Shown here piece by piece: positions 1 through 64,000 of a DNA stretch of 64,000 bases. This DNA comes from Candidatus Faecicola pullistercoris (GTDB lineage: Bacteria; Bacillota; Clostridia; Christensenellales; CAG-917): positions 5,689 to 69,688 of the forward strand of contig DVNW01000006.1 in assembly GCA_018714105.1 (NCBI GenBank), written 5' to 3'. The notes beneath the pieces were generated by a model. It worked only from the letters and a program-made list of their open reading frames with translations, searched no databases and was not told the origin of the DNA. Position numbers and translations under genes: made by a program. Positions within the stretch are counted from its first letter, which is position 1. The number at the start of each line of letters is the position of its first letter.

Positions 1-2
1 AG

Positions 3-1145
3 TGGGTGGCCATCGAATCGGCCACGGGCCTGGCATACACCGAAAACTCCGACGGCACGATTACGATTACGGGAATAGGCACGGAAACGAAGGAAATTTT
101 CAAAATCGATATTATAGACGGCAAGACCGTATCCGCGATAGCCAACAAGGCCTTTGCGGGCAATACCGATATACGTTACGTACAACTCGGCGCAGGCGTT
201 AAGACTCTGGGCACCAAAGCCTTTGAAAACTGCACTTCGCTTACCACTCTCAGCCTGCCTTCCGGCCTTGTAACTTTCGGCGAGGGCGCAGTACTGGGCG
301 CGGTTAACCTTGCCGATATACTTACTTACGAAAGCGGCGGTTCGGGTAACTTCTTCAACGACAGCGGCATTCTGTATTCCAACGCGGGCGAGCTTGTATG
401 CTATCCCGCGGGTAAGACGGCAACCGAGTACGAGGAATCCGCCGCCGACGCAGTAAAGAAATACGCCTTTGCAAACAACAGGTATCTTGAAAAAATCACT
501 TTTACCGTTCTTAACAACGTGGAGGCGGGAGCCTTCTTCGATATGCCTGCATTAACGTCGATAGAAGTAAACGCGGAAAGCGCTTACAGCGTTCAGGACG
601 GCGTGCTTTACAAGGGCAACGAACTTGTATATTACATTTCGTCCAATCCTGCCGCTTCGTTTACCGTACCCGAAAACGTAACCTATATTTACAGTTTCGC
701 GTTTAACTTCGCAGATAAACTGCAAACGCTCAATATCGGCGCGGGCGTAGCCTATATAGGGGAATACGGCCAATCCAAGACTGCGGAAGCGTTTATCTGT
801 CTTGACAATTTAACCGCCATAACGGTTGACCCGGCCAATGCCTCGTTCAGCAGCGAAGACGGCGTACTGTACGATAAAAACAAAACGCGACTGTACTACT
901 TTGCCGGAGGAAAGAAGGTTGACGGAGGACAGTATACCGTCGATGCGGGCATCACTTCCATAACGGCAATGGCGTTTGCTTACAATAAAAACATAACGAG
1001 TATATATATTCCTTCGGGAGTTTTGAGCATCGGAACGGACTGTTTCCTCGGTTGTGCAGGTACGCTGGAAAGCATATATATGGAAAATCCGCTCGGAAAT
1101 CAGAGCAGCTGGAATCCTGACGGAATCGAGGTGGTGCAGGCTTAA
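3..1145 (+). CDS. BspA-type leucine-rich-repeat surface protein (5' end cut by window edge)
   Basis: The frame is open from the window edge. It contains tandem LRR_5-type units, e.g. KAFAGNTDIRYVQLGAGVKTLGTKAFENCTSLTTLSLPSGL and ITSITAMAFAYNKNITSIYIPSGVLSIGTDCFLGC. Confidence 0.8.
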   Translation, partial: WVAIESATGLAYTENSDGTITITGIGTETKEIFKIDIIDGKTVSAIANKAFAGNTDIRYVQLGAGVKTLGTKAFENCTSLTTLSLPSGLVTFGEGAVLGAVNLADILTYESGGSGNFFNDSGILYSNAGELVCYPAGKTATEYEESAADAVKKYAFANNRYLEKITFTVLNNVEAGAFFDMPALTSIEVNAESAYSVQDGVLYKGNELVYYISSNPAASFTVPENVTYIYSFAFNFADKLQTLNIGAGVAYIGEYGQSKTAEAFICLDNLTAITVDPANASFSSEDGVLYDKNKTRLYYFAGGKKVDGGQYTVDAGITSITAMAFAYNKNITSIYIPSGVLSIGTDCFLGCAGTLESIYMENPLGNQSSWNPDGIEVVQA

Positions 1146-1146
1146 T

Positions 1147-1878
1147 ATGAAGATATTTTATTTCAGCGGTACGGGTAACTCGGAATCGGTTGCCCGAAAA
1201 CTGGGCGCGGGCGGCGAATGTATCAATATCGCCGCTTGCGAAAACGGAAGTTTCGAGGACGAGGAAATAGGCTTTGTTTTTCCCGTGTATTGCGGCGGGC
1301 TTCCCGATATAGTCAGAGAGTTTATAGAGGCGTCCTCTTTCAGCGCGCGTTACATATGGGCTGTCGCCACGTGCGGAGGCTCGGAAGGTGATTCGCTTAA
1401 AGAAACGGACTTTCTGCTGCGTCAGAAAGGCTTCAAGCTGGATTACGGCGCGAGCATAGTGCTTCCCGACAATTGCATAATATTCAAAACCTCGCCCGAA
1501 AAGCGGGAAAAGCTGTTAACATCCGAAGACAACAGAGTAAAGGCGTTAAGAGCGGATATAGACGGCAGAGTCATTAACTTCAAAGGCGGAAAGGTGCACT
1601 GTTTTGCCCGCAGAGTAATGTGGGGCGCCATGAACACTGTTTACGGGCTCAACAAAAAGACGGCTTCGGATAAGTGCGTTGCTTGCGGAAAATGCGCCGA
1701 TTTATGCCCTTGCGGCAATATAGAAATTAAAAACGGAAAGGCAGTGTTCGGCAGCAATTGCACGCAGTGTTTTTCATGTATTCACCGCTGTCCCGTACAC
1801 GCGATATCGTTCGGGCGGCTCAGAGTGGACGACAAAACTGCCTACGTGCATCCTTTACCGGAAAAACCGAACAATTAA
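1147..1878 (+). CDS. EFR1-type flavodoxin-like / 2x[4Fe-4S] ferredoxin fusion protein
   Basis: N-terminal flavodoxin loop MKIFYFSGTGNSE. C-terminal cluster motifs CVACGKCADLCPC and CTQCFSCIHRCP. ATG at 1147 follows the upstream stop; the track start at 1054 overlaps the upstream gene and is rejected. Confidence 0.8.
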   Translation: MKIFYFSGTGNSESVARKLGAGGECINIAACENGSFEDEEIGFVFPVYCGGLPDIVREFIEASSFSARYIWAVATCGGSEGDSLKETDFLLRQKGFKLDYGASIVLPDNCIIFKTSPEKREKLLTSEDNRVKALRADIDGRVINFKGGKVHCFARRVMWGAMNTVYGLNKKTASDKCVACGKCADLCPCGNIEIKNGKAVFGSNCTQCFSCIHRCPVHAISFGRLRVDDKTAYVHPLPEKPNN

Positions 1879-1896
1879 TAACAGATTAAAAACAAT

Positions 1897-1930
1897 TAAA
1901 AAGAAGGGCTTTAATAAGCCCTTCTTTTTA
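1897..1930. terminator. Bidirectional intrinsic terminator between convergent genes
   Basis: Stem GAAGGGCTT (1903-1911) / AAGCCCTTC (1916-1924) with a 4-nt loop, an A-run upstream and a T-run downstream. Confidence 0.75.
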
Positions 1931-1947
1931 GTTTTATTGTACCGTAT

Positions 1948-3147
1948 TCAGACGTTGAAATGTTTTTTTAATGCCTTTTCGGCCTCGTCGCCCTTGGCGC
2001 CTTCGACGCAACAGCTTATTTTTGTTTCGCTTGTGGTTACGGCAAATACTTTGGCGCCGATTCCTGCGAGCTGTTCGAACACGTCTTTGGCAACTCCGCC
2101 GGTATGCGCCATGCCCGCGCCTTCGGAGGTGATTTTGCAGGTGTTCCGCACGGCTTCGTAGCCGAGATTCATGGCTTTCAGACAGTTAAACGCTTTGTCC
2201 GCGTCAGTGTCCGGAAGGGTGAACGACAGCGAAAACGCGCAACCCGTAACAGGAGTTTGCGATATCATATCGAGGTTTACGTTCTTATCCGAGAGGGCGG
2301 AAAGCAGCTTGATTATGGAGTCTGCGCCGATACAGGGCAGAGTGATAAGAGTAACGTCCTTTTCGCTCGTTACCGTGGTTACCGCGTACAGACTGCCCAG
2401 AATACTTGACATATCGTACATGCCGTGAGGCTTGCCGCACATGAACTTTGCCGCTCTTACGGCGCCCTGTGCGAAAACTTCCTTGCCCTCGGCTTCGTGC
2501 TTCAGCGTTATGACCTCGCCCGTGCCGATAAACATAACGTCGTGTTTACCGATAATGGTGCCGCCGCGCACGGCGTGCACGCCTATTTCGTTTTTGGTCC
2601 TGCGCTGATTGGAACTGTGTCTGCCGAATACGAGAGGGCTGGGGAAATCCCTTACGCTCTGTACGGCTTTTGCGAGAGAGAGCGCCGTGCCGCTGGGGCT
2701 GTCCACTTTCTTGTCGTGGTGCTGTTCGATAATTTCAATCTCGTAATCGGGCCCCAGAAATTTAGCCGCGTCCTTGGCAAGTCCGGTAAGCAGATTAATG
2801 CCCAGCGACATGTTGCTGGCCATAAAGATGCCCGTTTTTTCCGAAGCCGCCCTGATACTTTCGAGTTGCTCCGCCGAGTGGCCCGTCGTGGCTATTACGA
2901 GGTTGGTGCCTGTGTTTACTGCGTAGGCGAGAAGTTCGTCCAGCGCTTCGGGTTTGGAAAAGTCGATAATTACGTCGGCTCTGCCTTCGATTTTATCGAA
3001 CGACGGATACACGGGCACGTCGAGATTTATCAAATCCGCCATTTTATCTATACCGCAAACCAGTTTAAAGTCCGGATTCGAGTTTATGAGCGAATACATT
3101 GTATTGCCCATTCTGCCGCCTATTCCGCAAATAATAACCTTAATCAT
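1948..3147 (-). CDS. dapB: 4-hydroxy-tetrahydrodipicolinate reductase with C-terminal aspartokinase-like ACT-ACT extension
   Basis: CGIGGRMG Rossmann loop and EQHHDKKVDSPSGTA DapB motif. About 145 extra C-terminal residues resemble the LysC regulatory ACT pair (GAGMAHTGGVAKDVFEQLAGIGAKVFAVTTSETKIS). Confidence 0.85.
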   Translation of the reverse strand: MIKVIICGIGGRMGNTMYSLINSNPDFKLVCGIDKMADLINLDVPVYPSFDKIEGRADVIIDFSKPEALDELLAYAVNTGTNLVIATTGHSAEQLESIRAASEKTGIFMASNMSLGINLLTGLAKDAAKFLGPDYEIEIIEQHHDKKVDSPSGTALSLAKAVQSVRDFPSPLVFGRHSSNQRRTKNEIGVHAVRGGTIIGKHDVMFIGTGEVITLKHEAEGKEVFAQGAVRAAKFMCGKPHGMYDMSSILGSLYAVTTVTSEKDVTLITLPCIGADSIIKLLSALSDKNVNLDMISQTPVTGCAFSLSFTLPDTDADKAFNCLKAMNLGYEAVRNTCKITSEGAGMAHTGGVAKDVFEQLAGIGAKVFAVTTSETKISCCVEGAKGDEAEKALKKHFNV

Positions 3148-3162
3148 GTTTCTCCTTACGGG

Positions 3163-4044
3163 CTATTTTACAAGTTGTAAGCCCTTCATCTGAGTGTATA
3201 ATTTCTGCGCGTTCGCCTCTTCCATAACGGTAAGGGGCAGTCTTACGTAGTCCGAGCACAGGCCCATAAAGCTTGCCGCTTTTTTGGCGGGTATGGGGTT
3301 GACTTCGCTGAACAGCGCTTTTACGAGAGGATATACGTTCAGCTGCATTTCGGCGGCTTTTAGGGTATCGCCGCCAAGGTAAGCCTTAATCATATCGTGC
3401 ATATAGCGGGGCATGATGTTGGAAGCAACCGAAATAAGGCCCTTTCCGCCCACGCTCATAACCGGAACGGCAATGCCGTCGTCGCCCGAGTATACGCAGG
3501 CAAGCCCCTGACAGCACCGCGCGCAGTCGGTAATCTGATCCATGTTGCCGCTTGCTTCCTTGATGCCGTCGATATTGTCTATCGCGGCAATTTCCTTAAA
3601 AGTGGCGGGCAGAAGATTTACCCCCGTCCTTCCGGGAACGTTGTAGCATATTATCGGGATATCCACGCTGCGGGCCACGGCGGAATAATGCTCCACAAGG
3701 CCTTTCTGCGTGCATTTGTTGTAGTAGGGGGTTACCACAAGAAGGCCGTCTACGCCGAGATCCGCGTAGGCTTTGGACTTGGCTATTACTTCGGCGGTAT
3801 TGTTGCCGCCGCTGCCCGCAATAACGGGTACGCGTCCTCCGACCTTTTCCACGGCAAACTTGATAACCGCAGTTTTTTCGGCGTCGGTCATGGTGCTGGG
3901 TTCGCCCGTGGTGCCGCATATTACAAGTCCGTCGATGCCGCCTTCGATTTGAAATTCCAAAAGTTTTTCAAGGCTTGAAAAGTCTACTCCGTCCGGGGTA
4001 AAAGGCGTTATCAGCGCAGTTGCGCAACCTTCGAATAAAGACAT
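3163..4044 (-). CDS. dapA: 4-hydroxy-tetrahydrodipicolinate synthase
   Basis: 293 aa. Contains CGTTGEPSTMTDAEK and the Schiff-base lysine context DGIKEASGN. Confidence 0.95.
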   Translation of the reverse strand: MSLFEGCATALITPFTPDGVDFSSLEKLLEFQIEGGIDGLVICGTTGEPSTMTDAEKTAVIKFAVEKVGGRVPVIAGSGGNNTAEVIAKSKAYADLGVDGLLVVTPYYNKCTQKGLVEHYSAVARSVDIPIICYNVPGRTGVNLLPATFKEIAAIDNIDGIKEASGNMDQITDCARCCQGLACVYSGDDGIAVPVMSVGGKGLISVASNIMPRYMHDMIKAYLGGDTLKAAEMQLNVYPLVKALFSEVNPIPAKKAASFMGLCSDYVRLPLTVMEEANAQKLYTQMKGLQLVK

Positions 4045-4055
4045 AAGCTACTCCT

Positions 4056-5057
4056 TTAATTGTTTTGGGATTGGATTAATTTTTGTGCAATCTGCACGGC
4101 GTTGGTGGCGGCGCCTTTTCTGATATTGTCGGCTACGCACCAGATATTGCAGCCGCTTTCCACGCTTTCGTCGATTCTTACGCGGCCGACAAACACTTCG
4201 TCCTTGCCCTCGGCGTCGATAGCCATGGGGTATACGCAGTTTGCGATGTCGTCTTTAAGCACGAGTCCTTCGGCGGAAGCGAGGGCGTCCTTAATTCCTT
4301 GCAGAGTACAGGGCTTTTCGAATTCTATATTGATGGATTCGCTGTGGCCGTGGAATACGGGCACTCTAACCGTGGTAGCCGTGATTTTAAGGCTTTGGTC
4401 GTGCAGAATTTTTTTGGTTTCTTCAATCATCTTCATTTCCTCTTTGGTGTATCCGTTGTCGAGGAATACGTCGATCTGAGGCAGACAGTTGGCGAAAATG
4501 GGGTGATTGAATTTTACGGGCGGCACGCCTTTGATACCGTCTTCGAGGTCCTTGTATCCCTGTACGCCCGCGCCCGAAACGGCCTGGTAAGTGCTGTATA
4601 CTATACGTTTGATTTTGTATTTGTCGTGAAGGGGTTTAAGGGCGACCATAGCCTGTATGGTAGAGCAGTTGGGGTTAGCGATAATACCCTTGTTCCACGC
4701 GATATCCTCGGGGTTGACCTCGGGAACTACAAGCGGGACTTCGGGATCCATGCGCCAGCAGCTGCTGTTGTCTATAACCACCGCGCCTTGCGCCGCAAAC
4801 ACGGGAGCAAAAGCCTTGCTTGTGCCCGCGCCGGCCGAAAACAGGGCGATATCTATATTGAGCGCTTTGACGTTTTCTTCGGTAAGCTCTATAACGGTGT
4901 GTTTTTTACCCATGAAATCTATTTCTTTACCCGCGCTTTTTTTGGAAGCGAACAGATAGTAATTTTCTACGGGCAGCTTTCTTTCGGAAAGAACCTTTAA
5001 AAACATGTTGCCGACCATACCGGTCGCGCCTACTACGGCGATATTGTATTTTTTCAT
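4056..5057 (-). CDS. asd: aspartate-semialdehyde dehydrogenase
   Basis: 333 aa. Contains VVGATGMVG NAD loop and the active-site ANPNCSTIQ. Confidence 0.95.
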   Translation of the reverse strand: MKKYNIAVVGATGMVGNMFLKVLSERKLPVENYYLFASKKSAGKEIDFMGKKHTVIELTEENVKALNIDIALFSAGAGTSKAFAPVFAAQGAVVIDNSSCWRMDPEVPLVVPEVNPEDIAWNKGIIANPNCSTIQAMVALKPLHDKYKIKRIVYSTYQAVSGAGVQGYKDLEDGIKGVPPVKFNHPIFANCLPQIDVFLDNGYTKEEMKMIEETKKILHDQSLKITATTVRVPVFHGHSESINIEFEKPCTLQGIKDALASAEGLVLKDDIANCVYPMAIDAEGKDEVFVGRVRIDESVESGCNIWCVADNIRKGAATNAVQIAQKLIQSQNN

Positions 5058-5087
5058 TCCTTTAACCTCCTGAAAGGAAAATTATTA

Positions 5088-5118
5088 TCAAAAAAGCGAG
5101 CCGACTAATCGGCTCGCG
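5088..5118 (-). terminator. Intrinsic terminator (expression platform of the lysine riboswitch)
   Basis: Minus strand reads GCGAGCCG-ATTAGT-CGGCTCGC followed by TTTTTTG, immediately 3' of the L-box and 5' of asd. Confidence 0.75.
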
Positions 5119-5127
5119 CAAGCGTCT

Positions 5128-5292
5128 GTACCGAGTAGCCCTTCATCTAAAGATGACAGTCAGCAGGTTTTAACCTTACTGCCCAACGACGGTTTGCCAA
5201 GACGCCGCTTCGGCGATAATACCCTTTTTTCCGAAAGACGGGCCGGCTGCCCCATATAGTCGGAATACTGATGCTTATCGCTCCTCTACTTC
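5128..5292 (-). promoter_or_regulatory. Lysine riboswitch (L-box) leader of asd-dapA-dapB
   Basis: Minus strand reads GUAGAGGAGCG...CAGUAUUCCGA...AUCGCCGAAGCGGCG...UUGGGCAG...ACUGUCAUC...GGGCUACUC. This matches the conserved AGAGG(N)GC / GCCGAAG / CUGUCA blocks of lysC-type leaders. Confidence 0.8.
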
Positions 5293-5302
5293 TATTGGCC
5301 CT

Positions 5303-5331
5303 ATTCTAGCACACGTCATAAAAATTGTCAA
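5303..5331 (-). promoter_or_regulatory. Sigma-A type promoter for the L-box/asd operon
   Basis: Minus strand TTGACA (5331-5326), 17 nt, TAGAAT (5308-5303), about 10 nt upstream of the riboswitch P1. Confidence 0.55.
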
Positions 5332-5349
5332 AAGTTTTGGCTATTATTG

Positions 5350-5378
5350 TTGATATTTATATGCAATTCGTGTAAAAT
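5350..5378 (+). promoter_or_regulatory. Sigma-A type promoter
   Basis: TTGATA, 17 nt, TAAAAT, upstream of the CDS at 5423. Confidence 0.45.
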
Positions 5379-5422
5379 ATGTTATACTGTTTATAAATTT
5401 GAGATTTTTTTAAGGAGTAATT

Positions 5423-6385
5423 ATGGCACAAACTCAAAAGAGCGGCGTAAAACCCATACTCTACAAGCTCGTGCTTGCCGAGGAAACCCGTAGCGAGGAC
5501 TCGAAGGGCAGATACCCGGCGGGAAGAGTCAAACAGATTTTCGATATCATGAGGGCGGAGATGTCCAGACTGATGTGGGTGAATCTGTGGTTTTTCCTGT
5601 TTGCGCTTCCTCTGATGTTCGTAATAATATGGCTCAGCCCCTATCTCGCGCAGAAGGTAATGGACTCGTTCAATTTTATGGGCAACCTGGGCATAGGCTA
5701 TCCCGGCACGGTAGACAGCCTCAGCGAAGGCGCGGTAAAACTTTACGACGCTTACCGTCTGTGCTATCTTGCTTTCGTACCCGCGTGTCTGTTTCTTGCG
5801 GCGGGGCTGGCAGGCCTTTTCAACGTATGCAAAAAGGCGCTCTGGGGCGAAAATTTCAAGCCGACCAAGGACTTTTTCGCGGGCGTGAAGAAATATTATT
5901 TCAAAATGCTCGCGCTGCTTATACCCGTCTGCCTGGCGGTAGAAGGCATATCTCAGAGCATACTGTGGCTCATGATTCTTTACGCCGACGGCGCTTCCGT
6001 CGCAGGAGCGTGGGTTCTGGTGATTGCGGTAAGTATTGCGGGAATTATGCTTCTAGTAATAAACCTTTTCGCCATGCCCATGACGGTTGCGTACGACATG
6101 AAACTTGCGGGCGTATATAAAAATTCGCTTATACTGGCAAGCCAGATGCCGGTTTTCGGATTGCTTATTTTGGCCATTGTGCTGATTCCCGTGTTTCTGG
6201 CTCTGTTCGTTCCTTCTATAATGATACTGATATATCTTCTTATGATAATGTTCGGTTTCTCGTTCGTGGGGCTTTCGGTAACTTCATTCGCGGGCATTAC
6301 TTTCGACAACATCATTACTCCGCTTTATCAGGCTAGGCAGGCTCAGTATAACAAAAACAGAAAGACCGAAAAGAAAAAGAGGTAA
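5423..6385 (+). CDS. Polytopic membrane protein, possibly YesL/DUF624-like
   Basis: RBS AAGGAG. 320 aa with about 6 hydrophobic helices. The N-terminal WVNLWFFLFALPLMF segment resembles DUF624. The family call is tentative. Confidence 0.6.
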   Translation: MAQTQKSGVKPILYKLVLAEETRSEDSKGRYPAGRVKQIFDIMRAEMSRLMWVNLWFFLFALPLMFVIIWLSPYLAQKVMDSFNFMGNLGIGYPGTVDSLSEGAVKLYDAYRLCYLAFVPACLFLAAGLAGLFNVCKKALWGENFKPTKDFFAGVKKYYFKMLALLIPVCLAVEGISQSILWLMILYADGASVAGAWVLVIAVSIAGIMLLVINLFAMPMTVAYDMKLAGVYKNSLILASQMPVFGLLILAIVLIPVFLALFVPSIMILIYLLMIMFGFSFVGLSVTSFAGITFDNIITPLYQARQAQYNKNRKTEKKKR

Positions 6386-6390
6386 GTATT

Positions 6391-7110
6391 TTGTCTTACG
6401 ATTTACTAAGCAAATATTACGACGCGTCGGTAGGCTTTGATTACGAAGCCTACTTCGGTTTTATAAAAGGATTTCTGCCGCCGAAAGGGCGCGGACTTGA
6501 CGTTGCGTGCGGCAGCGGTACTCTCACCGTCATGCTTGCGCGACACGGTTTCGAGATGACGGGAACGGACGCGTCGCCGGGTATGCTGAACGAGGCAAGG
6601 CGAAAATGTTCGGCCGCAGGCGTGAAGTGCCTGCTGCTGGAAGGGGACCTGAACGCGTTCGGCACGGACAAAACCTACGACTTTATTATTTCGAGCTGCG
6701 ACGGGCTCAATTACGTAAAAAGCGAGGCCAAACTCGAAAGACTGCTGGGAGCTTTCCGTTCCGCGCTGACGGAGGACGGGGTGCTGATATTCGATATAAG
6801 CACGTTATACAAGGCGAAAGAGGTGCTGGACGGAAACGTGTTCTTCGACGATACCGACGATTACACCTTGCTGTGGACAAACGAATACTCGGGCGGCAGA
6901 GTGCGTACGGACGTAACCGTATTCGAAAAAGAGCAAAAATATTATAAAAGGTACGACGAGAGCTTCGATCAGTACTTTTACACGGCCGAAACCGTGCGTC
7001 GGCTGCTTGACGGAAGGGGTTTTTCCTTCGCCGAGTACGACGGCGAAACGTTCGGACGTTTTAATGATAAAAGCCAAAGACTTCTCGTCGTGGCGCGAAA
7101 GAGAGGATGA
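6391..7110 (+). CDS. Class I SAM-dependent methyltransferase
   Basis: Motif I LDVACGSGTLT. TTG start. Confidence 0.8.
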   Translation: MSYDLLSKYYDASVGFDYEAYFGFIKGFLPPKGRGLDVACGSGTLTVMLARHGFEMTGTDASPGMLNEARRKCSAAGVKCLLLEGDLNAFGTDKTYDFIISSCDGLNYVKSEAKLERLLGAFRSALTEDGVLIFDISTLYKAKEVLDGNVFFDDTDDYTLLWTNEYSGGRVRTDVTVFEKEQKYYKRYDESFDQYFYTAETVRRLLDGRGFSFAEYDGETFGRFNDKSQRLLVVARKRG

Positions 7111-7111
7111 T

Positions 7112-7978
7112 ATGGACGTTATAAAGAAATTTACGTTTGCCGATAATTTTGTTCTTGTAACCATTATAGACAGTAAAGACCTCGTATCCGAAGCCATAGC
7201 CTTGCACGATTTGTCCCCGCTTGCGGCGGCGGCGCTCGGCAGGACGCTTACCGTAACTGCTTTTATGGCCAACAACCTAAAAGGAGCGGGAGAAAAACTG
7301 TCGGTGACGGTAAACGGCGGCGGACCGCTCGGGCGCATAATCACCGCGGGCGACGCCGGCGGAAAGGTAAGGGGCTACGTGGAGAATCCGCACGTCGAAC
7401 TGCCTTTCAGAAACGGGAAACTCGACGTAGGCGGCGGCGTCGGGAAAGACGGATATATAAGCGTAATCAAGGATCTCGGGCTCAAAGAGCCATATATCGG
7501 GCGCACCGCCCTTATAAACGGCGAGATAGCCTCGGACTTCGCCTATTATTTCACGGCGTCCGAACAGCAGCCCTCGGCGGTGGCGTTGGGCGTGCTGGTT
7601 GATAAAACGGGGTGCATAGCGTCGGGCGGAATATTCGTACAGCCGCTTCCGGGCTGTCCCGATCACGTGCTTACCGTGCTGGAAGACATTGTCGGTAATT
7701 TTACTGCGGTCAGCAACCTGTTCAAGGACCTGGGAGCGGAAGGCATAAAGGATAAATATTTCGGTCACTTCGATATTAACGAACTCGAAGGCGGCAAGCC
7801 CGAATATGTCTGTCGTTGTAACAGAAGCAAGCTCGAAAAGGTCGTTCTTTCGCTGGGCAGGGCCGAATGCGATGACGTTATTGCCGAGCAAGGCAGGATA
7901 GAAATTGGCTGTCAGTTTTGCGGCAAAAAGTATATTTTCGACAAAAACGACGTTGAAAGGTTGTTTTCGAACAAATAA
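7112..7978 (+). CDS. hslO: Hsp33 redox-regulated chaperone
   Basis: The N-terminal region matches Hsp33. C-terminal zinc centre CRCN...CQFCG. ATG at 7112 chosen over the track start at 7007, which overlaps the upstream gene. Confidence 0.9.
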   Translation: MDVIKKFTFADNFVLVTIIDSKDLVSEAIALHDLSPLAAAALGRTLTVTAFMANNLKGAGEKLSVTVNGGGPLGRIITAGDAGGKVRGYVENPHVELPFRNGKLDVGGGVGKDGYISVIKDLGLKEPYIGRTALINGEIASDFAYYFTASEQQPSAVALGVLVDKTGCIASGGIFVQPLPGCPDHVLTVLEDIVGNFTAVSNLFKDLGAEGIKDKYFGHFDINELEGGKPEYVCRCNRSKLEKVVLSLGRAECDDVIAEQGRIEIGCQFCGKKYIFDKNDVERLFSNK

Positions 7979-7993
7979 AGTATAAGTTCGGTT

Positions 7994-9676
7994 ATGAATA
8001 GTAAGGTTCTTAAATTTGACGATTCGCCCGAAAGGCTTATGGAAATGGCCGTCGAAGATTTTGACGACGGCTATGATATGAGCGCGGTCAAAAAGCTTTT
8101 GAGAGTGCTTGAAAAACAGCCGGAAAACAAAAAGGCCGCGATGCTTCTGAGCGGTATTTATCAGAGCCTCGGTTATCCCGAATATGCAAAGGACGTCTGT
8201 TTCAGACTTTTGCTGGGCGGGGTTGCCGACGACGAGGTTTATTTCAATTTGGCCGTGGCGATACTGCTTACGTCGTCAGGCGACGGGCTTTCGGCCAGGC
8301 AAAACACCCTTATCGCCTCCAACTATTACATTCAGAAGGCCTTCCAAGGCGCGCCCGAACAGCTTAAAAAGTTTTTTACCGATCAGCTGGCATCCGACGG
8401 AGCGCGGCCCGAACTTTATCTTGCTAAGCCCATCAGCGACAGGAGAGCGGATATTCTTCTTAAAAAAGCATCCGAGTACCTTAAAAAAGGCGACGTGCAA
8501 TCTGCCGCCGAAATTTACGGCATTTTCAAATCCGACATTCCCAAACAGCAAAGCGTTTTTTCAAGACTGGCTTTGCATTATGCCGAAAAAGGCGATTACG
8601 ACGCGGCATTTCGCGAGGCCGGACAAGCTCTGTCGCTTAAGCCCGACGATATAGAGGCGCTTGACGTGATGAGGCTGGTGCTCAGGCAGCAGGAGAAGGA
8701 TTGCTCCGAAGCGGTGGAAAAACTTATGAGCATCGAACCTTCCGACGCCTACGAAGCCAGAAAACTGATGATTATTGCGGGGCAGGAAAATCTGCACGAC
8801 AGGGTGCTGTACTACTCGGATATACTTTTGGATTACAGACGTTCGGTGAAAGAGGCTCTCGTATATTACGCCGTGGCGTTGCACAACTCGGGCAAAAAGG
8901 AAGAAGCGCTCGAACAGCTTAAAAGCGCCATGCTTGTGTTTTATGCCGACGACGGCATAAAGATGTACGTCGAAGCGGCAAAAACCGCCGACGTACTCGA
9001 TTACGGACGCTGGCCGGCAACGTCCTTCGTGCTGAAAAAACTCATTCTGACGTCGGGTGTTTCCTCGGTGCTTCCGGCAGGAGGGGAACGAATGGCGGAT
9101 CTCTATTGGGGACTCAGAAACATGACTCCCGAAGAGACGGAGGATTATGCCTATTCGCTTGCCGTTACCGCGCCGAAAACGGCGCTTGCGCTTTTCGGTC
9201 GGGCACTTACCGATACTTTTACCGACGACCTGTCTAAAAGAATTATACTGTTTTATTATCTGGACATATTACCTTCGGGCTATCTGCAGATTGTATCGGG
9301 CGATATTCTGAAAAGGTGTTTTCTGACGAAAAACAATTTGAAAAATCTGCCTAAAGCCTATTACGAGGCATACAAACTCGCGTTTACCGAGGCGGCGTTC
9401 AACAACGAGATTTACGTAAACGTAAAAAGTTATTCCTTACTGATAAAAAAGCTGATAAACCGTTGCGAGCGGCTTTACGCAATTCACGGCCAAAAGGGCC
9501 TGCCGGCGATACGCAACAAACAGCTGATGGCAAAAGCAATGCTGTATATGGCGCTTCGCGGAGAGGAGAGCATAGGAAGCGAAATGGCGGCCCGCGCCCG
9601 AAAAGCGGCGGGAGAGACTTTCGGAAAATACGTTAAAATTCTGGAGGAGGCAGACGGCGATTATGAATACTGTTGA
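7994..9676 (+). CDS. TPR-repeat protein of unknown function
   Basis: 560 aa with TPR-like helical repeats, e.g. AEIYGIF...LALHYAEKGDYDAAFREAGQALSLKPDD. Confidence 0.6.
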   Translation: MNSKVLKFDDSPERLMEMAVEDFDDGYDMSAVKKLLRVLEKQPENKKAAMLLSGIYQSLGYPEYAKDVCFRLLLGGVADDEVYFNLAVAILLTSSGDGLSARQNTLIASNYYIQKAFQGAPEQLKKFFTDQLASDGARPELYLAKPISDRRADILLKKASEYLKKGDVQSAAEIYGIFKSDIPKQQSVFSRLALHYAEKGDYDAAFREAGQALSLKPDDIEALDVMRLVLRQQEKDCSEAVEKLMSIEPSDAYEARKLMIIAGQENLHDRVLYYSDILLDYRRSVKEALVYYAVALHNSGKKEEALEQLKSAMLVFYADDGIKMYVEAAKTADVLDYGRWPATSFVLKKLILTSGVSSVLPAGGERMADLYWGLRNMTPEETEDYAYSLAVTAPKTALALFGRALTDTFTDDLSKRIILFYYLDILPSGYLQIVSGDILKRCFLTKNNLKNLPKAYYEAYKLAFTEAAFNNEIYVNVKSYSLLIKKLINRCERLYAIHGQKGLPAIRNKQLMAKAMLYMALRGEESIGSEMAARARKAAGETFGKYVKILEEADGDYEYC

Positions 9677-10475
9677 TTTGGAAAAACTTTTCGGAGACTA
9701 TCTTCAGAAAAAGGTCGTCAGCGACGAACGGTACAGAAACGAGGAAGCTCTTGAAGACGACATGGGCCGTCTTTTCGACGAGTGGGTGGCCGCGCCCGAC
9801 GAAAAACTGAGCGGTAAATCCCCGTCGGAGTATGTAGAGGAGCTGTCCGCGCGCGGAGAGCTAAAAGACTATATTTGGAACGTAATCGACGCCGGGCTCA
9901 GCGTAAGCCCTCTTTTGGACGACGCGGTCAGAAAAGAAGGGGACGCCGTTACTTTTCTTATCAACCTTATTCTGGAAAAAAAGAAGGCGGCGGAGGAGTA
10001 CGCAATGCCTCTGATAACGGATATAGGAGGCGAAGAAGCCGAGGATTACTGCATTAAGGTGCTTGCCGATAAGGACGCCGACGACTATCTTTCGGCACGG
10101 GCTTACGACTTTCTCGCCACGGCGGGCGAAAGGGCCGCCGATAAGATTTTGGCCGTTATAAAGGACGCCGACGCGCAGACTCAGGAGATTTACGCCGACA
10201 TACTTTCGAATTATCGCGGCAACAAGGAAATATATTACTGGCTTGTTACGCTGCTTTACAGGGGCGAGAACGTACCGCTGCTTGCCGATTTGCTGGCAAA
10301 ATACGACAATCCCGCCGCGATAGAGGTTTTAAAGGCGTTTGCCGAGCAGTTCGATATAAACTATCTCGAATTCAAAGAGCTCAGGTACGCCGTGGAGCGG
10401 CTGGGAGGCGAGTGGACGCTTGAAAAAGATTTTTCAGGGGACGCTTTGTACAGATACGAGCACCCCGAGGAGTAA
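9663..10475 (+). CDS. Acidic helical-repeat (HEAT-like) protein of unknown function
   Basis: 270 aa. Overlaps the upstream stop by 14 nt, suggesting translational coupling. Confidence 0.55.
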   Translation: MNTVDLEKLFGDYLQKKVVSDERYRNEEALEDDMGRLFDEWVAAPDEKLSGKSPSEYVEELSARGELKDYIWNVIDAGLSVSPLLDDAVRKEGDAVTFLINLILEKKKAAEEYAMPLITDIGGEEAEDYCIKVLADKDADDYLSARAYDFLATAGERAADKILAVIKDADAQTQEIYADILSNYRGNKEIYYWLVTLLYRGENVPLLADLLAKYDNPAAIEVLKAFAEQFDINYLEFKELRYAVERLGGEWTLEKDFSGDALYRYEHPEE

Positions 10476-10516
10476 CAAACAGGCATAATAACGGATTTTG
10501 AAAATAAAATGTTATT

Positions 10517-11518
10517 ATGCTGAAAGGATTTAAAAGCGGCGCTTTGTTTATAGGAACCGTAATAGGGGCGGGCTTTGCTTCCGGCAGGGAAATCGCCCTT
10601 TTTTTCAACGGTAAAAGTTCGGCGACGGCATTGCTTGCGGGGCTGTTTCTGGGCGCGATGTGCTATGTGTTCATGACGGCGGGGCGGCTTTGCGGACAAC
10701 GGGATCTGAACGGGTGGCTGTTCGGGCGCAAGGCCGGCAAAGTTTTTCGGGTAATAATGTATTTTAGCACAATCAGCGTGTTTATCGCTATGTTTTGCGG
10801 TGCTGAACTTGTTATTTATCAAACTTTCAATTTAAAATACTTCGGGCTGATAACTACTGCGGTATGTATAATCTGCGCCGTTTTCGGACTGGAAAACGTG
10901 AAAACGGTTAATGCCGTTATCGTGCCTGCAATAGTTGTGCTGATAGCCTTGATATTTTTCAGAGGCGAGTCGTTTTATACAGGAGGCAGTTTGGGCTTGT
11001 CGGCGCCTTCTGCGTATTGCGCCATGAACATGCTGCCTGCGGGGTATGTTATGGCTGAAGCGGGCAAGACCTCCCGAAACAGGGAAATAATTTCGGCATC
11101 CGTTTTCAGCGGTATTATTTTCGCGGTCATGCTGTATATGATAAGAACGGGGGTGTCCGGCCGGGAAGATCAGGCCATGCCGCTGTTTGAAGCCGCTCGC
11201 GCTTACGGGCTGGAAACTTTCGGCGGACTTCTGATATATTCCGCCGTTTTTACGACTCAGCTCTCTGCGGTAAACGTGCTTATGGCGTCGCCGTTAGCAA
11301 AGAAAAACCGTATTGCGGGAGCACTTGCCCTGCTGGCTGGCGGAATGATTTCGTCAGCGATTTTTACCTTTCAGACCGCGGTAGACACGTTGTATCCTCC
11401 GGTAAGCTTTTTCGGAGTCGTGCTGACGCTGGCGGGTACGATAAAAATTATAGTTCTGAAATACGGGACGGCAAGCGGAAGAGAGCTTCCTATGCGGGCG
11501 CGTCCGATAAGTCAATAA
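10517..11518 (+). CDS. YkvI-family membrane transporter
   Basis: N-terminal IGTVIGAGFASGREI signature and about 10 TM segments. Confidence 0.7.
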   Translation: MLKGFKSGALFIGTVIGAGFASGREIALFFNGKSSATALLAGLFLGAMCYVFMTAGRLCGQRDLNGWLFGRKAGKVFRVIMYFSTISVFIAMFCGAELVIYQTFNLKYFGLITTAVCIICAVFGLENVKTVNAVIVPAIVVLIALIFFRGESFYTGGSLGLSAPSAYCAMNMLPAGYVMAEAGKTSRNREIISASVFSGIIFAVMLYMIRTGVSGREDQAMPLFEAARAYGLETFGGLLIYSAVFTTQLSAVNVLMASPLAKKNRIAGALALLAGGMISSAIFTFQTAVDTLYPPVSFFGVVLTLAGTIKIIVLKYGTASGRELPMRARPISQ

Positions 11519-11550
11519 CCAAAAAATCCTCCGTTTTTTCCGATATTCGT

Positions 11551-11579
11551 TTGACAAGGCCTTTTAAATATTCTATTAT
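11551..11579 (+). promoter_or_regulatory. Sigma-A type promoter of guaB-guaA
   Basis: TTGACA, 17 nt, TATTAT, 32 nt upstream of the guaB ATG. Confidence 0.5.
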
Positions 11580-11583
11580 ATAA

Positions 11584-13062
<1,479 letters not shown>

Positions 13063-13071
13063 GAAAAGATT

Positions 13072-14601
13072 ATGAAAGAAACCGTATTGGTAATAGATTT
13101 CGGCGGACAGTACAATCAGCTGATTGCGCGCAGGGTAAGGGATCTCAACGTATATTGCGAGCTCATACCGTGCGGTACTCCGCTTGAAAAAATCAAAGCA
13201 AAAAACCCTATAGGCATTATTTTTACCGGAGGTCCGAACAGCGTTTTCGGGGCGGACGCGCTTAAAGTCGACGAGGGAATATATACTCTGGGCGTGCCCG
13301 TACTTGGTATATGCTACGGGGCGCAGCTTATAGCTCATCAGCTGGGCGGAAAAGTCAGAAGCGCGGCCGTAGGCGAATACGGTCAGGTAAAGGCGGTATA
13401 TAAAAAGAGCGTGATATTCGACGGCCTTCCCGAAGAGGGCGTTTGCTGGATGAGTCATACCGACTCGGTATCCGAGCTTCCCGACGGATTCGAGATTACG
13501 GCGTTCACGGCGGACTGTCCCGTAGCCGCAATGCAGAATACTCAGAAAAGGATTTACGCCGTACAGTTCCATCCCGAAGTCGCGCATACTCAGAACGGAA
13601 CGCTCATGCTCAAAAACTTTTTGTATAAGGCGTGCGGCGCGAGCGGCGATTGGACAATGAAGGATTTTGTGGCAAGAAAGGTTGCCGAAATACGCGAAAA
13701 GGTAGGCGACAAAAAGGTGCTTTGCGCCATGAGCGGCGGCGTTGACAGCGCGGTTGCGGCCACTCTCGTGCACAGGGCGGTAGGCGACAGGCTTACCTGC
13801 GTTTACGTAGATCACGGTCTTATGCGCAAAAACGAAACCGAAGAAGTCAGACAGGTTTTTAAAGACGGCCTGGGTATGAACCTTATTCTTGCCGACGCAG
13901 AGGAGCTTTTCCTCAGAAAACTCGCCGGAGTTACCGATCCCGAGAGCAAGCGCAAAATAATAGGCCGCGAGTTTATCACCGTATTCGAAAGAGAGGCTGA
14001 AAAAATAGGCAAGGTGGATTACTTGGTTCAGGGCACGATATATCCCGACGTAATCGAAAGCGGAAGCGGCGATTCGGCCGTAATCAAAAGCCATCATAAC
14101 GTGGGCGGCCTGCCCGACGTCGTGGACTTCGAGGAAATAATAGAGCCTCTCCGCGACCTTTTCAAGGACGAGGTGCGTGCGGTAGGGTTCGAACTCGGCC
14201 TGCCCGAACAGGTGGTAATGCGTCAGCCTTTCCCCGGCCCCGGTCTGGGCATAAGAGTTATAGGAGAAATCACCAAGGAAAAACTGGAAACTCTGAGAGA
14301 AGCCGACTTTATTTACCGCGAGGAAATCGCCAAAGCAGGGCTTTCCGGACAGATATGGCAGTACTTTGCCGTGCTCACCGATACCCGCAGCGTGGGAGTA
14401 ATGGGCGATATGCGCACTTACGATTATACCGTTGCCTTACGAGCGGTGCTCAGCGTGGACGCAATGACCGCGGACTGGGCGAAAATCCCTTACGAAGTAC
14501 TCGGCGCGGTAAGCAGCAGGATAGTCAACGAGGTCAGAAACGTAAACCGAGTCGTTTACGACATAACCAGCAAACCTCCCGCTACTATAGAGTGGGAATA
14601 A
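13072..14601 (+). CDS. guaA: GMP synthase (glutamine-hydrolysing)
   Basis: GATase catalytic GICYGAQ, ATP-PPase loop SGGVDS, C-terminal TIEWE. Confidence 0.97.
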
Positions 14602-14689
14602 ACCGAATCGGCGGTTTATTAACCGAAAAACATCAATAAAACAGGTTTTTGTAAATACGGGGCGTTCTGCTCCGTATTTCGGAAGAGAT

Positions 14690-16273
14690 ATGGTATACGG
14701 AAACGTAAAGGGAATAAAGAGCAGCGTGATAAGGCAGCTCGAAGAGCTTGCGGGCGAGTACGAAAAAAGCCTTTTTATAGACAGAGAGGTCCTGTTTTAT
14801 GTTTGCGAATTATCTGTCAGGATAAACCGCGAAATTTGCGTTTACGTCACCCGCAACGGCCAAATTGCCGCAATAGGCATAGGAAACGACGCTTCCGCGC
14901 CCCTTAAAGACCTGGGGCGCCGCAGAGGCGAGGACAGATTGAGCAAAATCCGGGTTATCCATACTCACCCTGACGGAAACGGCCGTCTTTCGCAGACGAA
15001 TATGTCGGCTTTAGCTTCGTTGCGCCTGGACTGCATAGCCGCGGTAGGCGTTACCCACGACGGTATAACGGATATGGAAGTCGGATATATCGGAGCAGAA
15101 GGGGACGAAAAAGTATATTACAAGTCGGCTCTCGATATGGACGACGAAAAACTCCTCGAACGCATATTCCGAAGCGAAAGCGATTATTCGGCTCAAAAAC
15201 GCGCCGTCGAAAAAGGCAAAGCCGTTCTGGCGGCCGTAGGCGATTTCGGCACGACCGAGATGGACGAGCTGCAAAGCCTTGCTTCCACCGCAGGCATCAA
15301 AACTGCGGCGCGGGTGGTTCAGGGCAAAAGCCGCCCCGACAAAACTTATTGTATAGGAAGCGGCAAACTTGAAGAGCTTAAACATATTGTACAGAATACC
15401 TCGGCGGAATACGTTATATTCAACAATACTCTTACGGGAAGCCAGCTGAATAATCTTGAAACCGCGCTGGGCGTCAAAGTAATAGACCGCCCTATGCTTA
15501 TACTTGAGATTTTTGCCCGCCACGCGACAAGCAACGAAGGAAAACTTCAGGTCGAACTTGCCATGATGCAATACACTCTGCCCAAAATAATGGGCATGGG
15601 CACCGAGCTTTCCCGCATAGGCGGAGGCAGCGGTTCAAGTTTTACAAGGGGCGCGGGAGAAACCAAACTCGAAACCGATCGCAGACACATAAGACGCACC
15701 ATATTCGAACTGTCCGAAAAAATCGAAAAGCTGAAAAAAGAGAGAGATCTGCGCCGTAACCGCCGAATAAAAAGCGGCATAAAGACCGTTGCCATAGTCG
15801 GGTACACCAACGCGGGAAAATCCACTCTTATGAACGCTCTTACGAAGGCGGGAGTAAAGGAAGAGGATAAACTGTTCGCCACGCTCGATCCCGTTACAAG
15901 AAAGGTGTTTTGCGATATCGGGCAGGAATATCTTTTAACGGATACGGTAGGGTTTATCGACAATCTTCCGCACGAGTTCGTCAAAGCCTTTAAATCCACT
16001 TTGGAGGAGGCCGTTTACGCCGATCTGCTGCTGCACGTCGTGGACGCAAGCAGTAAGGACGTAACCAGGCAGGTAGGTGCGGTAGAAAAAGTATTGGCCG
16101 AACTGGGCGCGGGAGATAAGCCCGTCATAACGGTTTTGAACAAATCCGACAAGCCGTCGGCAGTCGGTTTCGACGCCGCGGACGCCGTCAGAATTTCCGC
16201 GCTTACAGGCGCCGGGCTTGACGTTTTAAGAGAAAAAATCTGCGAAAAATTATTCGGCAAAACCGAGAAATAA
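14690..16273 (+). CDS. hflX: GTPase HflX with ~175-aa N-terminal extension
   Basis: HflX N-domain (GSGKLEELK) and G-domain motifs GYTNAGKST, DTVGF, NKSD. The canonical HflX part starts near aa 176. Confidence 0.9.
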   Translation: MVYGNVKGIKSSVIRQLEELAGEYEKSLFIDREVLFYVCELSVRINREICVYVTRNGQIAAIGIGNDASAPLKDLGRRRGEDRLSKIRVIHTHPDGNGRLSQTNMSALASLRLDCIAAVGVTHDGITDMEVGYIGAEGDEKVYYKSALDMDDEKLLERIFRSESDYSAQKRAVEKGKAVLAAVGDFGTTEMDELQSLASTAGIKTAARVVQGKSRPDKTYCIGSGKLEELKHIVQNTSAEYVIFNNTLTGSQLNNLETALGVKVIDRPMLILEIFARHATSNEGKLQVELAMMQYTLPKIMGMGTELSRIGGGSGSSFTRGAGETKLETDRRHIRRTIFELSEKIEKLKKERDLRRNRRIKSGIKTVAIVGYTNAGKSTLMNALTKAGVKEEDKLFATLDPVTRKVFCDIGQEYLLTDTVGFIDNLPHEFVKAFKSTLEEAVYADLLLHVVDASSKDVTRQVGAVEKVLAELGAGDKPVITVLNKSDKPSAVGFDAADAVRISALTGAGLDVLREKICEKLFGKTEK

Positions 16274-16331
16274 TTCATAAACGCACTTTAAAACGTGCAT
16301 TTTTGCTTGTTAAACTTTGATAATGCAAGTT

Positions 16332-16366
16332 AAAAATAAACCGCCCGTTCAGGGCGGTTTTGCCTT
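16332..16366. terminator. Bidirectional intrinsic terminator (hflX / small Cys-rich ORF)
   Basis: CCGCCC-gttca-GGGCGG with a T-run on the + strand and TTTATTTTT on the - strand. Confidence 0.7.
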
Positions 16367-16384
16367 TTAAGGCGACTTTAAACC

Positions 16385-16552
16385 TTATTTGCAGCAAGTG
16401 TTGCCGCAGCAGCAGTTTAAAATAAGTAATAAGGGTAAAATGTCGCAAATGCAGTTATTGTTGCAACCGCAGCCGCAACCGTTGCCGCAGCAGCACAATA
16501 AAATAAGTATCCACAGAGTGCAATCGCAACCACCGCCGAATAATCCGTTCAT
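16385..16552 (-). CDS. Unannotated 55-aa cysteine-rich small hydrophobic protein
   Basis: Own translation. ATG at 16552 lies 7 nt after AAGGAGG; TAA at 16387-16385. Sequence MNGLFGGGCDCTLWILILLCCCGNGCGCGCNNNCICDILPLLLILNCCCGNTCCK. Flanked by terminators on both sides. Below the 60-aa cutoff of the ORF track. Confidence 0.6.
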   Translation of the reverse strand: MNGLFGGGCDCTLWILILLCCCGNGCGCGCNNNCICDILPLLLILNCCCGNTCCK

Positions 16553-16644
16553 ACAGCCACCTCCTTAAAGAATTAGGCAACCCCAGATTGCCTTACACTT
16601 TACAATACGCAAAGGCACCGAAATATGTTACTGCCGAAGGGGGA

Positions 16645-16675
16645 AAATCAAAAAACCCGTCATAAAACGACGGGC
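16645..16675 (-). terminator. Intrinsic terminator after the zinc-ribbon gene
   Basis: Minus strand CCCGTC-GTTTTAT-GACGGG followed by TTTTTTGATTTT. Confidence 0.65.
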
Positions 16676-16700
16676 GGGACAATATAATTGAATTTATACC

Positions 16701-16976
16701 TTATCTGCTTTTTCTAACGATGGTGCATTTGCACAAAGGGCAGGTGTTTTTGTGGGCGGATGGGTTGATGCGTATTTTCTGTTTGCAGTTCGGGCACAGT
16801 ATAACTTCGGTCGCGGCAACGGGCGTCGGAAGCGGTTTTTTTGCCTTTTCGGGCAGGGTCGGCGCGCGGTTGCGCACGATAACCGAGCCGCAAACGGCGC
16901 AGCGGTTTCTTTTAGCCTGATCGTCAATCTGAATCTGTTCTTCGCATTCGGGGCAGGTGATAATTTTTAAAGCCAT
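16701..16976 (-). CDS. Small tandem zinc-ribbon protein
   Basis: 91 aa with two CxxC-x17/18-CxxC modules (CPECEEQIQIDDQAKRNRCAVCG and CPNCKQKIRINPSAHKNTCPLCK) joined by a Pro/Lys linker. Confidence 0.7.
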   Translation of the reverse strand: MALKIITCPECEEQIQIDDQAKRNRCAVCGSVIVRNRAPTLPEKAKKPLPTPVAATEVILCPNCKQKIRINPSAHKNTCPLCKCTIVRKSR

Positions 16977-17125
16977 AATTTCCTCTTATCGGTAAAATAT
17001 ATTTATTCTAAGAAAATTATATAGTGCGTTCGGGCCGAAATCAACAGAAATTCCGCATTTGTCAAAAAATTTTTTCGGGCTGTGCAGGGCGGCTTTTAAA
17101 AATTGGTTCACGCGGGTTTTTTCGC

Positions 17126-17154
17126 TTGACATTTCCAATCATAATAAATAGAAT
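17126..17154 (+). promoter_or_regulatory. Sigma-A type promoter of glyQS
   Basis: TTGACA, 17 nt, TAGAAT. The leader is only about 40 nt. Confidence 0.55.
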
Positions 17155-17195
17155 TAATATAATTAAAACAAGGCGAAAGCCTGAGAGGGTTTAAA

Positions 17196-18581
17196 ATGGC
17201 TGATTTGACAATGGACAAACTCGTGGCACTCTGTAAGAACAGAGGTTTTATTTTTGCCGGAAGCGAAATATACGGCGGACTTGCAAATACGTGGGATTAC
17301 GGCCCTTTGGGCAGTCTTCTCAAAAACAACATCAAAGCCGCCTGGCTTAAAAAATTCGTGCAGGAAAGCCCTTACAACGTAAGCGTTGACTGCGCCATAC
17401 TCATGAATCCCAGAACGTGGGAAGCCAGCGGACATCTGAGCGGATTTTCCGACCCGCTTATGGACTGCAAAGGCTGCAAGGCAAGGCACCGCGCGGACAA
17501 TCTGATAGAAGATTACATGGCCAAAAAGGGCATATCGCAGAATATAGCCGGCTGGACGGGCGAACAGATGGAAGAGTATATCAGGGAAAATAAAATTCCC
17601 TGTCCCGTATGCGGCAGAAGCGATTTTACGGGCATACGCAAGTTCAACCTGATGTTCAAGACGTTCCAGGGCGTTACCGAGGACAGTTCAAGCACGGTAT
17701 ATTTGAGGCCCGAGACGGCGCAGGGCATTTTTGTTAACTTCAAAAACGTACAGCGCGCTTCCAGGCTCAAAATACCTTTCGGAATCTGTCAGGTAGGCAA
17801 GAGTTTCCGTAACGAGATTACTCCCGGCAACTTTACTTTCCGTACGAGGGAATTCGAGCAGATGGAACTTGAATTTTTCTGCAAGCCCGGCACCGACCTC
17901 GAATGGTTTGCCTACTGGAAGGATTTTTGCCACAAGTGGCTGCTGGGCCTTAATATGAATCCCGAAAAACTGCGTCTCCGCGACCACGACAAAGAAGAAC
18001 TGTGCTTTTACAGCAAGGCTACCACGGACTTCGAATATCTGTTCCCCTTCGGTTGGGGCGAACTCTGGGGCATAGCGGACAGGACGGATTACGACCTTAA
18101 TCAGCACATCAAAACCAGCGGCGAAAACATGGATTATATCGATCCCGTTACAAACGAGAGATACGTTCCGTACGTTGTCGAGCCCTCGCTAGGAGCGGAC
18201 AGGGTGCTGCTTGCTTTTCTGTGCGACGCCTACGAGGAGCAGCAGCTTGAAGGCGGCGATACCAGGGTGGTTATGCATCTGCATCACGCCCTTGCTCCGT
18301 ACAAAGTCGCCGTACTGCCCTTACAGAAAAAGCTTTCCGACAAGGCGGAAGAAATATACCGCAGCCTGAGTAAGCGTTACAGCGCGACTTACGACGATAC
18401 CGGGTCAATCGGCAAGAGATACAGACGTCAGGACGAAATAGGCACTCCTTACTGCCTGACCGTAGATTTCGATACGCTCGAAAAAGGCACCGTCACCATA
18501 CGCGAACGCGACAGCATGCAACAGGTAACATTGCCGGTTGAAGAGGTTACAAACTATCTCGACAAGGCGCTGGAATACTGA
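17196..18581 (+). CDS. glyQS: Glycine--tRNA ligase (dimeric class II type)
   Basis: 461 aa. N-terminus is [24 protein letters not shown]. Confidence 0.95.
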
Positions 18582-18585
18582 TTAA

Positions 18586-18610
18586 AAGCCCGCTTTCTGC
18601 GGGTTTTTTC
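18586..18610 (+). terminator. Intrinsic terminator after glyQS
   Basis: CCCGC-tttct-GCGGG followed by TTTTTT. Confidence 0.6.
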
Positions 18611-18748
18611 ATGGCGTTTCTGCATTTTTCGCGCTGCCCGTAAACAAGGTCGGCGCAAATTAATGTTGACAACGGCATATTTATATGTTAATCTAAACTT
18701 GTATATAAGCGTGCGCATGGCCTGCGCGCGTACCTAAGGGGGTATATC

Positions 18749-19699
18749 ATGAAAAAAACAGCCTCTGTCATAGCGATATTCATGCTTGCCGTGTGCTTGG
18801 TGGTTTTTGCCGCTTGCGGCGACAACACCGTGCCCGACAACGATAAGGATCAGTCCTCCTTCGACAAGGACACCTATCTCAGCAATCCTTACGACGAGGA
18901 CTATTACGATATGTCGGGCGAAGCCGGCGCGACGGCCGATTCTGCGGTGGACGCTCTTCCCGCAACCGACGTCAAATACTTCGAGTTTCAGATTTGCGGC
19001 ACGGTAACCCATCCTTATTATCAGATTAACGGATGGAGCGACGTTACCGACGGACGTCCTACCGATATAGTTTTTCCCGCCGAATACGAAGGGCTCAAAG
19101 TTATGGTTATCCGCAGGGACGCTTTTCTCAACGACAAAACCATTACTTCGGTAAAAATGGGAAGCAATATGCGCAAAGTAGGTAAAAGGTCTTTTTACGG
19201 CTGCAGCAATATGACCAGCGTGGAAATAGGCGTGAACGTACTGGATATACGTTCGGGCGCATTCAGAAACTGCACCAAACTTACCTCTCTGAACATACCG
19301 TCCAAGGTAGTAAACCTGCCGTCCAACATGGTAGCCGATTGCACGGCGCTTCAGACCGTAACGGTAGAGGGCACTCTTTCTTACATCGGCGCGCGCGCTT
19401 TCAAGGGCTGTACCGCGCTTGAAAGTTTCGATATGAAGGGAGCGCAAAAGCTCGGTGCCGGCGCGTTTATGGACTGCGCCTCGCTTACCTCGATAAACTT
19501 AGGTACGGTCAGCGAGCTGCCCGTTGAATGTTTTTCCGGTTGCACCGCGCTTGCTACCGTAAACGGAACTATGGGGCTTAGCAAAATAGGGCTTGCGGCT
19601 TTTTACGACTGCGCCGCTCTTACAAAGATAAGTCTGTCGGCTTCGTGTTCGGTAGCCATAAACGCTTTCAGCGGTTGTCCCGCGGGCCAGACGCTGTGA
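18749..19699 (+). CDS. BspA-type LRR lipoprotein
   Basis: Signal peptide with lipobox VFAAC, followed by LRR_5-type units (SFYGCSNMTSVEIGVNVLDIRSGAFRNCTKLTSLNIPSKV...). Confidence 0.8.
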   Translation: MKKTASVIAIFMLAVCLVVFAACGDNTVPDNDKDQSSFDKDTYLSNPYDEDYYDMSGEAGATADSAVDALPATDVKYFEFQICGTVTHPYYQINGWSDVTDGRPTDIVFPAEYEGLKVMVIRRDAFLNDKTITSVKMGSNMRKVGKRSFYGCSNMTSVEIGVNVLDIRSGAFRNCTKLTSLNIPSKVVNLPSNMVADCTALQTVTVEGTLSYIGARAFKGCTALESFDMKGAQKLGAGAFMDCASLTSINLGTVSELPVECFSGCTALATVNGTMGLSKIGLAAFYDCAALTKISLSASCSVAINAFSGCPAGQTL

Positions 19700-19718
19700 T
19701 TAATTAAGTTAAAGCATT

Positions 19719-19746
19719 AAAAAGGCGGCCGAGGCCGCCTTTTAAT
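19719..19746. terminator. Bidirectional intrinsic terminator
   Basis: AAAAAGGCGGCCGAGGCCGCCTTTT between convergent genes. Confidence 0.75.
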
Positions 19747-20206
19747 TTAGCATAAAAACAGCATAATTCATTATAAACGCAAAACAGTACCACAGCAGTA
19801 CGGGTATGTATAACAGGCACAGCGGCGGGCGCACTTTGCAGAGCAGGTAAAGTATTCTGAAATTGAGCACGACCGTTATCAGAAGTATTCCGAGCGCAAG
19901 AAGAATACGGTTGAAGTCGAAAAATACAATTACCCAGACCGCCGACAGTACGTTTACCGCGGCTATCAGCGGCAGATAAGGTTTATAAAAACCCAACGCC
20001 ATAAGGCGGGAAGATATGTAGATGAACAGACTGTAAATTATCCCCCAGCATATTGAAAATACCGTTCCGGGAGGCATAAAAGAGGGTTTGTTCAGCGACA
20101 TGAACCATTCTCCGTCGGGGCGGACGGCCAGCGCGCCTATCCACGCTATCGCCAGCACGAAAGCCGTTGAGATAACCAATGCGTAAATCATTCTTATACG
20201 TTTCAT
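19742..20206 (-). CDS. TspO/MBR family tryptophan-rich sensory protein
   Basis: 154 aa, 5 TM. Contains LNKPSFMPPGTVFSICWGIIY, typical of TspO. Confidence 0.8.
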   Translation of the reverse strand: MKRIRMIYALVISTAFVLAIAWIGALAVRPDGEWFMSLNKPSFMPPGTVFSICWGIIYSLFIYISSRLMALGFYKPYLPLIAAVNVLSAVWVIVFFDFNRILLALGILLITVVLNFRILYLLCKVRPPLCLLYIPVLLWYCFAFIMNYAVFMLN

Positions 20207-20269
20207 ATTTAATAATATATTTCAGTGTAATAAGGTATATGAAAGAAAGAGGTTTGTTAAGGCAAACAG

Positions 20270-20298
20270 TTGTAAAAAAGCGTTTAATTTGATATAAT
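20270..20298 (+). promoter_or_regulatory. Sigma-A type promoter of coaX-hom
   Basis: TTGTAA, 17 nt, TATAAT. Confidence 0.45.
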
Positions 20299-20322
20299 CA
20301 AAAAAGCAAACGGAGAAATTTT

Positions 20323-21099
20323 ATGATACTTGCGCTGGACATAGGAAATACCAATATAAAAATAGGCATGTTCTGCGGCGACAAACTGATGGACAGCTGG
20401 CGTGTATCCACGCTGTCTTCACGCACGGCCGACGAATTCGGAATGATTCTGTTCGATCTGCTCGCCACCAAAAACGCGACTTTCGACGACGTCGAAGGCG
20501 TGATAATGTCTTCGGTTGCCCCAAGCATGAATTATACCATCGAGCACATGTGCCGGTATTATATGCATAAGGGACCCATAGTAGTAAACGACAAGCTCGA
20601 TACGGGAATAAAGCTGATGTACAGAAATCCCGAGGAGCTGGGCAGCGACAGGATTATCGACTGCGTTGCCGCCTATTATCTTTACGGGGGCCCCGCAATA
20701 GTAATAGACTTCGGTTCGGCCACCACCTTTAACGCCATTACCGCAAAGGGCGAGTTTCTGGGCGGAGCCATAGCGCCGGGTATCAAAACGGCAACCGAAT
20801 CGCTTGTGAACACGGCGGCAAAACTCCCGCGCATCGAGCTTATTTCTCCTGAAAGCGTTATAGGCAGAAACACCGTCGAGAACATGCAGTCGGGTATCGC
20901 GTACGGCTTTACGGGGCTTGTAGACTATATCGTCAGGAAGATGAAGATGTGCGACGGCCTGGAAAACGCCAAGGTCATAGCTACGGGCGGTCTTTCCGAA
21001 ATCGTTGTGAGAAGCGACGACAGCGTTATAAACATCACCGACAGAGCGCTTGCGCTTAAAGGGTTGAAAATAATTTACGACAGAAATAAACGAAAATAA
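20323..21099 (+). CDS. coaX: Type III pantothenate kinase
   Basis: MILALDIGNTNIK, ASKHA fold, 258 aa. Confidence 0.93.
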   Translation: MILALDIGNTNIKIGMFCGDKLMDSWRVSTLSSRTADEFGMILFDLLATKNATFDDVEGVIMSSVAPSMNYTIEHMCRYYMHKGPIVVNDKLDTGIKLMYRNPEELGSDRIIDCVAAYYLYGGPAIVIDFGSATTFNAITAKGEFLGGAIAPGIKTATESLVNTAAKLPRIELISPESVIGRNTVENMQSGIAYGFTGLVDYIVRKMKMCDGLENAKVIATGGLSEIVVRSDDSVINITDRALALKGLKIIYDRNKRK

Positions 21100-21109
21100 G
21101 GAGACTTGT

Positions 21110-22378
21110 ATGAAAAAAACAGGTGTTGCCTTACTGGGATTAGGCACGGTAGGCGGCGGAACTTACAGGATTTTACAACAGAACAGAGAGCTTATCAAAA
21201 AGGCTCACGGCCTCGATATCGAGGTTATAAAGATACTCGACCGCGATTACAACAAATCGGACGCGCTTAACGTGGATCGCGCCAAGGTCACTTTCGATAT
21301 AGACGACATAATATCCGACCCTTCGATCGGCATAGTGGCCGAGGCGATAGGCGGGATAAATCCCGCAAAATCTTTTCTGATAAAAGCGTTGGAAGCGGGT
21401 AAAAGCGTTGTAACCGCAAATAAAGAACTGTGCGCAAAATGCTGGGACGAACTCAACGCCGCCGCAAAAAAAGGCAAAGCGGGGTTTTATTTCGAGGCAA
21501 GCTGCGTAGGCGGAGTGCCTATTATCAGAACGCTCATGGACGGTATGCAGGCCAACAATATACTGGAAATGAAAGGTATCGTCAACGGCACTACCAATTA
21601 TATACTTTCGGCAATGACGCAGTGCGGTACCGAGTATTCCGACGCCCTCAAGGAAGCTCAGAAACTGGGATATGCCGAAGCTAATCCCACGGCAGACGTG
21701 GACGGTTTCGACGCCAGCTACAAAATCAGTATTCTCAGCACGCTCGCTTTCCATAAGCACGTTCCTCTCGAAAAAGTTTACCGCGAGGGCATTTCCTCTA
21801 TAAGCGTAGAGGATATCAACTACGGAAAGGAACTGGGCATGACGCTCAAACTGCTTGCCATTGCCAAGAATAACGGCGGTAAAATAGAGGCAAGGGTTCA
21901 TCCTGCCTTTGTGGATAACGCTCATCCTCTGGCTACGGTATCGGGCAGTTTCAACGCCGTCCATCTTTTGGGCGACATGGTGGGCGACATAATGCTGTAC
22001 GGCCGCGGCGCCGGCGACCTCCCCACGGGCAGCGCAATAGTAAGCGATATAGTTTATGCCGCAAACAAGGGCGGAGCTAAATACAACTATAACAACGGTA
22101 CATTTAAAGACAGTGACTTTGCCGGCGACTTCACCTGCAAATACTATATAAGAATGAACGTAAGCGACAAGAGCGGCACTCTCGGCAAAATAGCCACCGT
22201 TTTCGGCAAGAACAAGGTGTCTTTGCAGTCGGTGCTTCAGAAGGACGTCAAGGACGGCTTCGCACCCATAGTATTCACTACGCACGAAACCGGCGAGAAG
22301 AATATGCAGAAAGCACTTGCCGCCGTCAAAGAACTGGACAGCGTAATAGACGTGGCCGCAGTCATAAGAATAGAATAA
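21110..22378 (+). CDS. hom: Homoserine dehydrogenase (with C-terminal ACT)
   Basis: GLGTVGGG NAD loop, catalytic domain and ACT tail, 422 aa. Confidence 0.93.
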   Translation: MKKTGVALLGLGTVGGGTYRILQQNRELIKKAHGLDIEVIKILDRDYNKSDALNVDRAKVTFDIDDIISDPSIGIVAEAIGGINPAKSFLIKALEAGKSVVTANKELCAKCWDELNAAAKKGKAGFYFEASCVGGVPIIRTLMDGMQANNILEMKGIVNGTTNYILSAMTQCGTEYSDALKEAQKLGYAEANPTADVDGFDASYKISILSTLAFHKHVPLEKVYREGISSISVEDINYGKELGMTLKLLAIAKNNGGKIEARVHPAFVDNAHPLATVSGSFNAVHLLGDMVGDIMLYGRGAGDLPTGSAIVSDIVYAANKGGAKYNYNNGTFKDSDFAGDFTCKYYIRMNVSDKSGTLGKIATVFGKNKVSLQSVLQKDVKDGFAPIVFTTHETGEKNMQKALAAVKELDSVIDVAAVIRIE

Positions 22379-22395
22379 ATTAAAACTAACCGTAA

Positions 22396-22428
22396 AACAA
22401 AACAACCGCTTAAGCGGTTGTTTTTTAT
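22396..22428. terminator. Bidirectional intrinsic terminator
   Basis: AACAACCGC-ttaa-GCGGTTGTT with flanking A and T runs. Confidence 0.75.
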
Positions 22429-22438
22429 TGTAAGGGTA

Positions 22439-24094
22439 TTACTGTCGGTTTTTATCGTTCTGCCTTATTTCAACTCTGCGGATTTTTCCGCTTACCGTTT
22501 TCGGCAGTTCCTTGACAAATTCTATAATACGCGGATATTTGTAAGGAGCGGTGGCTTTTTTGACATGGTCCTGCAATTCCTTGATAAGGGCGTCGGACGG
22601 GGTATAACCGGGTGCAAGAACGATAGTCGCTTTTACTATCTGACCCCTCAGCGGGTCCGGTGCGGCGGTAATGGCGCATTCGAGTACGGAGGGATGCTCG
22701 TGCAAGGCGCTTTCAACCTCGAAGGGCCCTATGCGGTAACCCGACGATTTGATGATATCGTCCTTTCTGCCTACAAACCAGAACCAGCCGTCGTTATCCT
22801 TATAGGCAAGGTCGCCCGTATGGTAGTACTTGTCCTCGATAAGGCTGCGGGTACGCTCCTCGTCGCCGTAATACGAACATACCAGTCCGAACTGATCGGG
22901 ATATTTCAAAATGGCTATTTCGCCTTCCTGCATGGGGCCGAGCGGATTTTCGTCGTCGTCGATTATTTCAACTCTGTAAATAGGGCTGGGCTTGCCCAAA
23001 CTGCCCGAAACGGGGTTTAAATACTTAAAAGTAGCAAGAATAACCGTTGATTCGGTTTGTCCGAAACCTTCGTAAATAGAAAGGCCGGTAGCCTCTTTGA
23101 ATTGATTGTATATCTCGGCGTTAAGCGCTTCGCCCGCCGTGGAGCAGTGCGTAAGCGAGGAAAAATCAAATTTGGAAAGGTCCTCTTTTACCAAAAAACG
23201 GTAAATTGTAGGCGGAGCGCAAAAAGTGGTGATTTTGTATTTTGATATGAGTGGCAGTATATCGGTAGGGGTAAATCTGCCGTTGAAGTCGTAAACGAAA
23301 ACGGCGGAGCCTGCTATCCACTGTCCGTAAATTTTGCCCCAGCTGCATTTTGCCCAGCCTGTTTCGGCCATAGTAAAATGGAGTCCGTCGTCCGCAACGG
23401 TCTGCCAGTAAGCCGCGGTCATGATATGACCTACGGGATATGCGAAATTATGCGCTACCATTTTGGGCATGCCCGTAGTCCCCGAAGTGAAGTAAACGAG
23501 CATCAGGTCGTTCAGCGCGGGCCTTGAGATATCGGGAAGGACGGAAGGGCTTTCTTCGAGCTCCCTGCCGAGATTGAAATATCCCTCTGCTTCTTCCGTG
23601 CAATATACCTTCTGAAGGGTGGAACATGAGGGCAGTGCGTAATAGACGTGTTCGAGCACGTCGGTTTCCTTTGTGATAAACAGAAGTTTGACCTTTGCCT
23701 GATTGCAGCGGTATGCTATATCCTTAGGCGTCAGAAGGTGGGTGGCAGGCACTATAACCACGCCCAGTTTATGGCAAGCCACGGCCAGAATCCAGTATTC
23801 GTAACGGCGGTTAAGCATTGTCATTACGAAATCGCCTTTTTTGAGTTTGTTTTTCAACAGGATATTGACGGCCTTGTCCGAAAGAGTTTTCAGCTCGCCG
23901 AAAGTGAGAATTTTTTCCTCGCCTTTGTCGTTTGCCCATACAAGCGCGCGTTTATCCGGGCACAGACGGGCGTATTCGTCCACGACGTCGTAGGCGAAGT
24001 TAAAGTTATCGGGCACGGTAACTTTGATGTTTCGGCTGAAGTCGTCGTAATCGTCGAAATGCGTTCTGTTTAAAAATCTGTCAAGTAAATTCAT
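22439..24094 (-). CDS. AMP-dependent acyl-CoA synthetase/ligase (ACSM/acetyl-CoA-synthetase-like)
   Basis: AMP-binding motif YFTSGTTGMPK, plus YHTGD and GRKDDIIKSSGYRI. Confidence 0.85.
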   Translation of the reverse strand: MNLLDRFLNRTHFDDYDDFSRNIKVTVPDNFNFAYDVVDEYARLCPDKRALVWANDKGEEKILTFGELKTLSDKAVNILLKNKLKKGDFVMTMLNRRYEYWILAVACHKLGVVIVPATHLLTPKDIAYRCNQAKVKLLFITKETDVLEHVYYALPSCSTLQKVYCTEEAEGYFNLGRELEESPSVLPDISRPALNDLMLVYFTSGTTGMPKMVAHNFAYPVGHIMTAAYWQTVADDGLHFTMAETGWAKCSWGKIYGQWIAGSAVFVYDFNGRFTPTDILPLISKYKITTFCAPPTIYRFLVKEDLSKFDFSSLTHCSTAGEALNAEIYNQFKEATGLSIYEGFGQTESTVILATFKYLNPVSGSLGKPSPIYRVEIIDDDENPLGPMQEGEIAILKYPDQFGLVCSYYGDEERTRSLIEDKYYHTGDLAYKDNDGWFWFVGRKDDIIKSSGYRIGPFEVESALHEHPSVLECAITAAPDPLRGQIVKATIVLAPGYTPSDALIKELQDHVKKATAPYKYPRIIEFVKELPKTVSGKIRRVEIRQNDKNRQ

Positions 24095-24252
24095 AATACC
24101 TCGTAAAACTGACCTGCTGATTATTGTTTAATATTTTAGCACACAAATTATAATTAGTATAGTAAATAAAGTCATTTTTTCAATTTTGGCCGTCTGATTG
24201 CCGCGTCCGCAGTAGAGATGTCGGGAGGCGAAAAGGATAGTGGCGATATAAG

Positions 24253-24281
24253 TTGCCAATATTTTATAATAGTGATATAAT
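24253..24281 (+). promoter_or_regulatory. Sigma-A type promoter
   Basis: TTGCCA, 17 nt, TATAAT, upstream of the CDS at 24312. Confidence 0.5.
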
Positions 24282-24311
24282 TAATAAACAATAAGACGTT
24301 CGGAGGAACTT

Positions 24312-24770
24312 ATGGTATTGGGAAAGCCGGCGCGCACGGTTCTGGAATATATTAAAAAAGTCAGCGACGGGACATTCAAGGTTCTAGACGCGGACGAAAT
24401 ACTTGCTCAGTTCACCGAGGACAAACCCACTAAAACCGTTCTCGGCGGCATCATAAAAAGTCTGGAAGAGGCCGAATACGTTAAAGTCAAGTCTTCAAGC
24501 GCGGATATGTATTGTCTGGCCGCCACTTCAAAGGCCCGTAACGAGAATTTCGAACGCGCCGTAACCGCAACCGAAAGCGCCGCCGCGAGCGAAACCGAAG
24601 CCAAGTCGCTGCCTCAGGTTAAAACGGCGCAACGTACGGCTACTACGGTTGAGATTTCCGCAATCAAAAACACTTTATACCGCAGGGCGTTTTTCGGCGC
24701 AATGCTGGGCGCGGTAACGGGCGGCGCAATTATAACCGCGCTCGCGATATTGATAATTTCTTTAATGTAA
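24312..24770 (+). CDS. Small wHTH-like protein with C-terminal TM anchor (paralog 1)
   Basis: 152 aa. About 85 aa of helical N-domain, an Ala/Thr-rich linker, then the TM segment FFGAMLGAVTGGAIITALAILIISL. Confidence 0.6.
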   Translation: MVLGKPARTVLEYIKKVSDGTFKVLDADEILAQFTEDKPTKTVLGGIIKSLEEAEYVKVKSSSADMYCLAATSKARNENFERAVTATESAAASETEAKSLPQVKTAQRTATTVEISAIKNTLYRRAFFGAMLGAVTGGAIITALAILIISLM

Positions 24771-24781
24771 CGGGGTGAAAC

Positions 24782-25192
24782 ATGGCTGAAAATATTCTGG
24801 AAAAAGCCGGTCTTAAAAAGAAGGACAAAGCCGTAATGTGGCTCATTTACAAAAAATCGCAGAACGGGGGCGGAGTATGTTTGATGCGTCCTATGGACAT
24901 ATTAAAAGAGTTGCCTTACGAGTACGACTATACGCTTGCCGAACTCGAAAGCATTCTCAAAGGACTCGAACTGGACGATTACCTCGACGTTGTCAAGGCC
25001 GACAACAAGGGCGAACTGGTGTATTGCATTACTCTGCATAACGCCGGCCTTAACTTTGCAAGAACGGAAGATTACAAAAAAAGGAGCCTGAAAAAGAAAA
25101 TCATTATTACCGTGGTGTCCGCCGTGGGAACGGCCATAATCACATTCACGGTAAGGGCGATACTCAACGCGATATCCAATGGCGGAATTTAA
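24782..25192 (+). CDS. Small wHTH-like protein with C-terminal TM anchor (paralog 2)
   Basis: 136 aa with the same architecture as the upstream gene. Shared pattern IL...L..I.K.LE..(D/E)Y(V/L).V.....YC(L/I)......NF.R. Its end overlaps the uvrB start by 14 nt. Confidence 0.6.
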
Positions 25193-27134
25193 TTTAAAAT
25201 CCAAATATTTACCTTGCGGAGACCAGCCTCAGGCCATAGAAAAACTTACCGAAGGACTTAAAGACGGGTTCAGGACGCAGGTTCTGCTGGGCGTTACCGG
25301 CAGCGGTAAGACCTTCACAATGGCTAACGTAATAAAAAACGCCGGACGGCCCGCTTTGGTTATAGCGCATAATAAGACGCTTGCAGCGCAGCTTTGTAAC
25401 GAGTTCAGAGAATTCTTCCCCGACAACAGGGTGGAATTCTTTGTCAGTTATTACGATTATTATCAGCCCGAGGCCTATATTCCGCGCTCGGACACCTATA
25501 TCGAAAAGGAACTCGAAATCAACGACGAAATAGACAAGCTGCGCCACTCTGCCACCAGCTCGCTTTGCGAACGCAGAGACGTGGTGGTTGTCGCCTCGGT
25601 ATCGTGCATATACGGCCTGGGCGCGCCGGTAGAATATTACAACATGGCGGTATCTCTGAGGCCCGACGACGAGCTAGACCGCGACGAACTCGCCAGAAGG
25701 CTTGTAGACAGACAGTATAAGCGCGCCGACCTCGATTTCGTGCGATCGTCATTCAGGATACGGGGGGACGTAATGGACATATTTCCGTCCTCCAACAGCG
25801 AAATCGCCATCAGGGTGGAGTTTTTCGGCGACCGCATCGAAAAATTACAGGAGATAGACAGTTTTACCGGCAAGCCCGTATCCAATCTTCAGCACGCCGT
25901 AATTTTCCCCGCCAGCCATTACGTAGTGGGCGAACAGACTATGGAAAGCGCGCTTAAAGTCATCGCGCGCGATATGGACGACAGGGTCAGGTATTTTACC
26001 GAGAATAATAAACTCATCGAGGCTCAGCGCATCGGCGAGAGAGTAAGTTACGATATAGAAATGCTCAGGGAAATGGGCTACTGTAACGGAATAGAAAATT
26101 ACAGCCGTTACTTCGACGGCCGCGCTCCCGGACAGCCGCCTTATACGTTGCTTGACTTTTTCCCGAAGGATTTCATTACCTTTATCGACGAGTCGCACAT
26201 GACAATACCGCAGATAAGGGCGATGTATAACGGCGACAGAAGCCGCAAAATCAATCTTGTGGAATACGGTTTCAGGCTTCCGGCGGCATACGACAACAGA
26301 CCTTTGAATTTCGAGGAGTTCGACAGCCGCGTGGGGCAGCTTATATGCGTATCCGCCACTCCCGCCGAGTACGAACTCGGCCAGGCCGACCAGGTTGTGG
26401 AACAGCTCATAAGGCCTACGGGACTGGTTGATCCGGAAATAGAAGTGGAGCCCGTAAAAGGCCAGATAGACAACTTAATCGGCCGTATAAACGATACCGT
26501 AGACGGCGGCGGACGAGTGCTGGTAACCACGCTTACAAAAAAAATGGCCGAAGACCTTACCGCCTTTCTTAAAGAAAAGAGCATAAAAGTAAGATACATG
26601 CATTCGGACATCGACACCTTAGAGCGCATAGAGATAGTGTCCGAGCTGAGGCGGGGCGATTACGACGTTCTTGTGGGTATCAACCTTTTGCGCGAAGGAC
26701 TTGACCTTCCCGAGGTGAAGCTGGTAGCAATACTCGACGCCGACAAGGAGGGTTTTCTGCGAAGCGAAACCTCGCTCATACAGACGGTAGGCCGCGCGGC
26801 CAGAAACGTGGAAGGCAAAGTGGTGATGTACGCCGATACGGTAACGGGCAGCATGAGGCGCGCCATTGACGAAACAAACCGCCGCCGCGAAAAGCAAATG
26901 GCATATAACAAAGCGCACGGCATCACCCCCGTGAGCGTAAAGAAAGATATAGTAAACACTATTGAAATAACCAAAAAGATAGTTGAAAGTGAAAAAACTG
27001 AAGTTAAAGATATAACTTATGAGCTTGAACGTCTTAAAGCGCAGATGCAGACGGCCGCCGATTCGCTTGATTTCGAAAGAGCCATCAAGCTGCGCGACAG
27101 AATAACCGAGCTTAAAAGCATATTGAGAAAGTAG
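25179..27134 (+). CDS. uvrB: Excinuclease ABC subunit B
   Basis: GVTGSGKT helicase motifs and a C-terminal UVR domain, 651 aa. Confidence 0.97.
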
Positions 27135-27140
27135 GAGTAT

Positions 27141-29966
27141 ATGGACAATATTTTCGTAAAAGGCGCAGCCGAAAACAATCTTAAACATATCGACGTTACC
27201 ATTCCGCGAAACAAACTCGTGGTATTTACCGGGCTCAGCGGAAGCGGTAAATCGTCGCTTGCTTTCGACACCATTTTCGCAGAGGGCCAGCGGCGATATA
27301 TCGAAAGCCTTTCAAGCTATGCGAGGATGTTTCTGGGGCAGATGGAAAAACCCGACGTGGAGTTTATCGAGGGGCTTTCGCCCGCCGTTTCGATAGACCA
27401 GAAGACTACTTCTCACAATCCGCGTTCCACCGTGGGCACGGTAACCGAAATTTACGACTATCTGCGCTTACTGTACGCCAGAGTGGGCACTCCTCACTGT
27501 CCGGTATGCGGCAAGGAAATACGCCAGCAGTCCGTGGATCAGATCTGCGACAGGATAATCGAATCAGGCGGGCAGCGGCTGCAGATACTGGCGCCCGTCG
27601 TAAGGGGAAGAAAGGGAGAGTATCAGAAACTGTTCGACAATCTTAAAAAAAGCGGATACCTCAGGGTGCGTGTGGACGGGAATAATTATACTCTCGACGA
27701 GGACATACCTCTCGAAAAAAACATAAAGCACAATATATCGGTAATTATCGACCGCCTCACGTTCAAGGAGGGTATGGCAAGCCGACTGTCCGATAGTATC
27801 GAGCAGGCCCTCAAACTTGCCGACGGGCTTGTGATAGCCGATACCGACGGCACGGAGACTCTTTACAGCACCAAGTATTCCTGCCCCGACTGCGACGTCA
27901 GCATCGAGGAGCTGACGCCCAGGCTTTTCAGCTTCAACAATCCTTACGGAGCTTGTCCCGAATGTCTCGGTCTGGGCTATAAAAACGATATAGACATGGG
28001 GCTTCTCGTGCGCGACGAAAATCTTTCGTTAAGAGAAGGTGCCATAAATTCGCCTTCGGGCTGGAATATGGACGGCGCGCGCATAGCCGGTATGCAGTTC
28101 GAGGCGCTCTCCAGGCATTACGGCTTTTCCATGGATACGCCTTTCAAAGACTTGCCCGACAAAGTTAAGAATATGATTTTTTACGGTAACGGCGGCGAGA
28201 AGATACGCATGGAATACAATACGAGCAACTTCAAAGGTTCGTATATGAGCGACTTCGAGGGCATTGTAAATAATCTTTTGCGCAGGTATTCCGAAACGAC
28301 TTCGGAAATGGTGAAAAAGGAAATAGAAAAATATATCCGTCCCGTGCCCTGTACCGCCTGCGGCGGACGCCGACTCAAAAAAGAAGCTCTTTCGGTTACG
28401 GTAGGGGGGCTTAACATTGCCGAACTTTGCGACAAGTCCGTTTCGGACACGGCGGTATTTTTCGACAATCTCGCCCTTACCGACCAGCAACGCCTTATTG
28501 CAAAGCAGATTATCAAGGAAATAAAAGCACGGCTCAACTTTCTTATCAACGTGGGCCTCGACTATCTTACGTTATCGCGCACGGCCATGACGCTTTCGGG
28601 CGGCGAATCGCAGCGGATCAGGCTTGCAACCCAGATCGGCAGCGGTCTTACCGGAGTATTGTATATTCTTGACGAGCCGAGCATAGGCCTGCATCAAAAA
28701 GATAATCAGCGATTATTGAAGACGCTGTACGGGCTCAGGGACCTGGGTAATACGCTTATAGTCGTCGAGCACGACGAAGAGACCATAAAAAGCGCCGATT
28801 ATATAGTGGATATAGGCCCGGGAGCGGGCGTTCACGGAGGCGAACTGGTTGCCTGCGGCAGCGCGGAAGACATTATGGCCTGTCCCAGGTCCATAACGGG
28901 GAAATATCTGTCGGGGGAACTGAAAATAGACCTTCCCGAAGCCAGAAAACAGCCTGACGGACGATATCTTACCGTAAAAGGGGCGCGTCAGAACAATCTG
29001 AAAAATATAGACGTTTCATTCCCCGTGGGGCTGATGACCGTGGTTACGGGCGTATCGGGAAGCGGTAAAAGCAGCCTCATTAACGAAATTCTGGAGCCCG
29101 CTCTCGGCGAAGCGCTGAACAGACGTAAAATACGCAACGCCAACGTGGATTCTATAGAGGGTATAGAATACTTCGACAAAGTCATTTCCATAGATCAGGC
29201 ACCCATAGGGCGCACGCCGCGAAGCAATCCCGCAACCTACACGGGCGTGTTTACGGCCATAAGGGATTTATTTGCCGCCACTCCCGACGCCAAGGCCAAA
29301 GGCTTTAAATCGGGAAGGTTCAGCTTTAACGTGGCCGGCGGCAGGTGCGAAAACTGTTCGGGCGACGGCATACTCAAAATAGCCATGCACTTTCTGCCCG
29401 ATATTTACGTTCCTTGCGAGGTCTGCCACGGAAAAAGATACAACCGCGAGACGCTGGAAGTCAAGTACAAGGGAAAAAGCATTGCCGACGTACTCGATAT
29501 GACTGTCGAGGAGGCTTGCGCATTTTTCAAAAATATACCTGCGGTATACTCCAAAATCAAAACGCTTTACGACGTCGGATTAGGGTATATAAAGCTGGGG
29601 CAGTCCTCGACCACGCTTTCGGGAGGGGAGGCGCAAAGGGTTAAACTGGCTACCGAACTCAGCAAGAGAAGTACGGGTAAGACCATGTATATCCTGGACG
29701 AACCGACCACGGGGCTTCATACCGACGACGTAAGCCGCCTTATAAGAATTCTGCAGAGATTTGTCGAAGGAGGCAACACGGTAATAGTGATAGAGCATAA
29801 TCTCGACGTAATAAAAGTGGCAGACTATATCGTGGACCTCGGGCCCGACGGCGGCGACAGAGGGGGTACGGTGGTTGCCTGCGGCAGTCCCGAGGAGATA
29901 GCAGAATGCCCCGCAAGCTACACGGGGCAGTTCATAAAGGAAATTCTCGAAAGAGGCCGTAATTAA
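27141..29966 (+). CDS. uvrA: Excinuclease ABC subunit A
   Basis: Two ABC modules ([18 protein letters not shown]) and zinc fingers, 941 aa. Confidence 0.97.
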
Positions 29967-31069
29967 GCGGCCTCTCTTAATGCCAGGTTGTTGAAAGAGA
30001 ACGCGGCCGTACCCGACGCGTCTATCGACACGACGATGCTGCCCGTTTCGTAAGTAAGGTAAACGGTGGTGTCCATGGCGTTAAGGCGGTCCATAAGCTC
30101 GGTATGAGGATGATTGTAAGTGTTGTCCTTCCCGCACGAAATTACGGCGTATTCGCAACTTACGTCGTTTAAAAACTCGGCGGAATTGCTTCCATCCTTG
30201 CTGCTGCCGTGATGCGCGACTTTAAGCAGGTCGCAGTCTACCGTGGGGCTGTCGTCGAGATAGTTTTGCGTGGCGTCCTCGGCGGCGTCGCCCGTAAAGA
30301 CGATCTGATAGCCTTTATATTCCAGTATGCCCACAGGCGACATATCGTTTCTTTCGGATTTGGGCAGTTCTGCGTATTCTTCCTCGCTTAAAGCGTAAAA
30401 GACAAACGAGATATCATCGCAAAGCCCTTCTATTTCAAATATATCCAGGTTCAGAAATATATTGGCGTCGGGTTCTTCGACGGCCGCTTTCAGGAAAGAG
30501 CAATAAGAAGATGTGTCGATTTTTGCAGGTGCGTCGGCAAACTTGTCTTTATCCGGGTCAGTGCTTCCTTTCCAGTCGTCGACGTCGGCGTAAGGCAGAT
30601 AAAAGTTATCTACGTCGTAGTACTCGATCACCTTTGTAAGCATGCTGAAATGGTCGTAATCGGGGTGGGTGACCATAAGGTAGGTCAGGTTTCGGTCGTC
30701 GTCGACGAGTTTAAGGTAGTCAAGGACGTCGGTAACGGTGGAGGTTCCGAATTGCCTGCCGCCGTCAATCAGCATATCCTTTCCGTCTGGAAACTCGATG
30801 TATATGGCGTCGCCCTGACCGACGTTAATAAAATGCACGTTAAGGTTTCCGTCGATAGAGGTCAGCACGGTTTCTTCACTTATAAGCGAGCCTAAAAGTT
30901 CGCCCTGAGACTGATTTCCGAAAATGGCGCTGAAAAGGTCGGGTTTATAAAAATACAGCGCGACAAGAGCGGCTACCAGAATAACCGCTATGATAATTAT
31001 CGCGATTTTGCTTCGCGTGCCGAAGTTTTTGAATATTCTCCAAAAGGATTTCGTGGTTTTTTTGGCCAT
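29963..31069 (-). CDS. Membrane-anchored MBL-fold hydrolase, ComEC C-terminal-domain-like
   Basis: N-terminal TM, then [18 protein letters not shown] and KVAHHGS metallo-beta-lactamase motifs. Confidence 0.8.
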
Positions 31070-31149
31070 AAGTTTCTCCTTTAAGTCAATATCATTTTAC
31101 AACATAATATGAAATCGGGCAAACAAAAAGCCGCCCCTGAGCCAAAGTC

Positions 31150-31178
31150 GAAAAAAAGACGGCATTGAATGCCGTCTT
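31150..31178 (-). terminator. Intrinsic terminator after the MFS gene
   Basis: Minus strand AGACGGCAT-tca-ATGCCGTCT followed by TTTTTT. Confidence 0.75.
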
Positions 31179-31200
31179 CTATATAGTGTAAATTGGACGC

Positions 31201-33054
31201 TCAGTCGTCGGTGTCGAAGTTTTCGAGAACGGATTTTTTGGGAAGGGGTTTGCTGTCGCCGTGTCGCACGAGAGCCATAAACGCTATTGCCGCCACTACG
31301 CATACCGCCGAGTACCCGAACAGCGAATAGTTACCCACGCTGTCCATAAACAGACCCGCGATGGCAGGCGTTATAGCCTGTGCCGACATGGTTGCCATAT
31401 AATAGTAGCCCGTGTATTTGCCTACGTCCTGCGCTTTGGACAGCTCCACAACCATGGGGAAGGTGTTGACGTTGGCGATGATAAGGCCGAAGCCCGCTAT
31501 CAGATAAAACGCCGCGAACAGTACTGCGGGAAGGAGATTGTCTCCGGGGCGGACGAAAATCCATACGAGGACGTAGGACACCACCGCAAGAGCGAATCCG
31601 AGGATTATGGATTTTTTACGGCCTATTTTAACTGCGAGCATACCTACGGGAATAAAGGCTATTGCGGAGATACCCATACTTACGCCCGAGATGATACCGG
31701 CCACGCCTTCGGAAAGGCCGAGCACTTTTACGCAATATACCGACAGGTTGGACGAAACGGCGTTATAGCCCATAAACCACATGAATATGGAAGCGAGAAT
31801 AAGCAGGAAAGAGCGGAATTTGGCCTTTTCGAGTTTCTTCTTTTCGGCGGCTACCTGCTCGTCGGAGAGGTTGCTGTCGGAAACGCCTTCCTCGGCTTCC
31901 TGACGTTTTAGGTCGGCTTCTTCGTCGTCCTCGTCGGTAATGCCGTATTGCTCGCAGATTTGCTCGCACTGCTTGACCATGGCGGTTTCTTTCACGAAAT
32001 ACATGAACAAGGCGAGCAGAATAAGCATACAAACAGCCGAAATCAGATAAATTGCGATAAACGCGTTGTCGTTTACGAGGAATGCCGCCGTATAAATTAT
32101 AAATGCTATTGCGCCGCCCACGCCGCCGGCAAGATTTATGATTGCGTTAGCCTGCGATCTTAAAGGCTTGGGCGTTACGTCCGGCATGAGGGCAACCGCG
32201 GGAGAGCGGAAGATACCCATAGAGATTAGAACCAGCAGCAACACGATAAGGTATATAACCAGCCTGCCGGCGTGTCGGACGGTAATGTTTTCGTGCACCT
32301 GTTCGGAAAGATAGGTGGCCACGCCGTTGGCGGCGTATTTGTTGTAAAGGGTGTTGGAAGCCGAGAGAGAATCGTATTCGGCTTTGGATATCTCTACGTA
32401 GTTGCCGTACTGGGTTTTGGATTCCAGTCCGGTATTCTGCGAGGAGGGAAGCATCTCGCCTTTAAAATACTTTACGGCGTCGCCTTTGCCTTCCGTTTTA
32501 AGAGGAGTGTAAGCAATGGAAATATAATCTTCACGGGTAAGTTTATCCGCTTCGCGCATGTTTCTGAAATCCATTTGCGAAATATAAGAGTAATTTCCGC
32601 TTGCGGCTGCGTCGTACCAGGACGCGAGCAGGTCGGAAAATACTACGCCGTCGGCGGGAGAAGTGCCCTCGGTAACGGCCGAATCGTCCGCAGAACTCTG
32701 AATATTGTAGGTGATGTCGTATCTTAAAGCGTTGGCCTCTTTAAGTTGCTTGTTTGCCGTTACGGGGATAAACACCATAAGCACGCAGGATAATATGGTA
32801 CCTATGAAAATAAAAGGCGTACGCCTGCCGAAACGCGATTTGGATTTATCCGACAGCTTTCCGAACAAGGGAAGCATGAAAAGCGACAGCAGATTGTCAA
32901 GCCCCATAATCGCACCGCGCCAGAAGTTGGACAGGCCGAAGGCCTTTTCGAGCAGGAGAGGTACAACGAAGTCGTATACCTGCCAGAACAGAATAATTAT
33001 GGCAAACGCGAAGCCTACCTTGATTGTTTTTTTGTAATCCAGTTTCAATTCCAT
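31201..33054 (-). CDS. MFS transporter (GPH/SLC45-like) with a large extracytoplasmic insertion
   Basis: Motif A-like GKLSDKSKSRFGRRTPF and 12 predicted TM segments. ATG at 33054 lies 7 nt after GGGGGA and is preferred over the track start at 33117. Confidence 0.8.
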   Translation of the reverse strand: MELKLDYKKTIKVGFAFAIIILFWQVYDFVVPLLLEKAFGLSNFWRGAIMGLDNLLSLFMLPLFGKLSDKSKSRFGRRTPFIFIGTILSCVLMVFIPVTANKQLKEANALRYDITYNIQSSADDSAVTEGTSPADGVVFSDLLASWYDAAASGNYSYISQMDFRNMREADKLTREDYISIAYTPLKTEGKGDAVKYFKGEMLPSSQNTGLESKTQYGNYVEISKAEYDSLSASNTLYNKYAANGVATYLSEQVHENITVRHAGRLVIYLIVLLLVLISMGIFRSPAVALMPDVTPKPLRSQANAIINLAGGVGGAIAFIIYTAAFLVNDNAFIAIYLISAVCMLILLALFMYFVKETAMVKQCEQICEQYGITDEDDEEADLKRQEAEEGVSDSNLSDEQVAAEKKKLEKAKFRSFLLILASIFMWFMGYNAVSSNLSVYCVKVLGLSEGVAGIISGVSMGISAIAFIPVGMLAVKIGRKKSIILGFALAVVSYVLVWIFVRPGDNLLPAVLFAAFYLIAGFGLIIANVNTFPMVVELSKAQDVGKYTGYYYMATMSAQAITPAIAGLFMDSVGNYSLFGYSAVCVVAAIAFMALVRHGDSKPLPKKSVLENFDTDD

Positions 33055-33174
33055 TTGAAAATCCCCCGTGAGCGGACTTATTTGTGATAATTCAATTATA
33101 TCAAAGACGGGGAACAAAGTAAAACATATTAAATAAATTAACCCGCAAGTCGAAATTATTTATTAACGGCCTTG

Positions 33175-33555
33175 TCAGAAAATATCCTTGAAGTCGAAAT
33201 CCACCGTACTCTGTACGTTTTTAATTAAAATCAGAAGGCTTTGGGTTTTGCTTTTTGCGTTCTGAAGGTCGTCGGCTTGCAAAGAGCCCTTTATTTCGCC
33301 TATGGTAACCGAAACCGTACGTGTATCGGGCGAATAGGTAAAGGTGTCGATATATACTTTCTGTTTCTCCCACCAGGCCAGCATCTCGTCGGTGCGCGCG
33401 AGAGCAGTTTTCGCATCGCCTGAATCGACTGCAAAATCCACGGCCTCGACGAGGTTTTCAAAACGGCTGAAAATCTCGTGGGTGCGGTGATGGTCGTATA
33501 TGCCCGCAGACAGTATTACGGCAAGCATGGCGGCGGCTATCGTCAGACGTTTCAT
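33175..33555 (-). CDS. DUF4363-family protein
   Basis: Signal/anchor MKRLTIAAAMLAVILSA followed by a helical domain. ATGA start/stop overlap with the upstream DUF421 gene. Confidence 0.65.
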   Translation of the reverse strand: MKRLTIAAAMLAVILSAGIYDHHRTHEIFSRFENLVEAVDFAVDSGDAKTALARTDEMLAWWEKQKVYIDTFTYSPDTRTVSVTIGEIKGSLQADDLQNAKSKTQSLLILIKNVQSTVDFDFKDIF

Positions 33556-34274
33556 TCCAGTTTCCCCATATAGCAAGGTTTTAAATAAGGTTGCACAAAC
33601 AAGGTTTTATCCTGTGTAACAGTCATTAAAAACACTTGTTTTTGTATTAATTGCAGCTTTTGCAGTTGCAATTCGATTTGCTGCTCGGAAAGGCCCAGTT
33701 TTATTAAATTGTTTTTGAGAAGCCGGCCTTCGGCTATTACGGTATAGGGCAGAAATTTTTCGCGGTTACTTAGGCCCGCGTCAGACGGGGTATAGGGCGA
33801 ATTGGCGTATTTGGGCATTACGCTCAGGCTGCCGTTGGTTTCGAGCACGGCAAATTCGATTTCTTCCGGGAAGAAATATCCCGCTATGCGCAGGGCTTCG
33901 GAAATGTCGTCCGAATCCATATCCGCCGATTTGACCGCGCGTGTGTCTATATTGCCGCCGTTGATTATTATAAGCGGTTTTCCGTTTAAGATTTTCCTGA
34001 AACGCGGACTTTTTACGGCGATAAAGTTCATGGTTATATGAACTATAAAAAGAGTGAAAACGGGAATTATTCCGTATATGAGCGGTATGGACGGATCGCC
34101 CATGGGCAGACAGGCTAGTTCCGCAATAACCAGCGTTATGGAAAATTCGAAAGGTTGTAACTGTCCTATCTGCCGTTTGCCCATAAGCCGCATTACTATC
34201 AGCAGCACTATATACAAAAGGGCGGATTTCACCATAATATTAAGCATATGGTTATTGTAAATATTATTTGGCAA
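33552..34274 (-). CDS. DUF421 (YetF-like) membrane protein
   Basis: VMRLMGKRQIGQLQPFEFSITLVIAELA is the DUF421 hallmark. The start is uncertain: TTG at 34274, or ATG at 34247 or 34235. Confidence 0.75.
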   Translation of the reverse strand: MPNNIYNNHMLNIMVKSALLYIVLLIVMRLMGKRQIGQLQPFEFSITLVIAELACLPMGDPSIPLIYGIIPVFTLFIVHITMNFIAVKSPRFRKILNGKPLIIINGGNIDTRAVKSADMDSDDISEALRIAGYFFPEEIEFAVLETNGSLSVMPKYANSPYTPSDAGLSNREKFLPYTVIAEGRLLKNNLIKLGLSEQQIELQLQKLQLIQKQVFLMTVTQDKTLFVQPYLKPCYMGKLE

Positions 34275-34299
34275 TTTATGCGTTTTCTGCCTCTATCGG

Positions 34300-34328
34300 T
34301 GTACAAAACCGAAAATATATTGTATAAT
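34300..34328 (+). promoter_or_regulatory. Promoter of the THF riboswitch-folT unit
   Basis: TGTACA, 17 nt, TATAAT, 6 nt upstream of the riboswitch. Confidence 0.45.
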
Positions 34329-34334
34329 ATATCC

Positions 34335-34426
34335 GGCAGAGTAGATAAATCGCGTTAAGTGTTACGGGATGGGATGTAGCCCGTAAACGAAAGGGAAACC
34401 TGCGGTGGTTTATCGCGTTCGCTGCA
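34335..34426 (+). promoter_or_regulatory. THF (tetrahydrofolate) riboswitch
   Basis: GGCAGAGTAGATAAATCGCGTTAAGTGTTACGGGATGGGATGTAGCCCGTAAACGAAAGGGAAACCTGCGGTGGTTTATCGCGTTCGCTGC closely parallels the folT-motif consensus (AGAGUAG..CGCGUUAAGUG...GGGAUG...ACGAA...GCGGUG...GCGUUCGCU). A downstream AACCTC/GAGGTT helix can occlude the SD. Confidence 0.85.
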
Positions 34427-34478
34427 ACGGGGACAAGCCGTCCTTTTTGTAACGAACCTCTCAAAAGGAGGTTTTTTT

Positions 34479-35051
34479 ATGACTTATTATTCATCGCAAC
34501 AGGAAATGGACGCGGCGATAGCCGTTCGTCCGCAGGCCAAAAAGCGCCTGACCAACAAGCAGATTGCCTTTATTTCGGTATTTGTGGCCATTTCGGTAAC
34601 CGTAAACGCCGTAGCCGCAAGGGCAATGGGCAACAAACTGTCGTTCGCCTATACGATAGACTTTATGGCAGGATACTTTTTCGGCGGGATCGCGGGTCTT
34701 TTGGTAGGAGGCATAGGCGATTTGCTGGGCTGTCTTCTGGCCGGTTACGCGCCTAATCCTTTTATATTGCTTTCGTCCTGTCTTCTGGGATTTATACCGG
34801 GCATGGTAAAAAAGTTAAAGGTCAGTCTGCCCGCATCGATAGTTATAAGCTATGCTCTTACTCTGACTGTATGCACGGCGTTTATCAATACCTACGGCTT
34901 ATGGCTTATGTACGGCGGCGGACGCACCTTTTTCGCTTATATGGCGGTAAGGCTGACGGCTCAGGCGCCGGTAATAATCGCCAACATCGCGCTTACCTTT
35001 TTCATAATGCCGCTGTTCAGGAAGGTGCTTAAAGCCGAAATTTTCAATTAA
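34479..35051 (+). CDS. folT: ECF transporter S component, folate family
   Basis: 190-aa, 6-TM S-component-like protein directly behind the THF riboswitch. Confidence 0.8.
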   Translation: MTYYSSQQEMDAAIAVRPQAKKRLTNKQIAFISVFVAISVTVNAVAARAMGNKLSFAYTIDFMAGYFFGGIAGLLVGGIGDLLGCLLAGYAPNPFILLSSCLLGFIPGMVKKLKVSLPASIVISYALTLTVCTAFINTYGLWLMYGGGRTFFAYMAVRLTAQAPVIIANIALTFFIMPLFRKVLKAEIFN

Positions 35052-36562
35052 AACATTCTTGCTTTGCGTTTGAGGATACGGGCGGCGTTCAGGTTTACGA
35101 ATACCGTCTTATAGTCCGTTACGCCCGTGAGCTGAGTAAACACGACGTACATACCTGTTGCGCCCGCGGCGGCAAACGGTACGGAAATAATATCGGGCGC
35201 GAAAGCCGAAACTATGCCCAGCAGAAATCTGCAGAATACGGCAGACGGAACGGCACACAGTACGGAGAAGGCCATTTTTTTTGCAGGTATCTCGAAACGG
35301 CACTTTTTATATAGCAAACGTATATTTAAAATACTTGTAAGTGTAAACGACAGGATAAAGCCTAACGCTATCGAATATATTCCTATAAACTTCGGAGTAA
35401 ATACTATGCTCAGCAAAAGCAGCGATGCCCCCGCCAGATAATGGAAAAAGGTTCTTTTTTCCATGCCCAGCGAATTAAGCATGCTTGCGCTGAGCTGGTT
35501 CAGTCCCATAGGGAATATAAGCACGGCGGCAATGCTAACGAAGCGGCCTGACGGCGCGTCGTTGAAAAGAAGCACGGTTATGCTTTCGCCCATAGGCACG
35601 TACAGCATACAGAATGCCGAAGCTATTATCGTGAGAAACAGCAGCGAAGAAGTGATTTTGGCCGTTAATTCGTGCTGTTTCTGCGCCCGGTCGGCTATTT
35701 CGGGCACAAGCACTACCGACAGCGAACCCGTCAGAGTGGTCGGAGCCATAAGCAGAGGAAGGGCCATTCCCGCAACGCGGCCGTATTCGGCCGTAGCCTG
35801 ATATATGTCCATACCGGCCGATACGAGGCGCATGGGTATTACTATTGCCGTCAGGCTGGTTATCAGCCCCGAAAACAGCCTCATCAGCGTTATGGGCAAA
35901 CTTTCTTTAATCAGCAATCCGGCGGAGGAAGGCGCGGCGACGCCGCCCTTCTTTTTTGCGTATATCGCTATCAGCATAACGGCGCAAATTACGTCCGAAA
36001 CGGTAAACGCCGCCGCTATGCCCGTCGCGCCTGCAAGACTGCTGATTATTCCGCTTGCCAGAAAGACGCTCAGCAGAGCGCGAATTACTTCTTCGGCAAG
36101 TTCGGTAACGCTGTAAGTAAGGTAATCTCTTTTTCCCAGAAGCCAGGCTCGGAATACGCAATATACGGCCGAAGTTACGAGTGCGGGCAGCATAATCGTA
36201 AACAGCGGCATTGCGCGTTCGTCCTTGAAAAGCACGGAAAAAGACTGTCTGAAAAGCAGAAATGCCCCTACGGTTATCAGAGCCGTAGATACCGATACGG
36301 CGAGCGAAGCCGAAATATACGAGGCCGATATTTTACGGTCGGCGGACGGCAGGGCGGCTATTCTGCGCGAAAGTATAAGCGGTATGCCCGAGCAGGAAAA
36401 CGCCGCCAGGGTAAAGAATACGGACAGGCAGATCTGATACAGCCCGACGGCTTCCGCACCCAGCTTGCGGGACAGATATATTTTGAATAAAAAAGCAATG
36501 GCGCGGGTAATTACCGAAAATACGCTGACCAGCGCAACCGCTTTGAACAGTTTTGTTTTGAT
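35048..36562 (-). CDS. MOP-superfamily flippase (SpoVB/MurJ-like), apparent ATC start
   Basis: The frame is open from TAA at 36577-36575 down to 35048. The N-terminus (I/M)KTKLFKAVALVSVFSVITRAIAFLFKIYLSRKLGAEAVGLYQ is a typical flippase start. There is no in-frame ATG, GTG or TTG before the GTG at 36235. AAAGGAG lies 7 nt upstream of the ATC at 36562. Confidence 0.75.
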   Translation of the reverse strand: MKTKLFKAVALVSVFSVITRAIAFLFKIYLSRKLGAEAVGLYQICLSVFFTLAAFSCSGIPLILSRRIAALPSADRKISASYISASLAVSVSTALITVGAFLLFRQSFSVLFKDERAMPLFTIMLPALVTSAVYCVFRAWLLGKRDYLTYSVTELAEEVIRALLSVFLASGIISSLAGATGIAAAFTVSDVICAVMLIAIYAKKKGGVAAPSSAGLLIKESLPITLMRLFSGLITSLTAIVIPMRLVSAGMDIYQATAEYGRVAGMALPLLMAPTTLTGSLSVVLVPEIADRAQKQHELTAKITSSLLFLTIIASAFCMLYVPMGESITVLLFNDAPSGRFVSIAAVLIFPMGLNQLSASMLNSLGMEKRTFFHYLAGASLLLLSIVFTPKFIGIYSIALGFILSFTLTSILNIRLLYKKCRFEIPAKKMAFSVLCAVPSAVFCRFLLGIVSAFAPDIISVPFAAAGATGMYVVFTQLTGVTDYKTVFVNLNAARILKRKARMF

Positions 36563-36574
36563 AGATGTGCTCCT

Positions 36575-36859
36575 TTAATCGGGTATAACCAGAGTTTGGC
36601 CGACAAAAACGTGTTCGGTCATATTGCATTCCTTGATTTTCTGAACGTCGACTCCGAATTTGTTTGCGACCGCCCGGATATCCTCGAAGGGTTTTACGGT
36701 ATAGGTAAAGCCTATATCGGCTATTGCAAGTATGCGTTCTCCCGCCACGAAAGCGGCCGACGGATTGAGCGATTTCAGTAAAGACGCCGAAGTTTTCAGT
36801 TGAGCGGCAAGTCTGACTGCGTCCGAATTTTCTTTTAATCTGAATACTGTATAATACAT
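36575..36859 (-). CDS. LysM-domain protein without signal peptide
   Basis: C-terminal LysM YTVKPFEDIRAVANKFGVDVQKIKECNMTEHVFVGQTLVIP plus a degenerate N-terminal copy. The start is uncertain. ATG at 36859 is preferred because the TTG at 36895 lies in the U-tract of the upstream terminator. Confidence 0.6.
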   Translation of the reverse strand: MYYTVFRLKENSDAVRLAAQLKTSASLLKSLNPSAAFVAGERILAIADIGFTYTVKPFEDIRAVANKFGVDVQKIKECNMTEHVFVGQTLVIPD

Positions 36860-36892
36860 ACTATAAAGTATGTAGGCCCGGCCTGCGATATG

Positions 36893-36925
36893 CAAAAAAA
36901 AACGGCGGAGCAGTTGCTCCGCCGC
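36893..36925 (-). terminator. Intrinsic terminator after the 1327-aa gene
   Basis: Minus strand CGGCGGAGC-AACT-GCTCCGCCG followed by nine T. Confidence 0.85.
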
Positions 36926-36937
36926 GGTTTTACGGGA

Positions 36938-39900
36938 TTAGTCCTTCATATTCTTATATTTATCGGACTTGTTCTTAATGCTGTCGGGATTGTCCTTAAA
37001 GCGTTTGTCGAAGGAAGAAGCCTTTACTTTGGCCTTCTTCTTGGGAGCGTATTTCTTTATGAAGTAAATAATTACCACTACAATTATAACCGCGCCCAGA
37101 ACGGCCGAGCTTATCCACAGCCAGTTGAGGTTTTTCTTACCGGGATCGGCATCGCCGTCGTCTTTATCCTCGGTACCGGGTTCTATATCGTCGGTAACGG
37201 TAAACTTCATAACGGTATCGCCGACTACCGCGCTGTCGTAAGCGGCCTTATCCGTGGTTTCGATTGCCACGTCGTCGAACATTACGAAGCCTTCAACGTA
37301 GTGGTTGGTTTCGTCCACAACGGTACCCATACCGAGTTTAAGGGTAAAGGACTTGGAAGAAGCGGCCGAATTGAGAACGTAGAATTCGGCGTTAACCCAG
37401 TTGTCGGCGGCAAGGTTAAGGGTGTAATCCGTGCCGTCTATGGTAAGGGTGGCGTAAGCTTTCTGTCCTTCGCCGAGAGCGTAAGTCTTGAAGGAGAAGG
37501 ATACTTTATAGTACTTGCCGGAAGCCGCCGAGGTAGAGGTCGAGGTATAGCTGTAAGCCGCGGCCTTTTCGTTGTAAATAAGCAGCATGCTGTCGCTCTG
37601 CGGAGCGGACAGAACGGTCTGATATTCGGCCTTGTCCTCGTAAATTTCGGCTAGCGATTTGGTAAGCGATTCGTTTACGTATTTGTTGGCGTCGCCGTGT
37701 TCTTCGGTCCATAAAGCCCATTGGGGATTGTCAGCGTCGCCCACGTTGGCGTAAAATACGGTGTCTTCGCTTACGTTACCCGCTTCGCTGTAAACGATAA
37801 AGTCGTCGAGGTTAAGAAGATGATCGATAAAGTCGTCCTTGTTTTCGGCATTAAGCACGCCCGCAAGGGTGTAATCGGCCTCGGTATCGTCGTCAGCGGT
37901 GTCGTCTTTACCCGTCCAGTTGGAGGGAGAATAAAGAATACTGTCCGAAGAAGACGTGCTCGAGAACGAATCGAAGCTGTCCGTCTTGAAGCTGTAAACG
38001 GCGTTGGTGTCGTCGTTCTGAGCGGTTTCGAATTCGGCCGCGTCTATTTCCTGAAGCAGAACCTTGTCAAAGAAGGCCGCTCCGCCGTCGTAATAGTATT
38101 CGGGTTCGGAAATGGCGGTTTTGGTTTCCTTGCCCTCGTCGCCTATATAGAGTCCGAGAACTACGGATTGCGTGGTGAGGTTGGTCTGAATATAGAAAGT
38201 ATAACGCGTCCAGCCGTTGTAAGTCGTATCTGCGGCCGTGTTAATGGTCTTGAAAGAGGCCAGCACGTTGTTGTCGTTACCGTAGAGATAAACTCTGGCG
38301 TTAGCCGAGCCCACCGTTTTGACGAGAACGGAAAGCTGGTAATATTTGCTTGCCGACAAGGAAGCGGAATTGGATTTGTATCCTACCGAAACTTTTCCGC
38401 CGGCCGAGTCCGAAGTTGCCGCGTCGGTAGAGGCTATCATAAGCAGTTTGTCGCCGCCGATATAAGCCAGGTCGCCGATATTGGCGTCCGTAACGGTATC
38501 GGGAACGGGTATAAACATGTTTTCGAAAGCCGAAGCGGGCAGAACGGAACTGTCGTTGATTTCGTTTATGATGTTAGCGATAGTTGCCGCGTCCTTAAGG
38601 TCTACGATACCGCCCAGCTGAGTGCCGTTTTTATTGCTGTTGTTGAACTTCCAGCCCGAAGCGGCACCGAAGTTGTCCGAGAATTCGGCGTCCGCGCCTT
38701 CGCCCGTCATGCCGCCGTTGCCGAGACCTTCGATAAGGCTGTAATCGTAGTTGTTGAATTCGCCGTTATTGAAACTGTCCGAAGTGGTGGTTACGAAGGA
38801 AGTCTTTTTGGCGTAACTGCCGCTTGCCGAGTTGTAAACCGAATACTCGGTACGGGTAAGAGTGAAGTTGGTAAGGAAAGCCTGACCTTCGGCAAGGGTG
38901 GAACTTGTCCATTTGTTACCCGAGCCGAGCGAAACGGTAAGGTAAACGGTTTTGGCTTCTTTACCCGTCTGGATATAGAAAGCGACTTCCTGCCATCCGC
39001 CGATAAGCTTTGTGGTGATGTTTTCCGTATTGATATTGGTAAACGAAGAAAGCGCGGAGGCGTCTTCGTCGTCCGTTTTCTCGAAGAGAGACACGTTTAC
39101 GCCGGCGGAGGACTGAACGTCTTCGGTTTTAATCCAGACGCCGAGGCGGTAATATGAGAAGGGATCGAGCACCATTTTGGCGTCTTCGTATTTAAGGTTG
39201 TAAACTCCCGCAGAGTCCGACAGAATGGCGAGAACCTTATTGCTGTCGGAGTCGTAATAATAAGGCAGGGTGGGCGCCGTATAGTTTCCGAGGTTTTCGA
39301 TGACGTTGTCGGTACCGAGCTGACGGAAAGCGTTTGTCTGAGCTTTGGTATCCCATACGCCCGCTACCACGGAAGAAGCGTCGATGCCGTTCATCAGAGT
39401 GGAGCTGCCTTCGTCGAATACGGGAGTGAAAGCGTCGGTACCGTTTTCGAACAGGCCGTTTTCAAGCAAGGATTCTTCGTCGGTACGCAGGTTGCAGCGT
39501 TTTGCGATGCTGCCGTCGATTTCGGTCTGCTCGTCGCCGGTAACGGGGATGACTGCGTCGGCCGCAAGTTTCTCCACGGTGAGCTTGTCAAAGAAAGCCC
39601 AGCCGCTGCTGAAAGTGCTGTCGTCGTTGCCCGTACCGAAGTGCAGTTCGAGGGTGAGAGATACGTTGGCGTTTTTACTGCCGATAACGTAAAAGTCTAT
39701 TTTCTTCCATTCGCCGGCCGTCGACAGAGTAACTTCGGTGTCGTCGTATTCGGTATTGGTAAGTTTTACGGTAGCGATGTTGGGGTCGGTGGATTCGGGA
39801 AGAGAAACCGTTTTGACCCATATTGAAATTTTGTAGTTGGCGCACTGAGCTATGCCCAGAGTGGCGTTGGTTTTAAACCCGATTGCCGACAGCGCGCTGT

Positions 39901-40921
39901 TGTAAATCATATAAACGTTGCCTACCGAGCCGTCGGGAGTGGAAGGATTGGCCACGCCCTGACCGTAGCTGCCCTTGTTCTCGTCGAAAACGGCGGGGTC
40001 GGTGTTGACTCTGCGGTAGAGGTTGTTTCCGTTACCGGTATTGGTGGCGGAGTACAGGGCGGGTATGTTGGAAGAACCCGTGGACGAGAAGGTCAGATAA
40101 TCGAAATCGGCGTTGGGAACGCGCGTGGTTGTCTTTTTGACGAGGTCGGTAACCGAAATGCTCTCGTAAGTCAGATTTTCGTCCTCAACGGTTTCGAGAT
40201 ATATATTGTCAAAATATGCCCATCCGGCGGAGGTATAGGTATTGTTCGTGCCGAGGGTGAGGTAAAGATATACCGATTTATTGGTGAATTCGTGTCCCTG
40301 AATGTATATCGAATAGGTTTTCCATTCGCCCTTCGTGTCGATATCGGTAAGCTGGAAATAAGTAGCGGACGAACCGTAAAGATAAATCTTCGCGCCGCTG
40401 CCTTCCGTTACGTTGACGGTTTTAACGGAAACGTGCAATTTATACAGTTTGCCGGCGTTTATCGCAAGGGACGAACTAGGATAATAACCCGCATAACCCT
40501 TGTCGGGGTTATAAATCATAAGAACCTGATTATCGTCGGAAAGGCCCTTTATCGAGGAAACGGTTTTGCCGGGGTTAGCGGCGGAATACCATTTTGCGGC
40601 GTCCGAAGAAGTGTCGCTGGAAGTTTCGTCGTCAAGCGAGGGATAGGAAGCGTACGTATCTTCGTTTACGCTGATGACGCCTTTTACGGAATCCGAATAA
40701 TTCGTGCTTACGCTTGTCCAGTTGCTGGGAGAAGCGGGATGCGAGGTAGAACCCGTAGTGGCAAAGTTACCGTTAGGCACCGTAAGGGTGAGACTCTCAT
40801 CGGAAGAACCGCTGCCGCCGTCTTTGTCGTCGTCGTTATTGCAGGCGGCAAGCACAATCATCATTACGGATAACATCACAACAAGAATAATCGTAAGGTA
40901 TCTTTTAAAACTGGTTTTCAT
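36938..40921 (-). CDS. Giant modular cell-surface protein (lipobox, five CBM-like beta-sandwich modules, C-terminal TM with polybasic tail)
   Basis: 1327 aa. Signal peptide with LAAC lipobox. Five modules each end in a W/GxxFFD(K/N)(V/I/L)xL-type block. C-terminal WLWISSAVLGAVIIVVVIIYFIKKYAPKKKAKVK. Confidence 0.8.
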   Translation of the reverse strand: MKTSFKRYLTIILVVMLSVMMIVLAACNNDDDKDGGSGSSDESLTLTVPNGNFATTGSTSHPASPSNWTSVSTNYSDSVKGVISVNEDTYASYPSLDDETSSDTSSDAAKWYSAANPGKTVSSIKGLSDDNQVLMIYNPDKGYAGYYPSSSLAINAGKLYKLHVSVKTVNVTEGSGAKIYLYGSSATYFQLTDIDTKGEWKTYSIYIQGHEFTNKSVYLYLTLGTNNTYTSAGWAYFDNIYLETVEDENLTYESISVTDLVKKTTTRVPNADFDYLTFSSTGSSNIPALYSATNTGNGNNLYRRVNTDPAVFDENKGSYGQGVANPSTPDGSVGNVYMIYNSALSAIGFKTNATLGIAQCANYKISIWVKTVSLPESTDPNIATVKLTNTEYDDTEVTLSTAGEWKKIDFYVIGSKNANVSLTLELHFGTGNDDSTFSSGWAFFDKLTVEKLAADAVIPVTGDEQTEIDGSIAKRCNLRTDEESLLENGLFENGTDAFTPVFDEGSSTLMNGIDASSVVAGVWDTKAQTNAFRQLGTDNVIENLGNYTAPTLPYYYDSDSNKVLAILSDSAGVYNLKYEDAKMVLDPFSYYRLGVWIKTEDVQSSAGVNVSLFEKTDDEDASALSSFTNINTENITTKLIGGWQEVAFYIQTGKEAKTVYLTVSLGSGNKWTSSTLAEGQAFLTNFTLTRTEYSVYNSASGSYAKKTSFVTTTSDSFNNGEFNNYDYSLIEGLGNGGMTGEGADAEFSDNFGAASGWKFNNSNKNGTQLGGIVDLKDAATIANIINEINDSSVLPASAFENMFIPVPDTVTDANIGDLAYIGGDKLLMIASTDAATSDSAGGKVSVGYKSNSASLSASKYYQLSVLVKTVGSANARVYLYGNDNNVLASFKTINTAADTTYNGWTRYTFYIQTNLTTQSVVLGLYIGDEGKETKTAISEPEYYYDGGAAFFDKVLLQEIDAAEFETAQNDDTNAVYSFKTDSFDSFSSTSSSDSILYSPSNWTGKDDTADDDTEADYTLAGVLNAENKDDFIDHLLNLDDFIVYSEAGNVSEDTVFYANVGDADNPQWALWTEEHGDANKYVNESLTKSLAEIYEDKAEYQTVLSAPQSDSMLLIYNEKAAAYSYTSTSTSAASGKYYKVSFSFKTYALGEGQKAYATLTIDGTDYTLNLAADNWVNAEFYVLNSAASSKSFTLKLGMGTVVDETNHYVEGFVMFDDVAIETTDKAAYDSAVVGDTVMKFTVTDDIEPGTEDKDDGDADPGKKNLNWLWISSAVLGAVIIVVVIIYFIKKYAPKKKAKVKASSFDKRFKDNPDSIKNKSDKYKNMKD
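37256..40780 (-). repeat. Five divergent protein-level modules of ~185-245 aa within the giant CDS
   Basis: Approximate modules are aa 48-245, 268-452, 486-692, 716-960 and 978-1222. Each begins with an N(G/A)xF-type motif and contains (K/Y)Y(K/Q/R)(L/V/I)S(V/I)xVKT...W..(Y/V/I)(S/T/D/A/E)FY(I/V)...(L/V)xLxLG...(W)A(F/Y)FD. Confidence 0.7.
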
Positions 40922-41087
40922 TGTGTCTCCTATAATACTGAGATTATTGATATAATTATTATGCTCAATATAATATTAAAAAAGCATTAAACTTCAATAA
41001 TTATAATACAAAGCAAAAAAATATGCAAACTATTTTGAGGCAGATTGAATAAATAAAAGGCAAAAAAGACGGCATAATAAAAAGGTA

Positions 41088-41480
41088 ATGTTGAAATTTG
41101 CAGAGGAGAGTAAAAAAGACAAACTCAAAAAGCGTATTGCGGGACTGAGCGTAGGCGGCGTAATAGGATTCGTAAACGGATTCTTCGGGGGCGGCGCAGG
41201 AATGTTGCTGGTCCCCGCGATAGGTTTGCTGTACGGGTGTTCGGTAAAGCAGAGTCACGCGACGGCTATAGCTGCCGTCCTGCCCATGACTCTTGTCAGC
41301 ACTGCAATATACTATTTTGAAGGAGTGGGCGCGGGAGAGGCTTTCCGGCCTGCTTCCTTAGGCGTGGTCGCAGGGGGAATTCTGGGCGCGGTATTGCTTA
41401 AAAAACTGTCGTCCAAATGGATAGGCGCTATCTTCAACATTATAATGATAGCGGCGGGTGTTCGGCTAATAATAGGCTGA
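41088..41480 (+). CDS. Half-size TauE/SafE (TSUP) family membrane protein, gene 1
   Basis: 130 aa, 4 TM, with GFVNGFFGGGAGMLLVPA signature. Confidence 0.75.
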   Translation: MLKFAEESKKDKLKKRIAGLSVGGVIGFVNGFFGGGAGMLLVPAIGLLYGCSVKQSHATAIAAVLPMTLVSTAIYYFEGVGAGEAFRPASLGVVAGGILGAVLLKKLSSKWIGAIFNIIMIAAGVRLIIG

Positions 41481-41534
41481 ACAGCCCTTTTATTTATCAA
41501 TTTACATATTTAAACATCGGATTAGGTAAATTTT

Positions 41535-41897
41535 ATGTTATGGTTATACGTGTTGGCGGGCATCATAGGAGGATTGCTCGGAGGAATGGGAATGGGCGGC
41601 GGAACTCTGCTTATTCCCATACTTACCGTCATGCTGGACGTGGAACAGCAAACCGCGCAGTTTATAAATCTGGCTTCCTTTATTCCCATGAGTCTGTGCG
41701 CGCTGGCTTTTCATATAAAGAACAGGCTGGTGATATTCAAAGGGCTTTTATACATCGTGATTCCTGCGGTAGTCATGGCGGTTGCGGGCAGTTTTCTTGC
41801 CGTAGGAGCTGACGGCAGGCTTCTGTCCGGTCTGTTCGGAGGGTTTTTGTGCGTTCTGGGCGCGGTATCGCTCGTCGGCGGCGGCATAAAAAAGTAA
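41535..41897 (+). CDS. Half-size TauE/SafE (TSUP) family membrane protein, gene 2
   Basis: 120 aa, 4 TM, with GLLGGMGMGGGTLLIPIL signature. Confidence 0.75.
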   Translation: MLWLYVLAGIIGGLLGGMGMGGGTLLIPILTVMLDVEQQTAQFINLASFIPMSLCALAFHIKNRLVIFKGLLYIVIPAVVMAVAGSFLAVGADGRLLSGLFGGFLCVLGAVSLVGGGIKK

Positions 41898-41904
41898 ATC
41901 GCCT

Positions 41905-41933
41905 ATTGATTATTGTTTTTACGCGTGGTATAA
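41905..41933 (+). promoter_or_regulatory. Sigma-A type promoter of malQ
   Basis: TTGATT, 17 nt, TATAAT. Confidence 0.5.
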
Positions 41934-41985
41934 TTATTAAAAAGAGCCGTGTTTATACGGCCGAATTACCTTTCGGAGGCCCAAA

Positions 41986-43461
41986 ATGCGTAAAGCCGGA
42001 GTACAAGCGGATTTGTTTTCCATGCCGGGCGAGTTCGGTATCGGAGGCATTAATCAGGACGCGGAAGATTTCGTTTCGCTTATTTCGGGTTACGGTTTTA
42101 CCGTTTGGAACACTTTGCCCGTAAATATATCGGGCAAGGACAACAGCCCGTTTACAGGTATCAGTTTTTACGCGGGCAATCCCGTATACATCAATCCTTA
42201 CGACATGTACTCGCGCGGGCTTATAAACGGTACCGATCTGGAGCTTGCAAAATACCGTGGCAGCATCTATACCGCCGATTACGACTTTGCCTCCAAAAGC
42301 ATATACGGTCTTATAGAAAAGGCGCTGGACAACGTTTCTCCCGTACTGGCCGAAGAGATAGCGGCTTTTTCGGCGGCCAACCGGCACTGGCTTACCGATT
42401 ACGCGCGCTATATGATATTGAGCAGCGACGCCGACGGAAATTTTTCCGCATTTCCCGACAAGCTCCGACGGCGCGATCCGCAGGCCCTCGAGCTTTTCGA
42501 CGAGATAAACGCGCGTAAAATGGCGCATTACAGGCTGGAACAGTATCTGTTTTACAGCGCGTGGGCCAGACTTAAAAAATTTGCCAACGACATAGGCGTG
42601 AAAATAGTGGCCACCGTAAGGCTCGGGCTTCCTTACTTTAACGCCGAGGTATGGTGCAATCCCGATTTGTTCGAACTCGGCAAGGACGGCCTGCCGCTTA
42701 AGGCGCTTAAAGACGGTTGCGGCGCAGGCAACAGCCCGTTATCCGTGCCCGTGTATATTCCCGAACGCCTTCAAGCCGACAAATATTCTCTTTTAAGGCG
42801 GCGTTTCAGGCATCTTTACACGTTATACGACGGCCTTATTATCGACGACGCTTACAATCTTTTCGAACTGAACTGTTCATCCCCGGACGGCCGCTGCGAA
42901 AAATTCCGTCCCGACGGCAAAAAACTGATAAATCTCATTAAAAAGGACAATCCGGGCAAAATACTAATACTCGAAAAGCGCAAAAAGGCAAACGCGGGTA
43001 CCGTTTACGCCTACGATATAGGCGGACTTCATACCGAAAATTTCCAAAACGCTTTCGCCGAGCCGTCAGACGCGGGCGCCTATCCTCACAATTACGACGC
43101 CGACTGCGTGGCTTTTACTTCGAGATACGATACTAACACCGCTTTGGGCTGGCTTTACGAGCTTGAGCCTTCGGTGCGGGACGAGGTTCTTGAATACGTA
43201 GGTTTCAGCGGGCCCGGCTGGGGCGCCGGAGGCCGCGACTGCACGTCGGTCAAAGCAATCGCCAGACAGTTAATTGCGTCGGCCTGCTCGATAGCCGTAA
43301 TTCCCGTTCAGGACCTGTGCGGTTTCGGCGATCTTACCCGCGTCAACAGCAACAATCCCGAGGGCGACTGGAAATTCAGACTATGTTACGACGCGCTTAA
43401 CAATATAGATTTTCCTTATTATTCCGGCCTTATAAAACTCTATAAACGCGACGAGAGGTAA
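41986..43461 (+). CDS. malQ: 4-alpha-glucanotransferase (amylomaltase, GH77)
   Basis: 491 aa. The N-terminus is typical of GH77: GVQADLFSMPGEFGIGGINQDAEDFV...WNTLPVN. Confidence 0.88.
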   Translation: MRKAGVQADLFSMPGEFGIGGINQDAEDFVSLISGYGFTVWNTLPVNISGKDNSPFTGISFYAGNPVYINPYDMYSRGLINGTDLELAKYRGSIYTADYDFASKSIYGLIEKALDNVSPVLAEEIAAFSAANRHWLTDYARYMILSSDADGNFSAFPDKLRRRDPQALELFDEINARKMAHYRLEQYLFYSAWARLKKFANDIGVKIVATVRLGLPYFNAEVWCNPDLFELGKDGLPLKALKDGCGAGNSPLSVPVYIPERLQADKYSLLRRRFRHLYTLYDGLIIDDAYNLFELNCSSPDGRCEKFRPDGKKLINLIKKDNPGKILILEKRKKANAGTVYAYDIGGLHTENFQNAFAEPSDAGAYPHNYDADCVAFTSRYDTNTALGWLYELEPSVRDEVLEYVGFSGPGWGAGGRDCTSVKAIARQLIASACSIAVIPVQDLCGFGDLTRVNSNNPEGDWKFRLCYDALNNIDFPYYSGLIKLYKRDER

Positions 43462-43464
43462 AAA

Positions 43465-43980
43465 ATGATTGTATTTATCAAACGCGGCCCGTACGACCGC
43501 AGGGAACTGATAGATCTCTGTTTCAACAGATACATAGATTGCGTCGGGGAAAAAGGCGGCACGTCCCAAACGGTCGCAGGGGTCAACAACAAGCCTTATT
43601 TCAAAGACAGGCCAGACGTTCGCTTTTCCATAAGCCACAGCGGCGATATAGTGCTGCTTGCCATGGGGCGCACCGAAATCGGGATAGATATCGAAAAAAT
43701 CCGTCCGCTCGATTATAAATCGCTTGCCGAGAGATACTATACGGGAGGAGAAAAGCAAAAGGCCTCTACTCTCGAAGGTTATTTCGAGGTATGGACGGCA
43801 AAAGAAGCCTATCTCAAACTTACGGCGGAAGGGCTTGGAGGCATCGGCAAGTACGATACCACCGCCCCGCTTAGCTATAACGGCGAAAAAACGGTTTTTA
43901 CGCCGGTGGACGTGTTCGAGGGATATAAGTGCACGATAGCCGCTCCCGAACAGGAAATAATTTTCAGCGAAATATTCTGA
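43465..43980 (+). CDS. Short Sfp-type 4'-phosphopantetheinyl transferase
   Basis: FSISHSGDIVLLA, GIDIE and W(T)AKEAYLK motifs. 171 aa. Starts 3 nt after the malQ stop. Confidence 0.8.
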   Translation: MIVFIKRGPYDRRELIDLCFNRYIDCVGEKGGTSQTVAGVNNKPYFKDRPDVRFSISHSGDIVLLAMGRTEIGIDIEKIRPLDYKSLAERYYTGGEKQKASTLEGYFEVWTAKEAYLKLTAEGLGGIGKYDTTAPLSYNGEKTVFTPVDVFEGYKCTIAAPEQEIIFSEIF

Positions 43981-44023
43981 AACTGTCGTAAAATGCGCTG
44001 AGGCGGCAAACCGCGCAAATAAA

Positions 44024-44052
44024 ATTGACAATTATTGTCGGATATAGTAATA
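44024..44052 (+). promoter_or_regulatory. Sigma-A type promoter of acpP
   Basis: TTGACA, 17 nt, TAATAT. The palindrome GACAAT-t-ATTGTC overlaps the -35. Confidence 0.5.
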
Positions 44053-44096
44053 TAAGGTTATTGTAATCATAAAATGACAAAAGCAGGAGGTAAAAT

Positions 44097-44327
44097 ATGG
44101 TTTTTGAAAAGCTTAAAGCTATGATAGCCAAACAACTCGGTATCGCCGAAGAAAAAATCACTCTCGATTCCAGAATCGATAAGGATTTGGGCGCCGATTC
44201 CCTGGATATAGTAGAAATGCTTATGGACGTCGAAAACACCTGGGACATCACTATCGAAGACGAAGACGTACAGGGCTTTGCAACCGTAGGCGACGTAGTA
44301 AAATACATCGAAAGCCTTATTAAGTAA
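44097..44327 (+). CDS. acpP: Acyl carrier protein
   Basis: 76 aa with the LGADSLDIVE phosphopantetheine attachment site. Confidence 0.9.
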   Translation: MVFEKLKAMIAKQLGIAEEKITLDSRIDKDLGADSLDIVEMLMDVENTWDITIEDEDVQGFATVGDVVKYIESLIK

Positions 44328-44431
44328 TGACAATTCACAGGCAAAAGCGTCCGCAGTCCGCGGGCGCTTTTATTTATCTTAAAATTGACACATAAGATTG
44401 TCATATTGCCCGATAAGACCGTCACATAAAC

Positions 44432-44458
44432 ACAAAAAAAGACGCAAGTACGTCTTCT
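44432..44458 (-). terminator. Intrinsic terminator after leuB
   Basis: Minus strand AAGACG-TACTTG-CGTCTT followed by TTTTT. Confidence 0.7.
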
Positions 44459-44480
44459 TTGTTTATCGGCGTGCGTGCCG

Positions 44481-45551
44481 TTATATCAGAATATTGCTTA
44501 TTATTACCTCGGTCATGCGTTCGGTTCCGATTTTTACGAAATTGTCCGTGTAAATATCCGGCGTGCGGTAGCCGTCGGCAAGCGCCTTCTTTACGGCGTT
44601 TTCCACGTCGCGGGCGGCTTCTTCCATGTTGAGCGACAGTCTCAGCATCATCGCTGCGGATAAAATGGTTGCCAAAGGATTTGCCGTGCCCGTACCCGCT
44701 ATGTCGGGCGCGGAGCCGTGTATAGGTTCGTAAAGTCCCGCAGAGGTATTGCCTACGGAGGCCGACGGCATCAGTCCTATGCTTCCCACAAGCGCGGCCA
44801 TGAGATCGCTTAAAATATCGCCGAACATATTAGAGGTAACTATAACGTCGAAATGGGACGGGTTGCGGGCCAGCTGCATGGCGCAGTTGTCTACCAGCAT
44901 GTCTTCGACGGTTACGTCGGGATAATCTTCGTTTATGTCGTGCACTATTTTGCGCCACAGTCTGCTGCTTTCGAGTACGTTTGCCTTGTCCACGCTTACG
45001 AGACGTTTTTTGCGCGTCTGAGCAAGTTCGAACGCCGAGCGGGCTATGCGTTCGGCTTCGAGTTCGCTTATACATTCGGTATCGAAGGCTTCTCTGCCGT
45101 ACTTACCGATGCGGTAACCTCTTTCTCCAAAGTAAATACCGCCTGTAAGCTCTCTTACCATTACGGCGTCTATGCCGTCCGCGAGCAGGCTTTCTTTAAG
45201 CGGAGAAGCGAATTTAAGTTCGGGATACAGCACGGCTTGCCTGAAATTGGCGTAAAGGCCCAGCTCTTTTCTGATTCCCAGAAGGGCTTTTTCGGGGCGG
45301 ACGGGGGCATTGTCCCATTTCGGACCGCCGACTGCGCCCAGCAACACTGCGGACGCCTTTTTACATACGTCAACGGAAGATTGCGGCATGGGCGTACCCA
45401 GGGTATCTATCGCGATACCGCCCATAGGCGCTTCCTCGAAATTAAATACGGCGTCGTATTTTTTGCCGATTGCGGCAAGAACTTTTTTTGCCGACGATAT
45501 TATTTCGGGACCTATTCCGTCGCCGCTTATTGTCGCTATATCGTAAATCAT
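44481..45551 (-). CDS. leuB: 3-isopropylmalate dehydrogenase
   Basis: 356 aa with the NMFGDILSD signature. Confidence 0.95.
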
Positions 45552-46039
45552 AACAATCCTTTTTCGCTAAGGGCTACAAGCCCGCCGTTTTCGATAAGTT
45601 TCTGCACGAATTCGCTTTGTCGGGGAATAACGTAAGAGGTACCGAGAGTAAGATTTTTTATTATTCCCTGCGTCAGATCCGCTTCCAGAATGTCGCCGTC
45701 GCGGGTTTCGTCCGCTATTGCGGCGTTTTCCGTTATATACAGCCCGGTATTAAGGCTGTTGCGGTAAAATATGCGCGCGAAACTCTTTGCTATAACAAGT
45801 TTTATTCCCGAGGCTTTTATTGCAAGAGGCGCGTGCTCTCTGGAACTTCCGCAACCGAAATTGTTTCCTGCCACTATAATATCGCCGTCGCAAACTCTGT
45901 CCTTGAAGGTCGCGTCAAGGTCCTCCATACAGTGCTGTTTAAGATGCTCGGGCGAGCTGGCGTTAAGATACCGGGCCGGAATGATGACGTCGGTATCCAC
46001 GTTGTCGCCGTATTTGAAAACTTTTCCTTTAACCGTCAT
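45548..46039 (-). CDS. leuD: 3-isopropylmalate dehydratase small subunit
   Basis: [13 protein letters not shown], 163 aa. Confidence 0.93.
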
Positions 46040-46048
46040 AATATCTCC

Positions 46049-47305
46049 TTAAATGGTTCGAGGGTCGGTAAGACGCCCGGTAATCGCGCTTGCCGCGGCA
46101 ACGGCGGGGGAGGCAAGATATACTTCGCTTCCCGGGTGGCCCATTCTGCCCACGAAATTGCGGTTGGTAGTGGTTACGGCGCGCTCTCCGTCTGCCAGAA
46201 TACCCATATGTCCGCCCAGACAGGGGCCGCAGGTAGGCGTGCTGACGGCGCAACCCGCGTTTATGAAAGTTTCAAGATAGCCCAGTTTCAGAGCGTCGAG
46301 ATAGATTTTCTGGGTGGCGGGAATTATGATGACTCTCACGCCGTCGGCCGCTTTTTTACCTTTTAAAATTTCGGCGGCAACGGCAAGATCGCCGAGTCTG
46401 CCGTTTGTGCAGCTGCCTATAACTACCTGATCTATCGGAATATCGAAGCCTTCGTCGAAAGTATGCACGTTGGACGGCAGGTGCGGAAAGGCCACTGTGG
46501 GTTGCAATTTTGAAAGATCAATATCGATGGTCCTTACATATTCGGCGTCCGCGTCGGGCACGGTAACGGTAAAATCCGCAACTCCTGCCGAATGCAGATA
46601 TTCTTCAGCCTTACCGTCCACGGGGAAGAAGGCGTTTTTCGCGCCGCATTCTATCGCCATGTTGGCAACGGTGAAACGGTCGTCCATGGACAGGGCGTCT
46701 ATACCGTCGCCGAAAAATTCGAGAGATTTGTAATTTGCGCCGTCAACGCCCGTAATTCCTATCAAAGTCAGTATCAGGTCCTTGCCCGAAACGTATTTTC
46801 CCGGTTTGCCCGTAAGGTTGATTTTAATTGCTTCGGGTACGCGGAGCCAGCCTTTGCCCGACATTATCGCAACGGCCAGATCCGTGCTGCCCACTCCCGT
46901 GGAAAAGGCTCCCAGCGCGCCGTAAGTACAGGTATGCGAGTCCGCTCCCAGTATGATTTCGGACGGACGAACCAGGCCCTTTTCGGGCAGTAAAGCGTGT
47001 TCGATACCCATCTGACCGACGTCGTATACGTGAGATATACCCTGTCTTTGGGCAAATTCCCGTATACATTTGCACTGTTCGGCCGATTTTATATCCTTGT
47101 TAGGCACAAAATGGTCAAGCACGAATATGACGTTATCGGGATTATCGACTTTATCGCCTTTGGCGGCAACGGTCCTGACGGCGACGGGTGCGGTAATGTC
47201 GTTGCCCATAGCCTTGTCCACGTTAACCATTACCACTTCGCCGGGCGAAACGCTTTGTTTTTTGCAGTGAGCGGCTATAATTTTCTGAGTGGCGGTCATT
47301 GCCAT
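46049..47305 (-). CDS. leuC: 3-isopropylmalate dehydratase large subunit
   Basis: Aconitase-family protein with GSCTNGR and PTCGPCLG cluster ligands, 418 aa. Confidence 0.95.
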
Positions 47306-48888
47306 ACGGCATTCTCCTGAATGTTATTTTTTGAAAGTTTGTATTCGACGGAATCGCAAAGAGCTATCCAGCTGGCTTCCACTACGTCGGAAGACACGCC
47401 TACGGTAGTCCAGGTTTCCGCGCCGTCGGAAGAGGTGATAAGAACCCTTACTTTGGCGGCGGTAGCGGCCTCGCCGTTAATTACTCTTACCTTATAATCT
47501 ATTAGCGAAATGCTTTCAATTTGCGGATAAAAGGATTTAAGCGCCTGTCTCAGCGCAATATCCAGCGCATGAACGGGGCCGTTGCCCTCGCCGTTGGCGG
47601 TGGCGAGAGTGCTGCCGACCTGAATTTTGATTACGGCAAGAGCCGCCGCGCCCGCTACGGGCGGTTGCTCGTTTATGACCTTGAAGTTTATCAGTTTGAA
47701 AAAGGGCCTGTAAATGCCGAGGCATTTTTGCGTAAGGATTATGAAACTGGCGTCGGCCCCTTCGAACTGATATCCGTTATTCTCGGCCTCTTTAAGTGCG
47801 GCAAGTATGGAACGGGCCTGTTTGCTTTCCTTTGCAATATCGGGGTATAAATTGTGTATTTTGTTCAAAACGGCAGTTCTTCCCGCCATATCGCTTAATA
47901 AAATGCGTCTTTTGTTACCTACCGTGTCGGGAGATATAAACTCGAAAGTAGAGGAATTTTTGACTACCGCGTCCGCGTGAGTGCCGGCTTTATGGGCAAA
48001 CGCGCCCGAACCTATAAACGGAAAATACGAAGGCACGGTAAGATTGGAAATTTCGGCCACAGCCTTGGCGACGGGGTAGAGCATATGCATTTTTTCGGGC
48101 GGAATCAGGCTGTAACCCATTTTAAGCTGCAAAGTGGGGATGAGGGTGGAAAGATTGGCGTTTCCGCACCTTTCGCCAAGTCCGAGGAAGGTACCCTGAA
48201 TATGTTTTGCGCCGCCTTGCACGGCCGAAACAGTACAGGCAACCGCCATACCCAGGTCGTTATGGCAGTGAATGCCTATGACCGCGTCGGGGAAGGATGT
48301 AACCGCCGTCTGCGTCGCGCTTTTCACGTAATCGGGCAGATTAGCGCCGTTGGTGTCGCAAAGCACAAGTCTGCGTGCGCCGCTCATGAATGCGGTTTCC
48401 AGACATTTAAGCGAGTATTCGGGGTTTTCCGCATAGCCGTCGAAGAAATGCTCGGCGTCGAATATAACCTCTTTGCCGTTTTCGATAAAATACTTTACGG
48501 TATCTGCAATTATTTTAAGATTGTTTTCCGCCGTCGTTTTAAGGACCTCGGTAACCTGCGAAGCGGAGGCCTTTCCGTAAATGCAAACGTATTTCGTGCC
48601 CGCGTCGGCAACGGCTTTAAGCGAAGCGGAGGAAAATGCGTCCGAGTCGGGGTGCGCGGTACTGCCGAAAGCGACGAGGGAAGAAGATTGCAGTTCGGTC
48701 TGAGCGGCTAAAGCGAAAAATTCGGCGTCTTTCGGACTGCTGGCGGGCGAGCCGCCCTCTATGAAAGTAATGCCGAATCCGTCCAGAAGCCGCATGATTT
48801 GCAGTTTGTCCTCTTTGGAAAAGGAAATACCCTCGGCCTGAGCGCCGTCGCGCAGGGTGGTATCGAGGACTTCCAGTTTATTGTTCAT
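47296..48888 (-). CDS. cimA: (R)-citramalate synthase (LeuA-family paralog)
   Basis: [17 protein letters not shown]-like domain plus a LeuA-dimer regulatory domain, 530 aa. The family is certain; the citramalate-versus-isopropylmalate specificity is inferred. Confidence 0.75.
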
Positions 48889-50395
48889 CGGTAACTTCCT
48901 CCATGTGCTTGTTGACGGCGTTGACGTAGGCGAGTATGGCGCTTTCGAGAACGTCGGTGGAAACGCCGCGGCCCGTAAAGAGTTTATCTCCGAGGCGTAG
49001 TTTGATTACGCTTTCGCCGAGTGCGTCTTTACCTTCGGTAACCGAATGAATGGCAAAGTCTTCCAGCGCGAAATCGTATCCCGTAATATTGTTTATGGCT
49101 TTGAAGGCCGCGTCCACGGGGCCGTCGCCGCTGGCGGTTTCCGAAATGACTTCGTCGTTGCTGATAAGCGAAACCTGCACGGAAGCGCCGCCTTTGAATG
49201 AAGACGCCTCGTAATTGTCCAGCGCGTACATGCGGTTGGAAATGGGGCGGGACAGTTTGGGCATGATGGCCTCGATGTCCAGTTTGGAAACCGTTTTCTT
49301 TTTATCGGCCAGATCCTTGAATTTTTTGAAGGTATAGTCGAGCGTGGCGGCGTCGAGTTCGTAGCCCATTTTTTTGATTTCGGCCGCGAAGGCGTGTCTG
49401 CCGCTGTGTTTTCCCAGCAGGAGTTTGTTGTTGGTGATGCCGATGCTTTCCGGGGTCATGATTTCGTAGGTGGAAGGGGATTCGAGAACGCCGTGCTGAT
49501 GAATACCCGCTTCGTGAGCAAAGGCGTTTTCGCCTACTACGGCCTTGTTGGGCGGAATTTTACGGCCTATGATTCCGGTTACGAGTTTGCAGGTGCGGTA
49601 AATCATTTTGGTATTGGCGGCGGTATCGCAGCCGTAAAAAGCCTTTCGCGTTTTAAAGCCCATTATGATTTCTTCCAGGGCGGTGTTTCCCGCTCGCTCG
49701 CCTATACCCGTTACAGTACCCTCTATCTGGTCAGCCCCGGCCCGTACCGCGGCTATGGAATTAGCTACGGCAAGGCCCAGGTCGTCGTGGTTGTGAGTGC
49801 TCAATACCACGTCGGAATTCTCGCCGAGAGAAGCCTTGACAGAGGAAAAGATATTATATATTTCGTCGGGCGTGATATAGCCTACCGTGTCGGGCAGGTT
49901 TATTATTTTGGCTCCGGCGTCCACTGCAGTTTTCGTAGCCTTTATAAGAAATGGAAGTGGGGTGCGGCAAGCGTCTTCAAAAGAAAACTGAATTTCCTTA
50001 AAAAACTTTTTCGCATAGTTTATAGACTCGCTTATAGCCTCTAAAACCTGTTCTTCGGTCATTTTAAGCTTATATTCGAGATGTATAGGCGAAGTCGCTA
50101 TAAACAGATGAAGCCGTGGAAACGCCGCGGGCGCAAGAGCGTCGCGAGCGGCGTCGACGTCAATTTTTCTGCACCGAGCCAGAGCCGCCGCGGTAGTGGT
50201 TTTAAGCAGTTTGGCTATTTCGTAAACGGCTTTGAAGTCGCCGTCAGAAATAACGGGGAAACCGGCCTCGATTATATCTATGTTAAGCTTTTCGAGGGTT
50301 TCGGCAATTTCCAGTTTTTCGTTGATATGCATGCTGCATCCGGGCGATTGTTCGCCGTCGCGCAGCGTGGTATCGAGCAGTTTGATTTGTCTCAT
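48878..50395 (-). CDS. leuA: 2-isopropylmalate synthase
   Basis: [13 protein letters not shown] and HNHDDLGLAVAN, 505 aa. Confidence 0.9.
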   Translation of the reverse strand: MRQIKLLDTTLRDGEQSPGCSMHINEKLEIAETLEKLNIDIIEAGFPVISDGDFKAVYEIAKLLKTTTAAALARCRKIDVDAARDALAPAAFPRLHLFIATSPIHLEYKLKMTEEQVLEAISESINYAKKFFKEIQFSFEDACRTPLPFLIKATKTAVDAGAKIINLPDTVGYITPDEIYNIFSSVKASLGENSDVVLSTHNHDDLGLAVANSIAAVRAGADQIEGTVTGIGERAGNTALEEIIMGFKTRKAFYGCDTAANTKMIYRTCKLVTGIIGRKIPPNKAVVGENAFAHEAGIHQHGVLESPSTYEIMTPESIGITNNKLLLGKHSGRHAFAAEIKKMGYELDAATLDYTFKKFKDLADKKKTVSKLDIEAIMPKLSRPISNRMYALDNYEASSFKGGASVQVSLISNDEVISETASGDGPVDAAFKAINNITGYDFALEDFAIHSVTEGKDALGESVIKLRLGDKLFTGRGVSTDVLESAILAYVNAVNKHMEEVTDEQ

Positions 50396-50404
50396 ATATA
50401 CACC

Positions 50405-50911
50405 TTAAACCTGATCTTTAATACACTTTCTTCCTCTGCCGAGCGCGGCGCCGCCCGTTCTGGCCATTTCGAGAATTCCGAATGGCGAAAGCACTTCTAT
50501 AAATGCGTCTATTTTGGCGGAGTCGCCCGTAAGTTCCAGCATCATGGTATCGTCGGCCGATATATCCACGGTTTTGGCTTTGAATATGGTGGAAATATCC
50601 ACTATTTCGCTGCGTTCCGAGGGTTTAACGTTTACTTTTATAATCAGCAGTTCCCTGAATACGCTTTTGTCTTTTTCGAAATCGGCGACTTTGGCCACGT
50701 CGATTTGTTTTTCGAGCTGCGCGGCAATCTGCTTTATGGATTTGTCGTTGGCCGATACCGTTATGGTCATTCTGGAAAACTCGTCGTCCTCGGTAGCGCA
50801 TACCGAAAGACTGTCGATGTTGTATCCTCTTCTGGAAAAGAGGCCTGCTATTCTCGACAGGACGCCGGGTTTGTTGTTTACGAGTATTGACAAAACGTGT
50901 CTTTCCTGCAT
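50405..50911 (-). CDS. ilvN: Acetolactate synthase small (regulatory) subunit
   Basis: HVLSILVNNKPGVLSRIAGLFSRRGYNI ACT domain, 168 aa. Confidence 0.93.
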   Translation of the reverse strand: MQERHVLSILVNNKPGVLSRIAGLFSRRGYNIDSLSVCATEDDEFSRMTITVSANDKSIKQIAAQLEKQIDVAKVADFEKDKSVFRELLIIKVNVKPSERSEIVDISTIFKAKTVDISADDTMMLELTGDSAKIDAFIEVLSPFGILEMARTGGAALGRGRKCIKDQV

Positions 50912-50922
50912 TTGAAATCTCC

Positions 50923-52497
50923 TCAGTCTAAAATATTTATAGGCGTTTTAATGTGAATCAGAGTGGGTTTATCCTTGTGTTTCAGAGCGTCTTTCACGGC
51001 CGAAACCATACTTTCTTCAGAATTTGCCCTTACGGCGCGGGCGCCCATCGCTTCGGCCAGGGCCGCGTAATCGGTGCGGAGATTGAGGGTGGAACAGAAG
51101 TAGCGTCCCCGATAGGATTTTTTCTGAAATTTGCGTATCATACCAAGACTGTTGTTGTCGAACAGCATGACGATAAGAGGCAGTTTATATCTGACGGCGG
51201 TAGCCAGTTCGTTCATATCCATATTGAAACTGCCGTCACCCGTAACGAGTACGGTAGGAGAACTTCCGTCGGCAAACAGCGCGCCGATTGCCGCGCCCGT
51301 TCCGAACCCCATACTGCCCAGCCCGCAGGACGAGATGAATTTGTCGTTTCCGTCGAATTTAAACGAAGCGGCAGCCCACAATTGATGCAGGCCCACGTCG
51401 GTAACCACGGTTTTGGACGGGGGAAGAACGCTGTCCGCCGCCGCCAGCAGGCCGAAAGGCAAAGAAGGGGGCAGACTCGGGGAGCCGAGAAGGGAAACGA
51501 GCGATTCGGTTTTGGGATTAAGCCGCGGCAGAAGCAGTTCGAGAGCCTCTTTCAGGTCACAGGCGAGATATCCGTCCGCGGTGTGGTTTTTATCGATTTC
51601 GGCCATATCGATGTCGATATGAACGAGCTTCATTTTTTTATTGTAGGTCAGAAAACCGTTTTCGGCCTTACTTGCGAAACGCGCGCCGAGACATACGAGC
51701 AAATCCGCGCTTTGCAGAGCCCTTGCGGGCAGGGGATTATGAGCTACTGCCGTGCCTATGGACAGGGGATGGGAGCAGTCGAATGCGCCGATGCCCATCA
51801 TGGAGGTTGCCACGGGAGCGTTGATTCTGCTTGCGAATTTCTCGATAAGCGGTTTGCAGGCCGAAGCTTTGGCTCCGCCGCCGGCATATATCAGAGGATA
51901 GCGGCTTCCGTTGATAAGTGAGACTACCTTTTCAATAGAGGACAGGTCTTTTTTAAGAGGTCTGACCGAGATCTCCGGACAGCGGTATTCGGCCGTTTGG
52001 GCAAAAACGTTTTCGGGTATATCGATGACCACCGGGCCTTTGCGGCCCGATGAGGCTATCGCGAAGGCCTCGCTTATTACGGCGGGAATATCCTCGGCGT
52101 TTTTGACTATATATCCGTATTTGGTGACGGGCATGGTAATACCGAAAGTATCCACTTCCTGAAAACTGTCGCGGCCGAGCTTGTCCGTACTTACGTTGCC
52201 CGTGATGACCACTAGAGGAACGCTGTCCATAAAGGCGTCGGCTATGCCCGTTACCAGGTTGGTGGCGCCCGGACCGCTCGTGGCAATCACCACGCCGGGC
52301 CGCCCCGACGAGCGCGCGTAACCGTCGGCGGCAAATACGGCGCCTTGCTCGCCTGCGGTAAGAACGCAGTTTATTTGTTCAAGCGCGCACAGGGAATCGA
52401 GCAGCGGCAGAACCGCTGCTCCGGGATAACAGAACAAGGTATCCACACCTTGATTTAACAGAGATCGGGCAACTAGCCATGCCCCGGAACTTTTCAT
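50923..52497 (-). CDS. ilvB: Acetolactate synthase large subunit
   Basis: ThDP enzyme with GDGSFNM ThDP/Mg motif, 524 aa. Confidence 0.92.
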   Translation of the reverse strand: MKSSGAWLVARSLLNQGVDTLFCYPGAAVLPLLDSLCALEQINCVLTAGEQGAVFAADGYARSSGRPGVVIATSGPGATNLVTGIADAFMDSVPLVVITGNVSTDKLGRDSFQEVDTFGITMPVTKYGYIVKNAEDIPAVISEAFAIASSGRKGPVVIDIPENVFAQTAEYRCPEISVRPLKKDLSSIEKVVSLINGSRYPLIYAGGGAKASACKPLIEKFASRINAPVATSMMGIGAFDCSHPLSIGTAVAHNPLPARALQSADLLVCLGARFASKAENGFLTYNKKMKLVHIDIDMAEIDKNHTADGYLACDLKEALELLLPRLNPKTESLVSLLGSPSLPPSLPFGLLAAADSVLPPSKTVVTDVGLHQLWAAASFKFDGNDKFISSCGLGSMGFGTGAAIGALFADGSSPTVLVTGDGSFNMDMNELATAVRYKLPLIVMLFDNNSLGMIRKFQKKSYRGRYFCSTLNLRTDYAALAEAMGARAVRANSEESMVSAVKDALKHKDKPTLIHIKTPINILD

Positions 52498-52573
52498 ATT
52501 ATTCCCCTCGGCGCACCGCAGCCGAGGTTTATCGGCCCCTTTTTACGTGTACGCGAATATATTAATTACAGTT

Positions 52574-52603
52574 ATTTTAGTATAATGCGGCCCGATAAGT
52601 CAA
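52574..52603 (-). promoter_or_regulatory. Candidate promoter of the ilv-leu operon
   Basis: Minus strand TTGACT, 18 nt, TAAAAT. The leader is about 70 nt. Confidence 0.4.
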
Positions 52604-52685
52604 CGGATTTAAACAATATACCCGAAATAAACCGATATATACAAAATGTTATAAAAATATGCCGTTTCTTACATAAAACATTACA

Positions 52686-52714
52686 TTGACATCTAATTAT
52701 CGGCATGCTACTAT
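52686..52714 (+). promoter_or_regulatory. Sigma-A type promoter of the RND gene
   Basis: TTGACA, 17 nt, TACTAT. Confidence 0.5.
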
Positions 52715-52801
52715 TAAATTGCTGTATTATTAATATTCAGAAAACAAGTTTGCGCGCAAGGTCCGTAACGGCGGCGTATTTTTATCTAAGAAGGTGAAAA
52801 A

Positions 52802-55800
52802 ATGTTAACCGAATTCAGCATTAAAAAGCCCTTTACCGTAGTGGTTTTAATGGTAATCATTCTGATACTCGGCGGCGTGTCTTACGCCAATGCCAGCGTG
52901 GATTTGCTTCCCGACATGAATCTCCCGTACCTGGTTGTGGCAACCGTTGCGGTAGGTTCTTCGCCCGAGCAGGTGGAAGCCAACGTCACCAAGCCCACCG
53001 AGGAGGTGCTGGCCACTCTTAACGACGTCAAGAACATATCGTCGATGTCGATGGAAAACGTATCCATGATAATTCTCGAATACGAGAGCAACGCCGATAT
53101 AGATTTAGCCATAGTCGACGTGCGCGAAAAGCTGAATATGCTCGACCTTATAGATTCGGTAGGCGATACCGTGACTTCGGTAACGGGCGACGGCGGCAGT
53201 GTAACGGATATGGTAAGCGGGTTGAATTTTACTCCCATAATAGTTAAACTCAATCCGTCGATGCTGCCCGTAATGATGATGACCATGAGCCTGAAAAACG
53301 CGGGGACGGAGCAGTCCGAGGCGAAATATAGAGAGATTATCAAAGAAATCGAAGCCGTGTCAGGCGTGGCGTCGGTATCCACGAGCGGACTTGTGGAAGA
53401 TCTTCTGCTGATGAAATTCAGCACGGGGCATCTTGCGCAGGACCTCGTTTCTCAGATAGACAACGAACTGGTCAGAAACATGTTTTACGGCATGCTCGAA
53501 GATTTCGATCTGAGCGGCGTTACCCAATCGGTGGGCGAGTTGCTTACGCCCGCACTGATTAAAACTCTGCTTTCGGCGCAGGACCTCGACATGCCTGTCG
53601 GCAGCACGGTAGAGCAGGAGCTCGGCTATTTCGTGAAGCTGGGCGATAAAATTCAGAGCAGGGAAGAGCTGGAAAACACGCCTCTTATAGGAATCGACGC
53701 GGGCGCGTTCGTTTCCGTTCTTAACGACCAAGCCGAAAAATTCGGCGGTACGGTTTATATAAACAAAGCAGCTCTTCAGGCCGCCTTCGAAAGCGTAGCC
53801 CTCATCGGACAGTCCGTGACTACGGTTAAGGAAACCCATAAGGTAGAAACCGTGCCCGACGGCGACGGCGTAACCGAAACCATAGATGTTGTAACCGAAA
53901 AAGAAGTTAAACTGTCGGTTCAGCTTACAGAAACCGTGTTCAGCGGCATTAAGAACATGGAAAATCCTCTCCTGTCGGTAGTTACGAGAGGGGACGAGGA
54001 AGTCCTTTCGGTAAGCGAATCGGTCTTCGGCGCGCTCACGGGCGCCTTTATGCCTTCCGACGGATACGCGGGGCAGAAGTTTTATCTTACTCTGGGTTCG
54101 GTAACGGATATTTACGACCTTAACACTTCGGGCGAATTCATCACAAGTCTTAACGGCGAGCCTACCGTCTCGCTGACCATAATGAAACAGCCGAGCGGTT
54201 CCACGGTCGAGGTGTCGGACGAGATCAACGCCATTCTTCAAAAACACGCAGAGGAGGACCCCGACTTTACCTATCTCGCGCTGTTCGACCAGGGCGATTA
54301 CATCAACGTGGTTATAGACAGCATTATCGAAAACATGCTGCTGGGCGCCGTGTTTGCGGTAATAGTGCTTATTATCTTTTTAAGACGCATTAAACCCACT
54401 TTGCTTGTTACGGTATCCATAGCGATAAGCGTTGTAGCCACTTTCGTACTGATGTACCTTTCGGGTATTACGCTCAACATCGTTTCCATGGGCGGTCTGG
54501 CACTGGGAATAGGAATGCTGGTAGATAATTCCATAGTGGTAATAGAGAACATATACAGGCACCGAGGGTTGGGGAAAGACCCGTTACGGGCCTCGATCGA
54601 CGGCGCGAAGCAGGTTACGGGCGCAATAGTGTCTTCCACGCTTACCACGATAATAGTATTTCTGCCCTTGCTGTTCACGCAAGGAATAGTGCGTCAGATT
54701 TTTGCGGACATGGCGATAACGATTGCATTCTCGCTTGTGGCCAGCCTTATATTCGCGATAACCCTGGTGCCGCTTACCATGACTACCAAAGTATTCGGAA
54801 GCCAGAAAGCGGCAAAGGACAAAAATTTCGACAAATTCAAGGACTTTTACGCAAAAGTGCTTACTTACGCGCTTAACCGCAGGTGGATTACCGTGCTTCT
54901 GGTTACCGTACTGTTTGCGGGCAGCGTGACGGGCGCCTTCTTTATGGGCATAGAGTTTTTCCCGTCTTCGGACACGGGCAGACTTTCGCTGACGGTGGAA
55001 TTCAATCTCGACAATCTGCCCGAGGACATGACTTATAACGATCTGTCCGTACGTACCGTCGAGGACATAAACAAAAAAGTAACGGCTCTCGATTACGTGC
55101 AAACCGTGGGTATATCCGAATCCACCGGGCTTATGGGCATGGTAGGCGGAGATATGGTTGCTTCGGCATCCACCACGCACACGCTTACGGGATATATAAT
55201 TCTGGACCCGAAAGCCCGTATATCCGACAGCCGCGCGGCCACGGAGATAAGTAAGCTGATAGAAAGCGAGGACGGACTTTACGTAACCGATCTGAAGACG
55301 GATTCTTCAAGTAACAACATAATGGCCGGATATCTGGGCGATTCGCTGTCGCTAAACGTTTACGGCGACGACCTTGACGATCTGATTCAGGCTACCGGTC
55401 AGATACAGGCCGCTTTGAGCGAAATCGACGGCGTTACGAACATTACTTCGGGGCTGGACGACGCTCAGCTCGAATACAATCTTACGATAGACAAGAACAA
55501 AGCCAGCGAATACGGCGTTTACGTCGGTACGGCAATGCTCTCCGTGATGCAGGCGCTGCAGACGGGCGAAGCGGGGGCCGAACTTACGTTTAAAGGAAGT
55601 CAGTCGTCCACTTCTCTTACGATATATCCGTCGGACGTCGTTATACAGATATGGAAACGCGCCGCCGGCGATAACGGTACAAGCGTAGCGATTTACCTCG
55701 AACAGACCAAAATATATAAATTCGAAAACAACGCTTCGTCCAGGTATTACGTATTGAATTCGGGCGAGGCATTTACGGCGGGCGACGGAACTTACGTCGA

Positions 55801-57163
55801 GCAGGGCGATAAAATATATCTTACTCCGACCGACGGTTCGGTTTACGAGTACGTCGTAACAAGCGGCGATAAAACCTCGGTAAAAGAGATAAGTCTTAAC
55901 GGCGGTTTCGTTTACAGGGAAAATGCTTACGTTGTAAATTACGGCGAGGCCTTGATTTTAAGCGACGGCACGTCCGTACCCGCCGGAGGCAGGATATATC
56001 TGTCCTACGCAGACGGCAAATATTATTATAATCGGGCGGACGGGGGCGCAGTAAGCTATACGCCTGACGCCAACAACAAAATTTACTACTCGGCCGCCGA
56101 ATCCGATCCCGTCAATCTGCTTACCATTCCCGTAGCATGCATGACGGCGGGCGATCTAGGCGATATATCGTCGGTGACGGGCGGAAATTCCACGGTAACC
56201 GTACCCTTGTGGAAACTGCTCGAGGACGACTGCTTCGTTAAGGATGCGGACGGCAACGTGCTGATGACCGTGGACGGCGAGGGGAATCCTATACCCGTCG
56301 GCATAGAAAAAAGCAAGAGTCAGATTACGGTTATGCGCGAAAACGGCAGAAGATACATGAGCGTATCGGCAGGCATCACCTCGGATACCGATATAGGCAG
56401 CGTGAAAACCGAAGTCGAAAAGGTTATCGGCAACCTCGGCCTGCCCTCGGGTATAACGTACGAATACGGCGGCCAGAGCGCGATAGTGGACGAAACCTTC
56501 GATACGATATATTTTGTATTAGGTATGGCGATACTGTTTATCTACCTTGTTATGGTGGCTCAGTTCCAGTCGCTGAAATCGCCCTTTATAGTGATGTTTA
56601 CCATACCTCTTGCATTTACGGGCAGCATACTGACCCTGATGATAAGCGGTATGAACCTCTCCGTCCCCGCGATGATAGGAATGGTCGTGCTTGTGGGCGT
56701 AGTGGTGAACAACGGTATAGTATTTGTGGATTACGCCAACAAACTGATAGACGCGGGTATGACGGTCAAAGAGGCTCTCGTGAAAACGGGCTGCGACAGA
56801 CTGAGGCCTATCCTCATGACCGCGCTCACCACGATATTCGCCATGCTTGCCATGGCGCTTGACGGCTCGGAAACCGGCGCGATGCTGAGGCCCATGGCGG
56901 TAGCCACGATGGGCGGACTCGCGTACGCCACACTGCTGACGCTGTTCTTCGTACCCGTGGTATACAGCGCGTTTAACAAAAACCGCAAGAAAAAGGACCG
57001 CATAGAGGAATATATGCTGGCCGAGCTCGAAGGCATGGAAGGAATTAATCTTACCTCCGGGTCCGAGGAAAGCGAACAGGCGCCCGCGGTGCTGGATATT
57101 CAGCAGCGCACGGCGGCCGGTTACGGAGGATCTGACGCGGGCAGAGACGACGGCAGGGTATAA
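52802..57163 (+). CDS. RND-superfamily efflux permease, unusually long (1453 aa)
   Basis: AcrB/SwrC-like topology: TM1, loop, TM2-6, TM7, loop, TM8-12. Conserved GIGMLVDNSIVVIENI and VGVVVNNGIVFVDY blocks. Both outer loops are about 480-515 aa. Confidence 0.85.
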   Translation: MLTEFSIKKPFTVVVLMVIILILGGVSYANASVDLLPDMNLPYLVVATVAVGSSPEQVEANVTKPTEEVLATLNDVKNISSMSMENVSMIILEYESNADIDLAIVDVREKLNMLDLIDSVGDTVTSVTGDGGSVTDMVSGLNFTPIIVKLNPSMLPVMMMTMSLKNAGTEQSEAKYREIIKEIEAVSGVASVSTSGLVEDLLLMKFSTGHLAQDLVSQIDNELVRNMFYGMLEDFDLSGVTQSVGELLTPALIKTLLSAQDLDMPVGSTVEQELGYFVKLGDKIQSREELENTPLIGIDAGAFVSVLNDQAEKFGGTVYINKAALQAAFESVALIGQSVTTVKETHKVETVPDGDGVTETIDVVTEKEVKLSVQLTETVFSGIKNMENPLLSVVTRGDEEVLSVSESVFGALTGAFMPSDGYAGQKFYLTLGSVTDIYDLNTSGEFITSLNGEPTVSLTIMKQPSGSTVEVSDEINAILQKHAEEDPDFTYLALFDQGDYINVVIDSIIENMLLGAVFAVIVLIIFLRRIKPTLLVTVSIAISVVATFVLMYLSGITLNIVSMGGLALGIGMLVDNSIVVIENIYRHRGLGKDPLRASIDGAKQVTGAIVSSTLTTIIVFLPLLFTQGIVRQIFADMAITIAFSLVASLIFAITLVPLTMTTKVFGSQKAAKDKNFDKFKDFYAKVLTYALNRRWITVLLVTVLFAGSVTGAFFMGIEFFPSSDTGRLSLTVEFNLDNLPEDMTYNDLSVRTVEDINKKVTALDYVQTVGISESTGLMGMVGGDMVASASTTHTLTGYIILDPKARISDSRAATEISKLIESEDGLYVTDLKTDSSSNNIMAGYLGDSLSLNVYGDDLDDLIQATGQIQAALSEIDGVTNITSGLDDAQLEYNLTIDKNKASEYGVYVGTAMLSVMQALQTGEAGAELTFKGSQSSTSLTIYPSDVVIQIWKRAAGDNGTSVAIYLEQTKIYKFENNASSRYYVLNSGEAFTAGDGTYVEQGDKIYLTPTDGSVYEYVVTSGDKTSVKEISLNGGFVYRENAYVVNYGEALILSDGTSVPAGGRIYLSYADGKYYYNRADGGAVSYTPDANNKIYYSAAESDPVNLLTIPVACMTAGDLGDISSVTGGNSTVTVPLWKLLEDDCFVKDADGNVLMTVDGEGNPIPVGIEKSKSQITVMRENGRRYMSVSAGITSDTDIGSVKTEVEKVIGNLGLPSGITYEYGGQSAIVDETFDTIYFVLGMAILFIYLVMVAQFQSLKSPFIVMFTIPLAFTGSILTLMISGMNLSVPAMIGMVVLVGVVVNNGIVFVDYANKLIDAGMTVKEALVKTGCDRLRPILMTALTTIFAMLAMALDGSETGAMLRPMAVATMGGLAYATLLTLFFVPVVYSAFNKNRKKKDRIEEYMLAELEGMEGINLTSGSEESEQAPAVLDIQQRTAAGYGGSDAGRDDGRV

Positions 57164-57170
57164 AAGTAAG

Positions 57171-57196
57171 AAAGACGGGCCGGCCCGTCTTTTTTA
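57171..57196 (+). terminator. Intrinsic terminator after the RND gene
   Basis: AAGACGGGCCGGCCCGTCTT followed by TTTT. Confidence 0.8.
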
Positions 57197-57208
57197 CAAT
57201 ATTGAGTA

Positions 57209-57237
57209 TTGACAGCGCGCCGCGGCGCATTTATACT
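57209..57237 (+). promoter_or_regulatory. Sigma-A type promoter of the MFS gene
   Basis: TTGACA, 17 nt (GC-palindromic spacer), TATACT. Confidence 0.5.
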
Positions 57238-57272
57238 TAAAATATAATAAAAACAATTCGGGTGGTATTATT

Positions 57273-58754
57273 ATGAAAGCTGACGGCAACGGAAAAAAAC
57301 TCGGCGCGAACGTATGGACTTCGGTTATCATTTTCGGCCTTTTCGGGCAGATTGCCTGGGTGGTGGAAAACATGTACTTCAACGTATTTATCGACCGCAC
57401 CATGCCGCTCGAGGACAACAGATTCAGCGCGGTTGCTATTTCGGTGATGGTGGCGGCAAGCGCGATAACCGCCACGGCAGCCACTTTAATAGGCGGAATA
57501 TGGTCGGACAGAAAGGGCAACAGGCGTAAATTCATAAGTATCGGCTATATAATCTGGGGACTGGTCATAATGTCGTTTGCGCTGATAACGGTAAACAACG
57601 TGCAGAACCTCGGCATAAAAAGCGTGCAGACCGCTACCGTAATCGCCATAATCGTAGTAGTAATTATGGACTGCGTGATGACCTATATCGGTTCAACCGC
57701 CAACGATTCGGCTTTTAACGCCTGGGTAACCGATAATACGGCGGGCCCCGACAGGGGCAAGGTGGAGGGCGTACTGGCCGTAATGCCCATACTGGCCATG
57801 GCCGCCGTGTTCGGCGGGCTCGACTGGATGACGCAGGACACCTATCTCAACGCGGCGGGCGAGGAAGTCGTGGGCTGGGTTGAGGGCGGCACTAAAATCG
57901 CTACGGGCAACTGGACTCTGTTTTACGTGCTTCTGGGAGCCATAGTCAGCGTTGCGGGCATAGTCGGGTTGTTCACCATAAAGGACAGCCCTTCGCTCAA
58001 ACCCTCGTCCGACAGCAGTTACCGTGATATTTTTTACGGTTTCAGAAAAAGCGTCGTCAAAGCCAACAAAAATCTGTATCTCGCTTATATAGCAATGGGT
58101 ATAATAGGCATCGCCAACAACAGTTATATGACCTATCTCATCATGTATGCCGAAAGGACGCTTCAATATCCTAACGGGAGTTACATACTGCCCGTCGCTA
58201 TAATAATAGTGACGTCGGCCGCGGCAAGCGTGGTGTTCGGAATATATATGGACAAAGCAAAAGACAGGCGCAAATTCATGCTGCCTCTCGCAGGCGTTTA
58301 TCTGCTCGGCGCGATAGGCATGCTGCTTGCAAGCCCGCTGTGCTTTGAGGGGCAGACGCCCATGGCCGCGGTGTGCCTGGCGGGATTTGTACTTATGGGC
58401 GCAAACCTCTGTCTGACAGCCACGATAACCGCGACGGTCCGGGATCTTACGCCTCCCGACAAAACGGGACTGTTCCAAGGCGTGAGAATGGTTTTCTGGG
58501 TGCTTATTCCCATGGTAATAGGCCCCGCGCTTACCGCAATCATACAGCAATTCAGCGAGCCGTCGGGTTCGTTAGACATAAACGGAAACCCGATATACAA
58601 CTATACGCCTTATATGTTCCTGATAGCGGCAGTAATAAGCGTGTTTGCCGTTCTGCCTATTCTGAAACTCGGCAAGGCGCCGCTTGCCGACATGACTCCG
58701 TTTGCGGCTAAAAACGCCGAAAACAATGATGATTTATGCGAATCTGACGAATAA
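57273..58754 (+). CDS. MFS transporter
   Basis: 493 aa, about 12 TM, with the loop motif WSDRKGNRRKF. Confidence 0.8.
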   Translation: MKADGNGKKLGANVWTSVIIFGLFGQIAWVVENMYFNVFIDRTMPLEDNRFSAVAISVMVAASAITATAATLIGGIWSDRKGNRRKFISIGYIIWGLVIMSFALITVNNVQNLGIKSVQTATVIAIIVVVIMDCVMTYIGSTANDSAFNAWVTDNTAGPDRGKVEGVLAVMPILAMAAVFGGLDWMTQDTYLNAAGEEVVGWVEGGTKIATGNWTLFYVLLGAIVSVAGIVGLFTIKDSPSLKPSSDSSYRDIFYGFRKSVVKANKNLYLAYIAMGIIGIANNSYMTYLIMYAERTLQYPNGSYILPVAIIIVTSAAASVVFGIYMDKAKDRRKFMLPLAGVYLLGAIGMLLASPLCFEGQTPMAAVCLAGFVLMGANLCLTATITATVRDLTPPDKTGLFQGVRMVFWVLIPMVIGPALTAIIQQFSEPSGSLDINGNPIYNYTPYMFLIAAVISVFAVLPILKLGKAPLADMTPFAAKNAENNDDLCESDE

Positions 58755-58782
58755 AAGGTCGATTTTTGCAAAAAATAAGGAT

Positions 58783-59088
58783 ATGAGCTTTTACGACAAA
58801 GTATACGAACAAGTAAAAAAGATACCGTACGGAAAGGTTGCCACATACGGACAGATTGCCGTTCTGTGCGGTTCGCCTCGGGCGTCGAGGGCGGTGGGCT
58901 ATGCGCTTCATTTCAATCCCGATCCGCAGAACATACCTTGTTACAGAGTGGTAAACCGCGAGGGGAAACTGGCTCCGGCGTTTGCTTTCGGCGGGATAGA
59001 CGAGCAGCGGGCAAGACTTTGCGCCGAAGGAGTCAGAGTAGTCGACAATACGGTGGATTTGGCCGTGTACGGCATGAAAGGGAAATAA
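58783..59088 (+). CDS. MGMT-family (Ogt/Atl-like DNA-binding domain only) protein
   Basis: 101 aa. IPYGKVATYGQIA helix-turn-helix and an IPCYRVV active-site-like loop. ATG at 58783 chosen; the track start overlaps the MFS gene. Confidence 0.8.
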   Translation: MSFYDKVYEQVKKIPYGKVATYGQIAVLCGSPRASRAVGYALHFNPDPQNIPCYRVVNREGKLAPAFAFGGIDEQRARLCAEGVRVVDNTVDLAVYGMKGK

Positions 59089-59119
59089 AAAAACGCACCC
59101 TTTGAGGGCGCGTTTTTTT
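59087..59119. terminator. Bidirectional intrinsic terminator
   Basis: CGCaCCC-tttga-GGGcGCG with an A-run upstream and a T-run downstream, between convergent genes. Confidence 0.75.
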
Positions 59120-59129
59120 ATTTTTGAGT

Positions 59130-59669
59130 TTATTTGAAAAACAGCGGTAATTTTTCAAGATAAATTATATCTTTTCTGTCGGCGGCGTCGCCTTCTGCCA
59201 GCACGGCCATTTTGCCCGCGATTTCGGCGCCGGTTTCTTTAAGCAGACATTCGAGTGCGTGAAGGGATTCGCCCGTCGAGATTACGTCGTCGACTATCAG
59301 CACCTTTTTGCCTTTTATCATGGCGGCGTCCTTGCCGTCGAGATACAGCGTCTGCACGGCGTCGGTGGTAATGGATTTTACTTTCACGGATACCGGCGAG
59401 GACATGTAGAGTTTAAGTCCTTTACGGGCGAGGATGTAGTTTTTGCCTTCCTGTCTTGCCATTTCGTACGCAAGCGGAATGCCTTTGGACTCGGCCGTCA
59501 GTATAATATCGTGCTCGGGCGCGAGTTTAAGAAGCTCGGTGGCGCAGGCTACCGTGAGTTCGACGTCCGAAAACATTATGAACGCGGCTATATCGAGATG
59601 TTCGCCCGCAGGACAGATGAGAAGTCGGCGGGTAAGCCCCGCTACGTTTAAAGTGTAATATTTTTCCAT
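59130..59669 (-). CDS. Phosphoribosyltransferase-family protein (Apt / PurR effector-domain-like)
   Basis: PRPP loop VLIVDDVISTGES. 179 aa from the ATG at 59669 (RBS AGAGGT). Confidence 0.75.
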   Translation of the reverse strand: MEKYYTLNVAGLTRRLLICPAGEHLDIAAFIMFSDVELTVACATELLKLAPEHDIILTAESKGIPLAYEMARQEGKNYILARKGLKLYMSSPVSVKVKSITTDAVQTLYLDGKDAAMIKGKKVLIVDDVISTGESLHALECLLKETGAEIAGKMAVLAEGDAADRKDIIYLEKLPLFFK

Positions 59670-59685
59670 AAGTACCTCTGTAAAA

Positions 59686-59714
59686 ATTATCCGCCATACG
59701 GATAACTTTGTCAA
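59686..59714 (-). promoter_or_regulatory. Promoter of the PRTase gene with embedded palindrome
   Basis: Minus strand TTGACA, 17 nt, GATAAT. The inverted repeat TTATCCG-n5-CGGATAA (59687-59705) covers the spacer and -10. Confidence 0.45.
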
Positions 59715-59720
59715 GCGTTA

Positions 59721-59749
59721 TTGACTTTATAGAAAAAGGATTTTACAAT
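59721..59749 (+). promoter_or_regulatory. Sigma-A type promoter of the SDR gene
   Basis: TTGACT, 17 nt, TACAAT. Confidence 0.5.
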
Positions 59750-59778
59750 TAATATATTAAACGGCAAGAGGTTTTTTT

Positions 59779-60558
59779 ATGAGAATGGTTATCAGCGGAG
59801 TAAGCAGCGGTATAGGAAAGGAAACGGCGCTCTTTTTTGCGCGCGCAGGCCATACCGTATACGGTCTGAGCCGTCGCCCGTGCGCAATCGAGGGCGTGAG
59901 GCATCTGGTTTGCGATATAACGGACGAAAAGTCTGTAAAAGAGGCGGCACGGAGTATTCTTTCCGAGGGCGACGTCGATTGCCTTATAAACAACGCGGGC
60001 ATGGGAATATCGGGTGCTTACGAAACCGCCGCTACGGATGATATACAAAGAATTTTCGACGTAAACGTAATCGGCGGCATATGGCTTACTCAGGCATTTA
60101 TTCCTTCGCTGAAACGCACGAGGGGCAGAATAATAAATCTCAGTTCGGTAGCCTCCGTGGTGCCCCTTCCTTTTCAGAGCTTTTATTCGGCAACAAAGGC
60201 GGCAGTGGACAGTCTCGGATACGCTTTGGCCATGGAACTCAGACCTTTCGGAGTAAAGGTCACGTCCGTACTTCCCGGGGACATCAGAACGGGGTTTACC
60301 GACGCACGGTGCAAAAACCCGTCCGAACCCGACGATTATAACGGGCGCATTGCGCGTTCGGTGGGTAAAATGGAAAAAGACGAGCGTGGCGGAATGCCTC
60401 CTATTGCAGTGGTAAAAGTAATAAATCGTGCCGTTACCGCAAAAAAACCGCCGCTCCGTATAGTGGTAGGCGCGAAATACAAGGTGCTGGCCCTTCTTGC
60501 CGAACGCATGAGCAAACGTCTGAGACAGGCGGCGGTCTATTCGCTGTACGGCAAATAA
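59779..60558 (+). CDS. SDR-family oxidoreductase
   Basis: GVSSGIGKE cofactor loop and YSATKAAV catalytic YxxxK. Confidence 0.88.
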   Translation: MRMVISGVSSGIGKETALFFARAGHTVYGLSRRPCAIEGVRHLVCDITDEKSVKEAARSILSEGDVDCLINNAGMGISGAYETAATDDIQRIFDVNVIGGIWLTQAFIPSLKRTRGRIINLSSVASVVPLPFQSFYSATKAAVDSLGYALAMELRPFGVKVTSVLPGDIRTGFTDARCKNPSEPDDYNGRIARSVGKMEKDERGGMPPIAVVKVINRAVTAKKPPLRIVVGAKYKVLALLAERMSKRLRQAAVYSLYGK

Positions 60559-60732
60559 TTATGCACGATTTATACATTTATACACTTTTTATAATTTAAT
60601 ATTGTATCAATATATAAAATATTTATATCGGTATACTTTTAATTATACAAAAATTTATACATAAAACGCTTGCTTTATGCAACTTATTGTGATAATATTA
60701 CATCAACAAAATTTTTTAAAGAGGTATTCAAA

Positions 60733-61617
60733 ATGAAAAAGACTTTTATAGTTTTGCTTCTTATAGCCGTACTCGTAACAGGGTGCTTTGCTCTTACCGC
60801 CTGCGGTAAAGACAAGTACAAAATCGGCGTTCAGTCGGGTACTACCGGCGAATTTTACGTAAAAGGCAATGCGGATATGCTGCTTGACGGTTTCAGCAAT
60901 ATCGATTGTCTCCCTTACAACAACGGCGGCCTTGCCGTTAAAGCCATGCTGGACGGCACCATCGACTTCGTTATCATCGACAACGAGCCCGCAAAACAGC
61001 TTGTAGCGCAGACCAAGGGCATTAAGATGATAGACATAGCCCTGACCACCGAGCAGTACGCTTTCGGCGTAGACAAAAATCAGGCCGAACTCCTTACCGC
61101 GCTCAACGCTTTCATAGCCGAAATCAAGGCTGACGACACTCTCGACGCGATTTTCGAAAAATACAATTCTCTCGAATACGACGAAGATGGCAACGTAATC
61201 GGCGGCGACGACGCAATCGTAGGCATTACCAGCGCGACCAAGGATCTTTCCAAAGCCTCTCAGCAGCTTGTAGTTGCCACCAACGCGGCTTTTGCTCCCT
61301 ATGAATACAAGAAGGGCAATACCTTTGCCGGTATCGATATGGAAATAGCCAAACTCTTTGCCGATAAGCAGGGGCTCGAACTCGTTATAGAAGATATGGA
61401 CTTTGACGCGGTAGTTACTTCGGTAGGCAATAACGGCGTTGACGTAGCCATGGCAGGTCTGTCGGTAACGGCTACCAGAAAGCAGTCCGTAAACTTCTCC
61501 GACGCTTATTACGAGGGTGCTTATCAGGTTCTTATCGTTAAAGAAGGCGATACCACTTTTGAAGGATGCGAAACCGCGGCGGACATCGAAACCATCCTGA
61601 AGGCTCTTACCAAATAA
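60733..61617 (+). CDS. Amino-acid ABC transporter substrate-binding lipoprotein, halves in permuted order
   Basis: Lipobox LTAC. aa 29-146 align to the C-terminal half of GlnH-type SBPs. aa 177-273 align to the N-terminal half. Confidence 0.85.
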   Translation: MKKTFIVLLLIAVLVTGCFALTACGKDKYKIGVQSGTTGEFYVKGNADMLLDGFSNIDCLPYNNGGLAVKAMLDGTIDFVIIDNEPAKQLVAQTKGIKMIDIALTTEQYAFGVDKNQAELLTALNAFIAEIKADDTLDAIFEKYNSLEYDEDGNVIGGDDAIVGITSATKDLSKASQQLVVATNAAFAPYEYKKGNTFAGIDMEIAKLFADKQGLELVIEDMDFDAVVTSVGNNGVDVAMAGLSVTATRKQSVNFSDAYYEGAYQVLIVKEGDTTFEGCETAADIETILKALTK

Positions 61618-61623
61618 TAAACG

Positions 61624-62325
61624 ATGGACGTAAAGTGGGATAAATTTTATGCGCAGTTTGTAACCTACGGCGGTTACAAAAACGTTCTCGAAGGACTTTT
61701 GAACACGGTTGAGATAGCCGTGTTCGGTCTTTTGATAGGTATAGTCATAGGCACGCTTATAGCTATAACCAAAGTAGTGCCGCAATACAAACTGGGCGCA
61801 AAAATCCTGTCGAGGACAAGCGACGTATACGTGAGTTTTTTTAGAGGGACGCCTATGGTGGTTCAGCTGCTGATAGGCTATTTTATACTTATACCCGCGC
61901 TCAATCTCAGGATAGACAACGTGTCCGTCGCCATAATCATATTCGGACTTAACAGCGGCGCGTACGTTTCCGAAATAATGCGCTCGGGTATACAGTCGGT
62001 TGACGTGGGCCAGCTCGAAGCTGCAAGGGCTTTGGGCCTGGGGTACGGCACGTCCATGCTTAAAGTGGTTATACCGCAGGCAATCAAAAACATTCTGCCT
62101 ACGCTGGGCAACGAGTTTATCGTACTTATCAAGGAAACTTCGGTAACAAGTTTTATAGCCGTAGTCGACCTTACAAAGGCATTCAGGTCTATTGCCGACG
62201 CCAACTACGAGTACATAATACCCTATCTGATACTGGCGGCGGTATATCTCGTGCTCGTAATAATAATAACTATAGGCATAAGATTGATGGAAAGGAGGCT
62301 TGCCAAGAGTGATAGACGTAATTAA
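61624..62325 (+). CDS. Amino-acid ABC transporter permease
   Basis: HisM/GlnP-type, 5 TM, EAA loop [23 protein letters not shown]. Confidence 0.92.
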
Positions 62326-63373
62326 TCTGACCAAAAAATTCGGCAACCTTCTTGTTCTCGACGACATAAGCGTTACCATAGAAAAAGGCGAAAAGGTAGC
62401 CATAATAGGGCCTTCCGGCGGCGGTAAATCGACGTTTTTGCGTTGCCTGAACGTACTTGAAGATCCTACCGCGGGCAAAATCGTGTTCGACGGCGTAGAT
62501 CTTGCCGACTTCAAGGTGGATATCAACGCTCACCGTCAGCAGATGGGCATGGTATTTCAGCAGTTCAATCTGTTCAACAACCTCAGCGTAAAGCAGAATA
62601 TTATGCTCGCGCCCGTCAAAATCGGTTTAAAGACGCTCAGAAAGCAGAAAGCGCACAACGCTTTCCTTCCCGTGTACAATAAATTTATCGATCTTTTCGG
62701 AAACAAATACAACAGCCGTATAGAAACAAAGGCGCGTAAAACAGAGGCTCGCATACAAAGCCTGAAAGCCGAACTCGCGCCCGTCGAAGCCGAATGGGAA
62801 AGCACCAAAACCATTACCGAGAAAGCGGGCAAGAGCTTTGCGACTTACGACGAAAAACTTACCGCGAAAAAGCTGGGGCTTACCGAAAAACTTGAAAAAC
62901 TCGAACGCAAACTCACCCATACCGTGCCGTTAAGCAGGAAAGAGGCTGTGGAGATAACGCTTTCCAAAGAACAAATCAAAAAAAACGCCGAGGAGACGGC
63001 ATACAGACTTCTTAAACGCATAGGGTTGGAAGACAAGGCCGAAGCATATCCGTCCACTTTGTCGGGCGGTCAGAAACAGCGCGTAGCCATAGCCAGGGCG
63101 CTTGCCATGAACCCCAAAGTAATGCTCTTCGACGAACCTACCTCGGCGCTCGATCCCGAAATGGTGGGCGAGGTGCTGGATCTTATCAAGCAGGTTGCCG
63201 ACGAGGGAATGACCATGGTGATAGTTACTCACGAGATGGGCTTTGCCAAGGAAGTGGCTTCCAGGATAATGTTTATGGACAGCGGCAAGATAGCCGAGGA
63301 CGGACCTCCGGAAAAGATTTTCAACAACCCCGAAAGCGACCGGTTGAAAGAGTTTTTGAGAAAGGTATTGTAA
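62309..63373 (+). CDS. Amino-acid ABC transporter ATP-binding protein with ~115-aa insertion
   Basis: Walker [11 protein letters not shown]-loop, LSGGQKQR, Walker [15 protein letters not shown] at 62309 (giving MIDVINL..., 10 nt after AGGAGG) is preferred to the TTG at 62300. Confidence 0.88.
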
Positions 63374-63663
63374 AAACTCCCGAAGCTGTAATTAAAAACC
63401 CGACCTGTCTTGAGTAAGGAGCAAGCACAGCAAATGAGTACCCATTTGCCGCTTGCTTCTTCCGCAGCAAGCATAGGAAAGGGGTACCCTTTCCGTAAAA
63501 TGCACCGCATTTTTCTTGTTGGGAAAATCCCAAACCCTTTTGTGTTCTCTCATTTAATATCCCGTCCGAAAAACGGCTTTTGTTGCGTTTTTGCCTTTCA
63601 CTACCTACTACACCGCACAGGGCAATTTTGCCAAAGTTTTGAGCAAAAAAATTTTTTATGCCT

Positions 63664-63721
63664 CTTGACTTTCATGTCAAGCAGATATATAATTGATTTA
63701 TATAAAATGTTTATATAAATC
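63664..63721 (+). promoter_or_regulatory. Promoter plus two palindromic operator candidates upstream of the TetR gene
   Basis: TTGACT (63665-70), 17 nt, TATAAT (63688-93). IR1 is CTTGAC-n6-GTCAAG over the -35. IR2 is a perfect 11-bp inverted repeat ATTTATATAAA-atg-TTTATATAAAT (63696-63720). Confidence 0.55.
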
Positions 63722-63749
63722 GATTATTTTCCGAAAGAGAGGGAAGCTG

Positions 63750-64000
63750 ATGCCAAAGCAAAGAATCACAAAAGAAATGGTTGTTGACGCTGCTTTTGAA
63801 CTTGCCAGACAGGGTGGAATGGAACAAGTCATAGTAAAGAATATTGCAGAGAAATTAGGGTGTTCTGTACAACCAATTTATAGCTATTGCAACAATATGG
63901 ACGGATTGCGAAATGATGTGGAAAATAAAGTTAGGAGTTTTTTGCAAAATTACATAGCCGCACATATTGATAAAAATGATTTATTCCGAAGTACAGGACA
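63750..64000 (+). CDS. TetR/AcrR-family transcriptional regulator (3' end beyond window)
   Basis: N-terminal HTH ITKEMVVDAAFELARQGGMEQVIVKNIAEKLGCSVQPIYSYC. RBS AGAGAGGGAAG. Visibly more AT-rich than the rest of the window. Confidence 0.85.
   Translation, partial: MPKQRITKEMVVDAAFELARQGGMEQVIVKNIAEKLGCSVQPIYSYCNNMDGLRNDVENKVRSFLQNYIAAHIDKNDLFRSTG

Follow-up and report, generated by a model that had tools for sequence, protein, structure and literature searches.

Sporulation is the route by which many oxygen-sensitive gut commensals, among them Lachnospiraceae, Christensenellales and their relatives, pass from host to host. The spore envelopes of these commensals are for the most part uncharacterised and have few proteins in common with those of the Bacillus and C. 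difficile models. The mother-cell cytoplasm is where coat and exosporium proteins are synthesised before they are deposited on the forespore, and proteins of the CdeC/CdeM type have a late mother-cell, sigma-K-dependent origin. CotY, CotZ and ExsY, spore surface morphogenetic proteins of Bacilli, are also cysteine-rich. In the exosporium of C. difficile, the cysteine-rich proteins CdeC and CdeM are thought to cross-link via disulfides (PMC9542656). At the forespore surface of B. subtilis, the mother-cell micro-proteins SpoVM and CmpA link coat and cortex assembly (PMC10730256).

The micro-protein described here is encoded in the window, by which we mean the whole 64-kb stretch of DNA that was analysed, and belongs to a family that is not homologous to known small sporulation proteins or cysteine-rich coat proteins. 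It resembles CdeC and CdeM in being cysteine-rich and in having no signal peptide, and we favour a functional analogy with these much larger proteins. CdeC, CdeM, CotY, CotZ and ExsY differ from it in that they are 160-405 aa long, are soluble or self-assembling, have no short hydrophobic helices and show no similarity to it; moreover, CdeC and CdeM are confined to Peptostreptococcaceae. SpoVM and CmpA are likewise non-homologous to the micro-protein; they depend on sigma-E (early), have a single amphipathic helix and are not rich in cysteine.

A preliminary description of the gene, made from the DNA letters, had likened its product to the YjcZ-type proteins of Bacilli. The likeness is real in outline: proteins of both kinds are tiny (30-70 aa), come from endospore-formers and are frequently overlooked by annotation, both have names or associations that point to sporulation, and in both a Gly-rich N-terminus is followed by a Leu/Ile-rich stretch. 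However, the resemblance proved to be loose only. The YjcZ models PF09680 and TIGR01732 matched neither the window peptide (E ≤ 10) nor 40 family members (E ≤ 1), and homology was rejected when an hhalign comparison of the family profile with 36 genuine YjcZ proteins returned a probability of 0.3%. These YjcZ proteins were fetched with an approximate consensus that served as bait only; PF09680 is present in every one of them, and NCBI gives the name YjcZ to many. YjcZ proteins occur in Bacilli and have one hydrophobic core, invariant and about 17 residues long (FALIVVLFILLIIVGA), together with Tyr/Gly tails, few cysteines and no Cys clusters, whereas the micro-protein family occurs in Clostridia and has two 8-residue segments, CCC after each, and a Cys content of 18-27%. 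The literature on YjcZ that we found consists of gene lists only.

The preliminary description had also noted that similar clostridial peptides are mislabelled as chorion high-cysteine proteins, which is true of several NCBI and UniRef records: these name family members “chorion class high-cysteine HCB protein 13”. The HCB proteins of Bombyx mori belong to a eukaryotic eggshell, and the likeness to them is only compositional (Cys/Gly-rich, low complexity). An insect chorion identity was rejected, because no Pfam chorion model matched the window peptide (E ≤ 10) or the 40 members (E ≤ 1) and all carriers are Clostridia. The name is a compositional annotation artefact. In the literature, we found no paper on the bacterial family, and the term “chorion class high-cysteine” was found only for silkworm.

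A micro-protein gene under purifying selection

The ORF lies on the minus strand at 16385-16552 (ATG start, 55 codons, coordinates with the stop codon included) and, being shorter than 60 aa, is absent from the annotation track. Its 55-aa product is MNGLFGGGCDCTLWILILLCCCGNGCGCGCNNNCICDILPLLLILNCCCGNTCCK, in which we counted 15 cysteines among the 55 residues. A Shine-Dalgarno sequence, AAGGAGG (16560-16566, minus strand), is separated from the ATG by a 7-nt spacer, and alignments of the upstream regions showed that GGAGG is kept at this position in all relatives. The peptide contains two hydrophobic stretches, LWILILL and ILPLLLIL, each of which is followed by CCCGN (in the second case after an intervening N). 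They form the centres of two modules, delimited from family alignments and statistics together with a low-confidence AF2 model. Module 1 (D-C-T-LWILILL-CCC-G-N) spans residues 10-24, encoded at 16481-16525 of the minus strand, and module 2 (D-ILPLLLIL-N-CCC-G-N) spans residues 37-51, encoded at 16400-16444.

The two modules are also visible in the DNA as a 38-nt direct repeat with copies at 16391-16428 and 16472-16509 that are 84% identical, the core of which is the 15-nt repeat GTTGCCGCAGCAGCA at 16400-16414 and 16481-16495. The spacing of 81 nt is exactly 27 codons, so the duplication is in frame. On the upstream side, an intrinsic terminator of the Zn-ribbon ORF at 16655-16675 of the minus strand (9-bp stem with 5 GC pairs, then TTTTTTGATTT) shields the micro-protein gene from read-through of that ORF. 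On the downstream side, a bidirectional intrinsic terminator at 16338-16360 (9-bp stem with 6 GC pairs, T-runs on both strands) is common to the micro-protein gene and to hflX, which converges on it from the plus strand and ends at 16273. The ORF with its ATG and 15 cysteines, the AAGGAGG at 16566-16560, the two hydrophobic stretches and the 15-nt repeat are present as first reported, terminators were found on both of the flanks where they had been placed (16332-16366 and 16645-16675), and the resulting picture of an autonomous monocistronic gene with an internal module duplication is supported.

The peptide contains no Arg, and its sole Lys is C-terminal, which means that trypsin yields no internal peptides from it. 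Read from the sequence, the N-terminus MNGLFGGGCDC is without Lys or Arg and shows no signal peptide; the residues ahead of the Cys clusters are L-L, and there is neither a lipobox nor a cleavage motif. A bacterial lipoprotein and a Sec-secreted peptide were rejected as identities, as the peptide has no basic n-region, lipobox or AxA site. The AF2 prediction, made with a 40-sequence alignment, is of low confidence (pLDDT 56, pTM 0.30) and places helices at residues 9-22 and 38-52, with a disordered linker between them. The model was too weak to justify a fold search. In each predicted helix, an Asp/Asn cap is followed by eight aliphatic residues and three Cys, with Gly as the closing cap; at about 11-14 residues in all, such a helix would have a length of roughly half a bilayer.

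A single-sequence search of 5.8 billion proteins returned five relatives of the window peptide, and an exhaustive HMMER scan of 1.84 billion representatives returned five matches, two of which were shared with the first search. A profile of eight sequences then extended the set to 79 clusters at E ≤ 0.01. Among the nearest relatives, identity is 69-83%. No identical copy of the window peptide is on record in the public assemblies that were searched. In the DNA alignment of the relatives the coding frame is intact, and the indels in the central Gly/Cys linker are all multiples of three. The ratio dN/dS, calculated by the Nei-Gojobori method, was 0.027 for the window against its closest relative (L067) and 0.21-0.24 against three others (L001, L026 and L027); synonymous sites in these comparisons are near saturation (pS 0.54-0.75). 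Codon position 3 holds 24 of the 36 differences between the window and L067. The comparison of frame conservation and of synonymous with non-synonymous change, which had been put forward as a check of the gene, came out in its favour, with the frame kept and dN/dS between 0.03 and 0.24. The micro-protein ORF is a genuine gene under purifying selection.

A two-module family across Clostridia

The micro-protein is one of an uncurated family that is spread over the Clostridia, with members in Lachnospiraceae, in Christensenellales-type lineages and in the window's own lineage. According to their source records, the carriers, all Clostridia, are Blautia, Roseburia/Brotonthovivens, Kineothrix and other Lachnospiraceae, together with Christensenella and Catabacter-type MAGs and “Faecalibacterium sp. 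CAG:1138”. Some carriers are in culture, namely Blautia sp. An46 and An81 (WP_087274134.1, WP_087418771.1) and Brotonthovivens ammoniilytica (WP_158424001.1). One family contig is filed under Sodaliphilus (Bacteroidales); this record is probably mis-binned, because the same gene is found elsewhere among Firmicute-type genes. The window peptide had no match in Pfam or NCBIfam (E ≤ 10) or in the PDB, and the same three collections gave no consistent match for 40 family members. The family is already in public databases, under “hypothetical” or a wrong name and with no curated model, and it is hidden from standard annotation because its members are shorter than 60 aa or are labelled “chorion protein”. 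It has probably also escaped spore proteomics, since there are no tryptic sites (no internal Lys or Arg).

The proteins of the family have lengths of 52-80 aa, with a few longer, and on average consist of 18% Cys, 19% Gly and 11% Asn, with only 8% charged residues. The architecture is that of two tandem modules with Gly/Cys/Asn-rich linkers between and flanking them, and in each module an Asp/Asn cap is followed by a predicted 8-residue Leu/Ile-rich helix and by Cys-Cys-Cys-Gly-(Asn/Gly). Exactly two hydrophobic segments were found in 73 of 75 members, and the segment length was exactly 8 residues in 118 of 150 cases. The segments are followed by CCC in 82 cases and by SCC in 20, and then usually by G-(N/G). 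A typical module reads (D/N)-x-x-[L/I]-W-I-L-[I/L]-L-L-C-C-C-G-N, and the second module of the window's group reads C-[I/L]-C-D-I-L-P-L-L-L-I-L-N-C-C-C-G. Among the departures from this plan, one member (P0072) has three modules, another (P0008) has a single module and then unrelated sequence, and a Lachnospiraceae subgroup shares a conserved N-terminal extension, MSDLAATNCGC.

Promoter motif and genomic neighbourhoods

The main new result is a conserved promoter motif in the family. In the upstream regions of the relatives, a box CATAnnnT(A/G) is found 38-53 nt ahead of the ATG and is preceded, at a distance of 16-17 nt, by (A)AC; across the family, the consensus places AC at -19/-18 relative to the -10 box. 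To describe the motif quantitatively, we used a set of 24 dereplicated family upstream regions (<80% identical). A de novo Gibbs search on this set yielded xCATAnnATgAA with an information content of 9.35 bits, compared with 6.57±0.37 bits in shuffled sets. The pattern AC-N16/17-CATAnnnT, 15-90 nt ahead of the ATG, was present in 14 of the 24 family members and in 1 of 141 controls, which were upstream regions from the same loci (background density 1.5e-4 per nt). The binomial p of about 1e-24 for this enrichment overstates independence, as the lineages are related; the true significance is lower, yet overwhelming. The strict pattern misses 10 of the 24 family promoters. In the Christensenellales-type group the box is CATAnnnnT, and a further group (L021/L036) has no AC at -35. 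The search for sporulation-sigma promoters that the preliminary description had suggested thus led to a sigma-K-type motif conserved in the family.

In a genome-wide study of sporulation promoters in C. difficile, the -10 box is common to sigma-E and sigma-K promoters; a -35 “AC” with a -10 like CATATAAT is a sigma-K signature, sigma-E promoters have “ATA” at -35, and CATATTAT is a mother-cell-sigma promoter resembling sigma-E (PMC3789822). With its -35 AC and CATATAAT-like -10, the family consensus corresponds to the sigma-K, late mother-cell type of that study. Because the -10 box is shared by the two sigma factors, this assignment depends on just the two bases of the -35 element.

The predicted -35 element of the window gene is GTAACA at 16626-16631 of the minus strand (sigma-K-type, core AC at 16628-16627). 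The predicted -10 element, CGTATTGTA at 16601-16609, starts 17 nt after the AC and is a one-mismatch variant of CATAnnnT(A/G), with G for the highly conserved A at the second position (CGTA, not CATA). Owing to this substitution, the strength and sigma specificity of the window promoter are uncertain. The arrangement GTAACA-N16-CGTATTGTA is common to the window and L067, its closest relative. GTAACA is invariant in the window, L067, L001, L026 and L027 amid diverged flanks, and the GTAACA and TATTGT blocks form invariant islands in diverged intergenic DNA. A relaxed form of the promoter pattern has eight matches on both strands of the 64-kb window, and only that of the micro-protein gene is both intergenic and upstream of an ORF. 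No sigma-70-like promoter was predicted between 16553 and 16700 on the minus strand. The motif suggests that the micro-protein gene is sigma-K-dependent.

Family genes occur as one copy per locus, including one in the window, and are found in three conserved contexts. In the first, the gene lies between glyQS and hflX or beside glyQS alone; this context is found in the window's lineage and in the P0055 group, and its GlyQS proteins are as little as 59% identical. L001, L026 and L027 share the glyQS-hflX position of the window, and L067 has glyQS on one side, its contig ending short of the hflX position. In the second context, represented by six Christensenellales-type loci whose GerAA proteins are only 62-65% identical, the gene and a gerAA-gerAB-gerAC germinant-receptor operon are arranged divergently. 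The third occurs in Lachnospiraceae, Blautia among them, and here the family gene sits about 70 nt downstream of a gene for a 564-aa subtilisin-like protein, a germination protease of Csp type. This protease is conserved with identities down to 63%, and its best PDB matches are the germination-specific protease and CspB (E 1e-70 to 1e-67). Two of the three conserved contexts are thus spore-germination loci. All carriers look like endospore-formers.

The neighbours in the window are hflX, the Zn-ribbon ORF (16701-16976, 91 aa), glyQS, a BspA-type LRR protein and TspO. There is no unambiguous spo, sig or cot gene within the 64-kb window. A gene for a SpoVB-like flippase scores 134 bits, far under the curated cut-off of 372, and the window also holds a DUF421 (YetF-type)/DUF4363 pair; as signs of sporulation, these are suggestive, not decisive. 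We infer that the window organism is able to sporulate. In the window and five other contexts, the family gene has no maturase, transporter, immunity gene or regulator as a conserved neighbour, and the earlier statement that RiPP maturation enzymes are not adjacent holds both in the window and in the relatives.

Candidate functions

Three functional options had been left side by side in the preliminary description: a membrane-embedded thiol or metal cluster, a disulfide-crosslinked spore or envelope component, and a metallothionein-like peptide. Among these, the evidence favours a spore-associated role. We consider the product, with a probability of roughly 0.55, to be a sigma-K-expressed, signal-peptide-less spore-envelope protein that is probably cross-linked through its cysteines. 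Its own sigma-K-type promoter would drive the gene in the mother cell at a late stage of sporulation, and the micro-protein would be made in the mother-cell cytoplasm, from which export is unlikely given that a basic N-region, a lipobox and a cleavage motif are all absent. The two short hydrophobic helices and about 15 thiols may carry it to the outer forespore membrane, the coat or the exosporium, and there the cysteines could form intermolecular disulfide or metal-thiolate cross-links. The timing of expression, the localisation and the cross-linking chemistry proposed here are predictions from sequence, in part from composition.

The sigma-K-type promoter gives the family a regulatory assignment that can be tested. 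If the assignment is true, the family would be a new structural or regulatory component of the clostridial spore and could serve, in Clostridia that are not in culture, as a compact marker for late expression in the mother cell. If it is wrong, there is still a conserved, uncurated micro-protein family with a database name that needs correction.

The main rival to the cross-linker, which we hold tentatively as a secondary possibility, is a small integral or monotopic membrane protein that forms a helix hairpin in the mother-cell or outer forespore membrane and acts there as a modulator. Such a protein might serve the germination apparatus, the coupling of cortex and coat, or mother-cell lysis, and its expression would still be sporulation-specific. 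In favour of this reading, the AF2 model has a helix-linker-helix arrangement, Kyte-Doolittle windows of 19 residues reach 1.7-1.9, the gene is linked to gerA or csp in other lineages, and SpoVM and CmpA are small mother-cell membrane proteins with regulatory roles (PMC10730256). However, the hydrophobic segments have just 8 residues (11 with CCC), about half of a bilayer span, and there are almost no basic residues to set a topology. Moreover, 18-27% Cys is unusual for membrane helices, and the confidence of the AF2 model is low.

A more far-reaching version of the spore-envelope reading, which we regard as rather doubtful, is that these poly-cysteine micro-proteins, with helices of half-bilayer length, are spore-surface building blocks of a new class, used by anaerobic gut Clostridia. 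They would be made late in the mother cell, be kept reduced and end up in an intermolecular disulfide mesh or in an S-acylated proteolipid layer. In the first case the mesh would form at mother-cell lysis, as the spore comes into contact with oxygen, so that oxygen would trigger the hardening of the envelope; in the second, the CCC clusters would be acylated to give the proteolipid layer. If this were true, the placement of the gene beside gerA and csp in two lineages would reflect control of germinant access.

The remaining explanations become progressively less likely. One is a metallothionein-like peptide or an Fe-S or metal-thiolate peptide, whose CxC and CCC motifs would bind Zn, Cu, Cd or Fe for storage or detoxification, possibly in the spore. 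The CxC, CC and CCC motifs with Gly/Asn spacers do resemble metallothionein cysteine patterns, and the peptide has no aromatic-rich or enzyme-like features. We consider this function unlikely, as metallothioneins have nothing that corresponds to the conserved Leu/Ile helices, no metallothionein model of Pfam or NCBIfam matched at E ≤ 10, no metal-responsive regulator or transporter is adjacent, and the promoter is of sporulation type, not metal-responsive.

The small size, high cysteine content and hydrophobicity of the peptide would also suit a RiPP or bacteriocin precursor or a membrane-damaging peptide resembling type I toxins, and one of the 40 members gave a marginal match to the lactococcin-G-alpha model (E = 0.042). 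This reading is very improbable. No maturase (radical-SAM, lanthipeptide or other), transporter or immunity gene is conserved in five contexts, the peptide has no leader or cleavage motif and no match to SCIFF or another RiPP model, and the gene occupies a stable core-genome position between glyQS and hflX. A RiPP precursor of the SCIFF/ranthipeptide, lanthipeptide or sactipeptide kind was rejected on the absence of an adjacent maturase and of an NCBIfam precursor match. As for a toxin, neither a conserved antisense ORF nor an RNA signal came to light, and the promoter is of sporulation type, whereas type I toxins of B. subtilis use sigma-A (PMC10730256). Finally, the view that this short, low-complexity ORF, missing from the annotation track, arose by chance in GC-rich, repeat-like intergenic DNA and is untranslated is effectively refuted by the strong purifying selection on a kept frame, by the 79 homologous clusters and by the conservation of the Shine-Dalgarno sequence, promoter and terminators.

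Some minor features of the locus and of its relatives complete the description. A hairpin, AGGCAATCTGGGGTTGCCT, lies at 16575-16593 of the minus strand, close to where the predicted 5' UTR starts, and leaves the Shine-Dalgarno sequence free. Its predicted energy of -9.8 kcal/mol is no better than that of shuffles, and L001 and L067 have a hairpin of different sequence in the same place. The hairpin was rejected as a signal: although its position is kept in three relatives, two of the three are no better than shuffles. An Rfam scan of 15500-17500 gave sub-threshold chance matches only, with no RNA family or leader. A 59-aa antisense ORF on the plus strand (16389-16568) was rejected because it is not kept open in the relatives; antisense frames are open in just 2-5 of 28 distinct family genes. 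At one locus (L072, carrying P0050), the family gene has a radical-SAM gene at a distance of about 4 kb. That gene is next to an NRDD-family gene, which is consistent with an anaerobic ribonucleotide-reductase activase, and it does not recur in the other contexts.

Promoter surroundings and 5' UTR

We found a second conserved element, (G/C)(T/C)(G/A)TAA, in family promoters, about 4 nt 3' of the -10 box and near the expected transcription start. It occurs in the variants GTGTAA, CCATAA and GCATAA, for example at the family loci L028, L032, L033, L031, L035 and L023, and in the window at 16598-16593. This element could be part of the initiation region or a site recognized by a regulator. In addition, a hairpin was located in the predicted 5' UTR, a few nucleotides from its start, in all three close relatives (window 16575-16593 on the minus strand; locus L001, 3964-3977; locus L067, about 850-888). 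The three stems are unlike in sequence and leave the Shine-Dalgarno sequence unpaired, and in two of the three the fold was no better than those of shuffled sequences. The hairpin could serve as a stabilizer of the 5' end of the mRNA.

Lineage groups and module number

The N-terminal extension MSDLAATNCGC(G/D)C is conserved in the Lachnospiraceae subgroup (loci L010, L011, L018-L020, L022-L024, L028-L035 and L069-L071), and the group to which the window gene belongs does not carry it. At Blautia-type loci, the family gene follows a gene for a Csp-type germination protease, about 70 nt downstream. In Christensenellales-type genomes (L004, L005, L013-L017), a gerAA-gerAB-gerAC operon is divergent from the family gene, a linkage that is kept even though GerAA identity from one of these loci to another is only 62-65%. 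Family promoters in this group have CATA(G/C)(G/C)AAT as the -10 box, which is the consensus plus one base.

The variant beginning with MCGFGCGNENIIWILLLLCCCGNN... is very common in the human gut (L021, L036-L066 and L072), and its promoter is missing the AC at -35. One genome record of this variant, L021, is titled Sodaliphilus sp., a Bacteroidales genus. Because the same gene is found elsewhere among Firmicute-type neighbors, namely genes for an AddB-like helicase-nuclease, NrdR and a PRC-barrel protein, the contig filed under Sodaliphilus is probably mis-binned.

Two family proteins depart from the usual pair of modules. P0008 has module 1 followed by a charged C-terminus of unrelated sequence, and is possibly a frameshifted or degenerate copy, and P0072 (132 aa) has three modules. 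These architectures indicate that module number is evolutionarily plastic.

The micro-protein and other genes in the window

The micro-protein (16385-16552, minus strand) contains no Arg, and its sole Lys is C-terminal; thus, it yields no internal tryptic peptides. Taken together with its hydrophobicity and its 15 Cys residues, this means that it would escape standard spore proteomics. Directly upstream, a 91-aa zinc-ribbon ORF (16701-16976, minus strand) has two CxxC...CxxC halves and its own terminator; its zinc-ribbon matches in Pfam were weak and under the gathering cut-off. Since it has no counterpart at the syntenic locus L001, we place it outside the micro-protein unit.

A DUF4363/DUF421 (YetF C-terminal domain) pair (33175-34274) and a SpoVB-like MOP flippase (35048-36235; TIGR02900, 134 bits against a cut-off of 372; N-terminally short as called), all on the minus strand, are a hint, rather than proof, that the organism forms endospores.

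A 614-aa ORF of odd, repetitive composition (12253-14097, minus strand), antisense to guaA (13072-14601, plus strand), is almost certainly a spurious shadow ORF rather than a gene. The minus-strand cluster at 1948-5057 comprises a putative asd, identified from position and N-terminal sequence, a putative dapA and a dapB whose 399-aa product carries a fused C-terminal ACT domain according to Pfam matches. Such a DapB-ACT fusion is unusual; it belongs to the lysine/DAP branch and potentially to the dipicolinate branch as well.

Follow-up and report, generated by a model that had tools for sequence, protein, structure and literature searches.

The window, the whole 64,000-nucleotide stretch of DNA analysed, carries on its minus strand a gene for a 1327-aa protein, which the original prediction had placed and sized correctly although it left the strand unstated. 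The gene is accompanied by its own expression signals, a divergent transporter pair and a block of same-strand neighbours:

41088-41897, plus strand: split TauE/SafE-family exporter, two half-genes, divergent upstream (Pfam PF01925, E 4e-21 and 1e-14)
41000-41029, minus strand: promoter-like site, TTTGCA, 18 nt, TATAAT (consensus scan, 10/12 matches; a consensus match only)
40927-40930, minus strand: ribosome-binding site GGAG, 5 nt ahead of the ATG (direct sequence reading)
36938-40921, minus strand: coding sequence, 1327 aa plus stop (ORF list and translation)
36902-36925, minus strand: intrinsic terminator 13 nt past the stop codon (10-bp stem, 8 GC pairs, 4-nt loop, T8)
33175-36895, minus strand: block of conserved downstream neighbours (Pfam and NCBIfam), as follows
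36575-36895, minus strand: LysM protein (Pfam E 1e-8)
35048-36562, minus strand: SpoVB-like MurJ/Wzx-family flippase, probable ATC start (TIGR02900 (SpoVB), E 3e-68)
33552-34274, minus strand: DUF421/YetF-like protein (Pfam/NCBIfam)
33175-33576, minus strand: DUF4363 protein (Pfam/NCBIfam)

The promoter-like site lies ~80 nt 5' of the start codon, within an AT-rich divergent intergenic region common to the TauE genes, and the gene has the same G+C content as the DNA around it. P0001, a protein 99% identical to the window protein, and 17 further full-length relatives were recovered from public metagenomes. We show the gene to be real, monocistronic and situated within a conserved chromosomal region. 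The TauE half-genes fit the C-terminal (41088-41480) and N-terminal (41535-41897) halves of the PF01925 profile, and the pair is the most constant neighbour of the target gene, adjoining it at 76-78 of the 84 related loci, almost always divergently and 150-750 bp apart. It also lies beside two distant family members (P0119 and P0100) but is missing from the related loci L003 and L009 despite ample flanking sequence upstream. The strong terminator and the position upstream of LysM and flippase genes were both anticipated by the original prediction, and both hold, with the two genes following on the same strand; a plus-strand THF riboswitch and folT interrupt the downstream block. Of the 84 loci, 62 carry the flippase by tblastn, 47 carry DUF421 and 43 carry DUF4363, mostly co-directional and downstream, with matching downstream gene order in L004 and L086. 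The order of two TauE genes, target, LysM, SpoVB-like flippase, DUF421, DUF4363 and uvrAB is kept in relatives at 24-36% identity, as well as in a distant subfamily that has no lipobox. Conserved gene order can also stem from slow genome rearrangement in a lineage rather than from function.

The encoded protein consists of an N-terminal lipoprotein signal, five modules and a C-terminal membrane anchor, all on the minus strand:

40841-40921, minus strand: signal peptide with lipobox, aa 1-27, MKTSFKRYLTIILVVMLSVMMIVLAA followed by C (basic n-region, hydrophobic h-region with hydropathy peak 2.9, L-A-A-C)
40187-40780, minus strand: module 1, aa 48-245, beta jelly roll resembling CBM4/22 (hhalign E 5e-26 to 4e-37 to the remaining modules; HMM cross-hits, AlphaFold2, Foldseek)
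39566-40120, minus strand: module 2, aa 268-452, beta jelly roll as module 1 (hhalign, HMM cross-hits, AlphaFold2, Foldseek)
38846-39466, minus strand: module 3, aa 486-692, beta jelly roll with degenerate closing motif (same four sources)
38042-38776, minus strand: module 4, aa 716-960, beta jelly roll (same four sources)
37256-37990, minus strand: module 5, aa 978-1222, beta jelly roll with helical insertions (same four sources; AlphaFold2 core pLDDT 85-91)
37127-37255, minus strand: acidic low-confidence linker from module 5 to the membrane, aa 1223-1265 (pLDDT <50)
37049-37126, minus strand: C-terminal transmembrane helix, aa 1266-1291 (hydropathy; AlphaFold2 helix)
36941-37048, minus strand: predicted cytoplasmic tail, aa 1292-1327, 36 aa (by the positive-inside rule)

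Both anchors agree with the original prediction, whose quoted letters are exact at the lipoprotein signal (MIVLAAC, then NNDDDKDGG) and at the C-terminus (IKKYAPKKKAKVKASS). Cys27 is the predicted lipidated residue, with export presumably by Sec; Ala26-Cys27 is invariant in 18/18 relatives, and the lipobox pattern occurs in 123 of the 154 family representatives of at least 900 aa. Hydropathy analysis returned only two hydrophobic segments in the window protein, aa ~4-30 and aa ~1264-1293, the latter coinciding with the AlphaFold2 helix, and the predicted combination of C-terminal helix and polybasic stretch is kept in 124 of the same 154 representatives. The preceding linker terminates in a juxtamembrane motif, N-W-L-W-I-S-S, and 121 of 144 TM-bearing representatives have the corresponding W..I.[PST][ST] pattern next to the helix. 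Beyond the membrane, the tail comprises a polybasic start (KKYAPKKKAKVK), a proximal S-F-D-K-R and a C-terminal S-D-K-Y-K-N-M-K-D. A Phe or Tyr falls within the last 10 residues in 102/117 TM-bearing representatives (exactly at position -3 in 69), preceded two residues earlier by Asp in 67 of the 102, whilst the proximal x[YF]D[KR] motif is present in 45/144 tails against 7 expected. Most family members keep the lipobox, the juxtamembrane W-L-x-I-S-S and the C-terminal cytoplasmic D-K-[FY]-K-D (-COOH), and in the distant subfamily the juxtamembrane motif is retained while the tail is enlarged to a coiled-coil-like region of 110-300 aa. The predicted cytoplasmic tail appears to be under selection.

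The modules were described in the original prediction as five divergent CBM-like units, and profile comparison establishes their homology well beyond chance. With profiles built for each module from its orthologues, all module pairs matched by hhalign (probability 98.9-99.9%, E 1e-17 to 4e-37), and every module HMM recovered all five modules in the window protein, with independent E-values mostly of 1e-11 to 1e-32 and the poorest cross-match at 0.003 (module 3 HMM on module 5). Plain self-BLASTP of the window protein was blind to any inter-module similarity, so the term divergent is apt. The proposed boundaries concur with the AlphaFold2 strand blocks, but the signature motifs were only partly as described: the N(G/A)xF opening is present in modules 1-4 (NGNF 50, NADF 270, NGLF 488, NGEF 719) but not in module 5 (TDSF), and the closing GWA(F/Y)FD is exact in modules 1-2 but degenerate in 3-5 (GQAFLTNF, GAAFFDKV, GFVMFDDV). 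A short, conserved, helix-containing linker follows each module. The lipobox, five modules and TM helix are kept together in 18 full-length relatives at 24-44% identity, and the same architecture in most of the best 150 family representatives.

Structure prediction supports the assignment of the modules as beta jelly rolls of CBM4/9/16/22 type, in line with the sandwich fold originally proposed. The AlphaFold2 model of the N-terminal half (three modules) was all-beta, with pLDDT 79.4 and pTM 0.76; within it, most 10-residue blocks of module 1 had pLDDT 65-93, and Foldseek placed this module with CBM22, CBM4 and CBM16. The C-terminal half had an overall pLDDT of 64.4, with module cores at 70-91, the TM helix, and a long, partly helical, low-confidence insertion in the first half of module 4. 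By Foldseek, the nearest solved folds of the modules were CBM22, CBM4, CBM16 and CBM61, including tandem CBM22 (4xup, E 2e-11) and CBM4-2 (target TM 0.66-0.72); CBM4-2, CBM16 and a porphyran CBM together spanned target TM 0.63-0.72. Further matches were to CBM61, GH101 accessory domains and SGBP-B, the C-terminal half agreeing with the N-terminal half, and to reelin repeats, MAM domains and Vip3/Cry toxin domains. Amongst Pfam and NCBIfam models, CBM sequence models included, none matched the window protein, and just one of 18 relatives (P0014) touched PF02018, weakly (E 1.4e-5). As predicted, Pfam and NCBIfam detected no catalytic, SLH, cohesin or dockerin domain, and LPXTG is lacking, the sole [LIV]PxTG-like string being IPVTG at aa 458, remote from the C-terminus. 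The ectodomain is strongly acidic (pI 4.2), rich in Ser/Thr/Asn/Asp and almost cysteine-free. Residues conserved across modules and orthologues fall in what we take to be core-strand motifs typical of the jelly-roll fold, and they look fold-determining. From the fold alone, we infer that the modules may bind carbohydrate. The structural elements of the original prediction are all supported, and the multivalent glycan-binding adhesin or wall-spanning scaffold that it suggested would be candidate roles. Jelly rolls of this type also have protein-binding and purely structural uses.

The window protein is the founding member of an extensive family without annotation, which is characteristic of uncultured Christensenellales-like Clostridia of the gut and comprises at least 1386 clusters at 50% identity. 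The original prediction covered neither the extent of this family nor the conservation of the tail motifs and of the split TauE neighbour. Its relatives occur in at least 130 GTDB species genomes, and all genome records listed are of uncultured isolates or MAGs, mostly from animal guts. Sequence divergence of the protein outpaces that of its neighbours: identity to the L004 counterparts is 25% for the target, 38-49% for the flippase, DUF421 and both TauE halves, and 68% for UvrA. An exposed adhesin or antigen would also give this pattern.

We tentatively propose, with a probability of roughly 0.4, that this non-enzymatic, doubly anchored jelly-roll protein acts as a binder and organiser of a polymer of the cell's own envelope. 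Sec would export the protein, Cys27 would carry lipid and the C-terminal helix would remain in the membrane with the tail in the cytoplasm; the ectodomain would therefore be fixed by both ends at the outer face of the membrane. Short, flexible, acidic linkers at both anchors would hold it in or just beneath the wall rather than projecting freely, and its modules would bind a repeating carbohydrate polymer multivalently. The occurrence in at least 130 species genomes, the fixed neighbourhood and the adjacency to SpoVB-like flippase and LysM genes, without a hydrolase or sugar-transporter operon, make an own-envelope polymer the most likely ligand, with peptidoglycan and a secondary wall polysaccharide as the two candidates. 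The protein would thereby serve as an envelope organiser or tether, and its conserved tail could couple to a cytoplasmic partner.

An unlikely alternative is a surface adhesin or glycan-capture protein that targets polysaccharides from outside the cell, for instance dietary fibre or host mucin. It would be a Gram-positive counterpart of SusE/F-type lipoproteins, its five modules retaining a polymer on the cell so that it can be taken up or serve colonisation. An enzyme-free lipoprotein architecture of CBM-like modules in tandem, a fast-evolving ectodomain, the chiefly animal-gut origin of the genome records, Foldseek matches that include Bacteroides SGBP-B and xylan-, xyloglucan-, porphyran- and galactan-binding CBMs, and a malQ gene nearby in the window are all consistent with such a role. 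However, malQ was found in none of the 84 related loci, and the loci read have no linked regulator, glycoside hydrolase or sugar transporter of the ABC or PTS type; the great majority of the related loci share one fixed neighbourhood. Substrate-specific binding proteins usually lack such a neighbourhood. Anchoring at two ends and a conserved cytoplasmic tail would also restrict outward reach and are unnecessary for an adhesin. This housekeeping context weakly favours an own-envelope role over nutrient capture or a nutrient-specific adhesin.

The same fixed neighbourhood would also suit a protein coat or spacer that is anchored in the membrane and binds no sugar, which we regard as rather improbable. 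Here the jelly rolls would be rigid blocks packing together or with neighbouring copies into a layer at the surface or in the inner wall zone, similar to membrane-anchored S-layer glycoproteins; the large acidic ectodomain, the fixed inter-module packing suggested by the pTM of the three-module model, the conserved inter-module linkers and the fold-core appearance of the conserved residues point this way, but known S-layer anchoring domains, SLH included, are absent and genuine carbohydrate-binding modules dominate the closest structural relatives. Least probable, and in our view a distant prospect, is a single-pass receptor or coupler that would relay ectodomain ligand binding or mechanical load across the membrane via its helix, the tail motifs being recognised by a partner in the cytoplasm, possibly jointly with the split TauE transporter: the D-K-[FY]-K-D, proximal [YF]-D-[KR] and juxtamembrane motifs conserved across very divergent members, the enlarged tail of the distant subfamily and the constancy of the TauE pair would fit, but no signalling domain, whether kinase, anti-sigma or other, is present in the protein or encoded nearby, short motifs on a tail of 36 aa are equally compatible with a localisation or stability signal, and divergent neighbours may merely have an intergenic region in common.

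Amongst known systems, the modules share the beta jelly roll of CBM4, CBM9, CBM16, CBM22 and CBM61 (CBM_4_9, PF02018; galactose-binding-domain-like clan). These families usually have N-G-x-F-E/D in the first strand, Y-x-[VL]-S-x-W-V-K in the central strand and F-D-[DN]-[VI]-x-L in the last, and the modules of the window protein show these landmarks too. At 185-245 aa, however, they are larger than the single-module CBM chains amongst the Foldseek matches (137-167 aa), and differ in their lengthy insertions (with helical portions in modules 4 and 5), the lack of an attached carbohydrate-active enzyme and the lack of a CBM sequence-model match. The best Foldseek E-values (3e-12 to 2e-11) were to the GH101 endo-alpha-N-acetylgalactosaminidases EngBF (2zxq) and SpGH101 (5a57) and a Paenibacillus alpha-1,6-glucosyltransferase (5x7o), which are likewise large exported proteins containing multiple jelly rolls of CBM-like type; overall TM-scores were low (0.08-0.2), so the likeness is limited to individual domains, and these enzymes have a catalytic domain whereas the window protein does not. 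BcsB, the periplasmic subunit of bacterial cellulose synthase and a weaker Foldseek match (9b8i, 5eiy_B; probability 0.82-0.85), also pairs extra-membrane jelly-roll domains of carbohydrate-binding type with a single C-terminal TM anchor, but the window protein lacks its flavodoxin-like domains and has no adjacent glycosyltransferase or synthase gene in the loci read. SusE/SusF-type SGBPs of Bacteroidota, represented by B. thetaiotaomicron SGBP-B (7kwb, E 4e-11 and 2e-9), similarly place tandem non-catalytic CBM-like beta-sandwiches behind an N-terminal lipoprotein anchor. In contrast to these, the window protein comes from Clostridia-type genomes, lies outside a polysaccharide utilisation locus with no SusC/D nearby, and adds a second anchor, the C-terminal TM helix, together with a conserved cytoplasmic tail.

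The window gene at 36938-40921 (minus strand, 1327 codons) encodes a conserved, non-enzymatic exported protein built from five CBM4/22-like jelly rolls and bearing anchor signals at both ends; plus-strand translation of the same region gave many stops. The five divergent modules of the original prediction (aa 48-245, 268-452, 486-692, 716-960 and 978-1222) proved to be genuine repeats. MAFFT alignment of the five segments brought common landmarks into register and, with module profiles taken as five slices of the 18-sequence family alignment, hhalign related all ten module pairs at probabilities of 98.9-99.9% (E 1e-17 to 4e-37). Self-BLASTP of the protein did not detect the repeats, for which profile methods were required. 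Each module HMM matched all five modules and no other window ORF, ruling out a paralogue elsewhere in the window; the 1453-aa ORF at 52802-57163 (plus strand), whose N-terminus resembles by eye a multi-pass efflux-type (RND/AcrB-like) transporter, is likewise not a paralogue since no module HMM matched it. The sequence signatures proposed for the modules held in part: the N(G/A)xF opening was found in modules 1-4 and is replaced by TDSF in module 5, and the closing GWA(F/Y)FD motif did not extend to modules 3-5, where it is degenerate. Residues common to all modules fall within the typical core-strand motifs of the fold.

AlphaFold2 models were built for the two halves of the protein, each from 13 sequences. 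The N-terminal half (aa 40-705; pLDDT 79.4, pTM 0.76) was all-beta, while the C-terminal half (aa 700-1327; pLDDT 64.4, pTM 0.56) had good sandwich cores, low-confidence insertions and the transmembrane (TM) helix. Searched against the PDB with Foldseek, both halves matched the tandem CBM22 of Xyn10C (4xup; E 2e-11 for the N-terminal and 8e-9 for the C-terminal half), single CBM4-2, CBM16, CBM61 and porphyran-binding CBM structures (target TM 0.52-0.72), GH101 accessory domains, the Bacteroides SGBP-B and several proteins that use the fold without being lectins (reelin, MAM domains, Vip3 and Cry toxins). For the N-terminal half the single-CBM matches included 2y64, 4bj0, 2zex and 8xmz at target TM 0.63-0.72, and for the C-terminal half CBM61 2xom. 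Because the models are all-beta and retrieve CBMs, the predicted CBM4/9/16/22-like jelly roll is well supported, in agreement with the CBM4/9/22-type sandwich suggested originally. The mark of carbohydrate binding in CBMs is a cleft in the concave sheet that is lined by aromatic residues; given their modelled fold, the modules may bind carbohydrate.

Sequence profiles, by comparison, retrieved little. PF02018 gave no match in the window protein even at E <= 1 and a match in only one of 18 relatives (E 1.4e-5), and Pfam matched none of seven distant family members. No CBM came up when PDB sequences were searched with a profile, the sole match of this three-module profile being a phage depolymerase (E 0.13), and whole-protein matches in Pfam, NCBIfam and PDB sequences to VacA2, RIFIN, nanobodies and a GTA spike fibre (E 0.002) were dismissed as chance-level. 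As originally noted, there was no catalytic domain by Pfam and NCBIfam in the window protein, its 17 relatives or the seven distant members, nor any SLH, cohesin or dockerin domain by Pfam in the window protein, relatives or the same seven. No paper or model describing the family was found in the literature, Pfam or NCBIfam.

Lipoprotein signals were recognized as a basic n-region, an h-region and a lipobox [LVI][ASTVI][GAS]C within ~35 residues, all of which are present in the window protein (MKTSFKR-YLTIILVVMLSVMMIV-LAAC-NNDDDKDGG: basic n-region, hydrophobic core, canonical lipobox). Ala26-Cys27 is invariant in 18/18 relatives and the lipobox pattern recurred in 123 of the 154 cluster representatives of at least 900 aa, bearing out the lipobox first noticed at this N-terminus; the protein would be lipidated at the lipobox Cys. 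Besides the signal, a 19-residue hydropathy scan found a sole hydrophobic segment (aa ~1264-1293), modelled by AlphaFold2 as a helix at aa 1266-1291 and followed by the tail KKYAPKKKAKVK…, with 15 Lys/Arg against 5 Asp/Glu past the scanned hydrophobic core, as expected of the TM/polybasic anchor that had been proposed. By the positive-inside rule the tail is predicted to be cytoplasmic. The ectodomain (aa 28-1264) has a pI of 4.2, many Ser, Thr, Asn and Asp residues and two cysteines, and tethering of both ends via short acidic linkers would place it against the outer face of the membrane or in the inner zone of the wall. No LPXTG-type motif precedes the C-terminal hydrophobic segment, as predicted, the sole [LIV]PxTG-like string being IPVTG at aa 458, ~800 residues from the TM helix; this absence and a long, conserved 36-aa tail led us to reject a C-terminal sorting signal that is cleaved off, by sortase or otherwise.

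Conserved short motifs flank the helix. The tail consensus is [KR]-D-[KE]-[FY]-[KND]-[DE]-COOH (SDKYKNMKD in the window protein), with Phe/Tyr in the last ten residues of 102 of 117 TM-bearing representatives and exactly at -3 in 69 of 117; among the 102, Asp stands two residues N-terminal of the aromatic in 67 and Asp/Glu two residues C-terminal in 77. When a TM helix was accepted at any point in the final 40% of the protein, 144 representatives qualified. Of these, 121 carry the juxtamembrane motif W-L-x-I-[PS]-[ST], and 45 tails, against 7 expected, contain x-[YF]-D-[KR] as an enriched proximal motif. A distant Asn/Lys-rich subfamily (family proteins P0117-P0162; ~1000-1240 aa) is without the lipobox and keeps the TM helix and juxtamembrane motif; its conserved F-D-W-L-L-x-P-[ST] transmembrane segment is followed by Lys/Glu-rich, coiled-coil-like, predicted cytoplasmic tails of 110-300 aa. 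Since this subfamily loses the lipobox, keeps the TM helix and extends the tail, we read the C-terminal helix as a putative anchor that stays in the membrane and has a working cytoplasmic end, rather than as a sorting signal that is cleaved off, and the pattern suggests that, of the two anchors, the lipid one at the N-terminus is easier to dispense with. The tail and juxtamembrane motifs and the distant subfamily are new relative to the original prediction.

A word-indexed protein search, with the single sequence and then a profile, returned only the same 18 full-length relatives (1275-1526 aa, 24-44% identity) besides a 99% copy. Among them is a 'hypothetical protein [Christensenellales bacterium]', and all 18 keep the five modules, Ala-Cys lipobox, TM helix and basic tail. 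Exhaustive HMM searching of 1.84 billion cluster representatives gave at least 1386 clusters (50% identity) at E <= 1e-3 and 576 at E <= 1e-30, mostly of 1000-1800 aa with 2-6 matched stretches; named distant members are titled 'hypothetical protein [Clostridiales bacterium]'. Scanning genome contigs with the single protein gave no matches, and searching GTDB species genomes with the 8-residue pattern [STK]GYAFFDN, derived from a sub-alignment, gave at least 130 confirmed relatives. The 79 loci kept from this search all came from uncultured isolates or MAGs, with titles naming Christensenella, Christensenellaceae, Christensenellales, Clostridia, 'Candidatus Limadaptatus' and similar, and sources including chicken, mouse, rabbit, horse, ruminants and Hadza humans. 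The best 80 genome hits contained no cultured Christensenellales. The gene also occurred in records titled 'uncultured Bacteroidaceae bacterium' (loci L007, L008, L012, L028, L035, L039, L050, L057 and L062). As several of these show the same TauE/SpoVB-like/DUF421 neighbourhood, we take the Bacteroidaceae titles to be probable binning or naming errors.

The surroundings of the gene in the window are as follows.

Features around the envelope protein gene
41535-41897, plus strand: split TauE/SafE-family exporter, half 2, divergent from the gene (Pfam E 1e-14, profile positions 2-109)
41088-41480, plus strand: split TauE/SafE-family exporter, half 1, divergent from the gene (Pfam E 4e-21, profile positions 119-237)
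41029-41000: promoter-like site TTTGCA-18-TATAAT, within the AT-rich upstream region
5 nt before the ATG: GGAG ribosome-binding site
36925-36902: intrinsic terminator (10-bp stem, 8 GC pairs, T8)
36575-36895, minus strand: LysM protein, next after the gene
35048-36562, minus strand: SpoVB-like flippase, downstream of LysM (listed ORF starts at GTG, 36235)
34479-35051, plus strand: folT, folate-family ECF transporter S component (TIGR04518 E 6e-22)
34335-34426, plus strand: THF riboswitch (Rfam RF01831, 75.9 bits), directly upstream of folT
Past the riboswitch and folT, in order: DUF421, DUF4363, MFS transporter, metallo-beta-lactamase-fold protein, uvrA, uvrB

With its own ribosome-binding site, promoter-like site and terminator, the last as strong as first described, the gene looks monocistronic. 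An Rfam scan found no RNA element close to it; the THF riboswitch-folT pair interrupts, in opposite orientation, a flippase-DUF421 block whose genes otherwise run in one direction, and a lysine riboswitch (RF00168, 76.1 bits) lies at 5128-5296 (minus strand), upstream of minus-strand genes at ~1948-5057. Also on the minus strand, 44481-52497 reads by eye as a branched-chain amino-acid block (leuB, leuD, leuC, ilvN, ilvB and two 2-isopropylmalate or citramalate synthase-like genes), an ordinary housekeeping context. Phage or mobile origin was ruled out by a G+C content (~0.50-0.52) equal to that of the surroundings, housekeeping neighbours and conserved synteny.

The position upstream of LysM and flippase genes was likewise confirmed, with TIGR02900 (SpoVB) matched by the listed flippase ORF (E 6e-39) and by its full-length orthologue in the related locus L001 (E 3e-68). 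The flippase frame has no stop between the listed start and the end of LysM; an ATC at 36562-36560 is preceded by AAGGAG and 7 nt, and the N-terminal extension that it gives, KTKLFKAVALVSVFSVITR…, resembles to our eye a native flippase start. For these reasons the flippase probably starts at this non-canonical ATC codon, 12 nt after LysM, and the open frame, good ribosome-binding site and probable start rule out a truncated pseudogene. The TauE halves are swapped in order relative to the profile and share a reading frame, with a stop and 54 nt between them; because the same split pair adjoins the gene in 76-78 of 84 related loci, it is a lineage feature rather than a pseudogene.

Across these 84 loci, tblastn with the window neighbours recovered the TauE halves (78 and 76 loci), the SpoVB-like flippase (62), DUF421 (47), DUF4363 (43) and LysM (23, a count for which tblastn is insensitive since LysM is short), with malQ and PPTase in none. 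The TauE halves are nearly always divergent, 150-750 bp upstream, and the flippase usually co-directional, 400-1400 bp downstream. The window gene order recurs around the 25%-identical family protein P0013 and the lipobox-less P0119, a TauE gene is kept upstream of a third, P0100, and the distant subfamily, for example at L086 8001-11231, sits in a TauE/LysM/SpoVB-like/DUF421/DUF4363/uvrAB neighbourhood; loci L003 and L009 are exceptions. The envelope protein gene is the fastest-evolving of the block, with 25% identity in locus L004, where UvrA reaches 68% and the TauE halves, the flippase and DUF421 range over 38-49%. Neighbours across the loci read were the TauE halves, LysM, SpoVB-like flippase, DUF421, DUF4363, uvrAB, Rnf or malQ.

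Given this fixed housekeeping neighbourhood, the adjoining genes for a lipid-linked-glycan flippase and a LysM protein, and the lack of a catabolic operon, our best guess, at a probability of roughly 0.4, is an endogenous envelope role, in which the protein would bind or organize peptidoglycan or wall polysaccharide, possibly coupled through its tail to a cytoplasmic partner. Capture of, or adhesion to, external glycans in the manner of surface glycan-binding proteins (SGBPs) is rather unlikely; no glycoside hydrolase, sugar transporter or regulator was linked to the gene in any locus read. Doubtful, too, is a sugar-independent coat or spacer. A bolder proposal, which we rate as quite unlikely, is that the protein forms the ectodomain half of an unrecognized envelope-spanning system with a cytoplasmic partner and a split TauE-type transporter. 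The five lectin-like modules would then read or hold wall glycan outside the membrane, the juxtamembrane motif and C-terminal D-K-[FY]-K-D tail would dock the cytoplasmic partner, and the protein would act together with the adjoining transporter; if true, this would connect the inside of the cell with how its wall is assembled or kept intact in a large clade of uncultured gut Christensenellales-like Clostridia. Least probable is that the protein is a single-pass receptor acting alongside the TauE pair, which we regard as very unlikely.

The protein may rank among the largest at the surface or in the envelope of its cells. Its fold is ordinary, and its family is large, unannotated and typical of a much-studied, mostly uncultured gut lineage. 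Few gut bacteria are as heritable or as strongly associated with health as the Christensenellales, most lineages of which are uncultured and whose envelope is barely studied. The only annotation of the family is 'hypothetical protein', and neither Pfam nor NCBIfam has a model for it. A definition of the module would bring an immediate gain in annotation; a ligand and tail partner would show how thin-walled Clostridia organize their envelope or attach to glycans.

Among known systems, the modules are alike in fold to CBM4/9/16/22 but fail the PF02018 sequence profile, and a CBM in CAZy is part of a carbohydrate-active enzyme, whereas this protein has no catalytic domain. On both grounds, and with ligand binding predicted only, the modules are best called CBM-like rather than members of a CBM family. 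Sortase-anchored LPXTG proteins carry their motif before a TM segment and short basic tail, whereas the window protein lacks the motif and has a 36-aa tail, and S-layer proteins and cellulosomal scaffoldins are defined by SLH, cohesin and dockerin domains that it lacks. Its overall design resembles the multi-CBM regions that surface glycosidases of Gram-positive bacteria carry, and also the SusE/F-type SGBPs, which, unlike it, sit in polysaccharide utilization loci beside SusC/SusD-type genes. To these it adds a second anchor, conserved, predicted cytoplasmic motifs and a conserved non-catabolic neighbourhood, and such two-ended anchoring with a conserved short motif in a predicted cytoplasmic tail is unusual among multi-CBM proteins.

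Follow-up and report, generated by a model that had tools for sequence, protein, structure and literature searches.

A very probable natural circular permutation in a polar-amino-acid substrate-binding lipoprotein from gut Clostridia

The 64,000-nucleotide stretch of DNA analysed here (the window) encodes a lipoprotein that is, with little doubt on our part, a single polar-amino-acid substrate-binding protein (SBP) in natural circular permutation, its two halves having exchanged places along the chain. The protein is identical to HIU82718.1 (Candidatus Faecicola, Clostridia), and the source of the gene is a gut Clostridia MAG. The transporter biology surrounding this protein is ordinary; its chain topology is not. 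The permutation seen in the window is not unique, being one among several cut points of a large family. The features discussed below are listed in Table 1.

Table 1. Features of the SBP gene and its operon, in window coordinates
Feature	Position	Strand	Basis or remark
Shine-Dalgarno sequence AAAGAGG	60718..60724	+	8 nt 5' of the ATG; read from the sequence
SBP gene	60733..61617	+	Uninterrupted open reading frame, 294-aa lipoprotein; read from the sequence
Lipoprotein signal peptide, lipobox L-T-A-C	60733..60804	+	Cys24 is the predicted lipidated mature N-terminus; sequence-based
Segment I, aa 25-146	60805..61170	+	C-terminal part of a canonical SBP; 4zv1 match
Linker, aa 147-176	61171..61260	+	Old C-terminus to old N-terminus; predicted structured
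Segment II, aa 177-294	61261..61614	+	N-terminal part of a canonical SBP; 4zv1 match
Stop codon TAA of the SBP gene	61615..61617	+	Permease start 6 nt downstream; sequence
ABC importer permease, 233 aa, polar-amino-acid type	61624..62325	+	Pfam BPD_transp_1, 4e-24
ABC ATPase, 357 aa from TTG, GlnQ-like	62300..63373	+	Pfam ABC_tran, 4e-38, residues 20-282

Order of the two halves

Comparison with proteins of known structure separated the SBP into two stretches that match a canonical chain in the wrong order. In a phmmer search of the PDB sequences, residues 179-280 paired with residues 12-113 of 4zv1 (the AncQR chain, 233 aa; i-E 7e-17) and residues 30-144 with residues 119-230 of the same chain (i-E 2e-9), and the out-of-order pairing recurred on 6svf, 4prs and others. 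The residue ranges and nucleotide coordinates that an earlier note on this DNA had assigned to the two halves are correct by this pairing. The profile search suggested there gave a concordant result: Pfam SBP_bac_3 (PF00497) scored 106 bits (gathering score 26.4), with the match split between two stretches that lie out of order, and the NCBIfam GlnH and LAO models likewise each matched the protein in two stretches. The canonical SBP_bac_3 chain, which runs from the N-terminal part of lobe 1 through lobe 2 to the C-terminal part of lobe 1, is not the order found here.

When the protein was rejoined in silico (residues 165-294 followed by 25-164), the two stretches merged. The rejoined protein matched 4zv1 in a single stretch (15-250 on 12-230, E 4e-29), ran collinearly along a GlnH profile of 248 positions (9-252 on positions 21-244) and aligned with E. 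coli GlnBP, using the sequence that we take to be that of the protein, over 11-250 on 1-220 (E 2e-26). Judged by these sequence scores, the out-of-order homology is far greater than chance would produce. The swap of halves that the earlier note had read by eye is thereby upheld, with two out-of-order stretches before rejoining and one collinear match after it. The remark that the protein has the size of one SBP and not of two also stands: the mature protein of 270 aa carries a single set of SBP elements, and it is no member of the tandem two-SBD proteins of the GlnP type.

The description of the protein as GlnH-type survives for its SBP_bac_3 homology but not for GlnH itself. The GlnH equivalog NF007029 gave 96.9 bits with the native and 97.2 bits with the rejoined protein, against a cut-off of 303, and the protein also falls far below the LAO cut-off and does not reach those of other equivalogs. 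We rejected GlnH orthology on these cut-offs, and the name GlnH should not be used. Neither does the protein belong to 'Cluster Bc', the group of TpMglB-2, as every match, in sequence or in fold, is to a type II or SBP_bac_3 protein.

Segments, lipid anchor and predicted fold

Segment I contains lobe 2 from KIGVQSGTTG onward, hinge strand 2 and the two C-terminal lobe-1 helices, and it supplies the pocket residues Q34, T37, T38 and D83. Segment II contains the lobe-1 core (beta1 QLVVATNAAF to DVAMAGLSVTATR), hinge strand 1 (QVLIVK) and the first lobe-2 helix, which forms the new C-terminus; its pocket residues are N184, F187, F224, G242, S244 and R249. The last 21 residues (274-294) correspond to the short lobe-2 helix that normally stands before KIGVQ, so nothing has been lost from the fold.

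The protein begins with MKKTFIVLLLIAVLVTGCFALTAC followed by GKDK. A signal peptide, a lipobox and an invariant cysteine, the usual marks of a bacterial lipoprotein, appear together at LTAC24: Cys24 is invariant across 68 homologues, and Pfam LPAM_1 gave a weak match to the signal peptide, a region that forms a helix (residues 2-22) in the AlphaFold2 model. Cys24 precedes the first lobe-2 strand, KIGVQ, by only 4 residues, which puts the predicted lipid anchor at a different place in the fold, as had been proposed.

A monomer AlphaFold2 model based on an alignment of 68 homologues, all of the same chain order, is confident (pLDDT 90.0, pTM 0.76). Read in rejoined order, the model shows beta1 (178-183) and alpha/beta units up to strand 238-244, the hinge strand (265-270) and a helix (282-291), then strand 29-34, three alpha/beta units, the second hinge strand (107-113) and finally helices 118-133 and 136-145. 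This succession fits what we take to be the beta-alpha pattern of the GlnBP-type fold. The model would place the natural termini in the lobe-2 loop between the first helix and the first strand, at about GlnBP residue 108-110. A Foldseek search of the PDB returned only type II PBP folds at probability 1.00 (HisG, LysR effector domains, MetQ, OpuAC/BC, PstS and ModA), with TM scores of at most 0.48 to the query and 0.53 to the target and an rmsd of 7-12 Å. Foldseek aligns sequentially, so the search cannot show the permutation; what it shows is the fold class, together with the absence from the PDB of a collinear structural twin of the permuted model.

The segment that joins the old termini is about 30 residues long, as the earlier note had it. 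Its residues have pLDDT values of 81-95, with short strands to residue 157 and a helix at 172-177, and in the model this linker looks packed rather than like a floppy acidic spacer. Its second half (ITSATKDLSKASQQLVVATNAAF) matches the tether that follows the lipobox in a relative of canonical order, P0123 (ESATKDLNKADKQLVVATNAAF). We also considered a disulfide between Cys59 and Cys279 that would staple the C-terminal helix; the candidate was rejected, as the two cysteines do not co-vary: 77 of 222 relatives of the window order (cpA) and 68 of 142 relatives of a second permuted order (cpB) have C279 but lack C59.

The properties of the linker bear on whether segment I of one chain might instead associate with segment II of another in a domain-swapped dimer. 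Domain swapping is a phenomenon akin to permutation, and our model was computed as a monomer only. We nevertheless consider such a dimer very unlikely: at 30 aa the linker exceeds the 12 aa that suffice in the engineered cpLAO-BP, it is predicted with high confidence to be packed structure, and relatives with linkers of 20 aa share the same design.

Ligand pocket

By alignment, the permuted protein has the full set of an alpha-amino-acid pocket, consisting of an Arg, an Asp, a Ser/Thr-Gly loop and an aromatic pair. In the GlnBP numbering that we assume for the equivalents, R249 aligns with R75, D83 with D157, G242/S244 with G68/T70 and F187/F224 with F13/F50. We take R249 (R75) to serve the alpha-carboxylate and D83 (D157) the alpha-ammonium group, with G242/S244 presumably forming the Ser/Thr-Gly loop and F187/F224 the aromatic pair. 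Side-chain contacts differ from those of GlnBP at three positions, where N184 stands for D10, Q34 for K115 and I82 for H156. The alignment thus points to a pocket of the alpha-amino-acid binder type, and most likely the protein binds one polar amino acid.

Ten pocket positions (N184, F187, F224, G242, S/T244, R249, Q34, T37, T38 and D83) were mapped on 446 relatives of all chain orders. Each of the ten is retained in at least 96% of the cpA proteins (n=222, all from same-order clusters) and in at least 93% of the cpB proteins (n=142), where Q34 (132/142) and T37 (133/142) are the lowest. Among proteins of canonical order (n=74), G242 is kept in 65 and N184 in 68, and the remaining eight residues in at least 96%. 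All ten are matched in each of the six proteins that are cut at rarer sites (cpA2, cpC and cpD). Across the three large order classes (438 relatives), every pocket residue reaches at least 88% in each.

Conservation of this kind is hard to square with a decaying, non-functional remnant of a two-domain protein with tandem SBDs, a reading that does have some points in its favour. The protein is collinear with the C-terminal half of SBD1, the linker and the N-terminal half of SBD2 of L. lactis GlnP (6h30), the linkers share a short resemblance (ITSATKD against IT-ATKK), and both tandem arrays and a 1.5-domain form exist among the relatives. Against decay, however, every SBP element is present in the protein exactly once, signal peptide and lipobox are intact, its operon position is kept across 44 species genomes, and its monomer model is confident; with the pocket retained as well, we regard a remnant as highly improbable.

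Operon and transport role

The genes downstream are those of an importer of the PAAT type, in which the permease is of HEQRo and the ATPase of GlnQ/HisP type, an arrangement that is conserved in relatives. The operon has one permease gene, whose product matches NCBIfam HEQRo_perm_3TM with 79.6 bits (cut-off 42.2), while its GlnP/EhuC-like matches remain below the equivalog cut-offs. A permease gene lies directly 3' of the SBP gene in 78 of the 80 best related loci, and the other loci are too short. The ATPase carries an insertion of about 115 aa and matches NCBIfam GlnQ in two stretches, with 315 bits against a cut-off of 379. Its true start may be a GTG at codon 4. A tie between this insertion and the chain order of the SBP was considered and rejected, as the length of the insert varies independently among related loci. 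Upstream of the operon, no Rfam family for a riboswitch or T-box leader that would name the ligand was found.

We propose that the SBP is the working, membrane-anchored receptor of a three-gene importer made up of SBP, permease and ATPase. The chain would start at its lipid anchor in lobe 2, cross hinge 2 into the C-terminal lobe-1 helices, pass through the structured linker of about 30 aa to the old N-terminus, form the lobe-1 core, cross hinge 1 and finish with the first lobe-2 helix. An alpha-amino acid would be bound by Venus-flytrap closure and passed to the permease dimer. The tether point alone would set it apart from an ordinary SBP, which is anchored through lobe 1; here lobe 2 would be anchored, at a distance of 4 residues from the lipid.

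A role as sensor or adhesin could be imagined in place of one in transport, as SBP_bac_3 domains also occur in kinases, in MltF and in adhesins (NCBIfam hits). Yet the protein is a stand-alone lipoprotein, its gene is translationally coupled to permease and ATPase genes in almost all relatives, and in the relatives P0148 and P0255 the SBP is fused directly to the permease, which makes such a role extremely unlikely.

Distribution of the permuted order

The permuted protein proved to be widespread. Exactly the same sequence was found on 19 contigs, and 39 proteins make up its 90% cluster. Relatives with 60-99% identity fall into at least 120 clusters, and in 116 of 120 the match extends over 90% or more of the query. 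When a single genome was scanned for each species, at least 574 related stretches came up, the best 80 of which were classed by chain order: 44 of these 80 loci have the window order and the other 36 have cpB. Permease and ATPase genes follow directly 3' in 43 of the 44 window-order loci, that is, wherever the contig suffices. The survey that the earlier note had called for thus yields 44 species-level genomes with the window order. In the plasmid collection, no full-length homologue of the same order was found.

These data also bear on the misassembly that the earlier note had named as one of two findings that would overturn it. Although the window comes from a metagenome-type assembly, an assembly or gene-calling chimera is effectively refuted already by the identical protein on 19 contigs (with cluster members on many more), by the same chain order in independent MAGs from many studies, by a different permuted order in the cultured isolate Acetivibrio mesophilus N2K1 (L067), and by an uninterrupted reading frame with a ribosome-binding site and a tightly coupled downstream gene.

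Relatives with other cut points

To survey chain order among relatives, 1.84 billion cluster representatives were searched exhaustively with HMMER, and the best 150 matches were examined. Of these, 88 are single-domain proteins of 240-345 aa, which we classed by aligning each doubled sequence to the rejoined window protein. The canonical order, with no cut, accounts for 38 of the 88. The cpB order, cut in lobe 2 at about window residue 97, was found in 23, and the window order, cpA, cut in the lobe-2 loop before KIGVQ, in 21. Rarer classes are cpA2 (two proteins; cut in lobe 2, directly after hinge strand 1), cpC (one protein; cut in lobe 1 after beta1) and cpD (one protein; cut in lobe 1 before the DIAMAGLT strand). 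The remaining two fell in no class, one being a fragment without a lipobox and the other internally deleted.

The cpB proteins start with KVIDIPLTEEEYAFGVDKNQ (about window residue 97) and end in ...IIDEAPAQSIVRAINELN (about window residue 96), and they read without interruption through the site at which the window protein has its termini; the protein of A. mesophilus N2K1 is an example. In the non-canonical classes, all sequences inspected have their own signal peptide and lipobox. For cpC there is a second cluster (P0314, 68% identity, 11 members), and its 118 nearest relatives are all cpB; cpD was found on one 2.65-kb contig only. The cpC and cpD proteins and the canonical P0440 and P0540 are all encoded in SBP-permease-ATPase operons. 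Permuted and canonical relatives share up to 74% identity, and a clade of canonical P0123-type proteins (at least 38 clusters) is about as near to the window protein, at 59%, as other cpA clades are, at 64%.

Recurrence and origin of permutation

Chain order changes over short distances in this subfamily. We built a neighbour-joining tree with 200 bootstraps from the de-permuted alignment (about 250 columns), and in this distance-based tree proteins of different order pair with full bootstrap support (100%) in several places: canonical P0216 with cpB P0262 (70% identity), cpB P0141 with canonical P0540 (74%), canonical P0163 with cpD P0263 (52%) and cpA2 P0233 with canonical P0228 (66%). Nested within cpB, also at 100%, is cpC (62-65% identity). 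The cpA protein P0176 joins the pair of canonical P0198 and cpB P0252 (bootstraps 99.5% and 92%; P0198 and P0252 share 60% identity), and cpA P0129 joins canonical P0140 (97.5%; 58% identity). As these mixed-order clades are disjoint, at least eight independent switches of order are implied. The close mixed-order pairs are robust; the deep branching of the distance tree is unreliable.

Comparison of the linkers agrees with this. The linker motif (I/V)xSAxxDxSK lies at the mature N-terminus of the canonical P0123 and P0457 and at the C-terminus of the canonical P0540, and in canonical P0216 an N-terminal extension corresponds to nearly all of the linker found in its cpB sister. Such remnants suggest that at least some canonical members go back to an ancestor with a linker, permuted or tandem, and were cut anew inside it.

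Several architectures are candidate intermediates of permutation. P0153 (387 aa) consists of a C-terminal part, a linker and a complete SBD, a 1.5-domain form. P0127 is a tandem array that ends in cpA2 phase and continues into a permease; a permuted SBD and the permease likewise share one chain in P0148, P0173, P0199 and P0255; and tandem arrays reach 7-8 units and up to 2009 aa. The window order may have arisen when SBP units were duplicated in tandem and in frame, or fused, and the outer halves were then lost; recurrence of this duplication-truncation within the Clostridia subfamily would give the several cut points. A tandem duplication with subsequent loss of both outer halves was also the origin suggested in the earlier note, and it gains support from the linker homology, the 1.5-domain P0153, the tandem arrays and the SBD-permease fusions. 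Whether the Clostridia subfamily is a hot spot of permutation, with at least five non-canonical cuts, at least eight switches and some members rotated back to canonical order, we judge to be an even call. Repeated re-cutting at the level of the family is more surprising than the permutation of a single gene.

Relation to known permuted binding proteins

The closest structural references, GlnH/GlnBP (1GGG/1WDN) and AncQR (4ZV1), share with the window protein the SBP_bac_3 class F type II fold, the pocket design and the type of transporter. Relative to GlnBP, the window protein is permuted, with its termini in lobe 2 near GlnBP residue 110 and a 30-aa linker. GlnPQ of L. lactis (6H30) resembles the expected intermediate, in that the window protein follows the middle of its SBD1-SBD2 tandem collinearly; the window protein is one domain's worth, however, is not fused to a permease and is lipid-anchored.

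Natural permutation of SBPs is already known from TpMglB-2 and from OpuAC/ProX. TpMglB-2 (Tp0684) of Treponema pallidum is a naturally permuted, lipid-anchored ABC sugar binder of type I, for which its authors introduced the label 'Type Ic / Cluster Bc' and raised, as speculation, a connection with tethering (PMC4990184). The first three strands of a lobe are shifted to its C-terminus, which requires a fourth crossing of the hinge; the permuted part is poorly conserved, glucose binding and closure are retained, and the organisms that have homologues are mainly ones whose SBPs are tethered (PMC4990184). The window protein has natural permutation and a lipid anchor in common with TpMglB-2, but it is a type II protein and TpMglB-2 a sugar binder of type I and cluster B, and a single cut point has been described there as opposed to several in the Clostridia subfamily. 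The new N-terminal strand of the window protein holds pocket residues Q34, T37 and T38, so the idea of strain relief put forward for TpMglB-2 is not obviously applicable, and we see no clear selective reason why the tether should have moved.

OpuAC of B. subtilis and ProX of E. coli and A. fulgidus were related by permutation with CPSARST, at less than 24% identity (PMC2395249). These too are ABC binders of type II fold, in another subfamily and with glycine betaine as ligand; their relation was detected by structure only, at under 24% identity, compared with up to 74% between permuted and canonical proteins here. Among engineered proteins, the class F cpLAO-BP has its old termini joined by (GGS)4 and still binds lysine, with its cut in a hinge segment and a 36-fold loss of affinity (PMC5087393). 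Further class-F permutants have been made for FRET sensors, including that of Okada 2009, as cited in PMC5087393. As in the window protein, the old lobe-1 termini of cpLAO-BP are joined and the new termini lie elsewhere; its hinge cut is man-made, whereas the natural cuts fall in surface loops and keep both hinges. For the SBP_bac_3 polar-amino-acid family, we found no report in the open-access literature of a natural permutation or of a multi-cut series.

Significance

SBPs are textbook models for hinge-bending, for the coupling of ABC importers and for biosensor design, and engineers permute them by hand. The subfamily described here appears to offer hundreds of natural, evidently functional permuted versions beside close canonical relatives. 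These form matched sets for asking how a tether on lobe 1 or on lobe 2 affects delivery to the permease, how connectivity relates to open/closed dynamics and folding, and which cut sites are tolerated. They also document a duplication-truncation route to permutation with surviving candidate intermediates. The permutation is hidden in automated annotation, which gives 'transporter substrate-binding domain-containing protein', and in HMM domain tables; hits of half length may be mistaken for fragments. If the hot-spot reading is true, the Clostridia subfamily would present natural permutants in an unusually dense series, and a natural experiment on how connectivity and tether position bear on folding, hinge dynamics and docking.

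The ATPase and additional copies in related loci

The GlnQ-like ATPase encoded in the operon of the permuted substrate-binding protein (SBP) carries an insertion of approximately 115 residues, charged and coiled-coil-like in character, which is bounded by the Q-loop region (around residue 103) and the helix preceding the LSGGQ signature (around residue 224). Across 73 related loci, ATPase length ranged from 243 aa, without the insert, through approximately 277 aa, the commonest size, to 358-359 aa, and it was independent of SBP chain order. At one related locus from a metagenome-assembled genome (MAG), L027, a second paralogue with the window-type chain order (cpA) lies 3' of the ATPase gene at 6647-7408 (+), with 37% identity. 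In MAG RGIG4151 the operon is present on two contigs (L006 and L007), and both copies gave the same match coordinates and the same identities. A mechanically called 607-aa ORF overlaps both the SBP and permease genes of the window in antisense.

Other features of the window

A lysine riboswitch lies upstream of the minus-strand ORF 4056..5057, and a THF riboswitch closely upstream of ORF 34479..35051. The ACR_tran model (1021 positions) matched the AcrB/RND-type ORF in three separate stretches, and this protein accordingly contains some 400 extra residues.

Features of the window by position
Feature	Position	Strand	Length	Basis
Lysine riboswitch, RF00168	5128-5296	-		Rfam match, 76 bits
THF riboswitch, RF01831	34335-34426	+		Rfam match, 76 bits
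AcrB/RND-type transporter ORF	52802-57163	+	1453 aa	ACR_tran model
Antisense ORF, stop-free	60703-62526	-	607 aa	Mechanical ORF call only
GlnQ-like ABC ATPase of SBP operon	62300-63373	+	357 aa	

Multi-domain relatives and tandem arrays

Two cluster representatives from the exhaustive HMMER search, P0125 (2009 aa) and P0162 (2001 aa), each carry 7-8 SBP_bac_3 units in tandem within one polypeptide, and in arrays of this type each repeat phase is collinear with a permutant. A third representative, P0130 (716 aa), combines in one chain a cpA permuted substrate-binding domain and, at the C-terminus, an unrelated second domain. Compared by eye, this C-terminal domain resembles a BMP/PnrA-type binding protein, and on that likeness P0130 would be a fusion of two different receptors.
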